This document shows positions 1 to 64,000 of a stretch of DNA of 64,000 nucleotides, in pieces. Made by a program: the position numbers and the translations under genes. Numbering within the stretch: position 1 is the stretch's first letter; each line of letters starts with the position of its first letter. The notes beneath the pieces are model-generated. The model ran no database searches. It saw only the letters and a list, made by a program, of their open reading frames with translations, and had not been told where the DNA came from. Origin of the DNA: Selaginella moellendorffii (Eukaryota > Plantae > Lycopodiophyta); contig NW_003314306.1 in NCBI RefSeq assembly GCF_000143415.4, forward strand, positions 294,029 through 358,028, given 5' to 3'.

Positions 1-664
1 TATTGGGATTTTTGATTTCCTCTTTATTAAAGTGTACTCAATATGCTTTCAACTCGCTCTCTTTCGAATTTTTCTTTAACTTAGTTGAGCAATAATTTAT
101 TCTGTTCTAAAGGGAGGTTAAGATTACAAATATCACGAGCAAGTGCTTTGTAATCTCATTCTAGATCTTGTGAATACTTCTTTTCAAACTGTTTTCCGTT
201 CATTAAATTGTGAGGGAAATGTTATATATCTATTACCTTATTTAGTATGATAGTGACAATTTTATACATAAAGACTATGCCCTTTAAAGTTTTATAAGTA
301 AGATTAATTGTTAGTTTATGCCTATATATTTCAAAGTTTGTTAGCATTGTTACTATGGCAAGCCTAGTTATTATGCCTTGTTCATGAAGTGAGTGGTACA
401 AAGTTTTGGTATGTAATGTATTCTTCTTGTAAATTGAACTATTTGTCACTCTTAGAAGCAAACATTTAGCTTCCCAATCAATTTTAAAATAGGGATGGAT
501 TTCCTCTAAAGGCTAAATGTCTAAGACATTTTTTATATGAAAGTCCTAAAAAAATTTTGAGCAACAAATGTTGTTTTTCATAGAGTATTTATCTTGCTTA
601 GGTGTGGTCCACCTTAAGCTCTTTGGAAGTTTGTATTGAAAATGGCTCAAAGGAAAGTCACTAC

Positions 665-852
665 TGTTGGGGGAAGGAGGGGCGCCTCCCCCAACGCTCG
701 CTCAAACACGAGAAATGCTTCACTGCTCTTTGCAAAAATGCCCCCCCTCGCCCTTGTAAGGCAAGGGTTTTATACAAGGAAGATGGGGAATATTCTAAGG
801 ACCAGAATATTCCCTCTCTCTCTCTCACTCTCCCAATGGCCACGCCCTAACA
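665..852 (-). repeat. 3' LTR of element 665-8524
   Basis: Direct repeat of 8337-8524 with TG...CA termini. Confidence 0.95.
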
Positions 853-2240
853 TGCGACCACGGTGGATCGCGCTGGCTCCAGACGCGCAAGAACCCTCCG
901 AAGAGTGTAGAGTGTACCTCTGCTACTGATGCCAAGTGTTGGTAACTGCGTGAAATAGTAGAAACTCTAGAAAACAGGGTGGAAAAGAAAGAAAAGAGGT
1001 AGGTGTGAAGTTTGGAGACAGGGAGAAAACCCGGTGGGAAACTCTGTAGTCAAACTGGACCCTGAAGTTGAAGAAAAGTGTAGAAAAAGTGTGAAAAGAG
1101 GAGAAAAATAGAGGAAAAAGAACGTGAGTACCCAAAGAACTTAACCCGTACCTGGATTTCGGCTCAGGAAAGTGTAATATGCAAATGCAACCTCTTGATG
1201 ACTTCTGGTATGCTCCAAGGATTGGCCGAAATCAAGAAAGAAAGAGAGGTAGAAGAGGGGATGCGTTGCCCAAGGGTGGTAAGTGTGGAAATGATGAAAG
1301 ATGGAGTGATATGGTGGAGCGCCGAGATGGTGGTGGCACTCTGAAGTGGTAGCCATTGATAACCATTGGCCCGTAGAGTAAGCACTGACCACTCGGAGTA
1401 GCCGGTAACCGGTAGCCGGTAGCCGGGTACCTGTAACCTGTAACTGGTAACCACCTACTCTCGCTCCTACTCCTGCGCCAGCTCCAGCACCGATATGGTG
1501 GAGTGATATGGTGGAGCGCTGAGATGGTGGTGGCTCTCTGAGAAGGTGGCCAGGCTGATTTGTCGGACTGAAGAAGTCAGCAGCTGAAATGGACGGCATA
1601 GTCGCTGGGTTGCCGGTAAAGAGAGGTGGCATGTGTCCACTGAGTGCTGGAGCAGAAGAAAGTGGCTTCGGCTTCTGTGGCCTCGCCTAAAGATCCACCT
1701 AGGTGCCTTGAGTGAACAAGTTCACCTGGTTGGAAGAAAGTTGCTCCAGAAAAGCTAGTGCATCGTCGGCAAATGGTCATAAGGACATCCCGAAAATGGC
1801 ACGTCCAAATGAGGTGGTGTCTGTTGCTGCTGGTGTGCGTATGTGTGTCCGTGGTATGGTGTAAACGTAACCTCAAATGGAGATGTGAATGATGGTGAAA
1901 GAGTGAAAGATGCAAGACAGACATCTAGAGATAAGTGCTGGCAACGCTGTTGGGAGTGAGTGGTGATGGAACTGTGAGTGTAGATGATATGGAATGAGTG
2001 AGGGGAAATGTGTGGGGTGTATTAATGATAAAGGAAGGGCCAAAGAACTTGGAACATAGACCGAGCCAAGCGAGGAACCTCCATACAAACGGCAATGCAG
2101 CCTGAGCACGAAATCCAAGGCATGGGCCATTGTCCAATGGAGAAACATCCTCTGAAAGTAAGAGAAGTAGCCACGAAAGTAAAGTGAAAGAAAGGAAGAG
2201 AAAGAAAAAGAAAAAAAAAGAAAAAAAGAAGAGGAACACC

Positions 2241-5200
2241 TCACCGGATGAAGCGTTTGAGATGAGAGTGATTGTGAGCGTGTGGGAGCTCACGTCCATC
2301 AGCATCAACTAGCATATATGCTCCACCTCTGATGTGTCGCTGGACAAAGTAGGGGCCGGTCCAGCGAGGGGAGAACTTCGAAGGTGGCGTGAACTCCTTG
2401 AGTAGAACGAGATCGCCATCCTCGAATGGTTCGGCAGACCGATGGTGATCGATGACTGACTTGATCTTCTGCTTGCCTTGAAGGAGATGTTCAGTCATGG
2501 ATCGTCGCTGTTCTTCTAAGGCAAGAACCTCCAAGTCACGTGCATGAAACTTGTCCTCATCACTAAGCTGCATCGCTGCTGCGTATCGAAGTGAAAGTGA
2601 GAGTGATGGCACCTGGATCTCTACTGGAAGTACGGCCTCTGTCCCATAGACAAGGGAGAATAGGGTCACAGAGATGGATGTCTTGAAGGACGTCCAAAAG
2701 GCCCACAACGCCGTAACCAAGTGCTCGTGCCAACACCTTGGGTGATCCTCCACAAGCTTTGAGATGACTGTCTTCAATATCTTGTTGCTGGACTCCGCCT
2801 GGCCATTGCACTCAGGATAATAACTGCTGCTCTTCACATGCTTGACCTGCAACTGCTGGAGAAGATGCTGCATCACCTGTCTAAGAAAGCCGCTGCCGCG
2901 ATCAGAAAGCAAAACTGCGGGAACTCCAAATCGGCAAATTATGTACTCGTAGACAAACTTTGCTGTAGACTGTTGATCTGCTTGTCGCAAAGGGGTGGCC
3001 TCGACCCATTTTGTGAAATAGTCCGTTGCCACGATGATGTATCGCTGTCCTTTTGAGCTCGGTGGGTTGATCGGGCCAACGAAGTCAAGTCCCCACTGGA
3101 AAAAGGGACCCGGAGAAGTGATGATCTGGAAAGGAAGACGTGGAACATGGCTTCGGGGGTTGAACCGTTGGCACTGCTCACATGACTTTGCATAGGCCAA
3201 GCTGTCCTGGTGAATCCGAGGCCAAAAGTAGCCATGGCGCAAGAGGAGCTGCGCTGTAACCCGTCCCGAGAAATGCCCCGCACAAGAGTGGAAAGCACGA
3301 AGGAGCTCAGGGACCTCGTGTTCCCCCACACACCGCAACAAAACTTCTTGAGAATTCCTCCTGTAAAGGTGTCCATGAAGAAGGCAAAACCCCCGTGCTC
3401 GGATCTCCAATGCCTTTTGTTGTACTGGTGAGGAATCTACTGGGAACTGACCTGAATCCAGGTACACCGCAACATCCTGTAATGTTGCTGGGACCACAAA
3501 GGAGGTAGCTTCAGCAACCAGGAACTCGCTTGGATCCATCACATGCTTCCGCTGCATGTGAAAAGTTGGTTGGAACTCTTGGATGGTCACAATCCAAGAT
3601 AAAGTACGAGGACTATGAACCGATTGCTGTAAAAGAAAGGTTAGCACAGTAAAACAGACATGGGAATGGATACGGGCTCCAGCAAGAAAGTGACGAAATC
3701 GTTCTGGTGGTTGGAATACCGGGGGCTCTACAGTAGGAAGTTCTGAACTCAAAGAGCTATAACTTGCATGCAGCACGTCCGATTGGCTTGATTCTTTTTG
3801 CTTGTTCTGTGTCTGGATGCAATCTCCCATCTCCAAGAAATGGCATGACAAAATACGCTTGGAGTTGTCAGCTACCACGATTTTAGTAGGAAGATGCTGG
3901 TTGTGTGACACCTCAGATAGTCGCTGAGGAGAATGGAGTTCAGTTGTGTCCTGTGAAAGATGGGCCTGGTATGGAGTGACTTTGTCATCTAGCTCCATAA
4001 GAGAAAGTCGGTCCCATGCAAGAAACGAGTCAAGAAGCTCTATCGAGAAACACTCTGGAAAGCTGGATGTAGCAGCCCGTACTCTATAAGCCCCGCCATC
4101 AAATAAAGAGGGCGTGGCTAAAGGCTCGGCCTTACTCACAAATAAAGAGAGTGAAGCTGAGAGATGTCTCGGGCTACTGGACTTGCCTCCAACTATGGCA
4201 ATCGCATTGCATGAGAAAGCATCCGTCATATAGATGGTCGACGCCACTGCCAACTCAGGAAAAACCTCTGTGAGCTCAGGAGGAAAGTATGGTGTGGAGG
4301 CCATCTTAGTCCGAGCTTGCTGGGCTTGCTGAGAAAGAGCTCTGCCGTGGTTGTTGAAAAAGGTGGCACTATGGGTTCCATCGCTAATTTCCAACTTGCC
4401 TTGTGCACTATCAATGGTGCAATGGGCTGTGACTTGCCATGAGCGGCCAAGGATGATAGAGTCCTTCAAAGAGGACGTTCCAAGACGTTGGTAGTCAACC
4501 ACGAGGAAATCCACCTCAGAAATAACACCCTGCACAGAGACCTTGACACCATAGCAAATTCCCGCTGGAGGAACGGTATGGTTGGCAAAGGTTTTGAGCA
4601 TGATGGAGGAGCTCTCAGTGATCTGTACCTGTGCTGAAAGGGTAGCTTTGAGAGAGATAGTGTTGCTTCCAGAACCGGAGTCAACCAAAGCATCCATCCT
4701 ACAAGAGGAAGTACCAATCTGCACCGGGACGAAGAACGGACCAGGATCTCCTCCATATCTTGTCATATCGACAATGTGCACCTCTTGAGAAGTCCTCTTG
4801 AGAGTGCTCTCTGGTGGTCCTGACCGTGCAAACTCCTCCAAACGCTGGCCGAATCCCGGGATAAGACACAACTTGTCTCGGAGCAAAAAGGTGACGGGAG
4901 TGTCAACCAGCTGTTGAAGAACCGGCTCCAGAACAGGAATAGCTGTTGGTGGGATCCCAGGAGGAGAAGAGAGTAGTGATTTGAAGGGGAGCTTACAAGC
5001 CACCCTCTGTGTCACTGGGCCTGATGCCAATGGAGATTCGCTCTCAACCGGCACTGGGGGATCTGTGGCAGGCTGAGCGGCTACCTTCTTCTTCGCTTGG
5101 GCTCGAGTAGCTGCGGTTTGCTGCTGTTGCCTATAGAGTTCCTCGGCTACCAAAATCGTGTTGACTGATGAGGCTGGTGCCTTGCCTTTGCTTGACGAAG

Positions 5201-5479
5201 GGGCGGCCTCAATTGCTTGTCGCTCCAACTGCTCCTGATATGTCTCTGGACCTCGAGACGATGTGGAATTATCAGAAAAGGGATGTTGTTGGACACGTTG
5301 AGAAGATGGAGGCCGAAGCTCTGGGTGAAGCTTGAAGCAGCGCTGTATGTTGTGTGTGTTCGTTTTGCAATGAGTGCACCAACGGGACTTAAATCTACGT
5401 TCCCGAGTTGTAGCGGCCTCTTTCCTGGATTCCACCAGCTCCTGGAGCAGTTTGTCATGGTGTGATTGTTGTTGAAGAA
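2241..5479 (-). CDS. Gag C-terminus (zinc knuckle), aspartic protease, RNase H tail and integrase; RT absent
   Basis: WCTHCKTNTHNIQRC knuckle; ALVDSGSG and IILGRSW protease motifs; RTLSWIVTIQEF RNase H end; H..AGH...CEQC zinc finger; WGLDFVGP / SDRGSGF / NGQAESSNK DDE motifs; PRWTGPY. No YxDD motif. Confidence 0.88.
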
Positions 5480-6317
5480 TGTAGCGCACCTGAATTTGGA
5501 GCCGAACTCCAAGCTCGTTGCGCTACAAAACGAGGGTCTGGTACAATCCCACGAGCACTAGCTCCCCGTATCCAGCACCTGCATGCAAAATGGTGTCAGA
5601 CGGAGTCTGGCACAATTTTGGCATACCGGTGGCCTAACGTGAGGAGGAGGGTACTCCACCGACTAGAGCAGTGTGGAGCTTGGGCTTAGACCCAAGCCGG
5701 ACGCAGAACAAGGAGCGACACAGCCCAGCAGGAGCCAAACTAATGTCTCAGGTGGTCGGACATGCATTCCAACCACTATCCCTACTATACATTTGGAACC
5801 CCCCACAGCCCCCCCCCCCCCCCCCCTTGAGGGACACACGCTTTGGGCTTTCACCCCAAGCCTCCTTTAGTACAAGGAGTTAGTCTCTGGGACAAGTCCG
5901 AGACTTACTAAATATGGAATGTCCTTAGATTGCGAATTTGGACACGGGACGAACACCATTGTGTTCAGGCCGATCTCTACATTCCGTAGATATGCCAAAT
6001 GAGCTAATCTAGACACTTTCCATAAATAGCATTTGGGACCAAAATGAGACCAACACAAAAGGTATGATAGCGAGGGTGTTTGGCAGACACGGTAAGCTAT
6101 CATCTAGCGAATATTGAGGGACTAGTCTCAATACGCGAGGGTTCTTGCCAAGCCAGTGCAAGACAGAGCAAAAGAGAACTAACAAGCCGGGCCAAGTATG
6201 CTTGGCTAAATAGACACTTAGGAATTCCTTCCTTATGCTCATCCGGCCAAGTACAGATGCTAAGTCTAGTTTACTAACACTTGGACAAGAGGGGCCAATA
6301 AAGGGAACCAGCAGTAC
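5480..6317 (-). mobile_element. Solo or truncated LTR inserted into gag; related to the LTRs at 40522 and 47188
   Basis: Starts TGTAGCGCAC (cf. TGTAGCACA). Long shared stretches, e.g. GGTGGCCTAACG...GGGCTTAGACCCAAGCC...AATAGCATTTGGGACC. The other end appears truncated and no TSD was found. Confidence 0.8.
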
Positions 6318-6999
6318 CTTCTCCTTCAACTGCCGCATCTCATTGGCAAAGTTCTCAAGAGCCGGAGGTGTATGTTCAATAGTGACAGGCTTTGATGTGG
6401 ACGGGCGAATAGCGGCACAAGGTGACTCTGACGGGATGATGGCTTGGTCAAAATCAACTCTAGCAATCCCCAAGTCGACCAGAAGCTCTCTTTCCAGCTT
6501 TGTGGCAAACGAAAATGCCTCACGGCAAGACCTGAAAGTCTTCTTAAGAGCTACAAGTTCCCATGCAGACCTGCTGTGAATGCTGTGATCCCCTGTTGCT
6601 CATCTTGGACTACTCTGCGATCCCAACACTGCTTCCAGTAAGCTCGAAAGCGTGTGATGTAGTCAGGAACAGTCTCGTGAGCACCCTGTCGGAACGAAAA
6701 GAGGTCGACAAGTAGCCGATTTGTGGGTTTTTCTTCAACGAAGCGTTCTCTGAAAGAAGCAAGTAGTGTCTGGAAGTCTGTCCGGTCCTCTGGGAGGAGA
6801 GAATCTGCCCAAGTTGCTGCTTTGCCTTCGAGAGACTGCAGGAAGTCGCGGCACATACGATCATGTTTGTGGTGCAGTAGTAATCAAAGCGACTAATATG
6901 CGATGTTGGAGAGACTGTTCCAACACCTGAGAAGACTGGCAGATCACTCCCCTTCTGCAGAACATGGAGCTGAGGTCAAGCTAAGGGTGGCTGCGCCAT
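6318..6999 (-). pseudogene. Gag N-terminal/capsid region (Retrotrans_gag-like), disrupted
   Basis: LEGKAATWADSL...FRERF...LFSFRQGAHETVPDYITRF, with stops and frameshifts. Reading EMRQLKEK joins ILQQQSHH once the 5480-6317 insert is removed. Confidence 0.8.
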
Positions 7000-7254
7000 A
7001 GCTCGTAAATCTAAGTCACTGGAATCTGTTGAGGAGGAAGAGGACTCGGCCCGAGAAGGTGCAATGTCATACCTAAGCTGCCTTTGGATGTTGGAAAGTT
7101 TACTCCGTACCTTAGGGCCTTGAGGTATGGTGAAAGGGTGCCAATTTGTCGTACGTCTAGTTTGTACCGGCATCAAATACCCTGAACACTGTAAATGCTT
7201 GGTCAAGGCAACTGGGTTGACAGGAGCAAGAAGACTATAGGCTAGTGCTCAAGT

Positions 7255-7560
7255 TGCTCACGTAACCATTGACCCGTAGGATAACCGCCGGAGTAGCCAC
7301 TGAAGTAGCCGCTGGAGGAGCCACTGGAGTAGCCGGTAGAGGAGCCACTGGAGTAGCCGGTAATCAGGGTAGCCGCTGGAGCAGCCACTAGAGTAGCCGC
7401 TGGAGTAGCCACTGGAGTAGCCGGTAACCGGTAACCGGGGTAGCCGCTGGAGCAGCCACTGGAGTAGCCGCGGGAGTAGCCGGTAGCCGATAACCGGGGA
7501 CTTGTGACCTGTAACCGGTAACCCCTACTCTCGCTCCTACCCCTGCACTTGCTCCTGCTG
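7255..7560. repeat. 12-bp-unit GGAGTAGCC(A/G)CT tandem array in the 5' UTR of element 1
   Basis: Visible repeats; a shorter related copy lies at about 1361-1490. Confidence 0.8.
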
Positions 7561-8317
7561 TTCCTGTTCCTACGGTTACCTGTTCCTTGAAGATTGCTTC
7601 GTTCCCAAGGAACCCCCGACAAAGGTTAACCCAAAAGAGAAAAATGAGTCCTCTAGTCTTGATCCTTCTCCATTTTGACTGTCGGTGGGCTCGTTGGCAA
7701 GGGCTCAGCCCCGTCTCCCCTCTATTGTAGGAATGTGGGAAGAAGCCGCCTCAATATCCCCTGAAATCCACGAAGAGGTAGCCTAGAACGCCAACATTGT
7801 GGAAAAACATGTGCATGTCTGTGATGTAGATCGATACTAAGGCACCGTTGGTATTTTTGGAAAGCCTAGGACCAGGAGCACCTCTAGAACTAAACAGTAG
7901 CCAAAACAAAGCCCGGAGGAACACGAATTCCTACTACAAAGATGACCCAACTTGGCCGGAGAAGAAAATCCTTTTACATGCCGTTAATTTGCCCAAATTT
8001 AGTGCCAAGAACTACCACTACTCATAGATCTAGGCCAGATCTACAAGCCCAAATGCACTACCTTGAGAAATTTGGCCGAGGATCCAGGCGAGAAAGTGAA
8101 AACCCCAAAATGCTCATCCGACCGAGCCAAGAAACGTTGTATCTCTTCAAATATTGCACGGCTTGATGAGCGCCATACCTTGCTGGAAAGAGGAGCTCCA
8201 GACCTATCTAACACACTCAAGATCAAAGAAAACCACCGCAAGATGAACAAGGAATTCCTTCCCAAACTCTGCGGCCAAAAGAAAAAAGAGAAATGACGCT
8301 TCAGAAAGTCTTGCACG

Positions 8318-8334
8318 TCACGCCGGGTTCACCA
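8318..8334 (-). promoter_or_regulatory. Primer-binding site complementary to the tRNA-Trp 3' end
   Basis: Minus strand TGGTGAACCCGGCGTGA, 2 nt inside the 5' LTR; nearly identical to the tRNA-Trp-type PBS TGGTGA(A/C)CCCGACGTGA. Confidence 0.8.
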
Positions 8335-8336
8335 TT

Positions 8337-8524
8337 TGTTGGAGGAAGGAGGGGCACCTCCCCCAACGCTCGCTCAAACACGAGAAATGCTTCACTGCTC
8401 TCTGCAAAAATGCCCCCCCTCGCCCTTGTGAGGCAAGGGTTTTATACAAGGAAGATGGGGAATATTTTGAGGACCAGAATATTCCCTCTCTCTCTCTCAC
8501 TCTCCCGGTGGCCACGCCCTAACA
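8337..8524 (-). repeat. 5' LTR of element 665-8524
   Basis: Direct repeat of 665-852, followed on the minus strand by the PBS. Confidence 0.95.
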
Positions 8525-9591
8525 CTACTACTTGTACTTGGCCCCCCAGCATTTCATATCAATCTCCACCTCCATCCCCAAACTCTACCAACATTCCATA
8601 TTCACCTCCATATAACAATCCTTTTTCTGTTGAGGGCTCTAATGAAGTTGAACTAGAGCTCCCTATATATGAAATTTCAGATCTTGCTACTAGAGAGGGA
8701 TTGCCTCAAGTACTTCAAAAGCAATGCCATATGTTTTTGTAAGATCTTACTCCTAATATGGTAGAACTACTTAAAAGCACAAAATGCTATTACATTCAAT
8801 ATCCAATATACTACTTTTTTTTGGACAAGACAAATGGCTTTATAAGTTTACAAACATTTTTTGAGCATTGTAGCAATTGCCTAATGTACATGTGGATATA
8901 CAATAGATTCAAAAATGAGTTACAAACCCATACCCATTATTCCTTCATGGTAAGGAACAACATCCCCTTGTAAAACATTACATCAGCTAGTGTAAAATAT
9001 AGGGTTTTTAGGCCACCCTATAATGGAATGTAAGATCTAGAATTACTTTACTATACTATAGTATTATCACTTTTAAAAGAAAAAATATAATAAAATGATA
9101 TTAGTTGCAGGTAACATACTTTGTTCTAGAAGGTGTTATTATATTATATACAATTGTTTACAAGATGTTGAAAGAGGAGATGGCAACACACAAGTGCTAC
9201 AAAGTGATGGTGCCATGTGAAAATGATAATTTGCAATTATGATATCTAACATTATCATTGAACATTTGACACTTTCACTGACATATGACACTTTCACTAA
9301 CATTTGACACTTTTATTAATATCTGACACTTTCATAGACATTTGACATGTAACAAATTTTTCATTTTATATAAGGATGCAATTAACTTTCTTTTGCCTTA
9401 TAATTAACATATTGATTTCTTTTATGCTTCCTCCTATACTGGTATTGTGGGGAAGATTCACCTTGTATATGTTGAGCCAAGGCTTCTACATAGTCGGGGG
9501 AGACTTCCAAAGCCTTCAATTCTAAAAACTCTACATGACTGTGATTTATAAAATAAAACTAAACATATATTGAAATTTTAATAAATATAAT

Positions 9592-10304
9592 TTACCTCTT
9601 TGAGGTTGGAGGCAACTCACGAAATCCTTTGAGCTGGCATTTGAAAAAATTATGTTCTTCAATAGCAAACACTAACCTATCAGAGTCACGTGTTGCCTCC
9701 ACCATAGAACCGCTACCTATTGTGCAATCAATCACAACACTATCTAGTGGGTAATAGAGCTCAAGTAAGACTTGCATCGCCGATGGAGTTCAAAATCAGT
9801 ACCCTGGAAACGTGTTGTAGATCTGCTCATCCATAAGATTGGGTATAATATTAGTGGAATTGTTGTACCTAGGCAAAAAATATGTTGCATGTTCACTATC
9901 ACAAAACCCATCATATGTGTTTCTGCAAAAGGCATGATAGGTCCACATCATAACTTGGAAAATAAAAAAGTTTCGAAATTAGATAAAAATATAAAATATA
10001 TACTCACCTTTTCAGGCTTCCCTTGGATGCCCCTAGTATTGACACTAATAGGATCCATAATGCACCTAGAAGAGAATGACTTGAAATGAGCTTTTGTTAC
10101 ACACATCATAAGCTCATACATTCAGTTAAGGTCATTCAGTAAGATAAAGGTGACATAGCTAGCTTCGAGCATAAGTGCTTCAGACAAGAGGAATGTATCG
10201 CACATGTGGTAAGGTGTGAGAAAGTTCCAATCCTCAACTTTCCCATTGATATTTGAAAAACTGTTTGGAAAGTCGAAGAGAATAAAGTCTGCAACTGGGA
10301 GCAA
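9592..10304 (-). pseudogene. Decayed beta-class DNA amino-(N6A/N4C)-methyltransferase-like gene with introns
   Basis: ADFILFDFPN (motif IV-like, cf. DLIxxDPPY) lies upstream of TPSAMQVLLELYYPLDSVVIDCTIGSGSMVEATRDSDRLVFAIE (motifs X/I/II, cf. KP..L..LI...GD.VLDPFxGSG....A....R..IGIE). AT-rich introns near 9950-10007 and below 9594. Two in-frame TGA stops. Confidence 0.7.
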
Positions 10305-11499
10305 GGGCCTTTGTATTTTTCAGCATCAACAATTAAATTAGCACCATATATTTATGTTGTTGTTGTTTTCCGTGAAAGACGTAAAAAATTTACTGTAGGA
10401 GCCAATGAAAACACCTACAATGCCTCATTGTGTTATTGGGGAAATAGGATGGAACTATAGAAGAGCTAAGTGAATAAAAAAAACAATGAATAATATGCTA
10501 CCGTCATATGGCATATTATCGATAAGAGTGCCTCCAACTTTTCTTCACGAGCATTTCATCGAGCTGGATTGAAATTACTACTAATAGTCACTGTTGCAAA
10601 AAATATGTATTACCACCTTTAGTTTGTAAAATTCACTTTTGCTTACCTTAAGGTCAATGTGATATTTTGTGAACCACTTAATCATTGTTATTTACTAGTG
10701 GAACCTAATCTGGATCTTGGTTGTTTGATGGTTGGACTAGAACCTAATCTTGGCTATTTAGTGGTGGAATGTGAACTTGATTTAAAGCTTCCTCATCCTC
10801 GTCTCCATCATCACTTGCATTGCTATCATTACTAGCATTGACAACTTTTTACTAGTATAGTGTAGGGGTCTTCTTTCCTAAGAGCTCCAACTCCCAAGGG
10901 CATTCTATCTTCCATGCCTTTGGAATTCTTGCAAACATTGTTGGGTACATTCCTCCATCCCTTACACCCTTTTGTAACAAGTCAAGTGCAAACTGGTGCC
11001 TCAAATGGCATGGTTCTATATCGAAAATACTTGTAAACGATATATATTTAAAAAAAGTCTTAGAAATCATGTTATACCTATAAGTTGTATGTCACATGAA
11101 ATAAGGCTAACTATGTTGGCAATCATAAGTTGTTGTGTTTATAGACTTCTTTGGCAGCCACCCCTCTTTGATGCCTTCCAATGATGTGTTGATGTAGATG
11201 TCGAAAGACATGAATGTGCCATCTGAATCGTCACAAATATGCAGTGCCAAGAACTTCTCACCTTTACTTATAGTTTACATGATGTAGACAACCCTTCTTA
11301 TCATATTTTCAAATAGTTTTGGCAGTCCTTTCTTTTTGTTCATCAAGTGTTTGGTGAACTGTTTTTTCCCTTGTCCACATAACACTCTCTTGGAAGCACT
11401 TGTCCACCATATTGTTAAGAAAGTTTGCAACTCTTTCAACTCCAGGTTGTTCCTTAAGTTCCCTATCGTGAACATCACTAGATTGCCCAACTTTAGGGA

Positions 11500-11672
11500 T
11501 TTGTGCTGGTGGTGGGCCAATGAGGAGTAAAGGTGGAGGTAGCAGTGGTAATGGTGGGGGTGGTAATGGTGGTAGTAGGGCTAGAGGTAATAATGGTAGT
11601 GGTGGTGGCAATAGTAGCAATGGTAGTGGTGGAGGTGGTGATGGCAAAGGCGATGGTGGTAAAGGTGGTGGA
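11500..11672. repeat. GGT/GGC-rich low-complexity tract (poly-Pro on the minus strand)
   Basis: Degenerate (GGT)n runs; probably part of the decayed minus-strand gene upstream of the MTase. Confidence 0.6.
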
Positions 11673-12159
11673 TCTTTAAGAAATTGTGTCTTTGTTGATG
11701 TGCCAATGGATATATCAATTGTAATATCATCATTAATGTTAAATTAAACTTTTTGTATCTTTTTGGTTTGAACAACCATTTTAGGTGGTACAATTTTCTT
11801 TTTTTGCAAAAAAAGAAATTTTGTTAGTCAAACTAAACAAAGATAATAAGAAAATCAAATAGTCAAATAAAACAAAAATAAATCAAGTGGGCCCAAAATC
11901 AACTTCAGGCATTTTGGCTACTATGGGGGCTAAGGTTATTTGAATAACCTCGTCTAACCCGAGCTCAACCTTAGGCACTTTGGCCACCCAAAGGGTTGAG
12001 GTTATTCAAATAACTTTGGCCTCTAAAGCGGCCAGAGTGCCCACAGTCAAGCTCGGCTCAGCGACAGAAGCTAATAGAAGCAAGAAGAAAAATCATGGAA
12101 ACAATCAAATAAAAACTCACTATTGGTGGCATTTTTCCTTCTTGATCTCTCGATTGTGC

Positions 12160-12385
12160 TGAATCTCTCACACTCTCAATCTCAACTCATGTTCACACTT
12201 GTGCCCTCGATCTCCCACACTCTTCCGCACTCAATCTCTCCCACTTGCATGCTCAATCTCCTGCACTCACGTGCTCCACACTCAATCTCTTGATCTTTTG
12301 TGCACTCAATCACTCAATCTCTTGTATGTTTAATCCCTCGATCTCCTTCATGCTCAATCCCTTGATCTCTTGCATGCTCTACTCA
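12160..12385. repeat. Degenerate CTCAATCTC tandem repeats, followed by TAACCC repeats (12421-12455)
   Basis: Directly visible short repeats. Confidence 0.6.
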
Positions 12386-13859
12386 CGGTGCAAATAGTAA
12401 TCTAATCTTGGTGGCTACACTAACCCTAACCCTGACGGCTGCCCTAACCCTAACCAATATCTCATCTTGGCTGTTCATTCCAAATAACCTAAATCTCAAC
12501 CATCACAATATCTTCAATTTTATTTTATCTTATCATTATTATTATATGTGAATTATGGTTCTTTATTGTGTATATTTTAATGATGATATAACTAGCATCT
12601 ATCAATAATTCTGTTATTAGAGATATGATATATTTTTTCTAAATTATCTAAAAAGGATGCATTCTCATCAATATTTTATATATATTTTAGAACCGTTACA
12701 AGAACTTTAAAGAGTATAAATAAGGCACATTAAAATATGTTGCACTATATTTATCTATAAATGGATGGATCCTCATCCTGAAATTTATTTTGTGTTGTAT
12801 TAGATCCTAAAAAATAGGCATGTGCTTTAAATGTTATTGAGCAATGTTCACAATTATGGATAAAACTTGAGTTGTACTACGAATCAAATCTATCATTGAA
12901 GAATAAGATTTGACAAGAATTATCATCATCTACCATTTAAGATTTGACAACTTGACACATCACATATGCTGACAATTAGATTGGATCTCTTGAATTGACA
13001 AACTATAGCAGAATGTCATTACTAATATCATTATTGACTATCAAACTTCACATGCTGAAAATCCTTCCTTGGATCTATGTGTATACATGCATCAGATATC
13101 ATAATAGATGACAGTAATATTAATACTATCACACTTGCACATGTTAAATTTGCTATAAAATTTAAATTCATTTTGTATATTGACATTCTTCTTATTGCTC
13201 TATTTAAATTTCAATTACTTTTCACTATGGATTTTTATAAGTAGTATAAAGAAAGAGAACTCCAAAACCTATTGAGAAGGATAGAGAGGTTTCTTTTTCA
13301 TTTTCAAAATCACCCACCTCTTTCATTCTCTTAGAGTATTGTTTCCGAAAGTTTTTTATATCGGCGTTTTGATCTTCGTCTTGGCTCTATTGCTTTAGAG
13401 GCTGTGATTTGTAACAACACTGGTATAGTTGTATGTTTAGAGGTTTGTCTTTCAGGTGTGGGCAAAGGTGGACAGCAATAAGATTTGCAGAATTCTAAAT
13501 CGAAAGAGATTTGAGTTTTTGGATATTCAATCAAAGTGTCAAGATGCACTCTAACTAAAGTGAATATGAAGCAAGAGTCAATTATTATTTTTTCATCCTC
13601 TTTTAATTCAAGTGAAGAAGTTATGCTAGTGTCGACGCCGAATTCACTAGCTCCAGCTCTAGCTCTAGCTTTAGCAATATTCAAAGCTGTTAGCAATGCT
13701 TTCCAGTTTTTGTGCCTCTCAATCGACATGCACTTGTTTTTGTATAGGCTTGTGAGCGAACTTCCATCCTCCTACAATAACAACATTTTCTTAGAGCTAC
13801 CACCTCTTGTTAGTAACACAGCTTTCAAACGGAAGGGGATGGAAACCAAGCAGGATGTC

Positions 13860-14597
13860 TACAATTGGTGTAAGATCAAGACTACACACTTCTAACATTT
13901 TGAAGACATAGTGTCTATAGTTCATTGTGGTAGGAATTTAGATTGTGTGGATGAAGCATGCAATTGAGACCGCTGTAGAAATTCTATATTTTCGAAGGGT
14001 TTACAGTCAATCCTCCAGCTTATGACACCATTGCTGTTGGATTCAAGTGTTGATTCTGCAAAAACACTCCTCTATGTTGTGTTATCTATGAGGCCAAGAT
14101 GTATTACTTTCTTCCATAGGATGAAGTGGCTGGAAGAGCTGCAATGCATGTTAGCACATACATATATTCATTGTAGAAGGGATACAAAGGAGTTCTCTTA
14201 ACCGTTTCAAAGATGTTGTGCTGGAAGAGACTATGAGAAACTCATCTACAACTCTAAAGCATGTTCAAAAGATCGTTCTCAAGGATTTTATCGCAAATAC
14301 TTTACTCAATCTAGGTTGTTAAAGGACTTAACTAAATGAGGTTAGCTCATGGGACTTACTACAAGGAGTATAACCTACTACTAGCCTAAGGAGGTATGTT
14401 GGTTATATTTCATAAGTTATAATAATATTTTTTTCTTACATTATATTGTTTAAGATAAAATCTTGGATGTGTGAATCTCAAGAGGGGAAGTTGCAATCAA
14501 AAATTGACTGCATCCTTGAATTGAAACAAACCTATTTACACAAGTTCATCTATGAAAGTTTGTTTCTAGACCAAGTTATGAATGAGTAGGAGTGCTC
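13860..14597 (+). pseudogene. MULE-like transposase remnant, N-terminal Cys/His region (piece 1)
   Basis: HCGRNLDCVDEAC...KC*FCK...EAKMYYFLP...RAAMH. Reading continues across the solo LTR into RPFVFK. Confidence 0.55.
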
Positions 14598-16045
14598 TAT
14601 AAGACACAAATCCCAAAAGCCCCAAAGTGGAGCCGAAAGTGCCATGTGGTAGTGGCCGGAGAGAAAGCCAAACAAGCATAACATGTTTGGACTAAAAACT
14701 TCGACTTGAAAAGTCAAGAGTGAAAGTGGAACTCCCAACGAAGTGCTCAAGGAACAAGCACGAAGCAAGCAGTAAGTGAGTCTCTAGAAAAAGGAACACA
14801 AAAGGACCAACACATGACACATGGAGAAATTCGAGATGGACTCGAGATGGACCCGAGATGGAGTTTGAGATGGAGTCCGAGATAGACCCGAGATGGAGTC
14901 CGAGATGGACCCGAGATGGAGTCCAAAATGAACATGAAATGGAGTTCGAGATAGAGTCCAAGATGGACCTCGAGATAGACCCGAGATAGAGTCCAAGATA
15001 GACCTGAGATTGAGACTGAGATCGAGACTAAGACCGAGACCGAGTCCGAGTCCGAAATTGAGATCAAGACCAAGTCCAAGTCTGAGTCTGAGTCTAAGTC
15101 TAAGTCTAAGTCCGAATACTAATACAGGCTGTTGGGTGAAAGCCCAAAGCAATTGTCCCCCAAGGGGGGGGGGGGGGGCGGTTGGAGGGGGTTCCAAAAG
15201 TATAATAGGGAGAGTGTGGGGGTGTGATCCTAGTGGAGCTAGTTTGGCTAGGAAAGGCCAGTTTAGCCTAGGAAGGCCATACCCAGCTGTTGGGTGATGA
15301 GATAACCACTAAGAAGTCCAAGGCTAGAGTAAATATAGATTGACAAGTGGGGTAGCTTAGTGAAGTGTTTAAGAGCTAACTCTAGTTCTCCTAGGAGATC
15401 AAATGGTCGATGCTCCCAGTCCAAGCATGGGTGGCACTACCTACTTGGATACCTGGCGTGGCTCAACAGAACCTTGCTCTAGAGCACCTAAAGGCAAAAG
15501 GCGGGGAGAGTTACTTATGAAGCTTGCGTAGGGCCATGGTATTCTGAAATGTTGTCCCAAAGTCTTAGACTATGGAAAGGAAGAGGAGTAGTCCTCTGGT
15601 GCGGCGATCAAGGATACAGTCACATAGTGAGGAAGTCCCAAAGGAGAGTGGGACTTGGTGGTTGGGCCTGTGGGCTTTGATCCAATGGCAGTGTTATGTT
15701 TGTGGGCATCTTAAGGATGCTAAAGAGTGGATCTAAGATGATCACTCATGGACGAGCAGCATAGTCTTTGAGAGACGGGACTATGATGTAAGTGACTAAG
15801 GTGAATGGGCATGGCCTTAGCATAACAGGTTGATATGTCGGTGGTACCTTGGGGTGTCGGTCTTGGGATCGAACACATAGAGCACTTGGATCAAGTCCAA
15901 AGGTTGAATGGCATGGATGCCATTTTCGGGGCTAACAAGCCCCAAGTCCTGAATTAGACTTATGGAAGTTGTGAATGAGACTCCTTCAAGTGGTTGGAGG
16001 TGTGGGTGAGTGACTAAAGTAAAATAGAAAAATTAACTACTTACA
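14598..16045 (+). mobile_element. Solo LTR (about 1.45 kb) related to the chromovirus LTRs
   Basis: T(A)TAAG...CTTACA termini. Degenerate TSD TGCTC/CGCCC. GAGTCC/GAGATG hexamer array and the GGGTGAAAGCCCAAAGC-polyG-GGTTCCAAAAGTATA core shared with 21628-22775. Confidence 0.8.
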
Positions 16046-16215
16046 CGCCCCTTCGTCTTCAAAATATTTACCATAAACCCTGCCTTTGGTGTAGATTTTG
16101 TCTCTCGAATGAACATGTTAGGGTCTAGTGATTTTGCAAATGCATGGGTACATTTTGACCATATAGGGCACATATCGGGTTAGACAACCATAGGAGCTCA
16201 TGTATATAATCCAAG
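16046..16215 (+). pseudogene. MULE-like transposase remnant (piece 2, first catalytic Asp)
   Basis: PFVFKIFT...AWVHFDHIGHISG*TTIGAHVYNP, followed by a GT donor at 16216. Confidence 0.7.
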
Positions 16216-16257
16216 GTAATTTTTATTCTCATTATATTGAAATTATTGTAATATTAC

Positions 16258-16279
16258 GCTCTATTTCGTTAAAGTGGGA
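16258..16279 (+). repeat. Left terminal inverted repeat
   Basis: Exact reverse complement of 36889-36910. Confidence 0.92.
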
Positions 16280-16707
16280 ATTGTCATTATCCCACTTGTA
16301 AAATAAGGTTTCCAAACCTTTATATAGTATATAAATATAACAAAATTCAACTGCATTGAGGCACATGCCATTTTATTTTAAACAAGGAAATGTCTACTCA
16401 ATCACTTCTCCTCCCCCTGCCACTGCTTCACCTCTCTCTTCTCCTTGTCATCATCGTCCAATTTCTTTCCATCCTTTTAATATTGGCTCAGTTGCTCCGA
16501 GTCTAGGTGGAGCCCAAGTCCCCATTCAATCTTTACTTTCCCCTTATTAATAAAACAACTTCGTAGACTTCCAATAACATGCTGTAACACGTTGTAACAC
16601 TTCTAGTATAATGCAAATCCTCTCAAAGAATTGTCTTTTAATATTAATACAATGGCATGGAACCCCATGCCATAATAAGTTACATTTTTAAATAAATACA
16701 TGCCATC

Positions 16708-17529
16708 TCAGACTGTTATTTTTTGCCTCCAACGCCTATACAATAATCTTAGAATTTCATCACTCTCCACACTATCAGGATTTAAACCCAATAGTAATGC
16801 CATCTCTTCTCTAATACGTCCACGCTCATGTTCAGTGGTTGAAGAACCCATCCGGTTGAGCAGATTATGGAGATGCGGATAGTGTTTGGCTAGACAATAT
16901 ATATGCCATAAATGATGACTGGTGTCTGTCCGATCAAATGGCTTCTGATATACCGTTCCATCTGCCATTTGGTTGATTTCTGCAGCCACCTCCTGGACTG
17001 GCCGGTTCTCTATCACCATCGCTCCAAGCCGTTTTGCAAGGTCCCCCAGAACATAGGATTTCTTCTCCCTAGTTTCCATACTGCAAGAGATGGGGTGCAC
17101 TGCATATGTGTGCGTGTTCGCTGCAGTTTTAATCGGCGAGTCATCGATGATGAGGATTTCACTTGACCTAGCAGTCCGGTTCATCACTACAGCCTCTGGC
17201 TTGACGAAGATGGGCTTGCTACCCCTCACATGGACCATAGTCAAGCAATCCTCCTGCGTTAGGAGAAAGTCAAATGGTAATATTACTCGCGTCTGATCGT
17301 GCATCATCTGTAGCAATGTTAATGCATTGTGGCGCATCATGGATGTCCAAACTCCCAATTGCAAATTGAACCCGGCCCTCTGTTTTAAGTGTCGCATGGT
17401 TTTCTCCCATGAGCGTGGCTCGTCCTCGAATGTCACTGCACCCTCCAAAGCCTGCGGTCGCAAGTTGGTCAAAAGAGACAGATTCACATTAATCACACGG
17501 GAGAAACTGCGGGATCTAATAATGACCAT
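16708..17529 (-). CDS. FCP1/NIF-like HAD-fold phosphatase domain, probably the 3' end of the cargo gene
   Basis: LGVWTSM...FLLTQEDC...IFVKP...ILIIDDSPIKTAAN matches FCP1/SCP-family motifs II-IV. No clear DxDxT motif I. Confidence 0.7.
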   Translation of the reverse strand: MVIIRSRSFSRVINVNLSLLTNLRPQALEGAVTFEDEPRSWEKTMRHLKQRAGFNLQLGVWTSMMRHNALTLLQMMHDQTRVILPFDFLLTQEDCLTMVHVRGSKPIFVKPEAVVMNRTARSSEILIIDDSPIKTAANTHTYAVHPISCSMETREKKSYVLGDLAKRLGAMVIENRPVQEVAAEINQMADGTVYQKPFDRTDTSHHLWHIYCLAKHYPHLHNLLNRMGSSTTEHERGRIREEMALLLGLNPDSVESDEILRLLYRRWRQKITV

Positions 17530-19397
17530 CTACAATATTAGCGAATGGTGCTCCCGATGGTCGTTCAGAGGGTTTTGGTCGAGGAAACGTGAAGGGCGGA
17601 AATACTCTCCTCTGCAATGTGGGGTCAATCGCATCTGATGGCGTGTGGGCACATGCCATTTCAGCTGTAGACTCTGGTACAACTGGCTCAATAGTGGCAT
17701 GGGGTGGTTCCGATGGCGTGTGATCACACGCCATTTTAGCTGGTGCCTCCGTTGGCAAAGTGGACATGACCGAACAGGCAGCAGGTGTGGTGTAGGGAGG
17801 TTCCAACGGCGCGTAGTAAGACGATTGGGCACACGTTGAGTCCGTTGGAAATGAGGATACAACTGGCTCGGCGGCTGGGGCGGCCTCATGCGGGTCCAAT
17901 GGCGCTTGGTCACCGTCAGTTGGATACGTGGACAAGATTGACTCAGTGGTATGGGCAGCATCAAGTGGAGCGTGGTCAGCTTGCTTGGCGTTGATATGGA
18001 TAGTAGCCTCCACCAGCTCTGATGACTCTTGCAGGCAAGTAGAGTCCACTGGCGGATCCATATGCATGTCCAAATATCTCCCTTCGATTGAGATGGTATC
18101 CTCCCTACTGGCTACTAAAAACAAACTCATTAGCACATTGAATCGACTATACTGTATTTACCATCAACTGCTATTGAGGAACTAGGACCGATATCACTTG
18201 GGCGCACTGCTGATTCTGAAGGATTGGACATATGTTTCGACCCTTGCTTGGCACTATCCTTCCTCGACACTAAAGGCTAGAATTTGTATCTTAATTCAAC
18301 TGAATAATCTCTACTTACCATTTGCTTTGCAACCTACATGGACAATGTTAGAAATGGTAAAAGGTTAGGAATGGATGTACTATTATTTACCTGATGGTTT
18401 GTCTTGTATGACCTTCCTCCGCTGCTCTTTGGCCACCTCAGGCTGGCCATCATCGTCATCATCGTCGTCGTCGTTATTGTGATCGTCACCATTGTGAGGA
18501 CCATCCAAGTCCTCTTCGTCCTCCTCTTCTTCGTCCTCCTCTTCTTCGTCCTCCTCTTCTTTGTCCTCTTCGTCCTTCTGCTCTTCCTGCTCATTATCTT
18601 TCTCTGGCTCCTCATCCCCCTCCTGCATTTCTTCCATAGGCTGCTCAGGCTGGATGGCTTATTCTTCCAGGACCATCTTGGGAAAATCATCTGGCCGAGT
18701 CTCCATCTCAAAATACAAGACATCCATAGCCTATTTTAGTGCATGACCTAGGACCGTATCCTCACCCGACTGTCTTAACATGGTTTCTGCACGTTCTTGC
18801 ACCCTTCGAAGACGACGAGATGAGAAAGACGTGGCCCTGACTTGAAAAGCATCCCTCATCCATTGTACCTCTCCATTGAGATGAGAAAGACGTGGCCCTG
18901 ACTTGAAAAGCATCCCTCATCCATTGTACCTCTCCATTGAGATTGGGGAAGGGGACTCCGCCATAGGAATCTGAGTCTGGAGGTGGTGACCGCGAGGCAT
19001 TACTTATCATCTTTTCGTTGCCCTTCTTCCTTTTCGAATCAAACGCCTCTGATCCCGATGACTGTCCAACGTGCTTTCGCTTTTTATGACCACTGTCAGT
19101 TTGAGCTTGGCTGGTGCTTGCCTGTTTTGCCTTTGAAGAAGTGTCTCCTGCAAGGAATGGCATGAGACCACACGCCATTGCAAATATAATTTGTACCTCC
19201 TTTTTTCCTATTGCTTGTCTGTTTGTCCTTCTTCGACGCGCCACCAGTGCGCTTTTCAGTCCTCATGTCTGAATATTCACAACGATCTATAATCAAAATG
19301 GCGTGAGGCCTCACGTGACCTTACCTTGTGCAGGTTGTGAGCTCGGCCCAACAGTAGCTGTTAACGCCGTTTCAGCATCTGGCGGTGGCCACGCTCC
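17516..19397 (-). pseudogene. Spliced basic/acidic low-complexity linker exons of the cargo gene
   Basis: Short GT-AG introns (about 19397-19446, 19269-19324, 19148-19196, 18334-18390 and two more near 18.1-18.3 kb) join the exons in frame. Contains a poly-Glu/Asp tract, a 61-bp tandem duplication (about 18817-18938) and in-frame TAG/TAA stops. Confidence 0.65.
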
Positions 19398-19429
19398 TGC
19401 ATACAGAGCTTGTGAGATAACATTTAAAC

Positions 19430-21627
19430 TTAAAGTGCGTACTCACCAGGTTCGCAGAGAAGATACTGTTTTTCTTTGGCAACTGTAATTATATGCTTCA
19501 TTGAAGTCACCTCTTCAATGGAGTTTGTCACCGCAACACACGGGACACCCTTGAGTAGTGCGGCTCGAAAGAATAGTCCGCCGCAGTTGTACTCGACAAC
19601 GCATTTGCCCTTGGAGTCAGAAGCAGGTGCTATTGCGTTGAAGACCCAGCTGAGCATTTCCCATGCTGCACCTGGAGCTTTCTCTGGATTCGAAAGCTCC
19701 ATAGCCATCTTCAGTTCCTCAGGCACGGGTAAATTGACCTCCCTCAGATCAATTCGATCGGCCTTGTCGAACGAAGCTGGGAAGTCACTCCAGTCCCACT
19801 CTGCTGCAGGACCAATAACAAGGGCGAGTGTGAAGATGCGGACATTCGTCGGTATCTTCTTCTTAGCCATTATCCCATGGATCTCCTGCATCTCCTTGCC
19901 TTTCAACCGAGCCTTCACCTCGTTCAAGGCCTTCCAGAACTTGTGATAGGATTCGGAGTCGTAGATCATATAGTGGACTGAAGATTCCACCTCCGCAAGT
20001 CCCACCATTAAGTCAATGATGGAGCTGACTTCGTCTGCATGAGTGATCTCCTCGTTTGTGAAGTCCATCACACAAAAGATGTTCTTGACCTGCTCATCTC
20101 CGCGGGAAACGATGCTCCTCCACCTTTGATCCTCATCCGAATTTACGTATACCCGGTAAGGTTCTTGATAGGCCTCTGCTGCGGGGTCGAGCTGTTTCTG
20201 AAGCCGGCGGTCGACATCCCTTTTAATGAAATTTGGATACTGATCCAACTTCTCAGCTTTACTTTTCGTGGCATCCCGCAGCAGATCGATGAACTTGGGG
20301 GCCCCCTTCATGTAGTCGTCGATGTCTTCATTTGACAACTCCAGCTCTTCCATCATCTCTTGCGTGGTGTCGATGCTCACCCTCTCCACGGCCACTTGCT
20401 CGAAGATCCAATCCTTCAATAGCGCACGAGCTCTCAGAGTCGTGCACAAGTCCTCGTATGTCACAATATGGCCGGGAGTCATTTTGGTCTTGTTGAAGAC
20501 TACCTCACCACGTAGAAGAGCATTAGCCACTGTCAGAAGGTCGTCGTCGTCTAGAGACCGCGAGAAACGCAAGGCGTTGAGCTTCAAATCATTGGGCTTC
20601 CGGCCGTCCTCCAGACCCATTGAGTTTAGCAACTCCCCGTCATGGTACCTCCTCAGCACATCTACCCATTTGTCAAAAACAACTTTTGTCGCGAGTAGAA
20701 TGTTATGGATGCTGAGTGTGTCATTGACCCCCAGTGTTTTCGAGAGAAGACTCGAGAATTCCTGCAATGGAAATGGCGTGAGGCCACATGCTATGCCACA
20801 TGCAACGAGGCTTACCTGCCAGGCGCTAGTTGCTAGTGCACGTCCTTGTCCTGGTTTTTGTGGCTTCTTCAGTTGAACCCAGAGCTTCCGTGTTCGTGCC
20901 AATGTCTCATGCAGACCTGATTTGTAGCACGTTTCTTGCTTGACATTCTGCGCGTGGGAGATGGATATGATAGATCGGAGGGGTGAGTTGCCTTTTATCA
21001 GGCGGACAACTCTTGTCTTGAAGACTTTCTTCACCTCCTCGCCCACCATAATATCCACAACTATCTCTTGTATCGCCAAACTAGAATGCTGCCCGGAGAT
21101 GGCATAGAACCGGATGTTCTGATCGTCCAACACCTTCCTATTGATCAAGTCTGGAAACCTCGTCTCGCCCTTCATTGTTCGGTAGTAGGGGATCACGTCT
21201 GCGATGTCGGGTGTTACTGGACTTGCCAGCATCTTCTGCTTCAGTTTCTCCACCCACTCATCAGATACTAGCCTGTGGTTGTATTTGCTTTGGATCTCGA
21301 TACGACTCACGTCGATTGTATATACTTTGTTGGAATAGTAACAAGTACTATTATCTGCGACAATTTTTGCTGCCTCTTCTTGCTCTTTCTACTCTTTGCG
21401 GCTCTTCTTTTTGGTGGGTGTAGTGTTCGAACCCGAGGCAATGGCATCACCGAGTAGCTTCTTTTTTGGAGCAAGAGAGTCGGACGTCGGCTTGAGCTTG
21501 ACCACCCTTTTCTGCTTCGGGGTAGTTTCCAGATCGACCCCTTTCCCCTTCGCTTCGCGAACTGGAGGCACTCTCAACGGCTCAATGTTGGAATATAGTT
21601 TTTGAACATCGCCGTAGGTGAGGTCCG
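19430..21627 (-). CDS. ParB/Srx-like domain fused to a divergent beta-class DNA methyltransferase fold (cargo gene core)
   Basis: VYTIDVSRIEIQSKYNHRLVSDEWVEKLKQKM...FYAISGQHSSLAIQE (ParB/Srx/DndB-type GxH motif). C-terminal NIFCVMDFT...EKAP...LSWVFNAIAP...GKCVVEYNCGGLFFRAALLKGVPCVAV. In-frame 54-nt intron at about 20762-20815; one stop at 21389. Confidence 0.72.
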
Positions 21628-22775
21628 TGTAAGGAACCAACTCGCCGAGGTGTCGTAGGCTAAGGGAACCCCGAAAGCATGACCAAAATGACAAAGAGTT
21701 CATCGGATGGGACTAAGTCAAAGATCGAGTCCAAGACCGACTCTAGGACCGAGTTCGAGATAGAGTCCGGAATCGAGTCCAAGACCGACTCGGGGACCGA
21801 GTTCGAGTCCGAGTTCAAGACCGAGTTCGAGACGGAGTCCGAGATCCGAAATCGGGTCCGAGACCGAGTCCGAAGTCGAGTCCGAGGTCGGGCCCGAGAT
21901 CGGGTCCGAGATCGAGTCCGCGATCGAGTCCGAGACCGAATCCGAAGTCGGATCCGAAATCGGATCCGAGATCGAGCCAGAGACTAAGTCCAAATACTAA
22001 TACGGGTCAAGGGGTGAAAGCCCAAAGCGTGCGTCCCCCAGGGGGGGGGGGCTGCAGGGGGTTCCAAAAGTATAGTAGGGATAGTGAGGTCCAGGAACCA
22101 GTTTTGAAGGGACTCTCCAGTTGGGCTTCCAAACCGACTTGAGGTTGGGACTGGGACTAAGGGGCCTTGGGTGGGAGTGAGCATGGACTTGGCTGGTGCC
22201 GGAGGGGCCATCCAAGGAAGTGCTCAAGAGCAGCTCCCACTCCCGAAAGGGAAACCGATTGCGGTGCTCCCGGCTCATGTGGAGTGGTGCCCCACTTGAG
22301 TACCATGCAGCTCATTGGTCCTCGCCCTTCCTAGGGGCTTGGGCCTTCCTTCGGGATGGAAGTGGGGGGCGAGAGGTACCCATACCGGGCCGTTAGGCCA
22401 CGGTGTTTCGCCCCGGCGTCCCGAAGCAAGTGTTGCACTCAAGACTTGGGATTTAGAGGGTCCCATGATCAAGTCTTGTGGTACCAAGGGATGTTAGGAA
22501 CCTGGAAGCTTGGTGTGCTTGGCTGCTTGTGCTTGCGGGGAGTGTAGCCGAACCTTAAGTCCAGTCTAACCCGGGGAGGGGGATTGGGAGTGATTTGGGA
22601 ATCCGTGGAAGGATGGCTAACACTCCGTTGCTCGTGCAGTGAGTAGCTGAAACCAAGTAGGAGCTGGTACCATAGGCGAGAACCTTGGCAAGGGAACTTA
22701 GCAAAAGCCAAGGCAGTGTTGGACGGATAGACGAGGTAAGCTGGCAAATTGGAAAGGAAAAATTTGTGGCTTACA
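21628..22775 (+). repeat. Chromovirus 5' LTR with internal GAGTCC/GAGATC hexamer array
   Basis: Direct repeat of 28021-29168. Confidence 0.97.
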
Positions 22776-22778
22776 ATT

Positions 22779-22790
22779 TGGTATCGGAGC
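22779..22790 (+). promoter_or_regulatory. PBS for initiator tRNA-Met
   Basis: TGGTATCGGAGC, one mismatch to TGGTATCAGAGC, 3 nt after the 5' LTR. Confidence 0.85.
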
Positions 22791-22834
22791 CTTTTCCTCA
22801 GTTCTAGCGAAGGATAGAGGCGGATTGCTGGGAG

Positions 22835-25800
22835 ATGGCAAGGGCAGGGCGTAAGCGAACCCAGGCGGAGACGGAACCTCCGCCAGAGCTGGAGCCTCCG
22901 GTCGAACAAGAGGCTATGGATGAGGAATCCTTGCATGAGGAGGACTCCAGTGAGGAAACTTCCAAACAGGAGTTCGGTGGCGAGGTTCGGTCGTCCAAAG
23001 CTCGATTGGACGTGCTAGAAGGACAGTTGGCACAGACCAATGCCCTGCTGGAGACTCTCGTACGCAAGCTAAAGCGTGACGAGAGGCGGAAGAAAAAGAA
23101 AAAGACTGCGGATGCTGGCAGCGCAGAAGGTGCGGATCTTTCGGCCAGGACTGAGGCAAAACCAGACAAGGTCGAACAAACCGAAGTGGAATCAGTCCCT
23201 CAGGCAGTTCCCAAGTACAAACCAAAGCCCCCACCGGTCTTCAAGGGAGTGAATGACTATAAGGTGGTGGAGGATTGGTTTTACGATATGGAGGACTACT
23301 TCCGAGCGTTGCGGTTACCAAGCTCGGAGAAGGTCCCATGTGCAAAACCATACTTGGCAGATAATGCCAAGTCTTGGTGGAGAACAACGGAGGCCAACGA
23401 AGGACCGGTGGTCACTTGGGACATGATGAAGGCGAGGATCCGCGCAACATATGTTCCTCCGAATGCCACTCTGCATCTGAGGGATGAACTGAGTAGGCTG
23501 AAACAGACAGGAACCATCCAGGAATATGTGAATGGGTTCATGGTAAAGAGGATACTTGTCACGGACATGGGGGATATGGATGCGTTCCATGCCTTCATAT
23601 CAGGTTTGCAAACCTGGGCTCGCGGCGAGGTGATGAGGTGGAACCCGACCAACTACAAGGAAGCGTTGGATGCGGCCATCAAGGTGCATTTCAACGATAA
23701 CCTGCGAAAGGGGAACACGACGGGGTCGGGATCCACATTTAGCAAAGGGGCCAAACCAAGGGGAACGTATAGCAAGGGGAAATTCAAAAGGAGTTTCTCT
23801 AAGAATGAGTCCTCGGGGTTCCGGAAAGGCAAATCCGGTGGCCAGCGAGCGAGTACGTGGGGGAGTCAAGCGAAAAAGGACAAACCCACGGATAAGAAGG
23901 TCAAGTCGTATAGCAGCGTGGGAAACAACGTATGCTACAATTGCGGCGAAGCGGGACACTTCTCGAGGGAATGTCCCTACCCGAAGAAGGCCAGAGCCAA
24001 TATGGCCATCAAGTCGGGTGAAGTCCAAACTGAGGTATGTGATCCAGTCCCTAACTCAAAGTTACTCATTACCCGAGCAACTTTGGTAGAGAGTCGTTCG
24101 CGACATCTACTAGCCCTCCGAGGGAAGCTCGGAGGTAGCTTTGTTAAGATCCTTATTGACACGGGTGCTTCGGATAATTTTGTGGCTGCAGACATAGTCC
24201 GGCAAGCCGGACTAACGGTGCAGCGGCTAGGCGAACCAAGGACTATAGAGTTTGTTCAGGGTAGCCAAAGCACCGATGAGGTACTTCGACAAGCGAGAGT
24301 CGAAGTGGGGACATGGAAAGTGGACATGGATTTCACCGTCTTGGATATGGCGGGATTTGACGTGATCTTCGGAATGGATTGGTTTAATCGGTTCGTGGTA
24401 GCCCTGCATGGACAAGGTAGGAACCTTGTGGTATTGGCGAATGCCCAAGGAAGAAGATCTAGGGTGGAGGCCCAGGATCTAAAGGTAGGGCAAAGCAAGG
24501 CCAAAGAGTCATGCTTGAACCTGGTGTCCACGAGAGGACAACTCACTAAAGGAACTAAGACAGCCTTTTTGTGCTTACTCTCGGTGAAGAGTGACAAAAA
24601 GACAAGAACGGAAGAAGTGCCTTTAGTGATCCAGCGAGTGTTGGACCAATTCCAGGATACCATGCCGGAGGAGCTACCGGCGGGGTTGCCCCCCGCACGA
24701 CCGATAGAACATAAGATTGAGCTTGTCGAGGGCGCTGAGGTGGTGGTTCGTCCCCCCTATCGTTTGAACGAAAAAGAACTCAAGGAGCTCAAGTGCCAAC
24801 TAGAGGAGTTGGTGGGCAAAGGGTATGTTAGGTTGAGCAAGTCGCCGTATGGGGCGCCGGTATTATTTGTGAAAAAGAAAGATGGATCTATGCGCATGTG
24901 CATAGATTACCGGTTGCTCAACAAGTATACCAAGAAGAACAAGTACCCGTTGCCAAGGATTGAGGACCTGTTCGATAGGTTGGGAAAGGCAAAATACTTC
25001 TCGAGGATTGACCTAAGGTCAGGATACTACCAGATCAGGGTAGCCGAGGAAGATGTCGAGAAGACAACCTGTCGAACGAGGTATGGGAGCTTTGAGTTTT
25101 TGGTGATGCCCTTTGGGCTGTGCAATGCGCCGGCAACGTTTTCGGCGTTGATGAACCACATCTTTGTACCCTATCTGGATCACTTTGTGGTCGTCTATAT
25201 TGACGACATCCTGATCTATAGCGAGACGCTAGAGGAGCATGCCGAACACTTGGCGAAGGTGTTTGAGAAACTAAGGGAATATAAACTGTATGCTAAAGAG
25301 AGCAAATGTGACTTTGCTCAGCAAGAGGTAAAGTTTCTCGGGCATGTGGTGGGCCAGGACGGGCTCAAGGTGGACCCGGAGAAGGTCTAAGCGATCCAGG
25401 AATGGGAGCGACCATCGAATGTACATGAGTTGAGGGCGTTCTTGGGGCTATGCAACTACTATCGAAAGTTTATCAGACACTATTCGAGAGTAGCCCTGCC
25501 CTTAACGGATCAAACGGGAAAAGGGAAGATGGTATGGACAGCGGAATGCGAGGCGGCATTCGTCCACCTCAAAGGGAAGTTGAGGAAGGCTCCGGTGTTG
25601 GCATTACCAGACTTTGGTAAGGACTTTGAGGTAGACTGTAAGCAACCAAAGGGAACGACTCGGGAGACGATCCATAGGGGTTCAAATATAGAGGGAAAGG
25701 GCCCATGAACAAGAGTGCACCCCCTTTTCCAATCGGTAAGTGGCCTGCCCACGAGAAGGAATTGTTTGCGGTGGTCAAAGCGCTCAAGGAGTGGCGACAC

Positions 25801-27615
25801 TACCTTGGGAGACACTTCAAGGTTTACACGGACAATATGGCAACGAAACACTTCTTGTCACAACCCGACCTGAGAGGGAAACAAGGTCGGTGGGCCAATG
25901 CCTTGGCCGAGTTTGATTGCGAGATTCTGTACAAGCCTGGGAAGAGCAACATCGTGGCAGATGCGCTAAGTCGAAAAGCGAGCTTGAGGTTGGCGATCTC
26001 CAGCGCAACAGCAACCTTCTGGGACGATGTGCGGACAGCATATGAGAATGATGGTCTAGCACAAGAAGTGTTGTTGAGGAATCTGGAGGCACGGGAAGCT
26101 CACCAGAGAGGTGAGCCGCCAACGGAAGAGAAAACGGGCTATGCGGAACGCAATGGACTCATTTATTACAAGCAAACGAGGGTGTATGTTCCAGAAGGTG
26201 GACTAAGGAAGGTAGCCTTAGAAGAGTGTCATGACGGACCTCTTGCGGGACACGGCGGAGTGCCCAAGACGATGGGCTTACTCAAGAGGAAGTACCATTG
26301 GCCAGATATGGCTAAGGACGTCCAAGACTATGTAAAGACATGTCCAACATGTCAGCAGGTCAAAGCCGTGACTAAGGCTAGTGGGGGCTTGTTGCAAAGC
26401 ATCCCAATTCCAGATCGTCCGTGGAAATGTCTCACGATGGACTTCATCACGGGACTACCCCCAAGCGAGGGGTTCGATGCGATATTCGTGGTGGTGGACC
26501 GATTTTCGAAGATGGCACATTTCATACCCACCACAACGGAGGTGGATGCGGAAGGTGTGGCGAAACTGTTCTTCGAACAAGTGGTTCGAGTGCGGGGAAG
26601 GCCAGAGGAGATTATCTCAGATCGAGATAAGATCTTCACTAGTAGGTTCTGGAGGACCCTCCTGGAACAGTATTGCACCAAGTTGAAATTCAGCACAGCC
26701 TATCACCCACAGACAGGTATGGGGTATTAAGTCAAGTTTGGTGGTCCTAACACTTCTTGACAGACGGACAAACGGAAAGGGTGAATAGGCAGCTAGAGGA
26801 TTATTTGCGATGCTATGTCTCGGGAGACCAGACCGATTGGGTAAGTCATTTGGGACTTGCGGAAATGTGTTATAACAACTCACCACATTCGAGTATCGGG
26901 GTGAGTCCATGGGAAGTCATCAATGGGCGAGCTATTGAAGGTCCTGTGGAACTCGGCGTGGCCGAGTATCATGGAGAGTTACCCGCAGTGGAGGCATTCA
27001 CGGCGGAAAGACTCAACATTTGGAATCTAGTGAGGGATTCCTTGGAACGGGCTCAACAAAGGCAAACCAAGTACGCGAACCTAAAGCGCCGGGACGTAGA
27101 GTTCCAAGCTGGGGAGAAGGTGTGGCTGAACACCAAGAACCTTAGGCTACCAAGTGGGATCAGCCGAAAGTTGACCCAAAGGTAAAAATGCATGTATTCC
27201 TGTAAATGAATTGATCTTGAGTTCCTTAAGCAGGTTCGCGGGGCCTTACGAGATTGAGGCACGAATCGGTAAAGTGGCTTACCGACTCCGACTTCCTCGA
27301 GAGATGGGGAAGATGCACCCAGTGTTCCATGTGAACTTACTCAAGCCGTACTTTGAGGATCCGCTTCGCAAAGACCAAGTAAGACCTTTACCTGAGGTTA
27401 TCCAAGGGGAAGAGGAATACGAAGTCGAGGCCATCCTCAATGCGCGCAAGAGCAAGCGACAAGGACGCGAGGTGAGAGAGTTCCATGTGAAGTGGAAAGG
27501 ATTTCCACACTGCGAAGCAACATGGGAACCGGAGGAGAACCTAGCGAACGCGCGAGATCTAGTGGAGGAATTTCTGCAAGGCAGAACTCTATGTACTTAT
27601 GCAAAGTTCAATTAA
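22835..27615 (+). CDS. Chromovirus gag-pol (disabled copy) with two introns in integrase
   Basis: [14 protein letters not shown] knuckle; ILIDTGAS protease; [13 protein letters not shown]; stop at 25388; RNase H N-terminus replaced; HDGPLAGH...[20 protein letters not shown] integrase motifs; introns 26717-26763 and 27182-27233; chromodomain YEVEAIL...[21 protein letters not shown]. Confidence 0.93.
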
Positions 27616-28020
27616 AAATATCAATTTGCAAAGTTGAGCAAGTGGCATATGTTGGGACCCGAAGGCGCGCCAAAGGTGAGCTAATTAGCATGGGTTAGCT
27701 AGGTCGACCAGGCGTAGGGAGCTACGCCCAACTCCCTGCGGGGATGTCGAAACCGTAGATGTATTCTACGGAGGTTGGGTTCGAGTCCCAACCCCCTAGT
27801 AAAGCAAGGCTGGGTTCAAGTCCCGACCCCATACTAGGGCGTGGTGAGGGGAGGAGTATAGGGACACCTATATTCCGTTGTCATGAGCTCTTGGCCGGGG
27901 AGGCTAACTTAGGCACACCGCTAAGTGGGGGGATGCCCCCGGAGACATGGTCAACAAGTCGTAGGATAAAAAAAGAGACGTTCGATGTGGGCATCGAACT
28001 TCTTCTATGGGTGGTGGAGT

Positions 28021-29168
28021 TGTAAGGAACCAACTCGCCGAGGTGTCGTAGGCTAAGGGAACCCCGAAAGCATGACCAAAATGACAAAGAGTTCATCGGA
28101 TGGGACCAAGTCAAAGATCGAGTCCAAGACCGACTCTAGGACCGAGTTCGAGATAGAGTCCGGAATCGAGTCCAAGACCGACTCGGGGACCGAGTTCGAG
28201 TCCGAGTTCGAGACCGAGTTCGAGACGGAGTCCGAGATCCGAAATCGGGTCCGAGACCGAGTCCGAAGTCGAGTCCGAGGTCGGGCCCGAGATCGGGTCC
28301 GAGATCGAGTCCGCGATCGAGTCCGAGACCGAATCCGAAGTCGGATCCGAAATCGGATCCGAGATCGAGCCAGAGACTAAGTCCAAATACTAATACGGGT
28401 CAAGGGGTGAAAGCCCAAAGCGTGCGTCCCCCAGGGGGGGGGGGCTGCAGGGGGTTCCAAAAGTATAGTAGGGATAGTGAGGTCCAGGAACCAGTTTTGA
28501 AGGGACTCTCCAGTTGGGCTTCCAAACCGACTTGAGGTTGGGACTGGGACTAAGGGGCCTTGGGTGGGAGTGAGCATGGACTTGGCTGGTGCCGGAGGGG
28601 CCATCCAAGGAAGTGCTCAAGAGCAGCTCCCACTCCCGAAAGGGAAACCGATTGCGGTGCTCCCGGCTCATGTGGAGTGGTGCCCCACTTGAGTACCATG
28701 CGGCTCATTGGTCCTCGCCCTTCCTAGGGGCTTGGGCCTTCCTTCGGGATGGAAGTGGGGGGCGAGAGGTACCCATACCGGGCCGTTAGGCCACGGTGTT
28801 TCGCCCCGGCGTCCCGAAGCAAGTGTTGCACTCAAGACTTGGGATTTAGAGGGTCCCATGATCAAGTCTTGTGGTACCAAGGGATGTTAGGAACCTGGAA
28901 GCTTGGTGTGCTTGGCTGCTTGTGCTTGCGGGGAGTGTAGCCGAACCTTAAGTCCAGTCTAACCCGGGGAGGGGGATTGGGAGTGATTTGGGAATCCGTG
29001 GAAGGATGGCTAACACTCCGTTGCTCGTGCAGTGAGTAGCTGAAACCAAGTAGGAGCTGGTACCATAGGCGAGAACCTTGGCAAGGGAACTTAGCAAAAG
29101 CCAAGGCAGTGTTGGACGGATAGACGAGGTAAGCTAGCAAATTGGAAAGGAAAAATTTGTGGCTTACA
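28021..29168 (+). repeat. Chromovirus 3' LTR
   Basis: Direct repeat of 21628-22775, preceded by the PPT-like GGGTGGTGGAGT. Confidence 0.97.
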
Positions 29169-29173
29169 GTCCG

Positions 29174-29650
29174 TGGATTCCATGTGATCTTCATAGACCC
29201 ACAGCGTCTTTGAAATTGTGGGCCTCCTGGACAACCTCCCCTAGCTCCCTCTAGGAATTCCTCATAGCCGCTGCCCCCCTCCGGGAAGCCGCTAGGATGT
29301 GCAAGGTGGATCTTGAAGGCGGACGTTGTCTCTACCACAAGTGCCAGTCCATATTCTTGCATGGAACTGCATGGAGTGTCTGTCACTTGGATGAGGATCC
29401 CCATGCATTCTTTTCTCCCACCATCTGTGTTGTACAGCCTCAGATCCTCGCCTTCCATCCCGAAAGTCCAACTGGTGAGCTCCTCCCCCTTCTCTGCATC
29501 CACATTGACAGTGGCTGGAAGAAGAACGCAGTTCCTTGCCTGTTCAGAAATGCACAACAATTAGAGCTGACAGATGAAAAGCTAGTAGCTGGAAATAACG
29601 TGAGGCCACACGCCATTCACCACTGCATCAGATGTCTTGAGGCTGCATCC
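29174..29650 (-). pseudogene. 5' exons of the cargo gene, separated from the rest by the chromovirus insertion
   Basis: Reading YEDHMESTD|LTYGDVQKLY joins across the GTCCG TSD. GT-AG intron at about 29540-29621. Confidence 0.55.
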
Positions 29651-29919
29651 TAAGATGGCGTGAGGCTACACGCCATCTGTAACCGGACTGCACTCGAGAG
29701 CCCAATCGGTGCATGCCAATGTTGCTACTGAATGGCATGTGGCCTCATGCCATTTTCTACTTGGCCTAAAAGACTTACCATTTGAAGCCGAATGGAGGCG
29801 TGACAATCGAGGCCGGACTCGCTGGCGAATGTGCACTGTGTGTGTAGCGGATCGTAGCAGCAAGGCTACTCTGCCACTTAACAGTTGGAGAGTGGCACTG
29901 AAATCTCCCGGGACGCCAA

Positions 29920-30180
29920 GTGGGTTGCGTGTGGGTGGCGGAGTGGGCGGCGGAGTTGGCGGCGAAGTTACAAACTGGGTGTGTCTTGAAGTGGACGCCG
30001 ATGCACACGAGCGCGATGCGAGCGCGAGTGTGATGCAAGCGCGAGTGGACGCCGATGCACACGAGAAACCTGTAGAGAAGGTAGATGAGTGCGAATGTGA
30101 GCGTGATCGCGAGTGGGAGCGCGATGCGAGCGCGAGTGTGCGAGCGTGAGCGCAAGTGTGCCAGCGCAAGTACGAAGCAA
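29920..30180. repeat. GC-rich GCGAGT/GTGGACGCCGATGCACACGA repeats upstream of the cargo gene
   Basis: Visible short tandem and near-tandem repeats. Confidence 0.6.
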
Positions 30181-30489
30181 AATGCAAAACCTAACCTCAC
30201 ACGCGTGAAATGTCACAACGGTTGGTAATCCCGCCACGTCATCATTCCTCGGACTTGGGCGCCACCATTAATTTTTGGATTGCCGCGCGCATGCAAGCAC
30301 ACAAAATCCAAAAGAAATCCGCAACGTCATCATTCCTCGGACTGCATGCACGCGAAATCCAAAAGAAAGATCATGATTGGGATATCATTTAATACCCTCG
30401 CTATATTTATACCATGCATGATTGGATATTCCAAAGCATCTTGTATTTCCAAAAATGGCAGATGTTCAGCTAAATAAAGAAATTTTATC

Positions 30490-31850
30490 TGTTTCTATTT
30501 TTCTCTCAAATCAATATTATAGCGTGTGGGCTCATGCAATTTTGAACCAAAGAAACCCAAAAAACGTTGGACCCAAAATATTTTTAAAAAACCCAAAAAA
30601 CCCTAAACATTTTAAACCCAAAAATCCAGGCGTCCTGTGGCGTTATTCCTTGAATGGCGTGTGGGCGCATGCCATTTTCAGGGCCAAATGCTGAATGGAG
30701 AAAAATTCCCTTTCAGTGCAAATGCTGCAAGAGGCAGATGCTGAGCACAAAAGACTGTAACTACCTCACATGACACAGATAAACTTTTCTCTATTTGGCA
30801 AAGATAAACTTTATAGCGTGTGGGCTCATGCAATTTTGAACCCAAAAAATGCACCAAAAAATTCTCGGCGTCATCTGGCGTTATCTCTTGAATGGCGTGG
30901 GGCCGCATGCCATTTTCAAGGGCACATAGGAGTATATTTCTAGGATATTCTGACACGCGCGAGATTTTTTTGAGTTTTTTGGAGATCCAACCGTTAGATC
31001 GCAACTAGATTTTACAGAAAGGTATACAATGTCTTTCTTGATGACCCTGCAAAGAAGCATCTCGATCAGACACCACATGAGACCACACGAGCCTTACAAT
31101 ATTTCAGGGGCATTTGCCATAGATCCGACCGTTATTTTGCTCCAAGATTTTACAGTTTGGTGTGCATTGACTTTTCCATCGACACTGCAAAGGGACATCA
31201 CAATCAAATGCGGGATCACAAGAAACTAACTTCACTAACTCTGGTTTCACTAAGATCTACGTAAGGAGTTATGAAATGAAAGGACCCTCTCTATTGAAAT
31301 GTGTTTATGGTCCTAGGGGCATTGTGACATATCAAAGGATTTTGCATCAAGTTCTATATTTGCATGTTTATCAAGCTACTGAATTGCTAAACCCTAAACC
31401 CTAAACCCTAAACATGTGGCAAATGCTGCGTGAAGAAAGATGCCCTTTCTGGGCAAATGCTGTAAGAGGCAGATGCCGAGCAGATGTATCTCAGGCTAGC
31501 GAAGGGGACAAACGAAAGCTAGCTATAAACATGACGGGATGCAAATAGATTACTAGGCTGGTCCTGCGAAAATCAAAAACCATAATTGAAAACATTGAAA
31601 ATGCAAAAAGAAAGGTTTATAATATTTTTGAATTTTAAGCAACCAAAGGAATGTAAGTAGGGCATGTGTTTGTAAGTTTAAAAATGCCTCGACCACTTAA
31701 ATTCCCAAGTAAATAAAGCTGTTTCTATTTTTGGTACAGGTAAACTTTATAGCGTGTGGGCTCATGCAATTTTGAACCCAAAAATGCACCAAAAAATGCT
31801 CGACTAGCATTATTCTTTGAATGGCGTGTGGCCTTATATTGCCATAAATG
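30490..31850. repeat. Three related modules of about 130-190 bp (about 30490, 30785, 31720), each with a palindrome pair, in the divergent intergenic region
   Basis: TATAGCGTGTGGGCTCATGCAATTTTGAACC...TTGAATGGCGTG occurs three times. Confidence 0.75.
31387..31413. repeat. (CCCTAAA)3 plant telomeric / telo-box repeat
   Basis: CTAAACCCTAAACCCTAAACCCTAAAC. Confidence 0.85.
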
Positions 31851-32219
31851 GACGTACACACACAGCATAATTATTCCTTTACACGGCGAATAATCTTGGC
31901 GCGGATCGCTGACATGGCATGGCAAAGTTCGAATCACTGACATGGCACAGCTGGATCGAGGCAAGGACATGATGTAACAAAGTTCAACCTCCGACAGCAA
32001 AGTCTAGAAGCTACTCAGTTTGAAATTTGTCAGAGGAGTCATAAGATCTGGTTTGTCAGAGGATTTGATGTGACGTTCAAGCGTGTGTTATTTTTGAATT
32101 CTCGAACTCATTCCTAGGTCTATCATTTTTATGCGCCATGTTCTTGGTTCCGCTGAGCGCAGTGAGCGCTGCTTGTGTAAGTGGCATTGTGAGCTATGGT
32201 TTATGCGTCTACGAGTGGT

Positions 32220-32342
32220 TGCAGCATTGCGAGCGCCATTGCGAGCGGCAGTTTATGCGAGTGGCAATTTGTGCGAGCGGCGCTACGAGCAGTTGCGGTG
32301 TTGCGAGCGGCGCTACGAGCAGTTGCGATGTTGCGAGCGGCA
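32220..32342. repeat. 30-bp tandem repeat (GCGAGCGGCGCTACGAGCAGTTGCG...) upstream of the transposase
   Basis: Directly visible. Confidence 0.7.
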
Positions 32343-32645
32343 CTGTTTTTGGTGTGGCTACCACTTCCTCTTGATATTCGGCACTTGTGCTTCCTGGTAT
32401 GTTCACCATGGAATGGCTTAGGACCACATTTAGAAATGGCATGAGGCCTCATGCCATTAGTGGTACCACTAATGGCATGAGGGCTCATGCCAATTTTGTG
32501 AATGCGAAATTTCACGTGGGTGTCAATAGCATGTTTGAATAATGGCATGTGACCTCATGCTATTGAGGTTGTTTGGTATGTTATGATTTAGGCCATTCTC
32601 CAATCATTTTTTGTATGGTCTTAACTTCTTTTCTGCACTTTCAGA

Positions 32646-35600
32646 ATGGCCTTCAGGGTTAGGGAAAAGGTTTACATTTTGAATGGTGGGAAGAGAGTTG
32701 CAAAAGGGACCCTTGTGTCTATGGATCAGAACTTTGTTATACACTGTCAAAGGCTTAGGGAAGGCAATGCTGCTGTATCAGTAGAGACTGTCTTCGATGG
32801 GAATGTGGTCGCTATTGAACGAGGAGAGATGGTCATCGGGGTAAATGTTGTTGTTGCCTTGAAAAATCTTCAGAAGAAAGCAGATGTTGGGGACAGCGCA
32901 AGTGCAACGCATGTTCCCTCCGTGGATCTTAAGAACTGTGCTACATGGATTCAGGCAAAGGTGTTTCTAAACAACCCCGAGGGGGAGGTGGTAGCTGAGG
33001 GCTTAGCCACAGTTGTCGATCCAAGAGATGCGGTTGCTAATCAAGAATTGGGCTGGGATGATATTGGAGTTGCGATTTTAGAGGTTGTTGACACAGAAGA
33101 AAACAGTCTGACTATTGGAAGCATTGTGCAGTGGAAATTGAGGCACTTAGTGTTTGAGAATGTGAAGGATTCACAATCAAACACCACTACAACTGATGAC
33201 AGAACATCTCTTCATGGGAAAAGAAAGTACACCTTCCTAAAGCGCAGCCAAAGGGATCTGAGCAACGAACCGAAAAGGCAAAAAATGGTGATGGAGGTTC
33301 GAATGGTCTCGACAGTTGCTTGTTGTAAGAGGAGGTGCTGTCAACATGCTGATTGGGATGCTATTGAAGAGGAGAGAGCAAGATACAAGACATTGTCCTG
33401 GAAGGCAGCTCGCAATTTTGTGTATGAGGCATTACGGTCATCTGTTGATGCTTCAGAACATCAGGTGAGGGGCATGGTCTTCTAGAGGGGTTTGGTCTGC
33501 ATGAAGGCATGGAGAATCATTTATGGAGTCCCTCGAACCACATTCTACAGAATCAAAACTGAGTTCGAGGAACAAAGGGTTCAACAGGCAGTCCATGGGA
33601 ACGACGGTACGCACAAAACCAGAGGTCATGTTGTATATGGAGAGGCAATCTTCAAGAGGTTTGTCGAGACATGTAGCGAGCAGCAACCACATAAAACCCG
33701 CCTCTTGGAAGATGGAACACGAGACACCCAACGAGTTCTCCCTTCCATGTATACCAAGGGGGCCATATTGGAAGATGTGAATCAGGAACTCCAGAGTAAT
33801 GGCTACAAGAAGCTGAGCCAATCTAGATTTAGTAGATTGTGGAGCAACAGGTTCAGAGATGTGAGTATAGGAAAGTACTCCAGCTTTTCAAAGTGTGACG
33901 AGTGCACTGCTATCAAAATGGCTTTGTCGAAGAATTCTTGCAGCGCTCAAGAGCAAGAGACGTTGGTTAGAAGGCGGCTCGACCACAACATCGAGCAGAG
34001 AAGCTGCAGGACTGCATATTATCATAACAGGATTCTCTCCATGGAGAGACCTGACTCTTACCTCTGCATCATCCACGACAAAATGGACCAGAAAAAGACG
34101 TGCTTACCTCGACTCAATCCTGCCCCCAAGGCAATCTCTTCATCCATGCAGCTGCCTGTGTCTCTGTTTGGCATAATCGCTCATGGGCATGGTGCCCAGA
34201 ACTATGGGAACTTCTTTGTACCTCTATGGGGTGGCGGGGGTGCAAACATGATGATTGCGTCCCTAGCAAAACACTTAAGGTCTCTGCAAAGTGCACAGAC
34301 TGAGCTGAACGGCCAACCCTTGCATAAGGCCCTTGTTGATTGAACCCCATACAGGGTTCAGCTGGAGGAGGAGCAAAGGCTTGCAGTATCGCGTGAGTCC
34401 CCATGCCATCCCAGTGAATATGTTGGCCGTCAGATTGTAGGGTTATCACGTGAGGCCTCATGCCATTCCGACGAGGCTGGTCGCCCGGTGAATGCACAGC
34501 CTCATCCAAACGAAGCAGAATCTCAAGGAAGTTCTTGCGGCCGATGTGGCCTTCCACCCCATCTTCTGCTCCAAACAGACAATGCTGGCAGTGAGAACAA
34601 AAACATGTACGTCTTCGCGTACTTGGCGATGCTTGTTGCCAAAGGCATATTTGAAATGGTTACACTTGGCTTTCTCATGGTTGGGCACACTCATGAAGAC
34701 GTCGATGCCATGTTCAGTCACCTGGCAGAGTCCCTCCAGCGATCCAATGTCCTCACCCTCCCACAACTCTACGATGAATTCCAAAATTGCATCAAAGGCA
34801 CTGTTGAAGCTGCACTTGTGACAGAGGTTCCAGACTTTAAGGGGTTTGTAAGAGGCTACATCAGGGACGGATCCAAAACGCTGATTGGCCACTCCAAGCC
34901 TCTTCAGTTTCATTTCAGCATGTGTGACGGTGCTCCAGTGATGAGGTACAAGATGAGAGAATGGGACACAGTGTGGCTGCCAGTGGACGGCATTGAACTC
35001 TTCAAGAGAGATCCCATAACTGGGGAACCTATGATTCCTCAGGGTTCCCCACGGCCGATGCACCCGGATGGACTCAAAGACCAGGAAAGTATAGTGGCCG
35101 GGATTAGACAGCATATTGCCTTCTGGAAGAGGGGGTTGGTGTTTGGTGGAGAATCCTATATCCAGAGGTGCAAGCCTTTGCTCGAATACTGGGAGAAGAT
35201 TATATCTGCTATCCAAAATGGGCCGGTTGTATATGAAGAATTGGAAGAGTCCTTTTGGCCAGAACCCAGAGCACCAGATAGTAGCGGAACAATGTCCTCT
35301 GGAAATGCAGTGACAGATAACGATGTTGAGGATCACTATTGTGGGCCGAGGAACAAGAAGCCGGATTCAGCATTCAATCCAGTACAGGTCTGCAAAGGAA
35401 TGGTTGTGCTTGTCAGACCCAGTAATAAAAAACAAATGATATGGGTGGGGCGCTGCATCACTGATGCAGAGGAGGACGCGGAAACTAACTCCTTCAATGT
35501 AACTGTGGAGTGGTTCAAGCCAAGTTCCGGATATATGAAGGATTGCCTAGAAAAGAGATGGGTGCTGAATCCAAGGGATCCCAGCATGAGCATATCGGTG

Positions 35601-35714
35601 GATAATGTTGTGCATGGTTGGATGCGGAAGCAGAGTGCCACCATCACCTTGCTAGACCATGCAAGAGATGCAGCAAGAGCATTCATAACCCGGGTTCAAG
35701 GTGAGATTCATTAA
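32646..35714 (+). pseudogene. Sola1/DUF7869-like DDE transposase, about 1020 codons with two in-frame stops
   Basis: ORFs 32646, 33492 and 34488 share one frame (stops at 33483 TAG and 34341 TGA). Motifs: CCKRRCC, VCMKAWRIIYGVPRTTFYR, FSKCDEC, IIHDKMDQ, LQTDNAGSENKN, FLMVGHTHEDVDAMFS. Probable terminal intron at about 35701-35752. Confidence 0.85.
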
Positions 35715-35994
35715 TATTCCTTTACTAAGTTTCTAATGTATTTTATTTCAAGGTGAACAATCCGAATCTGAATTAGAGGAGGCATGATGGCATGTGGTCT
35801 GAGATGATGTGACATATGCATTTACCAATCACACGTGCATAAATCTAATAATATGGCGTGTGGCCCATATTAATGGCACATAAACCCATATTGTGGGCTT
35901 ACGTGCTTTATGTACCATCATTCCCTTGCAGCGTGTGTGTTGGTTTCCTTTTATAACACAACGAACTCCATATTTTAGGGTGAAGAGCGTTCTC

Positions 35995-36252
35995 ATGGCA
36001 AGCACAAAATCTGTAAGTGAGGCAGAAAAGGAGACGGAGAAGGAGATAGGTGAAGATGTAGAATATATAAGTCTTCCAAACTCCCCGTACTATACTCCAG
36101 GTGATCATTTTTCTGAACAAACGGCAACATTAACAACTATCGAGAACGCCCCAGTAACGTCAGAGACAACAATCCAAAGCAAAACAACTGACCCGGAGAA
36201 GGATGATAGTACCGCTGAGAGTACCAAAAAGGAGGTGTCCACTAGCGCTTAG
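35995..36252 (+). CDS. Small acidic Ser/Thr-rich ORF near the right TIR, function unknown
   Basis: Open frame MASTKSVSEAEKETEKE...; no recognisable family. Confidence 0.3.
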   Translation: MASTKSVSEAEKETEKEIGEDVEYISLPNSPYYTPGDHFSEQTATLTTIENAPVTSETTIQSKTTDPEKDDSTAESTKKEVSTSA

Positions 36253-36888
36253 GCTTATAATGGCGTGTGCCCTCATGCCATTTACTTGATCACCAAATAC
36301 CTTTTTCCCTTTGCACTAGTATATCTTAATACCGGTCTGAGAAATAGAATGGCATGTGCCCTCAGGCCTTTTACTAAATCACCTTTGAAAGAAATGCAAG
36401 CCTCTATGTCGTAAAAAAAAGGTACTAGAGAAATTCCTTAATAATATGAATGTTATTTAGTTTCATGAAAATACACTAAGGGTCAAATGAGTTAAATGAC
36501 TTCTCCAAACTAGCAATGCCTCTTGCTACACCTTCACAATTAGATTCATTAGAAAAAGATAACATTGAATAATATCTAAATGTTCTCACCATTAAGTTAT
36601 ATGTCTGGCTAATAGGAATGACGTTCATCTTGGAAAGCTCACCACACGCTCAATGAACAAACAAATAGTGTGTGCGCGCATGCCATCGCTCTTCTTTAGC
36701 TTCAGATTCGGCTTGTTCACCTTGACAATGAGATTTATTATACAACCAGATGGACTCAGTCTGGACACAAAGTCACCGCGCTAGTCACCATGCCCCAGAT
36801 ATGTCTAGCCCCTGGACAAAAAACATATAATTTCACGTCATTTTCAAATACTTGAAAATTTGTACCTAGTCCCATTTTACTGAATAAA

Positions 36889-36910
36889 TCCCACTTTAAC
36901 GAAATAGAGC
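36889..36910 (-). repeat. Right terminal inverted repeat
   Basis: Exact reverse complement of 16258-16279. Confidence 0.92.
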
Positions 36911-36929
36911 TTTATTTGTGTTTTTACAG

Positions 36930-38417
36930 GCTACATTATAACTTGATAATTGTGACAATCAAGTTTCAAGTACAAAATTAGATAGCCTAGGAAATATTTT
37001 GGAAGTCCCTCTCTGATATTATCCTAAAGCAGACTAATAAGCCTGCAAACTTTTATGATTTTATGGCAGATCGGGCTGGTGCAAACTGGAATGGTGTCCA
37101 AATAGTTTTTGGGAATGGTCAGCCATTGGAAGGTTGTGAGGGGACTTGTGAGTTCCACTGGGCTCAAAGCCTAAACTAGCATTGCCACCTTATCAAGCCA
37201 AAGTTTCAATTAATGTTTAAGGAGTTGTGTAAACAGTGGCAAGTTGCACCTTCTGAAGAAGAGCATAAGGCAAAATCAAATGTGATCCAAATGTGGTGGT
37301 GTGAAGATGGCTATATGGACGTAAGTTGTCTATCACAACTTGAGTTAGGGTGGTGGGAAGTTAAGATGTTTCAGTGGGGACATCATTCTTTTTAGGTTTT
37401 TTTTTTTTTCCTTCTCATTTTCTTGCCTCTTAATATTGCCTTTTCCATTAGGATCAACCACTTAAGGACCTTATATACACCCTAACTATGAATCTCTTTG
37501 AAAGTAAGCCTTGGAGTTGGTGTTCCTCTAAGGCAAGGAAAGAGAAGATGAGTCTATACGAAGCTTGTTTATTAAATTTGATATGTGCTATAGAGCAATC
37601 TTCAAAAGTGTTAGCATTCGAGGAAAGAAAATACATGGGAATAAGGCCTTTTGTTGAGATGTTATGTGATAAAATGAAGAGAAAATTAACTCCACCCACC
37701 CGAATAGTGGCAATTACAGTTGAGGAAGTGGCGCGTGGCACATCTATGGAGTACACTCCCCAAGCTTCTATTGGTGATATGAAGACTATCCGCTCAAAGC
37801 ATTATTTTTACTGGTGAAGATGTTAACACGGACCTTGGAGTGAAAAGCTCTTACAAGCCTGATGTTGAGTACTATTTTGCTCCAAGACATCACTTTCGAA
37901 CTAAACCACTTTAATGGCTGATGAAGAGAATGTATCACAATAGGTTAAAATTGCTTACTATAGCATGGAGCTAAAGCAATGGGCAATCCAATGCATCCTA
38001 ACAAAATCAAATGTAAAGTGTGTGGAAATGCTTCTAAGGGGAAAATGTTGAGCTTAAATTCATGGTGACAAATTTGCTTCTATTCCAACCCTATGTTTCT
38101 ATAGGGAATAAAAGAAAAGAGGATTTTCGAGATAATGCTAGCTATATTGTTGCAACACTAATGCCAATCATAAGAAGCAACTTAAAGACACTATAGTGAC
38201 TAAACCTAATGCAGTACCTAAAGAATGGCTAGTTATTAATAGGGTCGCACTCATCTCAGATGAGATTGAAAACCTTAAAAAATCTAGTTTTAATCTTGAG
38301 AGGAGAGTTAGAGCCATGAGTGATAGAATCAGGACTATTCCTACAAAGATGCATAGGAGGCCAATAAGAAAAGGTAAAGTAGTTAAATTTATTGATACCG
38401 TCTCCAAGCAAAAGTAG
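36930..38417 (+). pseudogene. MULE-like transposase remnant (piece 3)
   Basis: After the AG acceptor at 36929: IFWKSL...FMADRAGANWNGVQIVFG...TCEFHWAQSL (MULE D...C.FH motif). Many stops. Confidence 0.75.
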
Positions 38418-40521
38418 GGTAAAATAAATTAGTTCAAACACTTGAGTGTGAGATTTTCTCCACGAAGTACATCACTACACTTGCAAAGTAGTATATAGTC
38501 AAAACAAAAGGTGGAGAGTACACAATTGCTATTTAAGACTTTCTTTCTTCCACATGTCCAGACTTTACGAAGTGTGAGGAAATAATATAAATTTATTATA
38601 CTTTATATATTTAATTAAAAACATTTTTTCATTTCACTTTTCATTTTATATACTTGTGAGTGTTCTTTTTGCAAATATTGCCCATAGTACTCGTGTGTCT
38701 TCATTTCTATCTTTACCATTTTAAAAAATATTTCATGGTAGTTTTTCGGGTGTGTGATGTTGTAATGTGTTGCAAAAGCATATATACCATTATACTGATC
38801 ATCACTATTTTTTCCACCAAAAGTTAAAAAATATATAGGGCATTTCTTGAAAGTCACAGAATTGAAGTTTTCTAAAACAAGTATGATAACATTCTTTTTC
38901 ACTCAATTTGTTGTGCCCTCTATTATTGCATTTATCTCCAACTCATGATCACTATCTTCACTATCCTCTCTTTCATTCTCTTGTGTGGTTTAGTTATGCT
39001 GTGCAATGGGATAGTTATTGCATCTTTTAACCTTTGACTCTGGGAAGAAAGATTATGAGAGTTAAAGTTATCAACACTAAAACTTACAGATATTTGTATG
39101 TATTTCCCTATTTTTAAATAAAAGTGTGAATGAAGATTCATAAATTCTAGACAATATGCTATGACAAAACCCTCAAGAATGTATTCTAGAAAAGAACCAA
39201 ATTTTTTTTTTATATGTAAAAGTTTACATCAACAGTTATTTTTTTTTCCTTTTAAACGGTTATATGGTCTTACATAAAATCTTATTTCAGATTTATTAAT
39301 TTTTTAATTCTAACAAACCTGTTATTTACTAGCCAAAAAGCATAGAGTATAAATTTAAGGAAGTGACAAGAATATTTTTTTTGCAAACATCTTATTTTAT
39401 ATTTTAACAAACATCCCTATTATGGCATATAGTAAATATTTAAATTGTTAGAACAAGAAGTGTTATTTAGAACATTTTTATCTATGTAATATATAGAGAG
39501 TTATGAAATTATTAAGTTTGCTATAACTTTAATATTTTAAAGTTTTTAATGTTTGTATTAAACTATAATTGAAACTTGAGCTCAAGTTATGAGCTCAACT
39601 CTTCAACTCGTGAGCTCAAGTATGGTCTCTGCTCACTTAGTTAAGCAAACAAAATAGTTTAGTTTTTGCTTTCTTATACTTTTGCCTAATCATATAAAGT
39701 GGGGATCACTAAATGGTAATTCTTTTCTGTGAAGAGGTATGTACACTTATGGATCATGTTTCACAAATGGTGGTTCTCACTTTACAAAGGGTATTTCACA
39801 CATAAAATGGTGAGTATTTCCCCTAGCAATTGAGCATAGCACAATTGGTCTAATAAATAGATTTTTATGCTTATTGACTGAGCTTGCAAACACTACTCAA
39901 TGTGAAAGGTGTCACTCTTATATAGATTGTGAGAGTACTTATATCACATTTGGCCCCATAGGGAGAAATCAAGGGCAATGATGTGTAATGTGCTTTATAT
40001 CCTCTAAAGTGAGGTATAGATAAAGAGCAAATATATAAGTCAATATTTATATATAAGAAATAAGTCTTGATTAATTCACTTAGGTGTATTAGGTGTAAAG
40101 TGGTTTAAATAGTTAGAGTGGTTTATGATAACCGTTTCCAAATTTTCAATTTATGAGTCTTATTCGAGTCTCATAAGTTCTTGCAATATGCATAAGAGAC
40201 TTAAACTCGAGATAAATCTACTCTCAAACCGTATTTGAGTAATTGTTCAAGCTAAAAGACCTTGAATCAAAGCCTTGAGACAACATAATGTTTTAATTAT
40301 GATTCTGCCTTTGTCAAAATATCATAAGATTTAAGTGAATAATTCCCTAATTTGTTCTTCACGTAACTCTCTTTAAGTTCGAGTCAAAAACAAGAGTTAC
40401 AGATGCCCAACTTTCTTATTTGTGTATGCCTAGAAAAATTGTGACATCCTGTTGGAAAATGTGTCCTTTAAAAACCCAAGTGAGAATTTACTCAGAAGAA
40501 AAGAATTTTAGAGTAGTTAAT

Positions 40522-43500
40522 TGTAGCACATGTGGTTTATCCTATAGTGATTTACCATAGGATAACACCATGAAACAGAACCTAAACCCTCTTTATGCCA
40601 TGTGACATATGCCACGTGTCTAAAGGACAGTGGTGCAGAACCCGAGGTTTAGGGCCTTGGGCCACTGAATGAAGGAACGGTGCCAAACTCCCAAGCATGG
40701 AGCCAAGGAGTGATAGAACCGAACCATGGAGCAACTCCCAAGCATACAGCCCAAAGAGCAAAAGGGCAGGAGCCTAAAGTGATTTGGAACAGTCCTAGAG
40801 CAACTAACATCCCAATGCTAAGACCAGCATGCAAAATGGAGCCAAATGAAGTTTGGTGCTATTTCGGCATTCTGGTGGCCTAACGCAAGGACATGGGTAC
40901 TCCACTATCTAGCATGGAATGGAACTTGGGCTTAGACCCAAGCCAGACGCAAAACAAGGATAGGCACGCAAGCAAGAGTTGGATTATGCCTCAAGTTGGT
41001 CAGCCATGCCCAACCTACCCACTATCCTTACTATACATTTGAGACCCCCAATATCCCCCCCCCCCCCCTCCCTTGAGGAACACACGCTTTGGGCTTTCAC
41101 CCCAAGCCTCCCTTAATATCAGGAGTTAGTCTCTGGGACAATCTTGAAACTTACTAGATATGGAATGACCTTAGATTGCGAATTTGGACATGGGATGAAC
41201 ACCATTGTGTTTAGGCCAATCCTTATATTCCATAAATATGCCAAATGAGCAAATTTAGACACTTCCATAAATAGCATTTGGGACCGAAATGAGACTAACA
41301 CAAAGGGCATGATCGCGAGGGTGTTTAGCAAACATGGTAAGCTATCATTTAGCGAATATTGAGGGACCAATCTCAACATCACGGGGGTTCTTGATACTAG
41401 CAAGTGCAAGCCAATGACTTAAGTTTCTCAAACTAAGCCGAGTATGCTCAGCAAGAAACACATAGAGTTCATACCTTATGTTTATCCAATCTAAGTACAT
41501 GGTCATTGACCAATTTCTCAACTAGCTCAAGTGGGAACTGATAACTGGCCTAGCAATACCAACCTCCTACCGTTGTGGCAATAAGGAAAGAATATCCGAA
41601 AGGATTATCTGACAAGTAACTTTCGATACCCGAAGTCACATTCACAGGAGAATCTCACTGCACAAGATAGAGTTTATAGGAAATAATATTAGGGAGATTT
41701 ACTAAGGGTGAACACTTTTTGGACTTAGCGACACAAAGTATTTTTTATGGAACTGAAAAGATACCTCAAACATGGAAGTAATGATCTTATGTTGTTTGGT
41801 GTAACAATCAAAGAATAGGAACAAAAGACTAATAGCCAAAAATGAGTTATGGAAATCATTAAAAAGAATCTAAATAGCAAAGTTAAATAATGAACACTCA
41901 TATATGTTTGATACTAATGAATTGTGGGAAAGACAATATATTTCTAAAAATGGATCACTAAATGTTTCAATTTAGCCAAAATGAAAGCTCCAAAAACAGC
42001 AAGATAGCAAAATGATAGAGTTATGGACAACTCTAGCACAAATTATAGATTTCAACTATAGATTAATAGGATGTACAATATCAAAGTTATAGACAAAGAT
42101 ATAACACTCTCCCCCCTAGGGAAGATTGATGTCCTCGTCGATGCACACTCGATTCTAGAATATTGCCAAGGAAACAACTCTAGAAAAAATTCATGATATT
42201 CACACTATATAAGAAATGCATCAACTTAAATGAGTTAGGAGGCAACCTCTTTGTCTAACACAGATGCGTTACTAGCTCAAACACCTTCCGGCCATCGCCG
42301 ACAAGGAAATAACCAACGGAGTCAGCCACCCTTGCTACTCTAGATGTCACCCAGCTTACAAAAGTGTGATACGCCCCTACCTATAGGGACATAGAGAGAA
42401 AAGCCAAAGGCCGCAACGCTCATGAGCAAAGAAACCAAACTCGTTGGTAAAGTTTAGATAGACTACTATAAATAGGCAATTAGAGTTGTTTACATGGTCA
42501 CACCCTTTTAACGGAATAAGGAACATCGACAAAAAGGTAGGTTATGTGACCAGTCGACAGTAGCTACCTCATGACTAAAGATTTCACCATACACACGAAG
42601 TGCCAAAGCCAATTTACCTATACTGGCCCAAACTTAAAGATCAATAAATGGACAATATCAAAGTCAATAGACAATGATACCTTAGAGTCGGAATTATCAG
42701 TGAATAAATCTTAGATTAAAACACAAAAGTATTCCAAATAAGTTATCATTCAATAAACCAGCATTAGAGTATAGGAACCACCAAGATTATCATAATTGGT
42801 AAACACAAAATTCACCATCAACAAAATTCAATAGCAAGTATGTCATCAAGTAAACTCAATGATAAAACTTAACTATGAAAGATTGTAGACAGAATGCTAC
42901 ACTTAAAGAACTCAAAGAATATAAAGTATCATTGATTGGCAAGCAAAATACTTGCGAATACATCACCTGAAGGTCCCCAATCTATCAGAACTAACTCAAA
43001 CAATAAATGACAAAATAGAATGAACATAGCAAGACTAACAAACACTCGTTCATGCTAAGTATCGCACCAGCTAGTTTGAATATATCTTGGTCAATAATAC
43101 CAAGGAACCAGAGTTGCTCAAGCAAGCATCGGCAACATCCTATTGATGTCTCAAACCCAAAAGACCAATCCAGAGTAAACCACAAAGAACATGTGGTATT
43201 GCGAAAAGCTAGAAGCTATCAAAGAAAATAACCAACTATTATGAAAGACTATCAATCATCCTATCAAGAAAGAGATGCATAATCATTGTCAAAGAAAGAA
43301 TCCACCATCTTGAAGAATAGCGAATCATTCTATATCAACAATAACCAAGCAAAACCTTTGACAAGGATAATTGACCATCCTAATTGATAATCAATCATCA
43401 CCAATGATTGCTAAATGCAAAAGCAAACTTCAACATTGAAGCTAATGAGCTAAAAATGCCTTTCCTTAACAACTCTGAACAAATGGAACAATGAGCATGA

Positions 43501-46500
43501 AAACTTAAGGAACCAAAAACTCGAAGAAGCCTATAGCCAAGTTTTTCCTAACAACGATCACGAGTCTCGCATGGACTAACTTCAATGCTAAAGAAGAAAT
43601 CATGGTGTAACCCACAATATCCTCCTCAATACATCCAGAAGCTAAACTTCATAATACAAAGTTAATGAAGAGCATATCTGCATCAATTCAAAAGCCAAAC
43701 ATAATGGAGCTATGCTCAACAAGTGATCACGAAACGATCCTTCATCAATCCATCTATAGCAAAACGTAACTCACTTTATAACAAGCACAAGAAGAATCAT
43801 CAATGATCAATATATTCCAACTTAAATCCAATAAAGATTCAAACATTTCAATATTGATCACTAACTCTTCTTTTCGTAAAGCTAATATAGTCCATGACTA
43901 GATCACTTTTTAAGGAAAAGCCAAAGCTCAACCCCTACTAAATAATCTCATCTAGAACACAACTAACTCAAATTTGCCACTCAATTCGTTTGAACGTTAA
44001 CACAATTGTTAACTAGAAAATGCATGAATGCTAATAACACAAAGCCATAGCTAAATCATCAACACTATCTTTATCGAGACTAATGAAACTCGACATCAAT
44101 CTTTTGGAGAGACATCTTATTTCACTTAAATCTCAACATCAATAATGTCAATGACAAATCATCACTTCAATGCTATCAACACCAGAACAAAGCTAGAAGA
44201 AAGCAAAAGTGAACCACCACTCAAAACTCTCTTGCAACTAAGCTAACCAAAGTTGAAGATACTTTAATCAATATCCGAGACCAGTTCTTCAACAATACTT
44301 AGTTTCAGATAACACATCATCAAGGAGTGAATTACCACATCCAAGACTTAATGAAATCCAACACTACAAACTAAACTTATCCAAATGATATCGACAAAAG
44401 AATCGATATGCCAACATGGAAAACCCATGTAAGTTTAACAACACGATCCTCCATAACACCATCCGGTAAAGCAAGCCCATCACTGCTAAATTTTCATCGA
44501 ACGAAGCAAGTGTCACAATCTTTGACAAAGTCTACCAGCAATCACTAGTTGCAAAGCAATCAATAATCACTCTTCAACTTGCCTTCACAAGAACCAAACA
44601 CTACACTTGTGCCATTGAGTCATACACTTGTTCAATATAAACGTAATACCCTAGGTACGAGATATTGGCTCATGGACAAGCATGAATTAAATGACCACTC
44701 GAATCCTACTCAACTGCAATAAGCTCACTAATGCGTTTAGCCAATAGCTCTGAGCATGCCTTGAAAAGGCTAGCTATGCATGATCAACACTTAATTAAAT
44801 TAAAGTGAAGACCATGAGATGAACTTATATCGGTACACAACCTCCTTATAGACAAAACTATAGTATGGGTACTAACATCTCAAACTCAAACAACCAAATT
44901 GGACATCACTATCCTCAACCAAGGCATAGGGCTACCAAGACTAAGTCAAGATCAGTGAAAGCTTACTACTCTCATAGAGTCTTAACGAAATACAAAGTGT
45001 AATCTGCCACTGAGCATAACACTACAGAAGAAAGGCATAAGGGTCACCCTTCTTAGAAAAGTGCAATGGCCACTTTTCTATACCAACTCTAGACTCTATC
45101 CAACTCAATTGCCTTAGCCCCAAAAGTCAGCATCTCTTTTGGGCCGCATCATACAAATTATATACTAAAGTCTAAGCTAATTAAAGTCAACTCCAACCCC
45201 TTCACTAGTTTGTATTAGCTTACGAAAATGGAATGGTTTTCGGGCAAATGATCAATAGATCAGCCATTGGAAAAGCCTAAGAAAATTTGTGGAAAATTTC
45301 CATCCTAAAGAAAAAATGACTCTCAGTCTAGGAGTACAAACTTTCAAGACTCAACTGACTTCCTCCTACTAACAACTTCACATAGGTTCACCTTAACATA
45401 AATTTTCAAGACCCATAGTATACTTAAGCTCAAACATCTTTTTGCCCATACTTCCGACATCCAACTCCGATATCCGCAAAAATGCAAAATGAACATCCAA
45501 GGCTTGATCATGAAGACCATATCTTTGGATATCCAAATTGCACTAACACCCTTCTTCAATCACTTTCAAGATACAATGTGAAGCCAAAACACTAACAAGA
45601 AAAATGACATGGAAAATTAAACTCTAAAGAAAATTCCTCATCACTCAAAATAACAATGCCACTTCCACTAACACAAGTGCTAGTAATGTTAATGTCTCAA
45701 CTACACACTTTCTCCATCCAACAATTTACTCCAAGTACTAACGGATCAGCCAACAAACTATAACAAATGAGTGCTATAACTTTTTCAAACATCTCAATGG
45801 ACAAACTCTCAAGGAACAAGGAACCAACTTATGCTTAGCATAATGGACCACCATCAGGAATCCAGTCAAATCTACTACAATGCTACTACGTGTAAGTAGA
45901 CTAGCTTCACTATCAATCACTTTGGGGTTGATCATCGTTTAACCAAGCAATTTCGTAAACACATTGCTCACTATCACATGAATATGATATAATAATCACA
46001 ATGATTTAATCATCAATTGAGCAACACCACAAGCAATGCCTATATCACTACTTCAAAGGTTTACGTGAATATCAAGTGCTAACTCAATTTGACAAAATGC
46101 AACATAAATGCCACACCCCATCAATAGAGATTTACAACACTTAACACTACTAACTTTTGTTCACAACATAGGCAAGCTTATGCCACTCTCTTTCCAACCA
46201 AACTCAAAATTAATCCAACACCAAGCTACTTAAGGAGCAATAGCAAGGTTCCCTAGAAAAGAATTGAGCATTGCAACCCAAGTTTTCAATAGCAAGCTTA
46301 AAAAAAAATGGTTTAACGCTTCACCACTATTCATCCCATGACTCACCATTTACAAGACCATCATTTTCAACATGCATCAAGGTAGAGACTCTTGATTGTA
46401 TAATGTGAACACGAGCAATGAATCACGCCTCATTGCAAATTATCTCTCCAAGAAGAGAAAATGATTTACGTATTTGATCCTTCGTCCTTGACGACTCTCT

Positions 46501-48332
46501 TTTTGGTCTCATTTTTTATCAAATCTCAAGCTTGCTTTTGCACTGCCTTTAATCCAATCCAAGAAAAGTTTATGAGAGAGTATAGCAATGATTACTTGAA
46601 TCAATAGACTCATCCCTATAGTCTTGATTGATTCACTTGTATTCATGCCTAGGAAGGATCCACTAGTGCTGTGCTAAACAGCTACAGACCAGCCTATTTG
46701 CCACTCATAGTAAACCCAGGGAAGGTTTACTTTCACCTATGGTACTTGGAAACACTCATGGAACTATTGAAACAGCTCATGGAACCACTGATAGGTTAAC
46801 ATTAATCTTGCTAACTCAAAGTGCAACCTTGAGTTGCTAATGTGCCCCATTCACAAGCCCAAGCATAAACTCATGCAAAATGGTACACTTCAAATCCATC
46901 TTACCAACTCAAAGTGTAATCTTGAATTAATAATGTGCCTCACTCACGAGCCCAAGTGCAAACTTGTGCAAGTGGAATAACTCAATCCCTCTCATGAGCC
47001 TAAGAGCAAGCTCACATTATTACGGTACAAAAAGGTAACCAAATCCATACCCAAGGAACAATTGTGAAGCCTTTGCACCCAAACGTGTACCCACTCGGAT
47101 CATCGTTTTCATCTCTGCGTATGCAACGAGACTAGTTGCCCAATCTCATTGAATAGCACTCATTGAGACTCATTCTCTAATACCAAATGTAGCACACGTG
47201 GTTTTGACCCTTTATCCTATAATGATTTACTATAGGATAACACCACAAAGCAGAACCTAAACCCTCTTTATGCCACGTGACACATGCCACATGTTATATG
47301 CCACATGTCCAAAGGACAGTGGTGTGGAACCCAATGTTCAAGGCCTTGGGCCACTGAACGAAGGAACGATGCCAAACTCCCAAGCATGGAGCCAAGGAGT
47401 GACGGAAGTGAACCACAAAGCAACTCCCAAGCATATAGCCCAAGGAGCAAAGGGACAGGAGCCCGAAGTGACTTGGAACAGTCCTAGAGCAACCAGCATC
47501 CGAATGCCAGGACCAACATGCAAAATGGAGCCAAACAAAGTCTGGTGCTATTTCGGCATACCGGTGGCCTAATGCAAGGACATAGGTACTCCACCAACTA
47601 GCATGGAATGGAACTTAGGCTTAGACCCAAGCCGGACGCAGAACAAGAACAAGCACGCAAGCAAGAGCTAAACTATGCCTCAAGTTGGTCAACCATGCCC
47701 GACCTACCCACTATCCCTACTATACATTTGGAACCCCCCATATCCCCCCCCCTCCCCCCCCTGAGGAACACACGCTTTGGGCTTTCACCCCAAGCCTCCC
47801 TTAGTATCAGGAGTTAGTCTCTGGGACAAACTTGAAATTTACTAAATATGAAATGGCTCTAGATTGTGAATTTGGACACAGGATGAACATCATTGTGTTC
47901 AAGCTAATCTCTACATTCCATAAATATGCCAAATGAGCAAATTTAAACACTTCCATAAATAGCATTTGGGACCGGAATGAAACTAACATAAAGGGCATGA
48001 TAACGAGGGTGTTTGGCAAACACGGTAAACTATTATCTAGCAAATATTGAGGGACTAATTTCAACATCGCGGGGGTTCTTGATATTAGCAAGTGCAAACC
48101 AATGACTCAATTTTCTCAAACCAGGCCGAATATGCTCAGCAAGAAACACATAAGGTTCCTACTTTATGTTTATCTAAGTACATGGTCATTGACCAGTTTC
48201 TCAACTAGCTCAAGTGGGAATTAATAATGGGCCCAGCAATACCATCCTCCTACTGTCGTGGCAGTAAAGAAAAAATATCCGAAAGGAATAGCCGACAAGT
48301 AACTTTCGATATCTGAAGTCACATTTGCGACA
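40522..48332 (-). mobile_element. Old LTR element with a non-coding or decayed interior
   Basis: LTRs at 40522-about 41733 and 47188-48332, clearly diverged. TSD TTAAT at 40517-21 and 48333-37. Met-type PBS TGGTATTAGAG on the minus strand at 47175-47185. No retroviral ORFs inside. Confidence 0.88.
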
Positions 48333-50655
48333 TTAATCATGTTTTCCATATCAAACAAAGTCCATTTCTTTTTCTTTTTGTATTTTTCTCAAGAAATTGC
48401 TAGTGAAAAAATTTAAACTTGAGTTTTTTGGCAATGCATATCGTACTCTAATTTCAAACTTGTCCTATACTCTATGACTTTGGTGATAGTTGAAAAACTA
48501 TATTTCTTACATTATTTAGGCACTACGCCACTAAAATCATTAAAAAAACTGTTTTGTTCAATGTTGTCTAGACTCAAGACCTTTGCAATTATTAAAGAGA
48601 TCTATTTGTGATTCTTAGTGCTAAGTAAGTTTAGAATTCACAAGCAATTTTTTCAAACTATTTTCAAGCCAAAGAGTGATAGTTTATCCCACCGTGGTCA
48701 TTAAAAGTGAATAAGGTTTTTTCTGCCTATACTCACATTCTTGCTCTTACCTACAAAATAGTGACAAACAAACAGAGACAAAAATGTAGAAGAAGAGAAA
48801 AAAAAATGAAGAATGAGAAGAGAATTCAATTTTGAATTCTAAATACGTAAATAAGGATAAGCATATCTTATTATCTCAACTCTACTTTGCACAAACATCC
48901 ATAAACAGAAGAAAAAATGGTTAATTCAAATGCATACAATAGTGAGTGGGGGTTGTTTTTCAGCATGTCTAAATGTTACTTATATACTATATGATTTTAT
49001 AACCGTTTCTAACTACTTTTCGCATAGATCAAGTCTTTCTTCTTTGGATGCCTAAGCTTAGTTATAACTCAATTTCACCTAAAGTTTCTTCTTTTGCTCT
49101 GCTTGGGATGATACACAAAGATAAAATATTTACCTCTTTATCAAAAAGTTTATTATTGATTTATAAAGCCCTTGTGTATATACTTTAGAGGAGAGAAATG
49201 TTTTAGGAGTTAGATACAATCAATTACTCTATAATAAAATATATTTTATTTAATCAACTACTTCTTCATTTGTTTTATATTTATTTATTTATTTAATGCC
49301 ACTACATCATAGATTTTAAGAGTAGATGAGTGAATTAGGCAGTAGGAGATTTTTAAATGATAAAGGAAGAGTAATAATTTATAAGTTCTTGAGATTCTTT
49401 ATTGAAATGACTCATAACTAAAATAAAAATATCATAAAAAAAGCAGTATTTTTTTTCTAAATTTCTTAAGAGTGGTTTTGTTTATACTAAACATATATTG
49501 AAAAATTGCATATGGGCTGAATGTGGTTATAAGAGAGATTGTTTATGTCCAGCAAGAAGTTTGTGATTTTTTTTTCATATTTTATTTTTTTTCTTCTGTT
49601 TACATATTTCTCACAAATGAAGTTTGATTACTCAACAAGAAGAGTATTTGCAAGGTTTCATAAGCCACTAAAAATAAGATATTTTTGCAGATGCAAAAAT
49701 GCACAATAAGGATTGCAACCTATCATTAGTCTAAATTTATAAAGCAAGTATTTTTAATAACTACTCCACTAATAAAAATCTATCATAATAAGGAGGAGTT
49801 GCCAAACTTTTTAGGCCGCTAGATCCAGCCAATTGTAGCTGTTCAATGGGGGTAACTATAAAGGGGTTATTTCGGTAATCACATGTTAACGAATAATCGC
49901 GCTAATGTTTGCTCCCAGCCAATGGGAGGCAGCCAAACCACATGTGGCGGGAGAGGAAGGCCTGGCAATGTGTGTCACATGGAAATGTGTTGACCATGGC
50001 TACACTTGTCATCTGGGTATTGAGATCACTAGAGCACCAAGGTTGCAAGGAAGATTTGGTGATTGGAGCAAGATTGATCATCCTTCTAGTAGTGGAGTGA
50101 GGTGTTGCAGCATCTAGACATGCCACTCAACTGGAACTCACCACCAGTGGCGAGCTGCCATTTGAAACTGGGAATTTGGGGAACTTGATAGTGAAGTGTT
50201 TGTTCTTGAGAACCACATGCTTGTTCCAAGAGATCATGTTAGCATTTGTGTCATGGAATTTCACCACTGTTTTGAAAGTACTAGCGGAAACTCCCATAGA
50301 CTAACCATTCCATCGGAGGAGCAAGCCACAAGCTCAAAGGAACCCTTTTACATAAACTTAATGTAAAAGCAACAAAGAAAGATGATTTAGTTGGCTGGAT
50401 GAAAGAAAAGCAAACCTTAGCTTTTGGGTGTTCGACTAATCATCCTCCTAGTGGTGGAGCAAGGTGTTGCAGCATCCGGACCTGCCGCTCGATTGAAATG
50501 CGGTGTTCATTGGCCATAGCAATAGAATCTTCAACATGGAGATGTTTAAGATCTTCAGGCAAGTGCTGGATTTCATGACAATGTGCCAATTCGGAAGAGT
50601 TCTAGATGTGGTGACCATGTATCTTTCTCTCTTTTTCTTTTTATCCATTTTGGCG

Positions 50656-51270
50656 ATGAATGCAAGGGCATTTTGTGCTACTCCAGGTACTAGACTCACC
50701 CAGCAGCAGCATTGCTCGAGCAAGAGGGCTGTTGAGAGATTGGCGATCAAGCAGCCACAGAAAAACTATAACCAGGTTATACTTCTCAAGATCGTCTCCC
50801 AAGATTGCCAAGATCTTTTCAGGAAGCAATGTGGAAAGCCCATCATAAAAAAATCCATCGAGAAGAGGGAATTTTTGCTAGAAAACCATTTGAACTGGAG
50901 AACACATATAGTTGTGGTTTTTGTTGGTGTGATTTTGCTCACAACTCCCATATTTGCAGCCAATGCTCTCAAGATGTGCTCCTGTATTTTGCTGGTAATT
51001 TTATTCTTCTCTTTTGTTCTTCAAGAAAGACAAGTTTTTTCTCTCTCTCTAGATTGGAGCTTGCTTGATGCATTGTAAATCCTTTGTGCTTGCAAACTTA
51101 TAACAATCAACCTGACGAGACTAAGTGCCAGGTAAGTCTTGAGATTTTGTGTAAAACTTCTTTTGGATCAATGGATTGTTGTGATTCACAAATACTTTCA
51201 AATAAAATGTAGAGACATTTTCAAGAACAAGGTGGTGAATGAATTCAATGATTGCATGGTGAGCTGCAAG
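50656..51270 (+). pseudogene. VDE: Violaxanthin de-epoxidase 5' fragment (transit peptide and Cys-rich domain)
   Basis: AANALKMCSCIL | RLELA*CIVNPL-CLQTYNNQPDETKCQ | IKCRDIFKNKVVNEFNDCMVSCK matches the VDE Cys-rich region. Introns retained, one stop, one internal deletion, no lipocalin domain. Confidence 0.85.
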
Positions 51271-52376
51271 ATGAGGGGCATTTCCGAGTCCCACCACCTT
51301 GGGGCTCGCGGGTGGCGGATAATGTATGCAGTATTTGATTAAGCAGTAATGTTTTAAAATCTTTTTCCTAATTATAAATATCATTTATTAGTACATAATA
51401 CTATGGAATTACAGTTTCTATAGCATATATATTTACAAGATTTTGTTAGTAATTATTGTCTTGACTGGATTTGGGTAGTAATATATTAATGTTCCTAAAA
51501 ACTTATTGTTTTATATTTTAAGTAAACTTCATAATTAAGTAATGTCTTGCTAATAAAAATGAGTAATAATTATTCTTAGTAATATTCTCTTAATATAAGT
51601 TTATCCCACCTAAAAATATAATTTATATATAATATATTACTAATAATAGAAAATTTGTTTTTACCTTTTCTGGGTCAGGTGTTTTTCTAAATATATTCAT
51701 GTTTCCAAATAATAATTTGTATCTAATATTTTTATTAATGAACATTTATTTTTACTTTTCCCTAGGAATATATTTTGTTCTAAATATTTATATTATCAAG
51801 TTTACAAGAATTGACTTTTGTGTTCACCTAACATTTTCTGGGCATAATTCCCTCAATTCTTCTTTCAAAGTGAAATATAATATTTATTTTTTTGATACTA
51901 TTCCACTTTTAGTTTTTAATATAACAAAATTATAACAATCAAAACAGTATTTTACTAATAGGACAGCATATGCTAGGCAAGTGTTAGTGACAAAATACCA
52001 AAGCTAAGTAATCAAGGGGAATAATTTGAAAAATAATCCATAAAAGTTGAAATATAGATAGGTACCCACCTGCTGACGTGCCTGACACGTGGCGCGCAGA
52101 CGAGATTCTGATCGAGAAATTTGGCTATGGCTTCCAGTGGCGCTTTATGCTCCGTTTAAATCTGGCCCTTGGAGGCGCTCTGGCCGCCTGCCCGAGCGCG
52201 GTGAGGGATGTGAGGCGATGCAATCGCGCTTGCCGGGCTTCGCGCAACAAAAGGCAAGCATAATAGCTGGTGCTTCCTAGGTCTCGTGGGTCTGCGCGAT
52301 CCCTTTCTTTTCTCTCTGTCTTCTCGCGGCTCTAAGTGGATTTCCAGGACACTAGGGTTGTGATCGATCGCTGGGC

Positions 52377-54098
52377 ATGGCAGCCGATGTTCTTGGTGGA
52401 GGTATTCTCGATTTGGGCGATCGCGGCTGGGCAGCCCAAGCTCCTCCACTGTCACATTCACAGGTAGGCAAGGTAGGCAGTAGCCAGGAAGTGGAAAAAG
52501 TAGTGGATGGCGCCATTGAAAAAATTTGGAGGGTGGAAGATCGCGATCAAACTCCAGACTCCTCGCGGGAAGAGCCAGAACTAGATCCAGAGAACCAAGC
52601 ACAGATTGATTCTACCAGTGAACAGTCGCTGCTAGAGATTTCTTTGCCGAGGAACCTCTCGTCCCCGGACAAGGCTGTGAGGACCAAGGCTCTGGAAGCT
52701 CTTGGAAAATGGCTGGCTTCGTGCTCAATGGTGGAGGAGCGGTGCCTCGTTAGGATCTGGCAGAGCATTTTCTATTGCATCTGGTCGACGTCCAAGGCCT
52801 TGGAACAGGGTGAGCTGATAAGAAACGTAGCGACCATCGTCGGGAGCTTGAGTCCGGACATGGCCATCCTCGCGTTCAAGGTGCTGCTCTCGACCATGAT
52901 CGTGGAATGGAGCGGCATCGAGAAAAAGAAGCTGGAGAAGTTCCGGCTGCTGCTCCAGATCTGCTTGAGCCAGATGTTTGTGGTGCTGGAGAGTCACGGC
53001 TGGAGCGAAGAACTCATCTCCAAGTTCTCCGAGGCTTTTGGCGAGCGGAGCTTGATGGAGAGCCAGGCACAGGGCGTCAATCTCTTCTTGGCGCAGGCTT
53101 TCGTGGAGGAGCTGCGCAGCCGCATCCCTCCATCGTCGGAGGTGCTGAGGATCCTCCTCGAGCCATTCGTCGCGGTGTTTGCAACGTCCACGGACAAGAC
53201 GGTGCTCCAGAGGGTGAGAGACACGGTTTTCCTACAGCTCCTCCAGGAGGCTCGCAAAGCAGTGAAGGTAGAGAATGGTGGCGAGGAGGAAAAGAAGTGC
53301 CTGGGATCTCTCGTCCTCGGTCTTCCACTCGCGGGGAAGTTCTTCGAGCTCTCGGCGGAGCCATCGTTGGGGGCGATCAACAAGAAGTTCCTCCAGCAGC
53401 TCTGCGAAGACTTTAGCAGATCGGAGGGAGGCGTCTCCTCGCCGGCGATGGGGATGCTCAAGCCGGCCGTGACTCCGCCACCAAAGGTGGTGGTGGCGGA
53501 GGAGCTGGCGGAGCCGGCAAGCCTTTCCGTGAATGGAAGGAAGCGGAAGAGGATCACCGGCGAGGCGGTAGTGTTCCAGTCGCGAAGAGTCCTGAGAAGC
53601 GAGTTAAAGCTTGCGCTCCAGAGCAGCGACAGCGATCCAGAGGACAGCCCAAGGAGTAGTCCGAGGAGGAGCCCGAGACGATCGCGGAGCCCGAGCCCGA
53701 GCTTAAGTCCGAGACGAGCGTCACCCAGGAGGAGAGGCGGCAGCGACGAGCAGCCGGCACAGTCGGAGAAGGAGGTGGAATCGACGTCGGTGTCGGGCGA
53801 CGAAGATCTAAGCAGTGGAGGAGGAAAGAAGGTCCGGTTTGCGCTCAAGAACAATCTCGTCTGGTCTCCACGGCGGCCTCTCCCGCCGGCGTGGGTGAGG
53901 GTTCCTCCGTGTGCCGCGCCGCGAGGAAGCGCCATGAAGCCGGGCGTTCTTCCAGGTCCCATTGCCGATCCTCCTCCGCCCAAGCAGAGGAGGACGAAGG
54001 AGAGGAAGCACAGGGGCAAGAAGAAGGCGCCCGGGGTGGGATCGCCATCGCCATCGTCGTCCGGGAAGAAATCGAAGAAAGCGAGGAAACGGGCGTGA
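52377..54098 (+). CDS. RRP1: RRP1/Nop52-family ribosome biogenesis protein (divergent, intronless)
   Basis: LSSPDKAVRTKAL...IWQSIFYCIW...EWSGIE...LEKF Nop52 domain. Plant-type C-terminus KKVRFALKNNLVW.P..PLPP...PRGSA.K.GV.PGPI and a basic tail. Confidence 0.85.
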   Translation: MAADVLGGGILDLGDRGWAAQAPPLSHSQVGKVGSSQEVEKVVDGAIEKIWRVEDRDQTPDSSREEPELDPENQAQIDSTSEQSLLEISLPRNLSSPDKAVRTKALEALGKWLASCSMVEERCLVRIWQSIFYCIWSTSKALEQGELIRNVATIVGSLSPDMAILAFKVLLSTMIVEWSGIEKKKLEKFRLLLQICLSQMFVVLESHGWSEELISKFSEAFGERSLMESQAQGVNLFLAQAFVEELRSRIPPSSEVLRILLEPFVAVFATSTDKTVLQRVRDTVFLQLLQEARKAVKVENGGEEEKKCLGSLVLGLPLAGKFFELSAEPSLGAINKKFLQQLCEDFSRSEGGVSSPAMGMLKPAVTPPPKVVVAEELAEPASLSVNGRKRKRITGEAVVFQSRRVLRSELKLALQSSDSDPEDSPRSSPRRSPRRSRSPSPSLSPRRASPRRRGGSDEQPAQSEKEVESTSVSGDEDLSSGGGKKVRFALKNNLVWSPRRPLPPAWVRVPPCAAPRGSAMKPGVLPGPIADPPPPKQRRTKERKHRGKKKAPGVGSPSPSSSGKKSKKARKRA

Positions 54099-54852
54099 GC
54101 TTTGTTATATGTTTTGTACATTCGTCTAGTTGAAACAAATGAAGAACCCTAAAAAACGACCCTCTCCCTCACAAATAAAGAACCCTAAAAAACAGAATTT
54201 GAAGACCTTTTATCGGGAGGATTTCTTGAGGCGGAAGAAGAGGCGATTCGCGATTCCAGTGCCCGCGCAGCGTACGCAGCTGATCTTTCCCCGGCCTTGG
54301 CATAGCGAGCACTTCTCCAGCGGCGATCCAGTGAAGAGCCCACCTGAAAATCAACGCTTGAGAGATTTGCAATTGGAATTTTGCGCGAGCCTGCCTTGTT
54401 TGCCGCGGGCCTTGCACATTAGGCAGAGCTGCAATCGCCAATTCAGCACAAGGAGAATCAAATCCCAGTCGAACAAGAAAAAGGAGAAGATCACTCAACA
54501 TTGTAGCCAGTTCCCAAACATTCCTTGCATTTCTTGGGTTTAATTCGCACCTAGGTAGAAAGCAAGAGAACTCAATGGGAAGAAAGGAATCCCCTGGCAC
54601 GAACCATCGATAGGAGCCATCGCGGATTTCTTGCTAGCGTTGTGGCCGCTAATTGCAATGCAAAGATGGTCGCCATGACCGCCCATCCCGGATCATCCAT
54701 CCCCTCTTCTAAACTTTAGGCTTCTAGCATTGTAATTCATGTTTTGGCCTGATCGATTACGCAAAACTCATTGAAATTCCACATTGTTTATCCTGCTCGA
54801 TCGATTCTTGCTTTGTTCTTGCCTGGATTGAAGTTCTTCTTTCTCGATTCAC

Positions 54853-56472
54853 TCACGGCGGCTCTAACAATTGCATCCCAGTATCTGGGAGATCCGGGCA
54901 AGCCATGGCGGCGCCACCACTCTCTCTCCCACTCAAGCTAAATCCATCCTCTCGGCACGATAGCTTCTTCGATGGCGCAAAGTGGAAGCAAGGATCACTG
55001 GAAACGCTGGGCCAGCAAGGATCATCCCGCCAAGGCTTGAGGAAGTACGGAGTTAATCCCGCCAGTCCCTGGGCCGTATAGCCAAACGTGGACATGTGAC
55101 TCGTCAGCAACACGTCAGCAAGGCTCAGGGACCAAATGTCCACGAGGGCCCTCTGCTGGTGGTCCACGTCATCGCGCTGCTCCTCGTCAGCACCCAGCGT
55201 CACGAGCTCGAATCTCTGCCCCGTCTGGGACTCCACGTCGCGCAGGCTCGCGTTGAGCTTGGCGGCGTGCTCGCCCACCAGGGACGCGACGTAGACCGCG
55301 ATGTAATCGTCGCTGGCGATGGATTTGTTCTTGGATTCCAGGAACTCGTCGATCTCGATCGGGCAGAGGCCGGATTTGGATCGAATGCAGCGCGGCACCG
55401 ATGCGTCGTAGTAGTCGCGGTAGTCGCCCTTGGATTCGCGGAGCTGGACCGCGATTCTTCTCGATGCGCCTCGGAATTTCATGCTGTGGAGCGACTGGAT
55501 GGATCCCCAGACCTCGTCGCTAGGGTTGAGCAGGAAGCCGGCTAGATTGTGGAAGACACGGCGCTCCGGGAAGATCGCCTCGAGGATTGGGCGCAGGGAT
55601 GGATTGAGGAAGAATCCCGCCGCGAAGTACTGGTTGCTGTTCCTGAAATTCAAGACTGGGATGTTCCTGACCGATGCCATGGCAGACGGGCAGACGAGGA
55701 ATCGGTGTTCTTCCGGCTTGGTGTTGGCGGAGAAGACGATCGGGAGGACGGGCTGGGAGCGGCACGCGTCGGATCGAGCGAGGCGGCCGCGGCAGCGCGC
55801 ATAGAAATCCGGGAAAGAGATGGATTGATCGTCCTTGAGGGAGAGGCCGCGCGGGAGCTTCCAGTGTGAATCGATGAAGGGCTCGCAGAAGAGGCGATCC
55901 CAGGAGGGAGATTCTTCGAGGAGGAGGACGCGCTGGGAGAGGATGGCGTAGAGGAATGTGGAGACGAGGGACATGAGCTTGTTGCCCAGGCCGAAGGTAC
56001 AGCTCCACACGATGTAGCGGCACTGGCTGGGATTCGTGATCTTGGCGGTGTTCTTGGCGATGATGTGGTGGAGATTGTCGTGGTCGCGCGCGACGCAGGC
56101 GCTGTGCATGGCCGAGTAGCGATCGAGCAGCGCCTGGAGCGCCGGCGATCGATCCGTCGCGTACCTATGAAGCGATGCTCCATTGTCACTCTTGAATTTG
56201 CAAGAATTCCTTGGAGGAGGATCGCGATTCTTGGGCGCGGCCAGGATTTTGAGCTGCTCGTCCATGGCCGCGAGGATTTTGCACACGCCGCCCTCGCCCG
56301 GGCTGGCGACTGTGGCGCATGATCTCAATCCTCGCCGGAGCTGCTCTGGAAATGTGGCGTCCAGGGATTTGCTCCAGTTTTTGGCGCTCGAATTCCGCGA
56401 ATTCGCTGCATCGCAGGGCGAGAAGATGAGAATTCCAATGAATACTGGCAGCCAGAATTTCTTGAGATCCAT
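54853..56472 (-). CDS. Xyloglucan alpha-1,2-fucosyltransferase family (GT37)
   Basis: N-terminal hydrophobic anchor; CRYIVW...GLGNKLMSLVSTFLYAILSQRVLL, LFCEPF, SNQYF, VFHNLAGFLLNPSDEVW, ALVDIWSLSLADVLLTSHMSTFGYTAQGLAGL, SSDPCFH. Confidence 0.93.
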   Translation of the reverse strand: MDLKKFWLPVFIGILIFSPCDAANSRNSSAKNWSKSLDATFPEQLRRGLRSCATVASPGEGGVCKILAAMDEQLKILAAPKNRDPPPRNSCKFKSDNGASLHRYATDRSPALQALLDRYSAMHSACVARDHDNLHHIIAKNTAKITNPSQCRYIVWSCTFGLGNKLMSLVSTFLYAILSQRVLLLEESPSWDRLFCEPFIDSHWKLPRGLSLKDDQSISFPDFYARCRGRLARSDACRSQPVLPIVFSANTKPEEHRFLVCPSAMASVRNIPVLNFRNSNQYFAAGFFLNPSLRPILEAIFPERRVFHNLAGFLLNPSDEVWGSIQSLHSMKFRGASRRIAVQLRESKGDYRDYYDASVPRCIRSKSGLCPIEIDEFLESKNKSIASDDYIAVYVASLVGEHAAKLNASLRDVESQTGQRFELVTLGADEEQRDDVDHQQRALVDIWSLSLADVLLTSHMSTFGYTAQGLAGLTPYFLKPWRDDPCWPSVSSDPCFHFAPSKKLSCREDGFSLSGRESGGAAMACPDLPDTGMQLLEPP

Positions 56473-57587
56473 GAGAGGGGAAAGAACACTTTTTTTCTAC
56501 TAGTGTCGGCTGTCAAGAAATTTTAGGAGTGCCAAGAATGATAATCCCTCCCTCCCCACCCTCTAACTGTCCCACCGTGATCCAAACAATTATAAATTCT
56601 TTGGTATATTCTTATTTTGCTTACTTACTTTAATTTTCTAGGGTTTATGCATGCAATTACACAACTTTGGACAAAAAAAATTTAGTTTTCGAAGTCAATG
56701 ACAGTAAAGACTTTCGTTGACTACCATTGACTTTGAGCTCAACTCATAAGCTGAGCTCAATTTTCCCGAACAAGTCTTTGAAAGCAAAGCACAAAACTAG
56801 TTTGGAACTGGTCAACTTACAAATGTGCCTGCTACACTGCTAGCCTCCATCTTCCTTTGGCCCGTCTACGCCTGATAATCCGTCTCCCTGCTGGAGTCCT
56901 CATCCTGCGCCAAACAAAACTTGGCTTTGATCCGCGAGAAAGTGACTGTGTACTTCACTCACCTCACGAGAAATCCATGAGTCCTTTTCCGCTTCTTGTT
57001 GTTTGGCTGATAAGTCCTCTTGGGCATCATGATCATCGAGCTAGGAGTGACAAATCCGAAAAGAAAAAGAGATTCTCAAACTAAAACCGAAGAGAAAGAA
57101 CAGCGATTACCTCTCGTCGGCATCCAAGATCTCGGGGCATTTCACTGTCAAATTCCAGGCCTATAGTCTCTACAATGCAAGTAATTCTTGAAGCGTACCC
57201 TCATCGTGAGCTGACCATGGCGCTGGACCGTTTGCAGGCCAGGGCAAAGGCAATCCCACAGGAATCAACAGAGCTAGGTCGTCGGATGGAGTTCCAAACC
57301 CCTGCATTGCATTCCACGGCGCGTCTGGACTTTGGCGCCCTTGCACTGCCCTCCACACCTGATGATCCTCACACAATGCCGCCCAGCGCCGCCCAAGAAT
57401 CTGCCCGCCGCTCCGCCAGGGCGCCGCGCGATTCATCACTTGCCGCCAAGCCATCCTTTCCCCTATTTTAGGGTTCTTGGAATTCTATTTGATAAACTTT
57501 AGGGCAAAGATCCGTTTCTTCTTTAAATTTTGTACTTTAATTTTTGAGTATATTCTATTACCCTTTAGGGTTTATGATCTTCTAGGC

Positions 57588-60500
57588 ATGGAAGAGAATG
57601 GCAGAGGAGGGGCGATGGCGCTGATGGAATCCCGGCCTCGGGACCAACAGCAGAAGGAGGAGGGCGAGGATCGCGATGGCGAGGGTGAATTCCTGGCGAC
57701 GGACGAGGAGCAGATCCTGGCTCGCGTCGCCGCGAATCATCTCTTCCTAGGTCAGTTTGAGGCGTTCCGGGCAGCGATCAAGACTCTGTCCGACAAGAAT
57801 GCGATGGCCGCGATCGCATTGCTGCGGGCCGTGGTGGTTGTCGGTGGCCGCATGCCAGGTGTTTTGGTGGAATCGCCAGCGCAGCTCGCATGGATGTGTG
57901 TTTTGGAGTTGGAAGAACTGGACGGGACTTCCATTGCCGGCATCGAGCTCGTCAGGGAATTGGTGGAAATGCTCCTCCTGCTGGAGATGCTAGAAGGGAA
58001 AATCACTCTGGATGGTGCTGGGAAAAGGGAGATAGGTGATGGAACTTTAGGATCGAGTAGTAGTAAGGCACAGGGCAGTGGTGTCGACGCGACGGGAGAG
58101 TGTGTAGATAGTGAAGCGGCGAGTCGAGTGATAGACGCGGGGTTTTCGCACGATATCACCTTTTTTTTCCTCGGACGATTGGAGGGGCTGCTTGGTTCTT
58201 CGCAGCAGGGCCGTGTAAATTCTGGTTTTAGCGCAGAGCAGCTGGAGAAGTTGGAGAGCTGGGTCGAGTGTTACACCGTCGCTCAGCCTGAGACGATGGC
58301 TGCGATTTGTAGAAATATTCGAAGGCAGAGCGAGCTTGATGAGGAGTTCCGCGGGGATGGTTTCGGTTTTATCTTTCTTCAGCAGGTGCAGCTTGTTCAT
58401 TTGAAGCGCATCAAAGAGTTTGTCGATCGAGGGGAATTAGAAAAAGGGATTTCCCACTTGAAGTACCTGGACGAGCGTTGTGGAGTCCCGGAGGCTGACT
58501 TCAGGTGAATCTATGCATTGATTGTAACTCATTGTTTGAGTTGTTCTGGTTCTGGCAGCGAAGTTGTATCGCTACTAGGTGACCGGTGCGTTGTGGCTGA
58601 CAACAAAAGGCTGTTCTCCTTGGCTTATGAAGGCATTCTTTCTTCTGGTAGCACCCGATTGCTAAGTGTGTTGGAGGTAAGTCTTCGTGCTAACGCGACT
58701 TTCTGGCTCATCCTCGTCTGGTTTGCTGCTTCCAGGCTTCCCAGGATAAGCCTATTCAGGCTGAACAGGAAGTTCAAGGTGTTATTCCACGTCCATTTTG
58801 GAGTTTGCATCAGCAACGTGAAGCCTTGCAGCAACAGAATGTGTCAACGGTCGAGACAGTATTGCGGGAGTTCATGCGAAACGCTTTTCATCATTCTCGG
58901 GCGAAAGGAGAGCACGTCCTTGAGACAGCTACGAAGATTGCTCTGGATGCCATCAGGACGTCTCAACTCGAGCTTGCGGCAGATGTATGTATGCTTCCAG
59001 CCATTGTATCGTTTCTTACTGCATCCCTCCGCATTCCTTCGCATTGCACACAGGTAGACAGACAGATAGATTCTAATAACCTCATAAGCCTGAGTTTGAT
59101 TTGTATGGGACTGTTTGGCAGGCTCTTGTAGTAAGTAATGTGTATGTGTTTTCCTCTTCAGGTTCTTGTTCCGTTTCCTAGGCTTCGCCCATTAGTTGCG
59201 GCCATGGGTTGGAACCTCTTGACGTGCAACACAACCGGCCGTCGTAATATGATGGAAATTCTTTGGTATTCGGAATCGAAACTCGGTAAAGGCTTTCCTA
59301 CCTCAGGAAAGCTTGTCCATGAAGTAAGTTCTCTTCGACCGTGTAAAACGTTTTGCTGAGTTGCATTCCTTGCAGGTTTCGTGCATTGAAGACCTGTGTG
59401 ATCGACTTTGCTACAACTTGGAAGTAGCGTATTTTGTAGCACAAGTAAAATCCGGCTCAAGAAATGAGTTTGAAGGGCCTCGCTTGCTAAAGAGTGAATC
59501 AACAGTACCGTCGGACAGTTTTGCAGAAAATCTTGTTCTTGAACGTCTTGCTGATGAGTCCCCTCTTCGTGTAAGTTCATCCATTAAAACTCTTGCTAAT
59601 GAACGAACAAGCGGGCTGTAGGTTATCTTCGATATGATACCGAATCTAAGATTGCGAGATGCGGTAAATTTGTTGAAACTTCAGCCGGTTTCTTCATCTC
59701 TGGATTTGATGCATAGGTATGACGTCCGAGGTTTTGCGTCATCTGTTTGCTAACGTTCGGTCTTAAAAGGCATAATGATTTGGAACTTCTATATATGCAT
59801 TATGCTCTTCAGGCTACAGCAGTAGCAATGATAGCAGTGACAGCAGAAGATAAAATTAAGACGGCGGGCTTGACATCGTTGAGTGAGCTTCAGCAACATC
59901 TCGAAGCGATAAAAACTCCAGTCCGCCGAGTAAGTGGAGAAATGAACTGTGGTGTGTATTAACTTGTGTTTGTTTTCAGCTCTGGATGCTCGGTATGATC
60001 GTCACATTCCTTCAAATGGAGGAGGAGCACGTTTTGGAAGACATGCCTATTGAGGAGGCTTTACAGTCGCTAGACACTTCTCAACGATTAATTGAGGACC
60101 GTGAACAACCTGTCATGCTTTTTGTGAGGCGCACGCTGGAAATACTGCATCGCTATCTCCCTCCCTCGGGTTTCAGTTTGGCTTATGGGAAAGCCAAACT
60201 TGATCCGGAATGGAGGGAGTGCTGGGAGAACGAGCGCCTCAAAATAAGCCGTTTTGTCGAGGACTGGAACTGGCGCTTGCTAGTGGTTGAAAGACTGATT
60301 TTGCGTCCTGAAGAACAACTGTCGTGGAAATCAGCTCTTGGTATTCTTCACTCCGCACCTCTTTCACTGCTAAACATGTAAGTTGCTTGGTTCTTTCTTT
60401 CTTTCTTTCTTTCTTTTCTTTTGTGTTTTGTTAATCCTTTCCCATTCGGGTCTCTAGGTGCATTTTGAGATCTGAATATGACTTAGCTAAGGATGCAGTC

Positions 60501-63500
60501 CAGCGGTACTCGCTTACGCTTGAAAATAATGTGCTACTGCATTTGGCTGAATGGCTTCATAATGCTGCTGGGGAAAAAAAGGTATGGGTTCCGCTTTGAC
60601 GCTTTGGCATTTGTACTGAACTTTCCTTCAGGGTCCAGAAGAATTACAACGCTTTACTCGTTCATTGGCGCCAGAGTCAAGTGTAAGCTGATATTTTTAA
60701 GATCCACATTCGAGTTTAACGAAATTTCAGTGTGTAACTTGTTTGGATGTTGCTGCAACGCGCACATCATCTATTGAGACCTCCATGCTGCTTTTGGAAG
60801 AAGTAAGGGTTGAAACACAATTTCTCTGTGATTCACATCTCTTTCCATTTCCAGTCACGATCGTTGGTATCTGAGGCCACACATGAGCAGCATTTCGTAC
60901 CACTTTTCAAGCGTGTTCTTCAAAGGTTTTACGAGTTGCTGGAACAGGTCGGGCTCTATTTCTTTCGCGTGTTTCGTGTGTAACACTTTGCGTTTTTCAG
61001 GGTCATAATCAACCCCTTCCTGTTCTTCTCTCTGGCACTAGTGCTTTTTCTGGCTCCGAAAGCCTGCGCCAGGGATCAAAGCAGCGGGCCTTGACCATGT
61101 TACATCAGATAATCGACGATGCACATAATGGGAAAGGCCAGTTTTTAAGTGGTAAGTTCGTTTAATACCTGTTCGAGCTTGTTTAATTTTCTTGTGTAGG
61201 CAAGCTTCACAACCTTGTAAAGGCCTTAGCGGATGAGGAGCACGAGGATCCTGCCTCGAGGCTGTTATTTTATCGAAAGCAGCAGGAGAATGGTTTCGCA
61301 CTTGGTCTGGGATTTCGTCCTTTATTATTGAGGACACATGAAACAGCCGGAAGCACTGACGAGGCCTTACATCAAAGGCCGATAGGAAGGAGATATTTGG
61401 GACCGTTGCTGAACAAGCCTATGGCTTACTTGTCCGCGTTCATCCTCTATGTGGCAACCATTGGAGATATTGTCGACGGTGTGGATACAACTCACGACTT
61501 CAACTTTTTCTCGCTTTTGTACGAGAGTCCGGGTGATGTAAGAATGTTTCAGAGGATTTCCATTTTATATTTTCCCATGGAATTTATCTATTTTGCAGTT
61601 GCTAACTCGACTAGCATTTGAGAGGCGCAGCACGGATGGAGCTGCTAAAGTTGCTGAAGTGATGGGAATAGATTTGGTGCATCAAGTAATTTCTGCTTGT
61701 GTGTCGCCAGTTCTTCCTCCCAGCGCATCAACAATTTCTCAGCACCCATCCCATGAGCTGGACTTGGACACCATTAAGTTCTTGAGTACACTCTCCCCCG
61801 TGCGAACTATCCTGGCATGTGTATTTGGTAACAAGGACTCGAAAATTGGAAATGATTTTGCTGTCGAGCAAGCAGAAAGGTATCCTGTATTTTGCTAGTC
61901 GATGTTTCTCATCCGTTCCTTTGCTCACAGGTTTCCTTCATTGCAAAGATGGATTCAAATGCAAGCGAATTTGCAAACACTTCGTGACTCATCTATTCTG
62001 TCACCTAAGGAGGCTCTTGTACAGAAGGAAACAAGTCCGAGACGCTGTAAACTCAAGCGCGCTAGAGATTCTGAACTATTAGCCGATGAAGACGATCATG
62101 ACGAAAGAAAGCAGGCCGAAACTGACACACAAGCGGAAATTCCAGCTGAAGGTGCTGTCATCAAAGAACAATCTATTCCTGCTAATCACGTTTGGGAAGA
62201 TGAATATCCATATCACGAGGCTGTGGAGAGGTAAGCGTTTATTTATACTTTTCTTTGACATGTCTTTTCTCCTTTGTGTTTCTTCCAAAGCTTAATCAAG
62301 AATGGGAAGCTTGTAGACGCGTTAACTTTTGCCGATCGATGGCTAAAAGCTGGAGCTCCGGACAAACTCTTGCAACTTCTTATCGAAAGAGGTGAAGATA
62401 GCGCTCCGAGCTCTAGTCATTTGAGCCTCCACCATAACTTGTGGAACAGTAGCTGGCAATACTGTATACGTCTGAAGGACAAACGCCTAGCAGCGACGCT
62501 TGCTCTCAAGTAAGGCATGTAATTTGTGTTGTATATCTGAAACACCGGCTTGGCGTTTAGGTACTTGCATCGTTGGGAGCTGGATGCGGCTATCGACGTG
62601 TTGACCATGTGTAGCTGCCATTTGCCCACTGATGATGTTCTTTATGAAGAGGTATTAGCAGTTTCGGGTTATTCTATCAACGTTGTGTCTAAATGCTAGT
62701 CTTGCAAAGGTCATTCGGGTTAAAAAGCATCTGCAACAGTACCGCCAAATATTGCGAGAAGACGTCAAGTTTGAGAACTGGCAAGAGGTTTGCGACATTA
62801 TACTTCGCGTCTTGTTATGACTGTCTTGCCTTCAGGTTGAGTCCTTATGTGATAGAGATCCCGAGGGCCTAGCTTTGAGGCTTGCTGGCAAAGGAGCTGT
62901 TACTGCAGCGCTAGATATTGCTGAGTCCTTCAAACTTTCAGATGACTTACGGAGGGAGCTCCAAGGTCGGCAGCTAGTGAAGCTACTTACAGCAGATCCC
63001 ATAAGTGGTGGAGGTCCAGCTGAGGCTATCAGGTTTCTCGGTTCACTGAACAACCCCGAGGACGCATTGCCGGTTGCAATGGCTGCGATGGAGCAGCTAC
63101 CAAATTTGCATTCTAAACAGCTTCTGGTAACATTTTGTTGACTTGAACCTTCTTACACTATTAAAATTAAACTACCGCATGCAGGTACACTTTCTTTTGA
63201 AACGGCAGATTGGCGTTCTCTCGGAAGAAGAGCACGACAGGATGGATCGACTGGCATTGGGCCTCAAAATGCTTGGTGCACTTCCCTTACCTTGGCAACA
63301 ACGATGCGTAGGCTTACACGAACATCCGCAGCTTATACTAGAGACACTCCTTATGTGGAAGCAATTCCAGGCAGCGTCACAGGTATCCAATAATTTTTTG
63401 GCTGTATTTTGGTTATAACTATATCGAGTTTTTGCAGCTTTTGAATGCTTTTCCATCGTTGCGCAATGACAAACTCATAATCACATACGCTTCAAAAGCT

Positions 63501-64000
63501 GTATATGTTGCACCTGCATCTCCCGAACGGCAAACACATTATCTTCCAATCAAGCCGGCCTCTGGGAACAAAAATGGCAATAACCGAAGATTCACCTGGA
63601 CACCGAGAGACGCGAGGAATAAAATCGATGGTACCCGAAAGAGAAAAAGTACCCTTCCACCATCACAGAAGGCCGCTTGGGAAGCTATGGCTGGGTATCA
63701 GGAGGATAGACCAATTGGACTCGGACCGGAAGGTTATGAGAAGCTTGCACCTCTAACTATGACAGATGGAGTTCTCTCTGGTGATCCTGTCAAAGACGAA
63801 GCCGTTCGTAGCTTTCATAAGTACGACAGTGCACCTAGTTTTGTCTTGTTCAAGGTAGCTATCGCTGGTTGTTTTGTTTTGTTTTTATTCTCACTAGCGT
63901 ACTGTGCAGGCACTTCTGTCTCTTTGTTTTGATCAAGCAAGTGCTGCCAAGTCTGCGGTTGAACTGGCCGTTTCTCAAGTCCAGAGTATTCTCAGTGCAG
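57588..64000 (+). CDS. ZFYVE26: Spastizin/ZFYVE26 (SPG15)-like protein, multi-exon, runs off the window
   Basis: EEQILARVAANHLFLGQFE N-terminus; YLSAFILYVATIGDIVDGVDTTHDFNFFSL; DALTFADRWL...PDKLLQLLIERGE...WQYCIRLKDKRLAATLALK; ELQGRQLVKLLTADP. Many GT-AG introns of about 50 nt. Confidence 0.88.

Follow-up and report, generated by a model that had tools for sequence, protein, structure and literature searches.

A defective Sola1 transposon of Selaginella moellendorffii with an array of palindromes and a gene for a putative ParB-like accessory protein

Introduction

Why should a plant DNA transposon carry, besides its transposase, a long second gene on the opposite strand and a set of palindromes of its own? 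The question is raised by a locus of Selaginella moellendorffii within a window of 64 kb (contig NW_003314306.1, positions 294,029 to 358,028; this whole stretch was analyzed, and all coordinates below refer to it). A preliminary description made from the sequence alone had proposed a giant element here, bounded by terminal inverted repeats (TIRs) and containing a Sola-like transposase, a gene combining ParB, methyltransferase and phosphatase domains, and a palindrome array. The locus holds a single, defective copy of a Sola1-superfamily DNA transposon that is multi-copy in this species, and the explanation developed below, which is considered rather likely to be correct, is that its ParB-like accessory protein recognises the palindromes of the element.

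Results and Discussion

Ends and target site of the element

The exact 22-bp TIRs that had been proposed to enclose about 13.1 kb are present: the 64 kb contain just two copies of the 22-bp sequence, in inverted orientation, at 16258-16279 and 36889-36910 (0 expected). With one mismatch the repeats extend to 24 bp (left, 16256-16279, plus strand; right, 36889-36912, minus strand), so that the whole element spans 16256-36912, or 13,107 bp once a nested LTR element is subtracted. The left boundary is also marked by other copies of the element, whose contigs (from runs X4 and X9) terminate at 16256, where read depth climbs 4- to 7-fold. Likeness of the TIR to that of an insect Sola1 MITE is not significant, as 112 of 2000 shuffles reach the same score.

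For the target site duplication the preliminary description had weighed TTA against a 4-bp sequence, and paralogous empty sites were found that distinguish them. Contigs of paralogous host copies reach 16255 and then continue as sequence resembling that from 36917 onwards (24 of 30 positions; the window has no other match of this kind); because 16255 is thereby joined to 36917, the duplication is the 4-bp TATT (16252-16255 and 36913-36916), and TTA is ruled out. At this single insertion TATT differs by one base from AWWT, the Sola1 target preference given where PMC3845634 cites Bao et al. 2009. Exact ends and a target site duplication are thus available for annotation of a Selaginella Sola1 family. 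A 56-nt intron of a host MULE gene, said to be rebuilt by excision, could not be confirmed: next to the proposed splice sites the frames stay free of stops for just 10 and 16 codons, and the neighbouring ORFs yielded no MULE domain.

Transposase gene

Two divergent genes are indeed present: the plus strand encodes a transposase, and the minus strand carries a long gene made up of several ORFs. The transposase gene (32646-35714) is one intronless frame of 1,023 codons, in agreement with the predicted DDE protein of about 1020 residues, except that the frame is interrupted by two in-frame stops (TAG at 33483-85 and TGA at 34341-43). Its DDE/D core (IIHDKMD, DNAGSENKN, GHTHEDVD) lies in a frame matching Pfam DUF7869 with E=1.6e-39, a family of which no mention was found in the literature, and a comparison by eye with Sola1-1_Ec32 of the brown alga Ectocarpus counts 26 of 50 residues identical across DN..ENKN...MVGHTH..D. 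The transposase of Sola1-1_Ec32 has Repbase Sola1-1_PPa as its best BLASTP match, according to PMC12477816. These similarities uphold the earlier assignment from the DN..ENKN and GHTHED motifs, and by its sequence the transposase is a member of the Sola1 superfamily. One transposase fragment elsewhere (P0022) is 98% identical.

Accessory gene and nested retrotransposon

The minus-strand gene, here called the accessory gene, is unannotated, comprises roughly 1,400-1,500 codons, and has only 12 weak relatives among 1.84 billion representative proteins; word-indexed protein searches with a 626-aa ORF and with alignment A1 returned nothing, probably because low-complexity words swamped them. Its splicing was assigned from reading frames and GT..AG sites only. 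The putative ATG (29183-29181, within a start segment at 29174-29183) was placed by the frame and by the K-rich N-termini of relatives. Inserted 15 nt downstream of this ATG, and splitting the gene, is a Ty3/gypsy LTR retrotransposon that is not part of the Sola1 element (21628-29168, plus strand), with LTRs of 1,148 bp (1136 of 1140 bases identical, TG..CA ends), gag-PR-RT-RNaseH-INT domains and a 5-bp duplication, GTCCG, at 21623-27 and 29169-73.

Downstream of the insertion lies the main coding exon (19448-21627, minus strand), which opens with an NLS-like K-rich start and continues with ParB/Srx-like, helical and methyltransferase-like domains; where other copies have CAG at 21391-21389, this one has an in-frame TAG. 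Putative exon C (18391-19261, minus strand; frames and inferred splice sites), basic and then acidic, is broken by a 61-bp tandem duplication (18817-18877 = 18878-18938) of which other copies lack one unit, and reads as a single 280-aa ORF when the extra unit is omitted. Putative exon D (17534-18114, minus strand), bounded by inferred splice sites, is a Pro-rich repeat ORF that contains two of the palindromes, translated as MACAHTP and MACDHTP. The last ORF (16711-17529, minus strand) has 273 codons, of which the first 43 (17400-17529) are inverted relative to the copies in X4, X9 and X20, the inverted segment measuring 125 bp. The present copy cannot act: two stops interrupt its transposase, and its accessory gene carries an LTR insertion, a stop, a duplication that shifts the frame, and an inversion. 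The accessory gene was not found in runs recorded as RNA, and X20, presumed to be an RNA run, contains patchy, unspliced pieces of it.

N-terminal and C-terminal parts of the accessory protein

The preliminary description read this gene as ParB, methyltransferase and phosphatase in succession. An AF2 model of the protein has a mean pLDDT of 57 (45-70 in the ParB part and 25-60 in the methyltransferase region; the single-sequence model has 33). In the N-terminal part, which contains the ParB/Srx-like motifs ADVIPY (21202-21185) and ISGQHS (21100-21083), the first 28 Foldseek matches in the PDB are all ParB, Noc, KorB, PadC or sulfiredoxin (E from 1.2e-3, probability about 1). VIA-align gives Z scores of 6.9 for PadC, 6.1 for KorB and 6.0 for pNOB8 ParB, all below 8; ParB_N appears in 9 of 10 rows of an Atlas comparison, and the Atlas model of a relative, P0011, matches ParB_N and DndB. 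At the level of sequence, neither the ORF nor 8 aligned relatives match a ParB profile in Pfam up to E 10, one relative has a weak DUF6551 match (0.12), and phmmer and profile searches against the PDB, taken to E 10 for ParB, returned no ParB, methylase or phosphatase. Structural comparison of the models therefore supports a predicted N-terminal ParB/Srx fold followed by a helical domain, which together resemble the DNA-binding module of ParB, Noc and KorB.

The phosphatase label is not supported. The weak NIF/HAD-like region of the last ORF scores 18.7 bits where the cut-off is 21.8 (E=1.4e-3, profile positions 53-126 of 160), the DxDxT signature (D.D.[TSV]) is absent from every frame within 950 nt in both orientations of the inverted segment, and the ORF has no sequence match in the PDB. 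What stands of the three-part reading is thus the order of a ParB/Srx fold and then a methyltransferase-like domain, the latter lacking methylase motif IV, as detailed below; behind them the product ends in low-complexity tails.

Palindromes in the element and beside its relatives

The element does possess its own palindrome array. The 22-bp palindrome ATGGCRTGnGGCCnCAYGCCAT occurs at 21 sites with ≤3 mismatches (0.03 expected), all of them inside the element; the nested LTR element and the other 43 kb are free of it. More than half (12 of 21) fall, together with other short repeats, in the 3.4 kb that separate the starts of the two genes (29184-32645). Two are subterminal near the right end (36260-36370), and a half-site occurs as a pair at 16360-16378 and 36342-36360. 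The subterminal position of some palindromes resembles that of transposase or TnpA sites in other superfamilies.

Each of two liverwort relatives has a different palindrome adjoining its ParB-like gene: in Riccia there are 8 distinct sites (14 matches on two strands, 0.38 expected), and for Calypogeia the count is 14 (0.00 expected). Such palindromes, specific to each element and different in three lineages of the protein, are indirect evidence for binding of the protein to sites on its own replicon.

Proteins of the KorB and ParB-parS systems are dimers with the ParB fold whose palindromic targets are repeated on the replicon carrying their genes, and KorB regulates promoters from dispersed operators. 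By analogy, dimers of the accessory protein would recognise the Selaginella palindromes as ParB does parS or as KorB does its dispersed operators in RK2; such binding would mark the element's own DNA, and the mark might regulate the bidirectional promoter, draw the element's DNA together (to aid transposition or to resist silencing), or do both.

That the transposase itself binds the palindromes, for synapsis as in Ac, Mutator and En/Spm, while the ParB-like protein has some unrelated role, is judged unlikely. Sites or half-sites do lie 100-650 bp from both ends (16360-16378, 16652, 36260 and 36349), which favours this alternative, and two palindromes are within the transposase frame (34388 and 34445); however, the 12 sites of the central region adjoin the start of the accessory gene, and the liverwort palindromes cluster at the ParB-like gene, with none found at the Riccia transposase ORF. 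Moreover, inverted-repeat arrays are also found beside the ParB-domain gene in red-algal Plavaka elements, the transposase of which is unrelated.

The methyltransferase-like region

Residues 406-645, in a low-confidence region of the model, have as best matches seven beta-class N6A/N4C methylases of the PF01555 type (Z 5.0-5.7), and all named embedding neighbours are PF01555 (0.79-0.81). The ORF of the window has no Pfam match to PF01555; its Calypogeia relative matches over the motif I region with E=0.0016 (18.9 bits against a cut-off of 26.7), and one other relative has a match below the cut-off (E 0.084). Motif I, FxGxG, is degraded yet conserved, reading VVEYNCGG here (19600-19577) and IVEYGCGG, IIDIFSGG and VIDINTGG in relatives. 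Motif IV, (D/N/S)PP(Y/F/W/H), is absent from the 652-aa ORF, from P0001, P0003, P0007, P0012 and P0017, and from all frames of both liverwort loci; the equivalent strand here reads VMDFTNEE. These comparisons point, less firmly than those for the N-terminal part, to a probable degenerate domain of the beta-class methyltransferase type, which to judge from its motifs appears to be catalytically dead in the land-plant lineage.

It is accordingly very unlikely that the accessory protein is an active N6-adenine or N4-cytosine DNA methyltransferase targeted to the element by its ParB part, which is the reading given to the algal proteins. The fold and embedding matches and the conserved segment resembling motif I would suit such an enzyme, but the missing catalytic motif IV makes direct DNA methylation improbable, FxGxG has decayed to NCGG, FSGG or NTGG, and no member reaches the Pfam cut-off. 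For the land-plant members, the apparently dead domain tells against a model of self-methylation in its simplest form.

Association of the accessory gene with the transposon

One paralogue, P0001 (451 aa), is found in Selaginella among ordinary host genes (ArfGap, VQ) with no palindromes nearby, and would fit a minus-strand gene captured from the host and carried passively as Pack-type cargo, with no part in the element's biology; but such passive capture is hardly credible. In a liverwort, a gene regarded as homologous has a DUF7869 transposase ORF within a few kilobases of it, and in Selaginella itself further copies of the element show the accessory gene contiguous with the left TIR. A ParB and methyltransferase gene, likened to this one by description, has been published inside a brown-algal Sola1. 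The ParB part is missing from P0001, an absence more in keeping with a host gene domesticated from the element than with one that the element captured.

Comparison with known systems

The combination had been thought undescribed, a view that the literature does not sustain: both Ectocarpus Sola1-1_Ec32, with this architecture, and the red-algal Plavaka elements have been published. Sola1-1_Ec32 (21.5 kb) carries a gene for ParB and an N4C/N6A DNA methylase on the strand opposite the transposase (Genome Biol 2025; 26:320, PMC12477816). As presented in that paper, it is likewise a giant Sola1 with a 4-bp target site duplication, a DN..ENKN / MVGHTH core and an opposite-strand accessory gene in which a ParB-like domain precedes a methyltransferase domain, the accessory proteins being compared by description. 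Unlike the Selaginella element, it resides in a brown alga and has other termini, with imperfect TIRs of 282 bp; its accessory product has 1,104 residues, and its authors predict that the methyltransferase makes 4mC or 6mA, whereas the Selaginella protein lacks motif IV and has long extra C-terminal regions. No palindrome array is reported for it, in contrast to the 22-bp palindromes found throughout the element described here.

The Bostrychia paper (bioRxiv 10.1101/2025.02.11.637652; Curr Biol 2025) places ParB-domain accessory genes beside inverted-repeat arrays and proposes self-binding. In PAG3, from Plavaka of Bostrychia moritziana, the ParB-like domain is N-terminal and is joined to a domain of a DNA- or chromatin-modifying type, as is predicted for the Selaginella protein, and its gene adjoins inverted-repeat arrays, with binding to its own element proposed by the authors. 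It differs in its Plavaka/CACTA-like transposase, in its partner domain (a 2OG oxygenase) and in having tandem arrays at the gene, whereas the Selaginella palindromes are dispersed over the whole element.

The best structural matches of the modelled N-terminal half are KorB and the ParB-parS systems of bacterial plasmids and chromosomes (for example PDB 8qa8, 7ol9 and 6sdk). Unlike these, the accessory protein has no ParA partner, would work in a eukaryotic nuclear setting, and shows no detectable sequence similarity to them; because its motif is SGQHS instead of the arginine-rich box of ParB, CTP binding cannot be assumed.

TnpA of maize En/Spm is a second element-encoded protein that binds short subterminal repeats and affects both transposition and epigenetic state. 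The accessory protein would be comparable as a non-transposase protein binding repeats of its element, although in Selaginella such binding is only proposed, its fold and superfamily are unrelated to those of TnpA, and the TnpA repeats are 12-bp motifs limited to subterminal regions.

New here, apparently, are a land-plant member, a methylase domain that seems to be dead, and, in two liverworts, relatives that each have a different palindrome next to them. The published idea of self-recognition by a prokaryote-style ParB module in some giant eukaryotic transposons, put forward for algae, thereby comes to include land plants, represented by a lycophyte and two liverworts. Recognition of the palindromes by the accessory protein can be taken further into a fuller reading, which is tentative and on balance doubtful, of a portable self-recognition module with palindromes that co-evolve lineage by lineage, a methyltransferase that is a pseudo-enzyme in land plants, and a domesticated P0001. 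The ParB-like protein and its palindromes would then be a eukaryotic counterpart of ParB-parS or of KorB and its operators, the palindromes of Selaginella, Riccia and Calypogeia, three different ones next to homologous genes, would reflect lineage-wise specificity, and the effect of the module would come from binding, be it promoter control, DNA bridging or a shield against silencing, and not from writing a mark. Three natural pairs of protein and palindrome, each with different sequences, make the binding hypothesis directly testable. The arrangement of the genes also varies, the ParB-like gene and the transposase of Riccia being in tandem and not divergent.

A land-plant member of a known design

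The observation is confirmed, with well-defined limits; the element (16256-36912) represents, in a land plant, a design that was published in 2025. The 21.5-kb Sola1-1_Ec32 of Ectocarpus carries a 1,104-aa ParB plus N4C/N6A methylase gene opposite its transposase, in an article that cites Iyer et al. (PMC12477816), and shares with the Selaginella element a transposase core of the DN..ENKN / GHTH type and, on the opposite strand, a gene with a ParB-like domain followed by a methylase or methyltransferase-like domain; the preliminary view that no description of this combination existed was thus not borne out. Sola elements in plants are known, although rare, and no ParB plus palindrome module in land plants was found in the literature searched.

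Ends, copies and decay of the element

The anatomy of the element is demonstrated. As first described, a 22-bp terminal sequence forms exact TIRs, occurring exactly twice in the whole window, in inverted orientation (16258-16279 and 36889-36910; chance expectation none), and the claimed length of ~13.1 kb agrees with the 13.1 kb computed for the DNA transposon after subtraction of the nested LTR element. Logan contigs from four sequencing runs of the same organism were aligned to 16100-21627. At the left TIR the summed contig depth rises ~7-fold in run X1 and 4- to 5-fold in X4 and X9, and the X4 and X9 contigs terminate at 16256. Left-flank contigs that match through 16255 carry on with 30 bases of which 24 are identical to the window from 36917, the only comparable match in the window; such contigs represent empty sites in paralogous copies of the host repeat. 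Because these sites set the limits of the insertion at 16256-36916, the TIRs are 24 bp long with a single mismatch, and the target duplication is the 4-bp TATT. The preliminary description had favored TTA while proposing a search for empty sites and a check of TTA against 4 bp; the empty sites were found, and they exclude TTA in favor of the 4-bp TATT. A 4-bp duplication is what Sola1 makes; TATT differs at one base from the Sola1 target preference, AWWT (PMC3845634), and the single insertion sampled is too few for judging preference.

Every position of 16100-21627 is represented in dozens of variant contigs, and X1 contigs contain many internal-deletion joints whose ends are not splice-like, which fits a multi-copy family with internal-deletion derivatives. 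The X1 joints in 16979-21543 link far-apart points of the accessory gene (e.g., 18047 to 21543 and 16979 to 20762).

Compared with the majority of copies, the window's copy has ~62 single-base differences in 16258-21627, of which 47 are C-to-T or G-to-A in the window (26 T where C is found elsewhere, and 21 A where G is found elsewhere), a pattern that fits the signature of a methylated, decaying copy with deaminated methylcytosines. There are also several small indels, a perfect 61-bp tandem duplication (18817-18938) private to this copy, and a 125-bp inversion at 17400-17524, seen by comparison with contigs from three other runs and flanked by ATGG and CCAT. When one 61-bp unit is omitted and the majority single-base and 15-bp changes are applied, the flanking ORFs fuse into an ORF of 280 aa; a 273-codon ORF survives either orientation of the 125-bp segment, with a different N-terminus. 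Since two transposase stop codons and the LTR insertion come on top of these differences, this copy is dead.

Transposase and nested retrotransposon

Three plus-strand ORFs (32646-33485, 33492-34343 and 34488-35714) lie in one frame and are parted solely by a TAG (33483-85) and a TGA (34341-43), and the transposase is therefore an intronless 1,023-codon frame with two nonsense codons. It matches Pfam DUF7869 (E=1.6e-39), and its core, LQTDNAGSENKN...LMVGHTHEDVD, shares 26 of 50 positions, by visual count, with that of the Sola1-1_Ec32 transposase, which is printed in the supplement of PMC12477816 and has Repbase Sola1-1_PPa as its top BLASTP match. On these sequence similarities we accept its assignment to Sola1.

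A complete Ty3/gypsy LTR retrotransposon lies inside the element at 21628-29168, with gag, protease, RT, RNase H and integrase domains, a 5-bp duplication (GTCCG), and LTRs of 1,148 bp with TG..CA ends that are identical at 1136 of 1140 compared bases (99.65%); it is a young insertion.

The accessory protein

Once the LTR element is taken out, the minus-strand accessory gene is free of stops over 652 codons (21388-19433); 101 further codons in that frame lead back to a putative start ATG at 29183-81, and the LTR element thus lies within the coding sequence, 15 nt past that ATG. The two parts are separated by a lone TAG (21391-89) where other copies read CAG. Downstream ORFs could be joined through predicted GT..AG introns. 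The protein has no Pfam match and no PDB match by sequence search, and a search of 1.84 billion representatives gave 12 matches with E no higher than 1e-3, which come from Selaginella, Riccia, Calypogeia, and metagenome or Logan contigs.

Structure prediction on the reconstructed protein had been proposed together with a ParB-MTase-phosphatase reading, and the domains of the protein are read here from predicted folds. The AF2 model (12 sequences, mean pLDDT 57) is good over residues 210-400. For the ParB-like part, the first 28 Foldseek matches in the PDB are all ParB, Noc, KorB, PadC or sulfiredoxin, VIA-align gives PadC (Z 6.9), KorB (6.1) and pNOB8 ParB (6.0), and ParB_N appears in 9 of 10 Atlas rows, often with HTH_ParB; Atlas's own model of the relative P0011 is also ParB-like. 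The ParB assignment is supported as a predicted fold.

The methylase label has weaker support. For residues 406-645, where the model is poor, the top seven among 48,161 chains are all beta-class N6A/N4C methylases, at Z 5.0-5.7 (M1.HpyAVI, CcrM, M.BceJIV, TTHA0409, rotifer N4CMT, M.MboIIA and M.RsrI); the named embedding neighbours are all PF01555, and the Calypogeia locus has a PF01555 match (E=0.0016) covering ...KPRQLYHRLM...ILDFFSGE. These results point to a methyltransferase-derived fold. That the accessory protein is an active methylase, as this fold might suggest, is an unlikely alternative, as the catalytic tetrapeptide (D/N/S)PP(Y/F/W/H) was found neither in it nor in any relative checked; the second domain is probably inactive, and the protein would not methylate. 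The phosphatase label is weak, with a NIF profile match of 18.7 bits under the cut-off of 21.8 and no DxDxT motif in any frame of that region.

Palindromes and their proposed role

The 22-bp palindrome ATGGCRTGnGGCCnCAYGCCAT has 21 sites with up to 3 mismatches in the whole window (0.03 expected), all 21 within the element and none within the nested Ty3/gypsy; its half-site, AATGGCRTG, occurs 27 times against 1.2 expected, 24 of these within the element. Its arms vary between CG and CA/TG (19 CpG, 22 deaminated-type). A less likely alternative to binding by the ParB-like protein is that the palindromes serve as transposase binding sites: two lie near the right end, the weakest (36349) included, and a half-site lies ~100 bp inward of the left end. 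Twelve sites, however, fall in the 3.4-kb interval that separates the two start codons, six are in the accessory gene, and two are within the transposase frame (34388-34466, between the first and second catalytic motifs). In-frame palindromes at 17638-17734, within the Pro-rich repeats of the accessory gene, encode MACAHTP and MACDHTP. Outside the element, ~330 bp beyond the left end, AATGGCATGGATGCCATT (15907-15924) is an 18-bp palindrome that shares the arms of the element's palindrome but has a 2-bp spacer.

Each lineage has its own palindrome. In Riccia sorocarpa the accessory homologue and a 934-aa DUF7869 ORF are arranged in tandem, the homologue 4 kb upstream, and GTTGATTTTnAAATCAAC has 8 distinct sites (14 matches over both strands) at and within the homologous gene; in Calypogeia fissa 14 sites of a third palindrome, GCCTCGAGAnnnTCTCGAGGC, surround the homologous gene, partly in 35-bp phase. 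The Calypogeia runs at 10499-10624 and 13591-13681 of the locus are spaced by exactly 35 bp. That the accessory gene is passive cargo is the least likely of the three alternatives. On the favored reading, a dimer of the ParB-like protein would bind the palindromes and, in the manner of KorB or ParB, would influence the divergent promoter, the DNA of the element, or both. Self-binding has been proposed for a Bostrychia ParB-2OG accessory gene adjoining inverted-repeat arrays (bioRxiv 10.1101/2025.02.11.637652), in which the partner domain is 2OG, unlike the methyltransferase-like domain in Selaginella.

Related and neighbouring sequences

P0001/SELMODRAFT_409495 (GCA_000143415.2; GL377575.1, locus positions 10001-11425), a Selaginella paralogue of 451 aa, corresponds to the helical and methyltransferase-like parts but is without the ParB part; it lies between ArfGap and VQ genes, is present on both haplotype scaffolds, and is a candidate domesticated gene; no palindromes were found at its locus. 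Scaffold GL377610.1 of that S. moellendorffii assembly encodes an exact counterpart of a host gene in the window. Outside the element, two short minus-strand ORFs (9592-9777 and 10122-10304) include VVIDCTIGSGS, which resembles motif I (PF01555 E=0.13), and FDFPN, which resembles motif IV; they look like the decayed remains of another methyltransferase-like gene within the surrounding repeat. Upstream of the element, a 1,082-aa minus-strand ORF (2241-5489) with integrase zinc-binding and core domains belongs to another retroelement.
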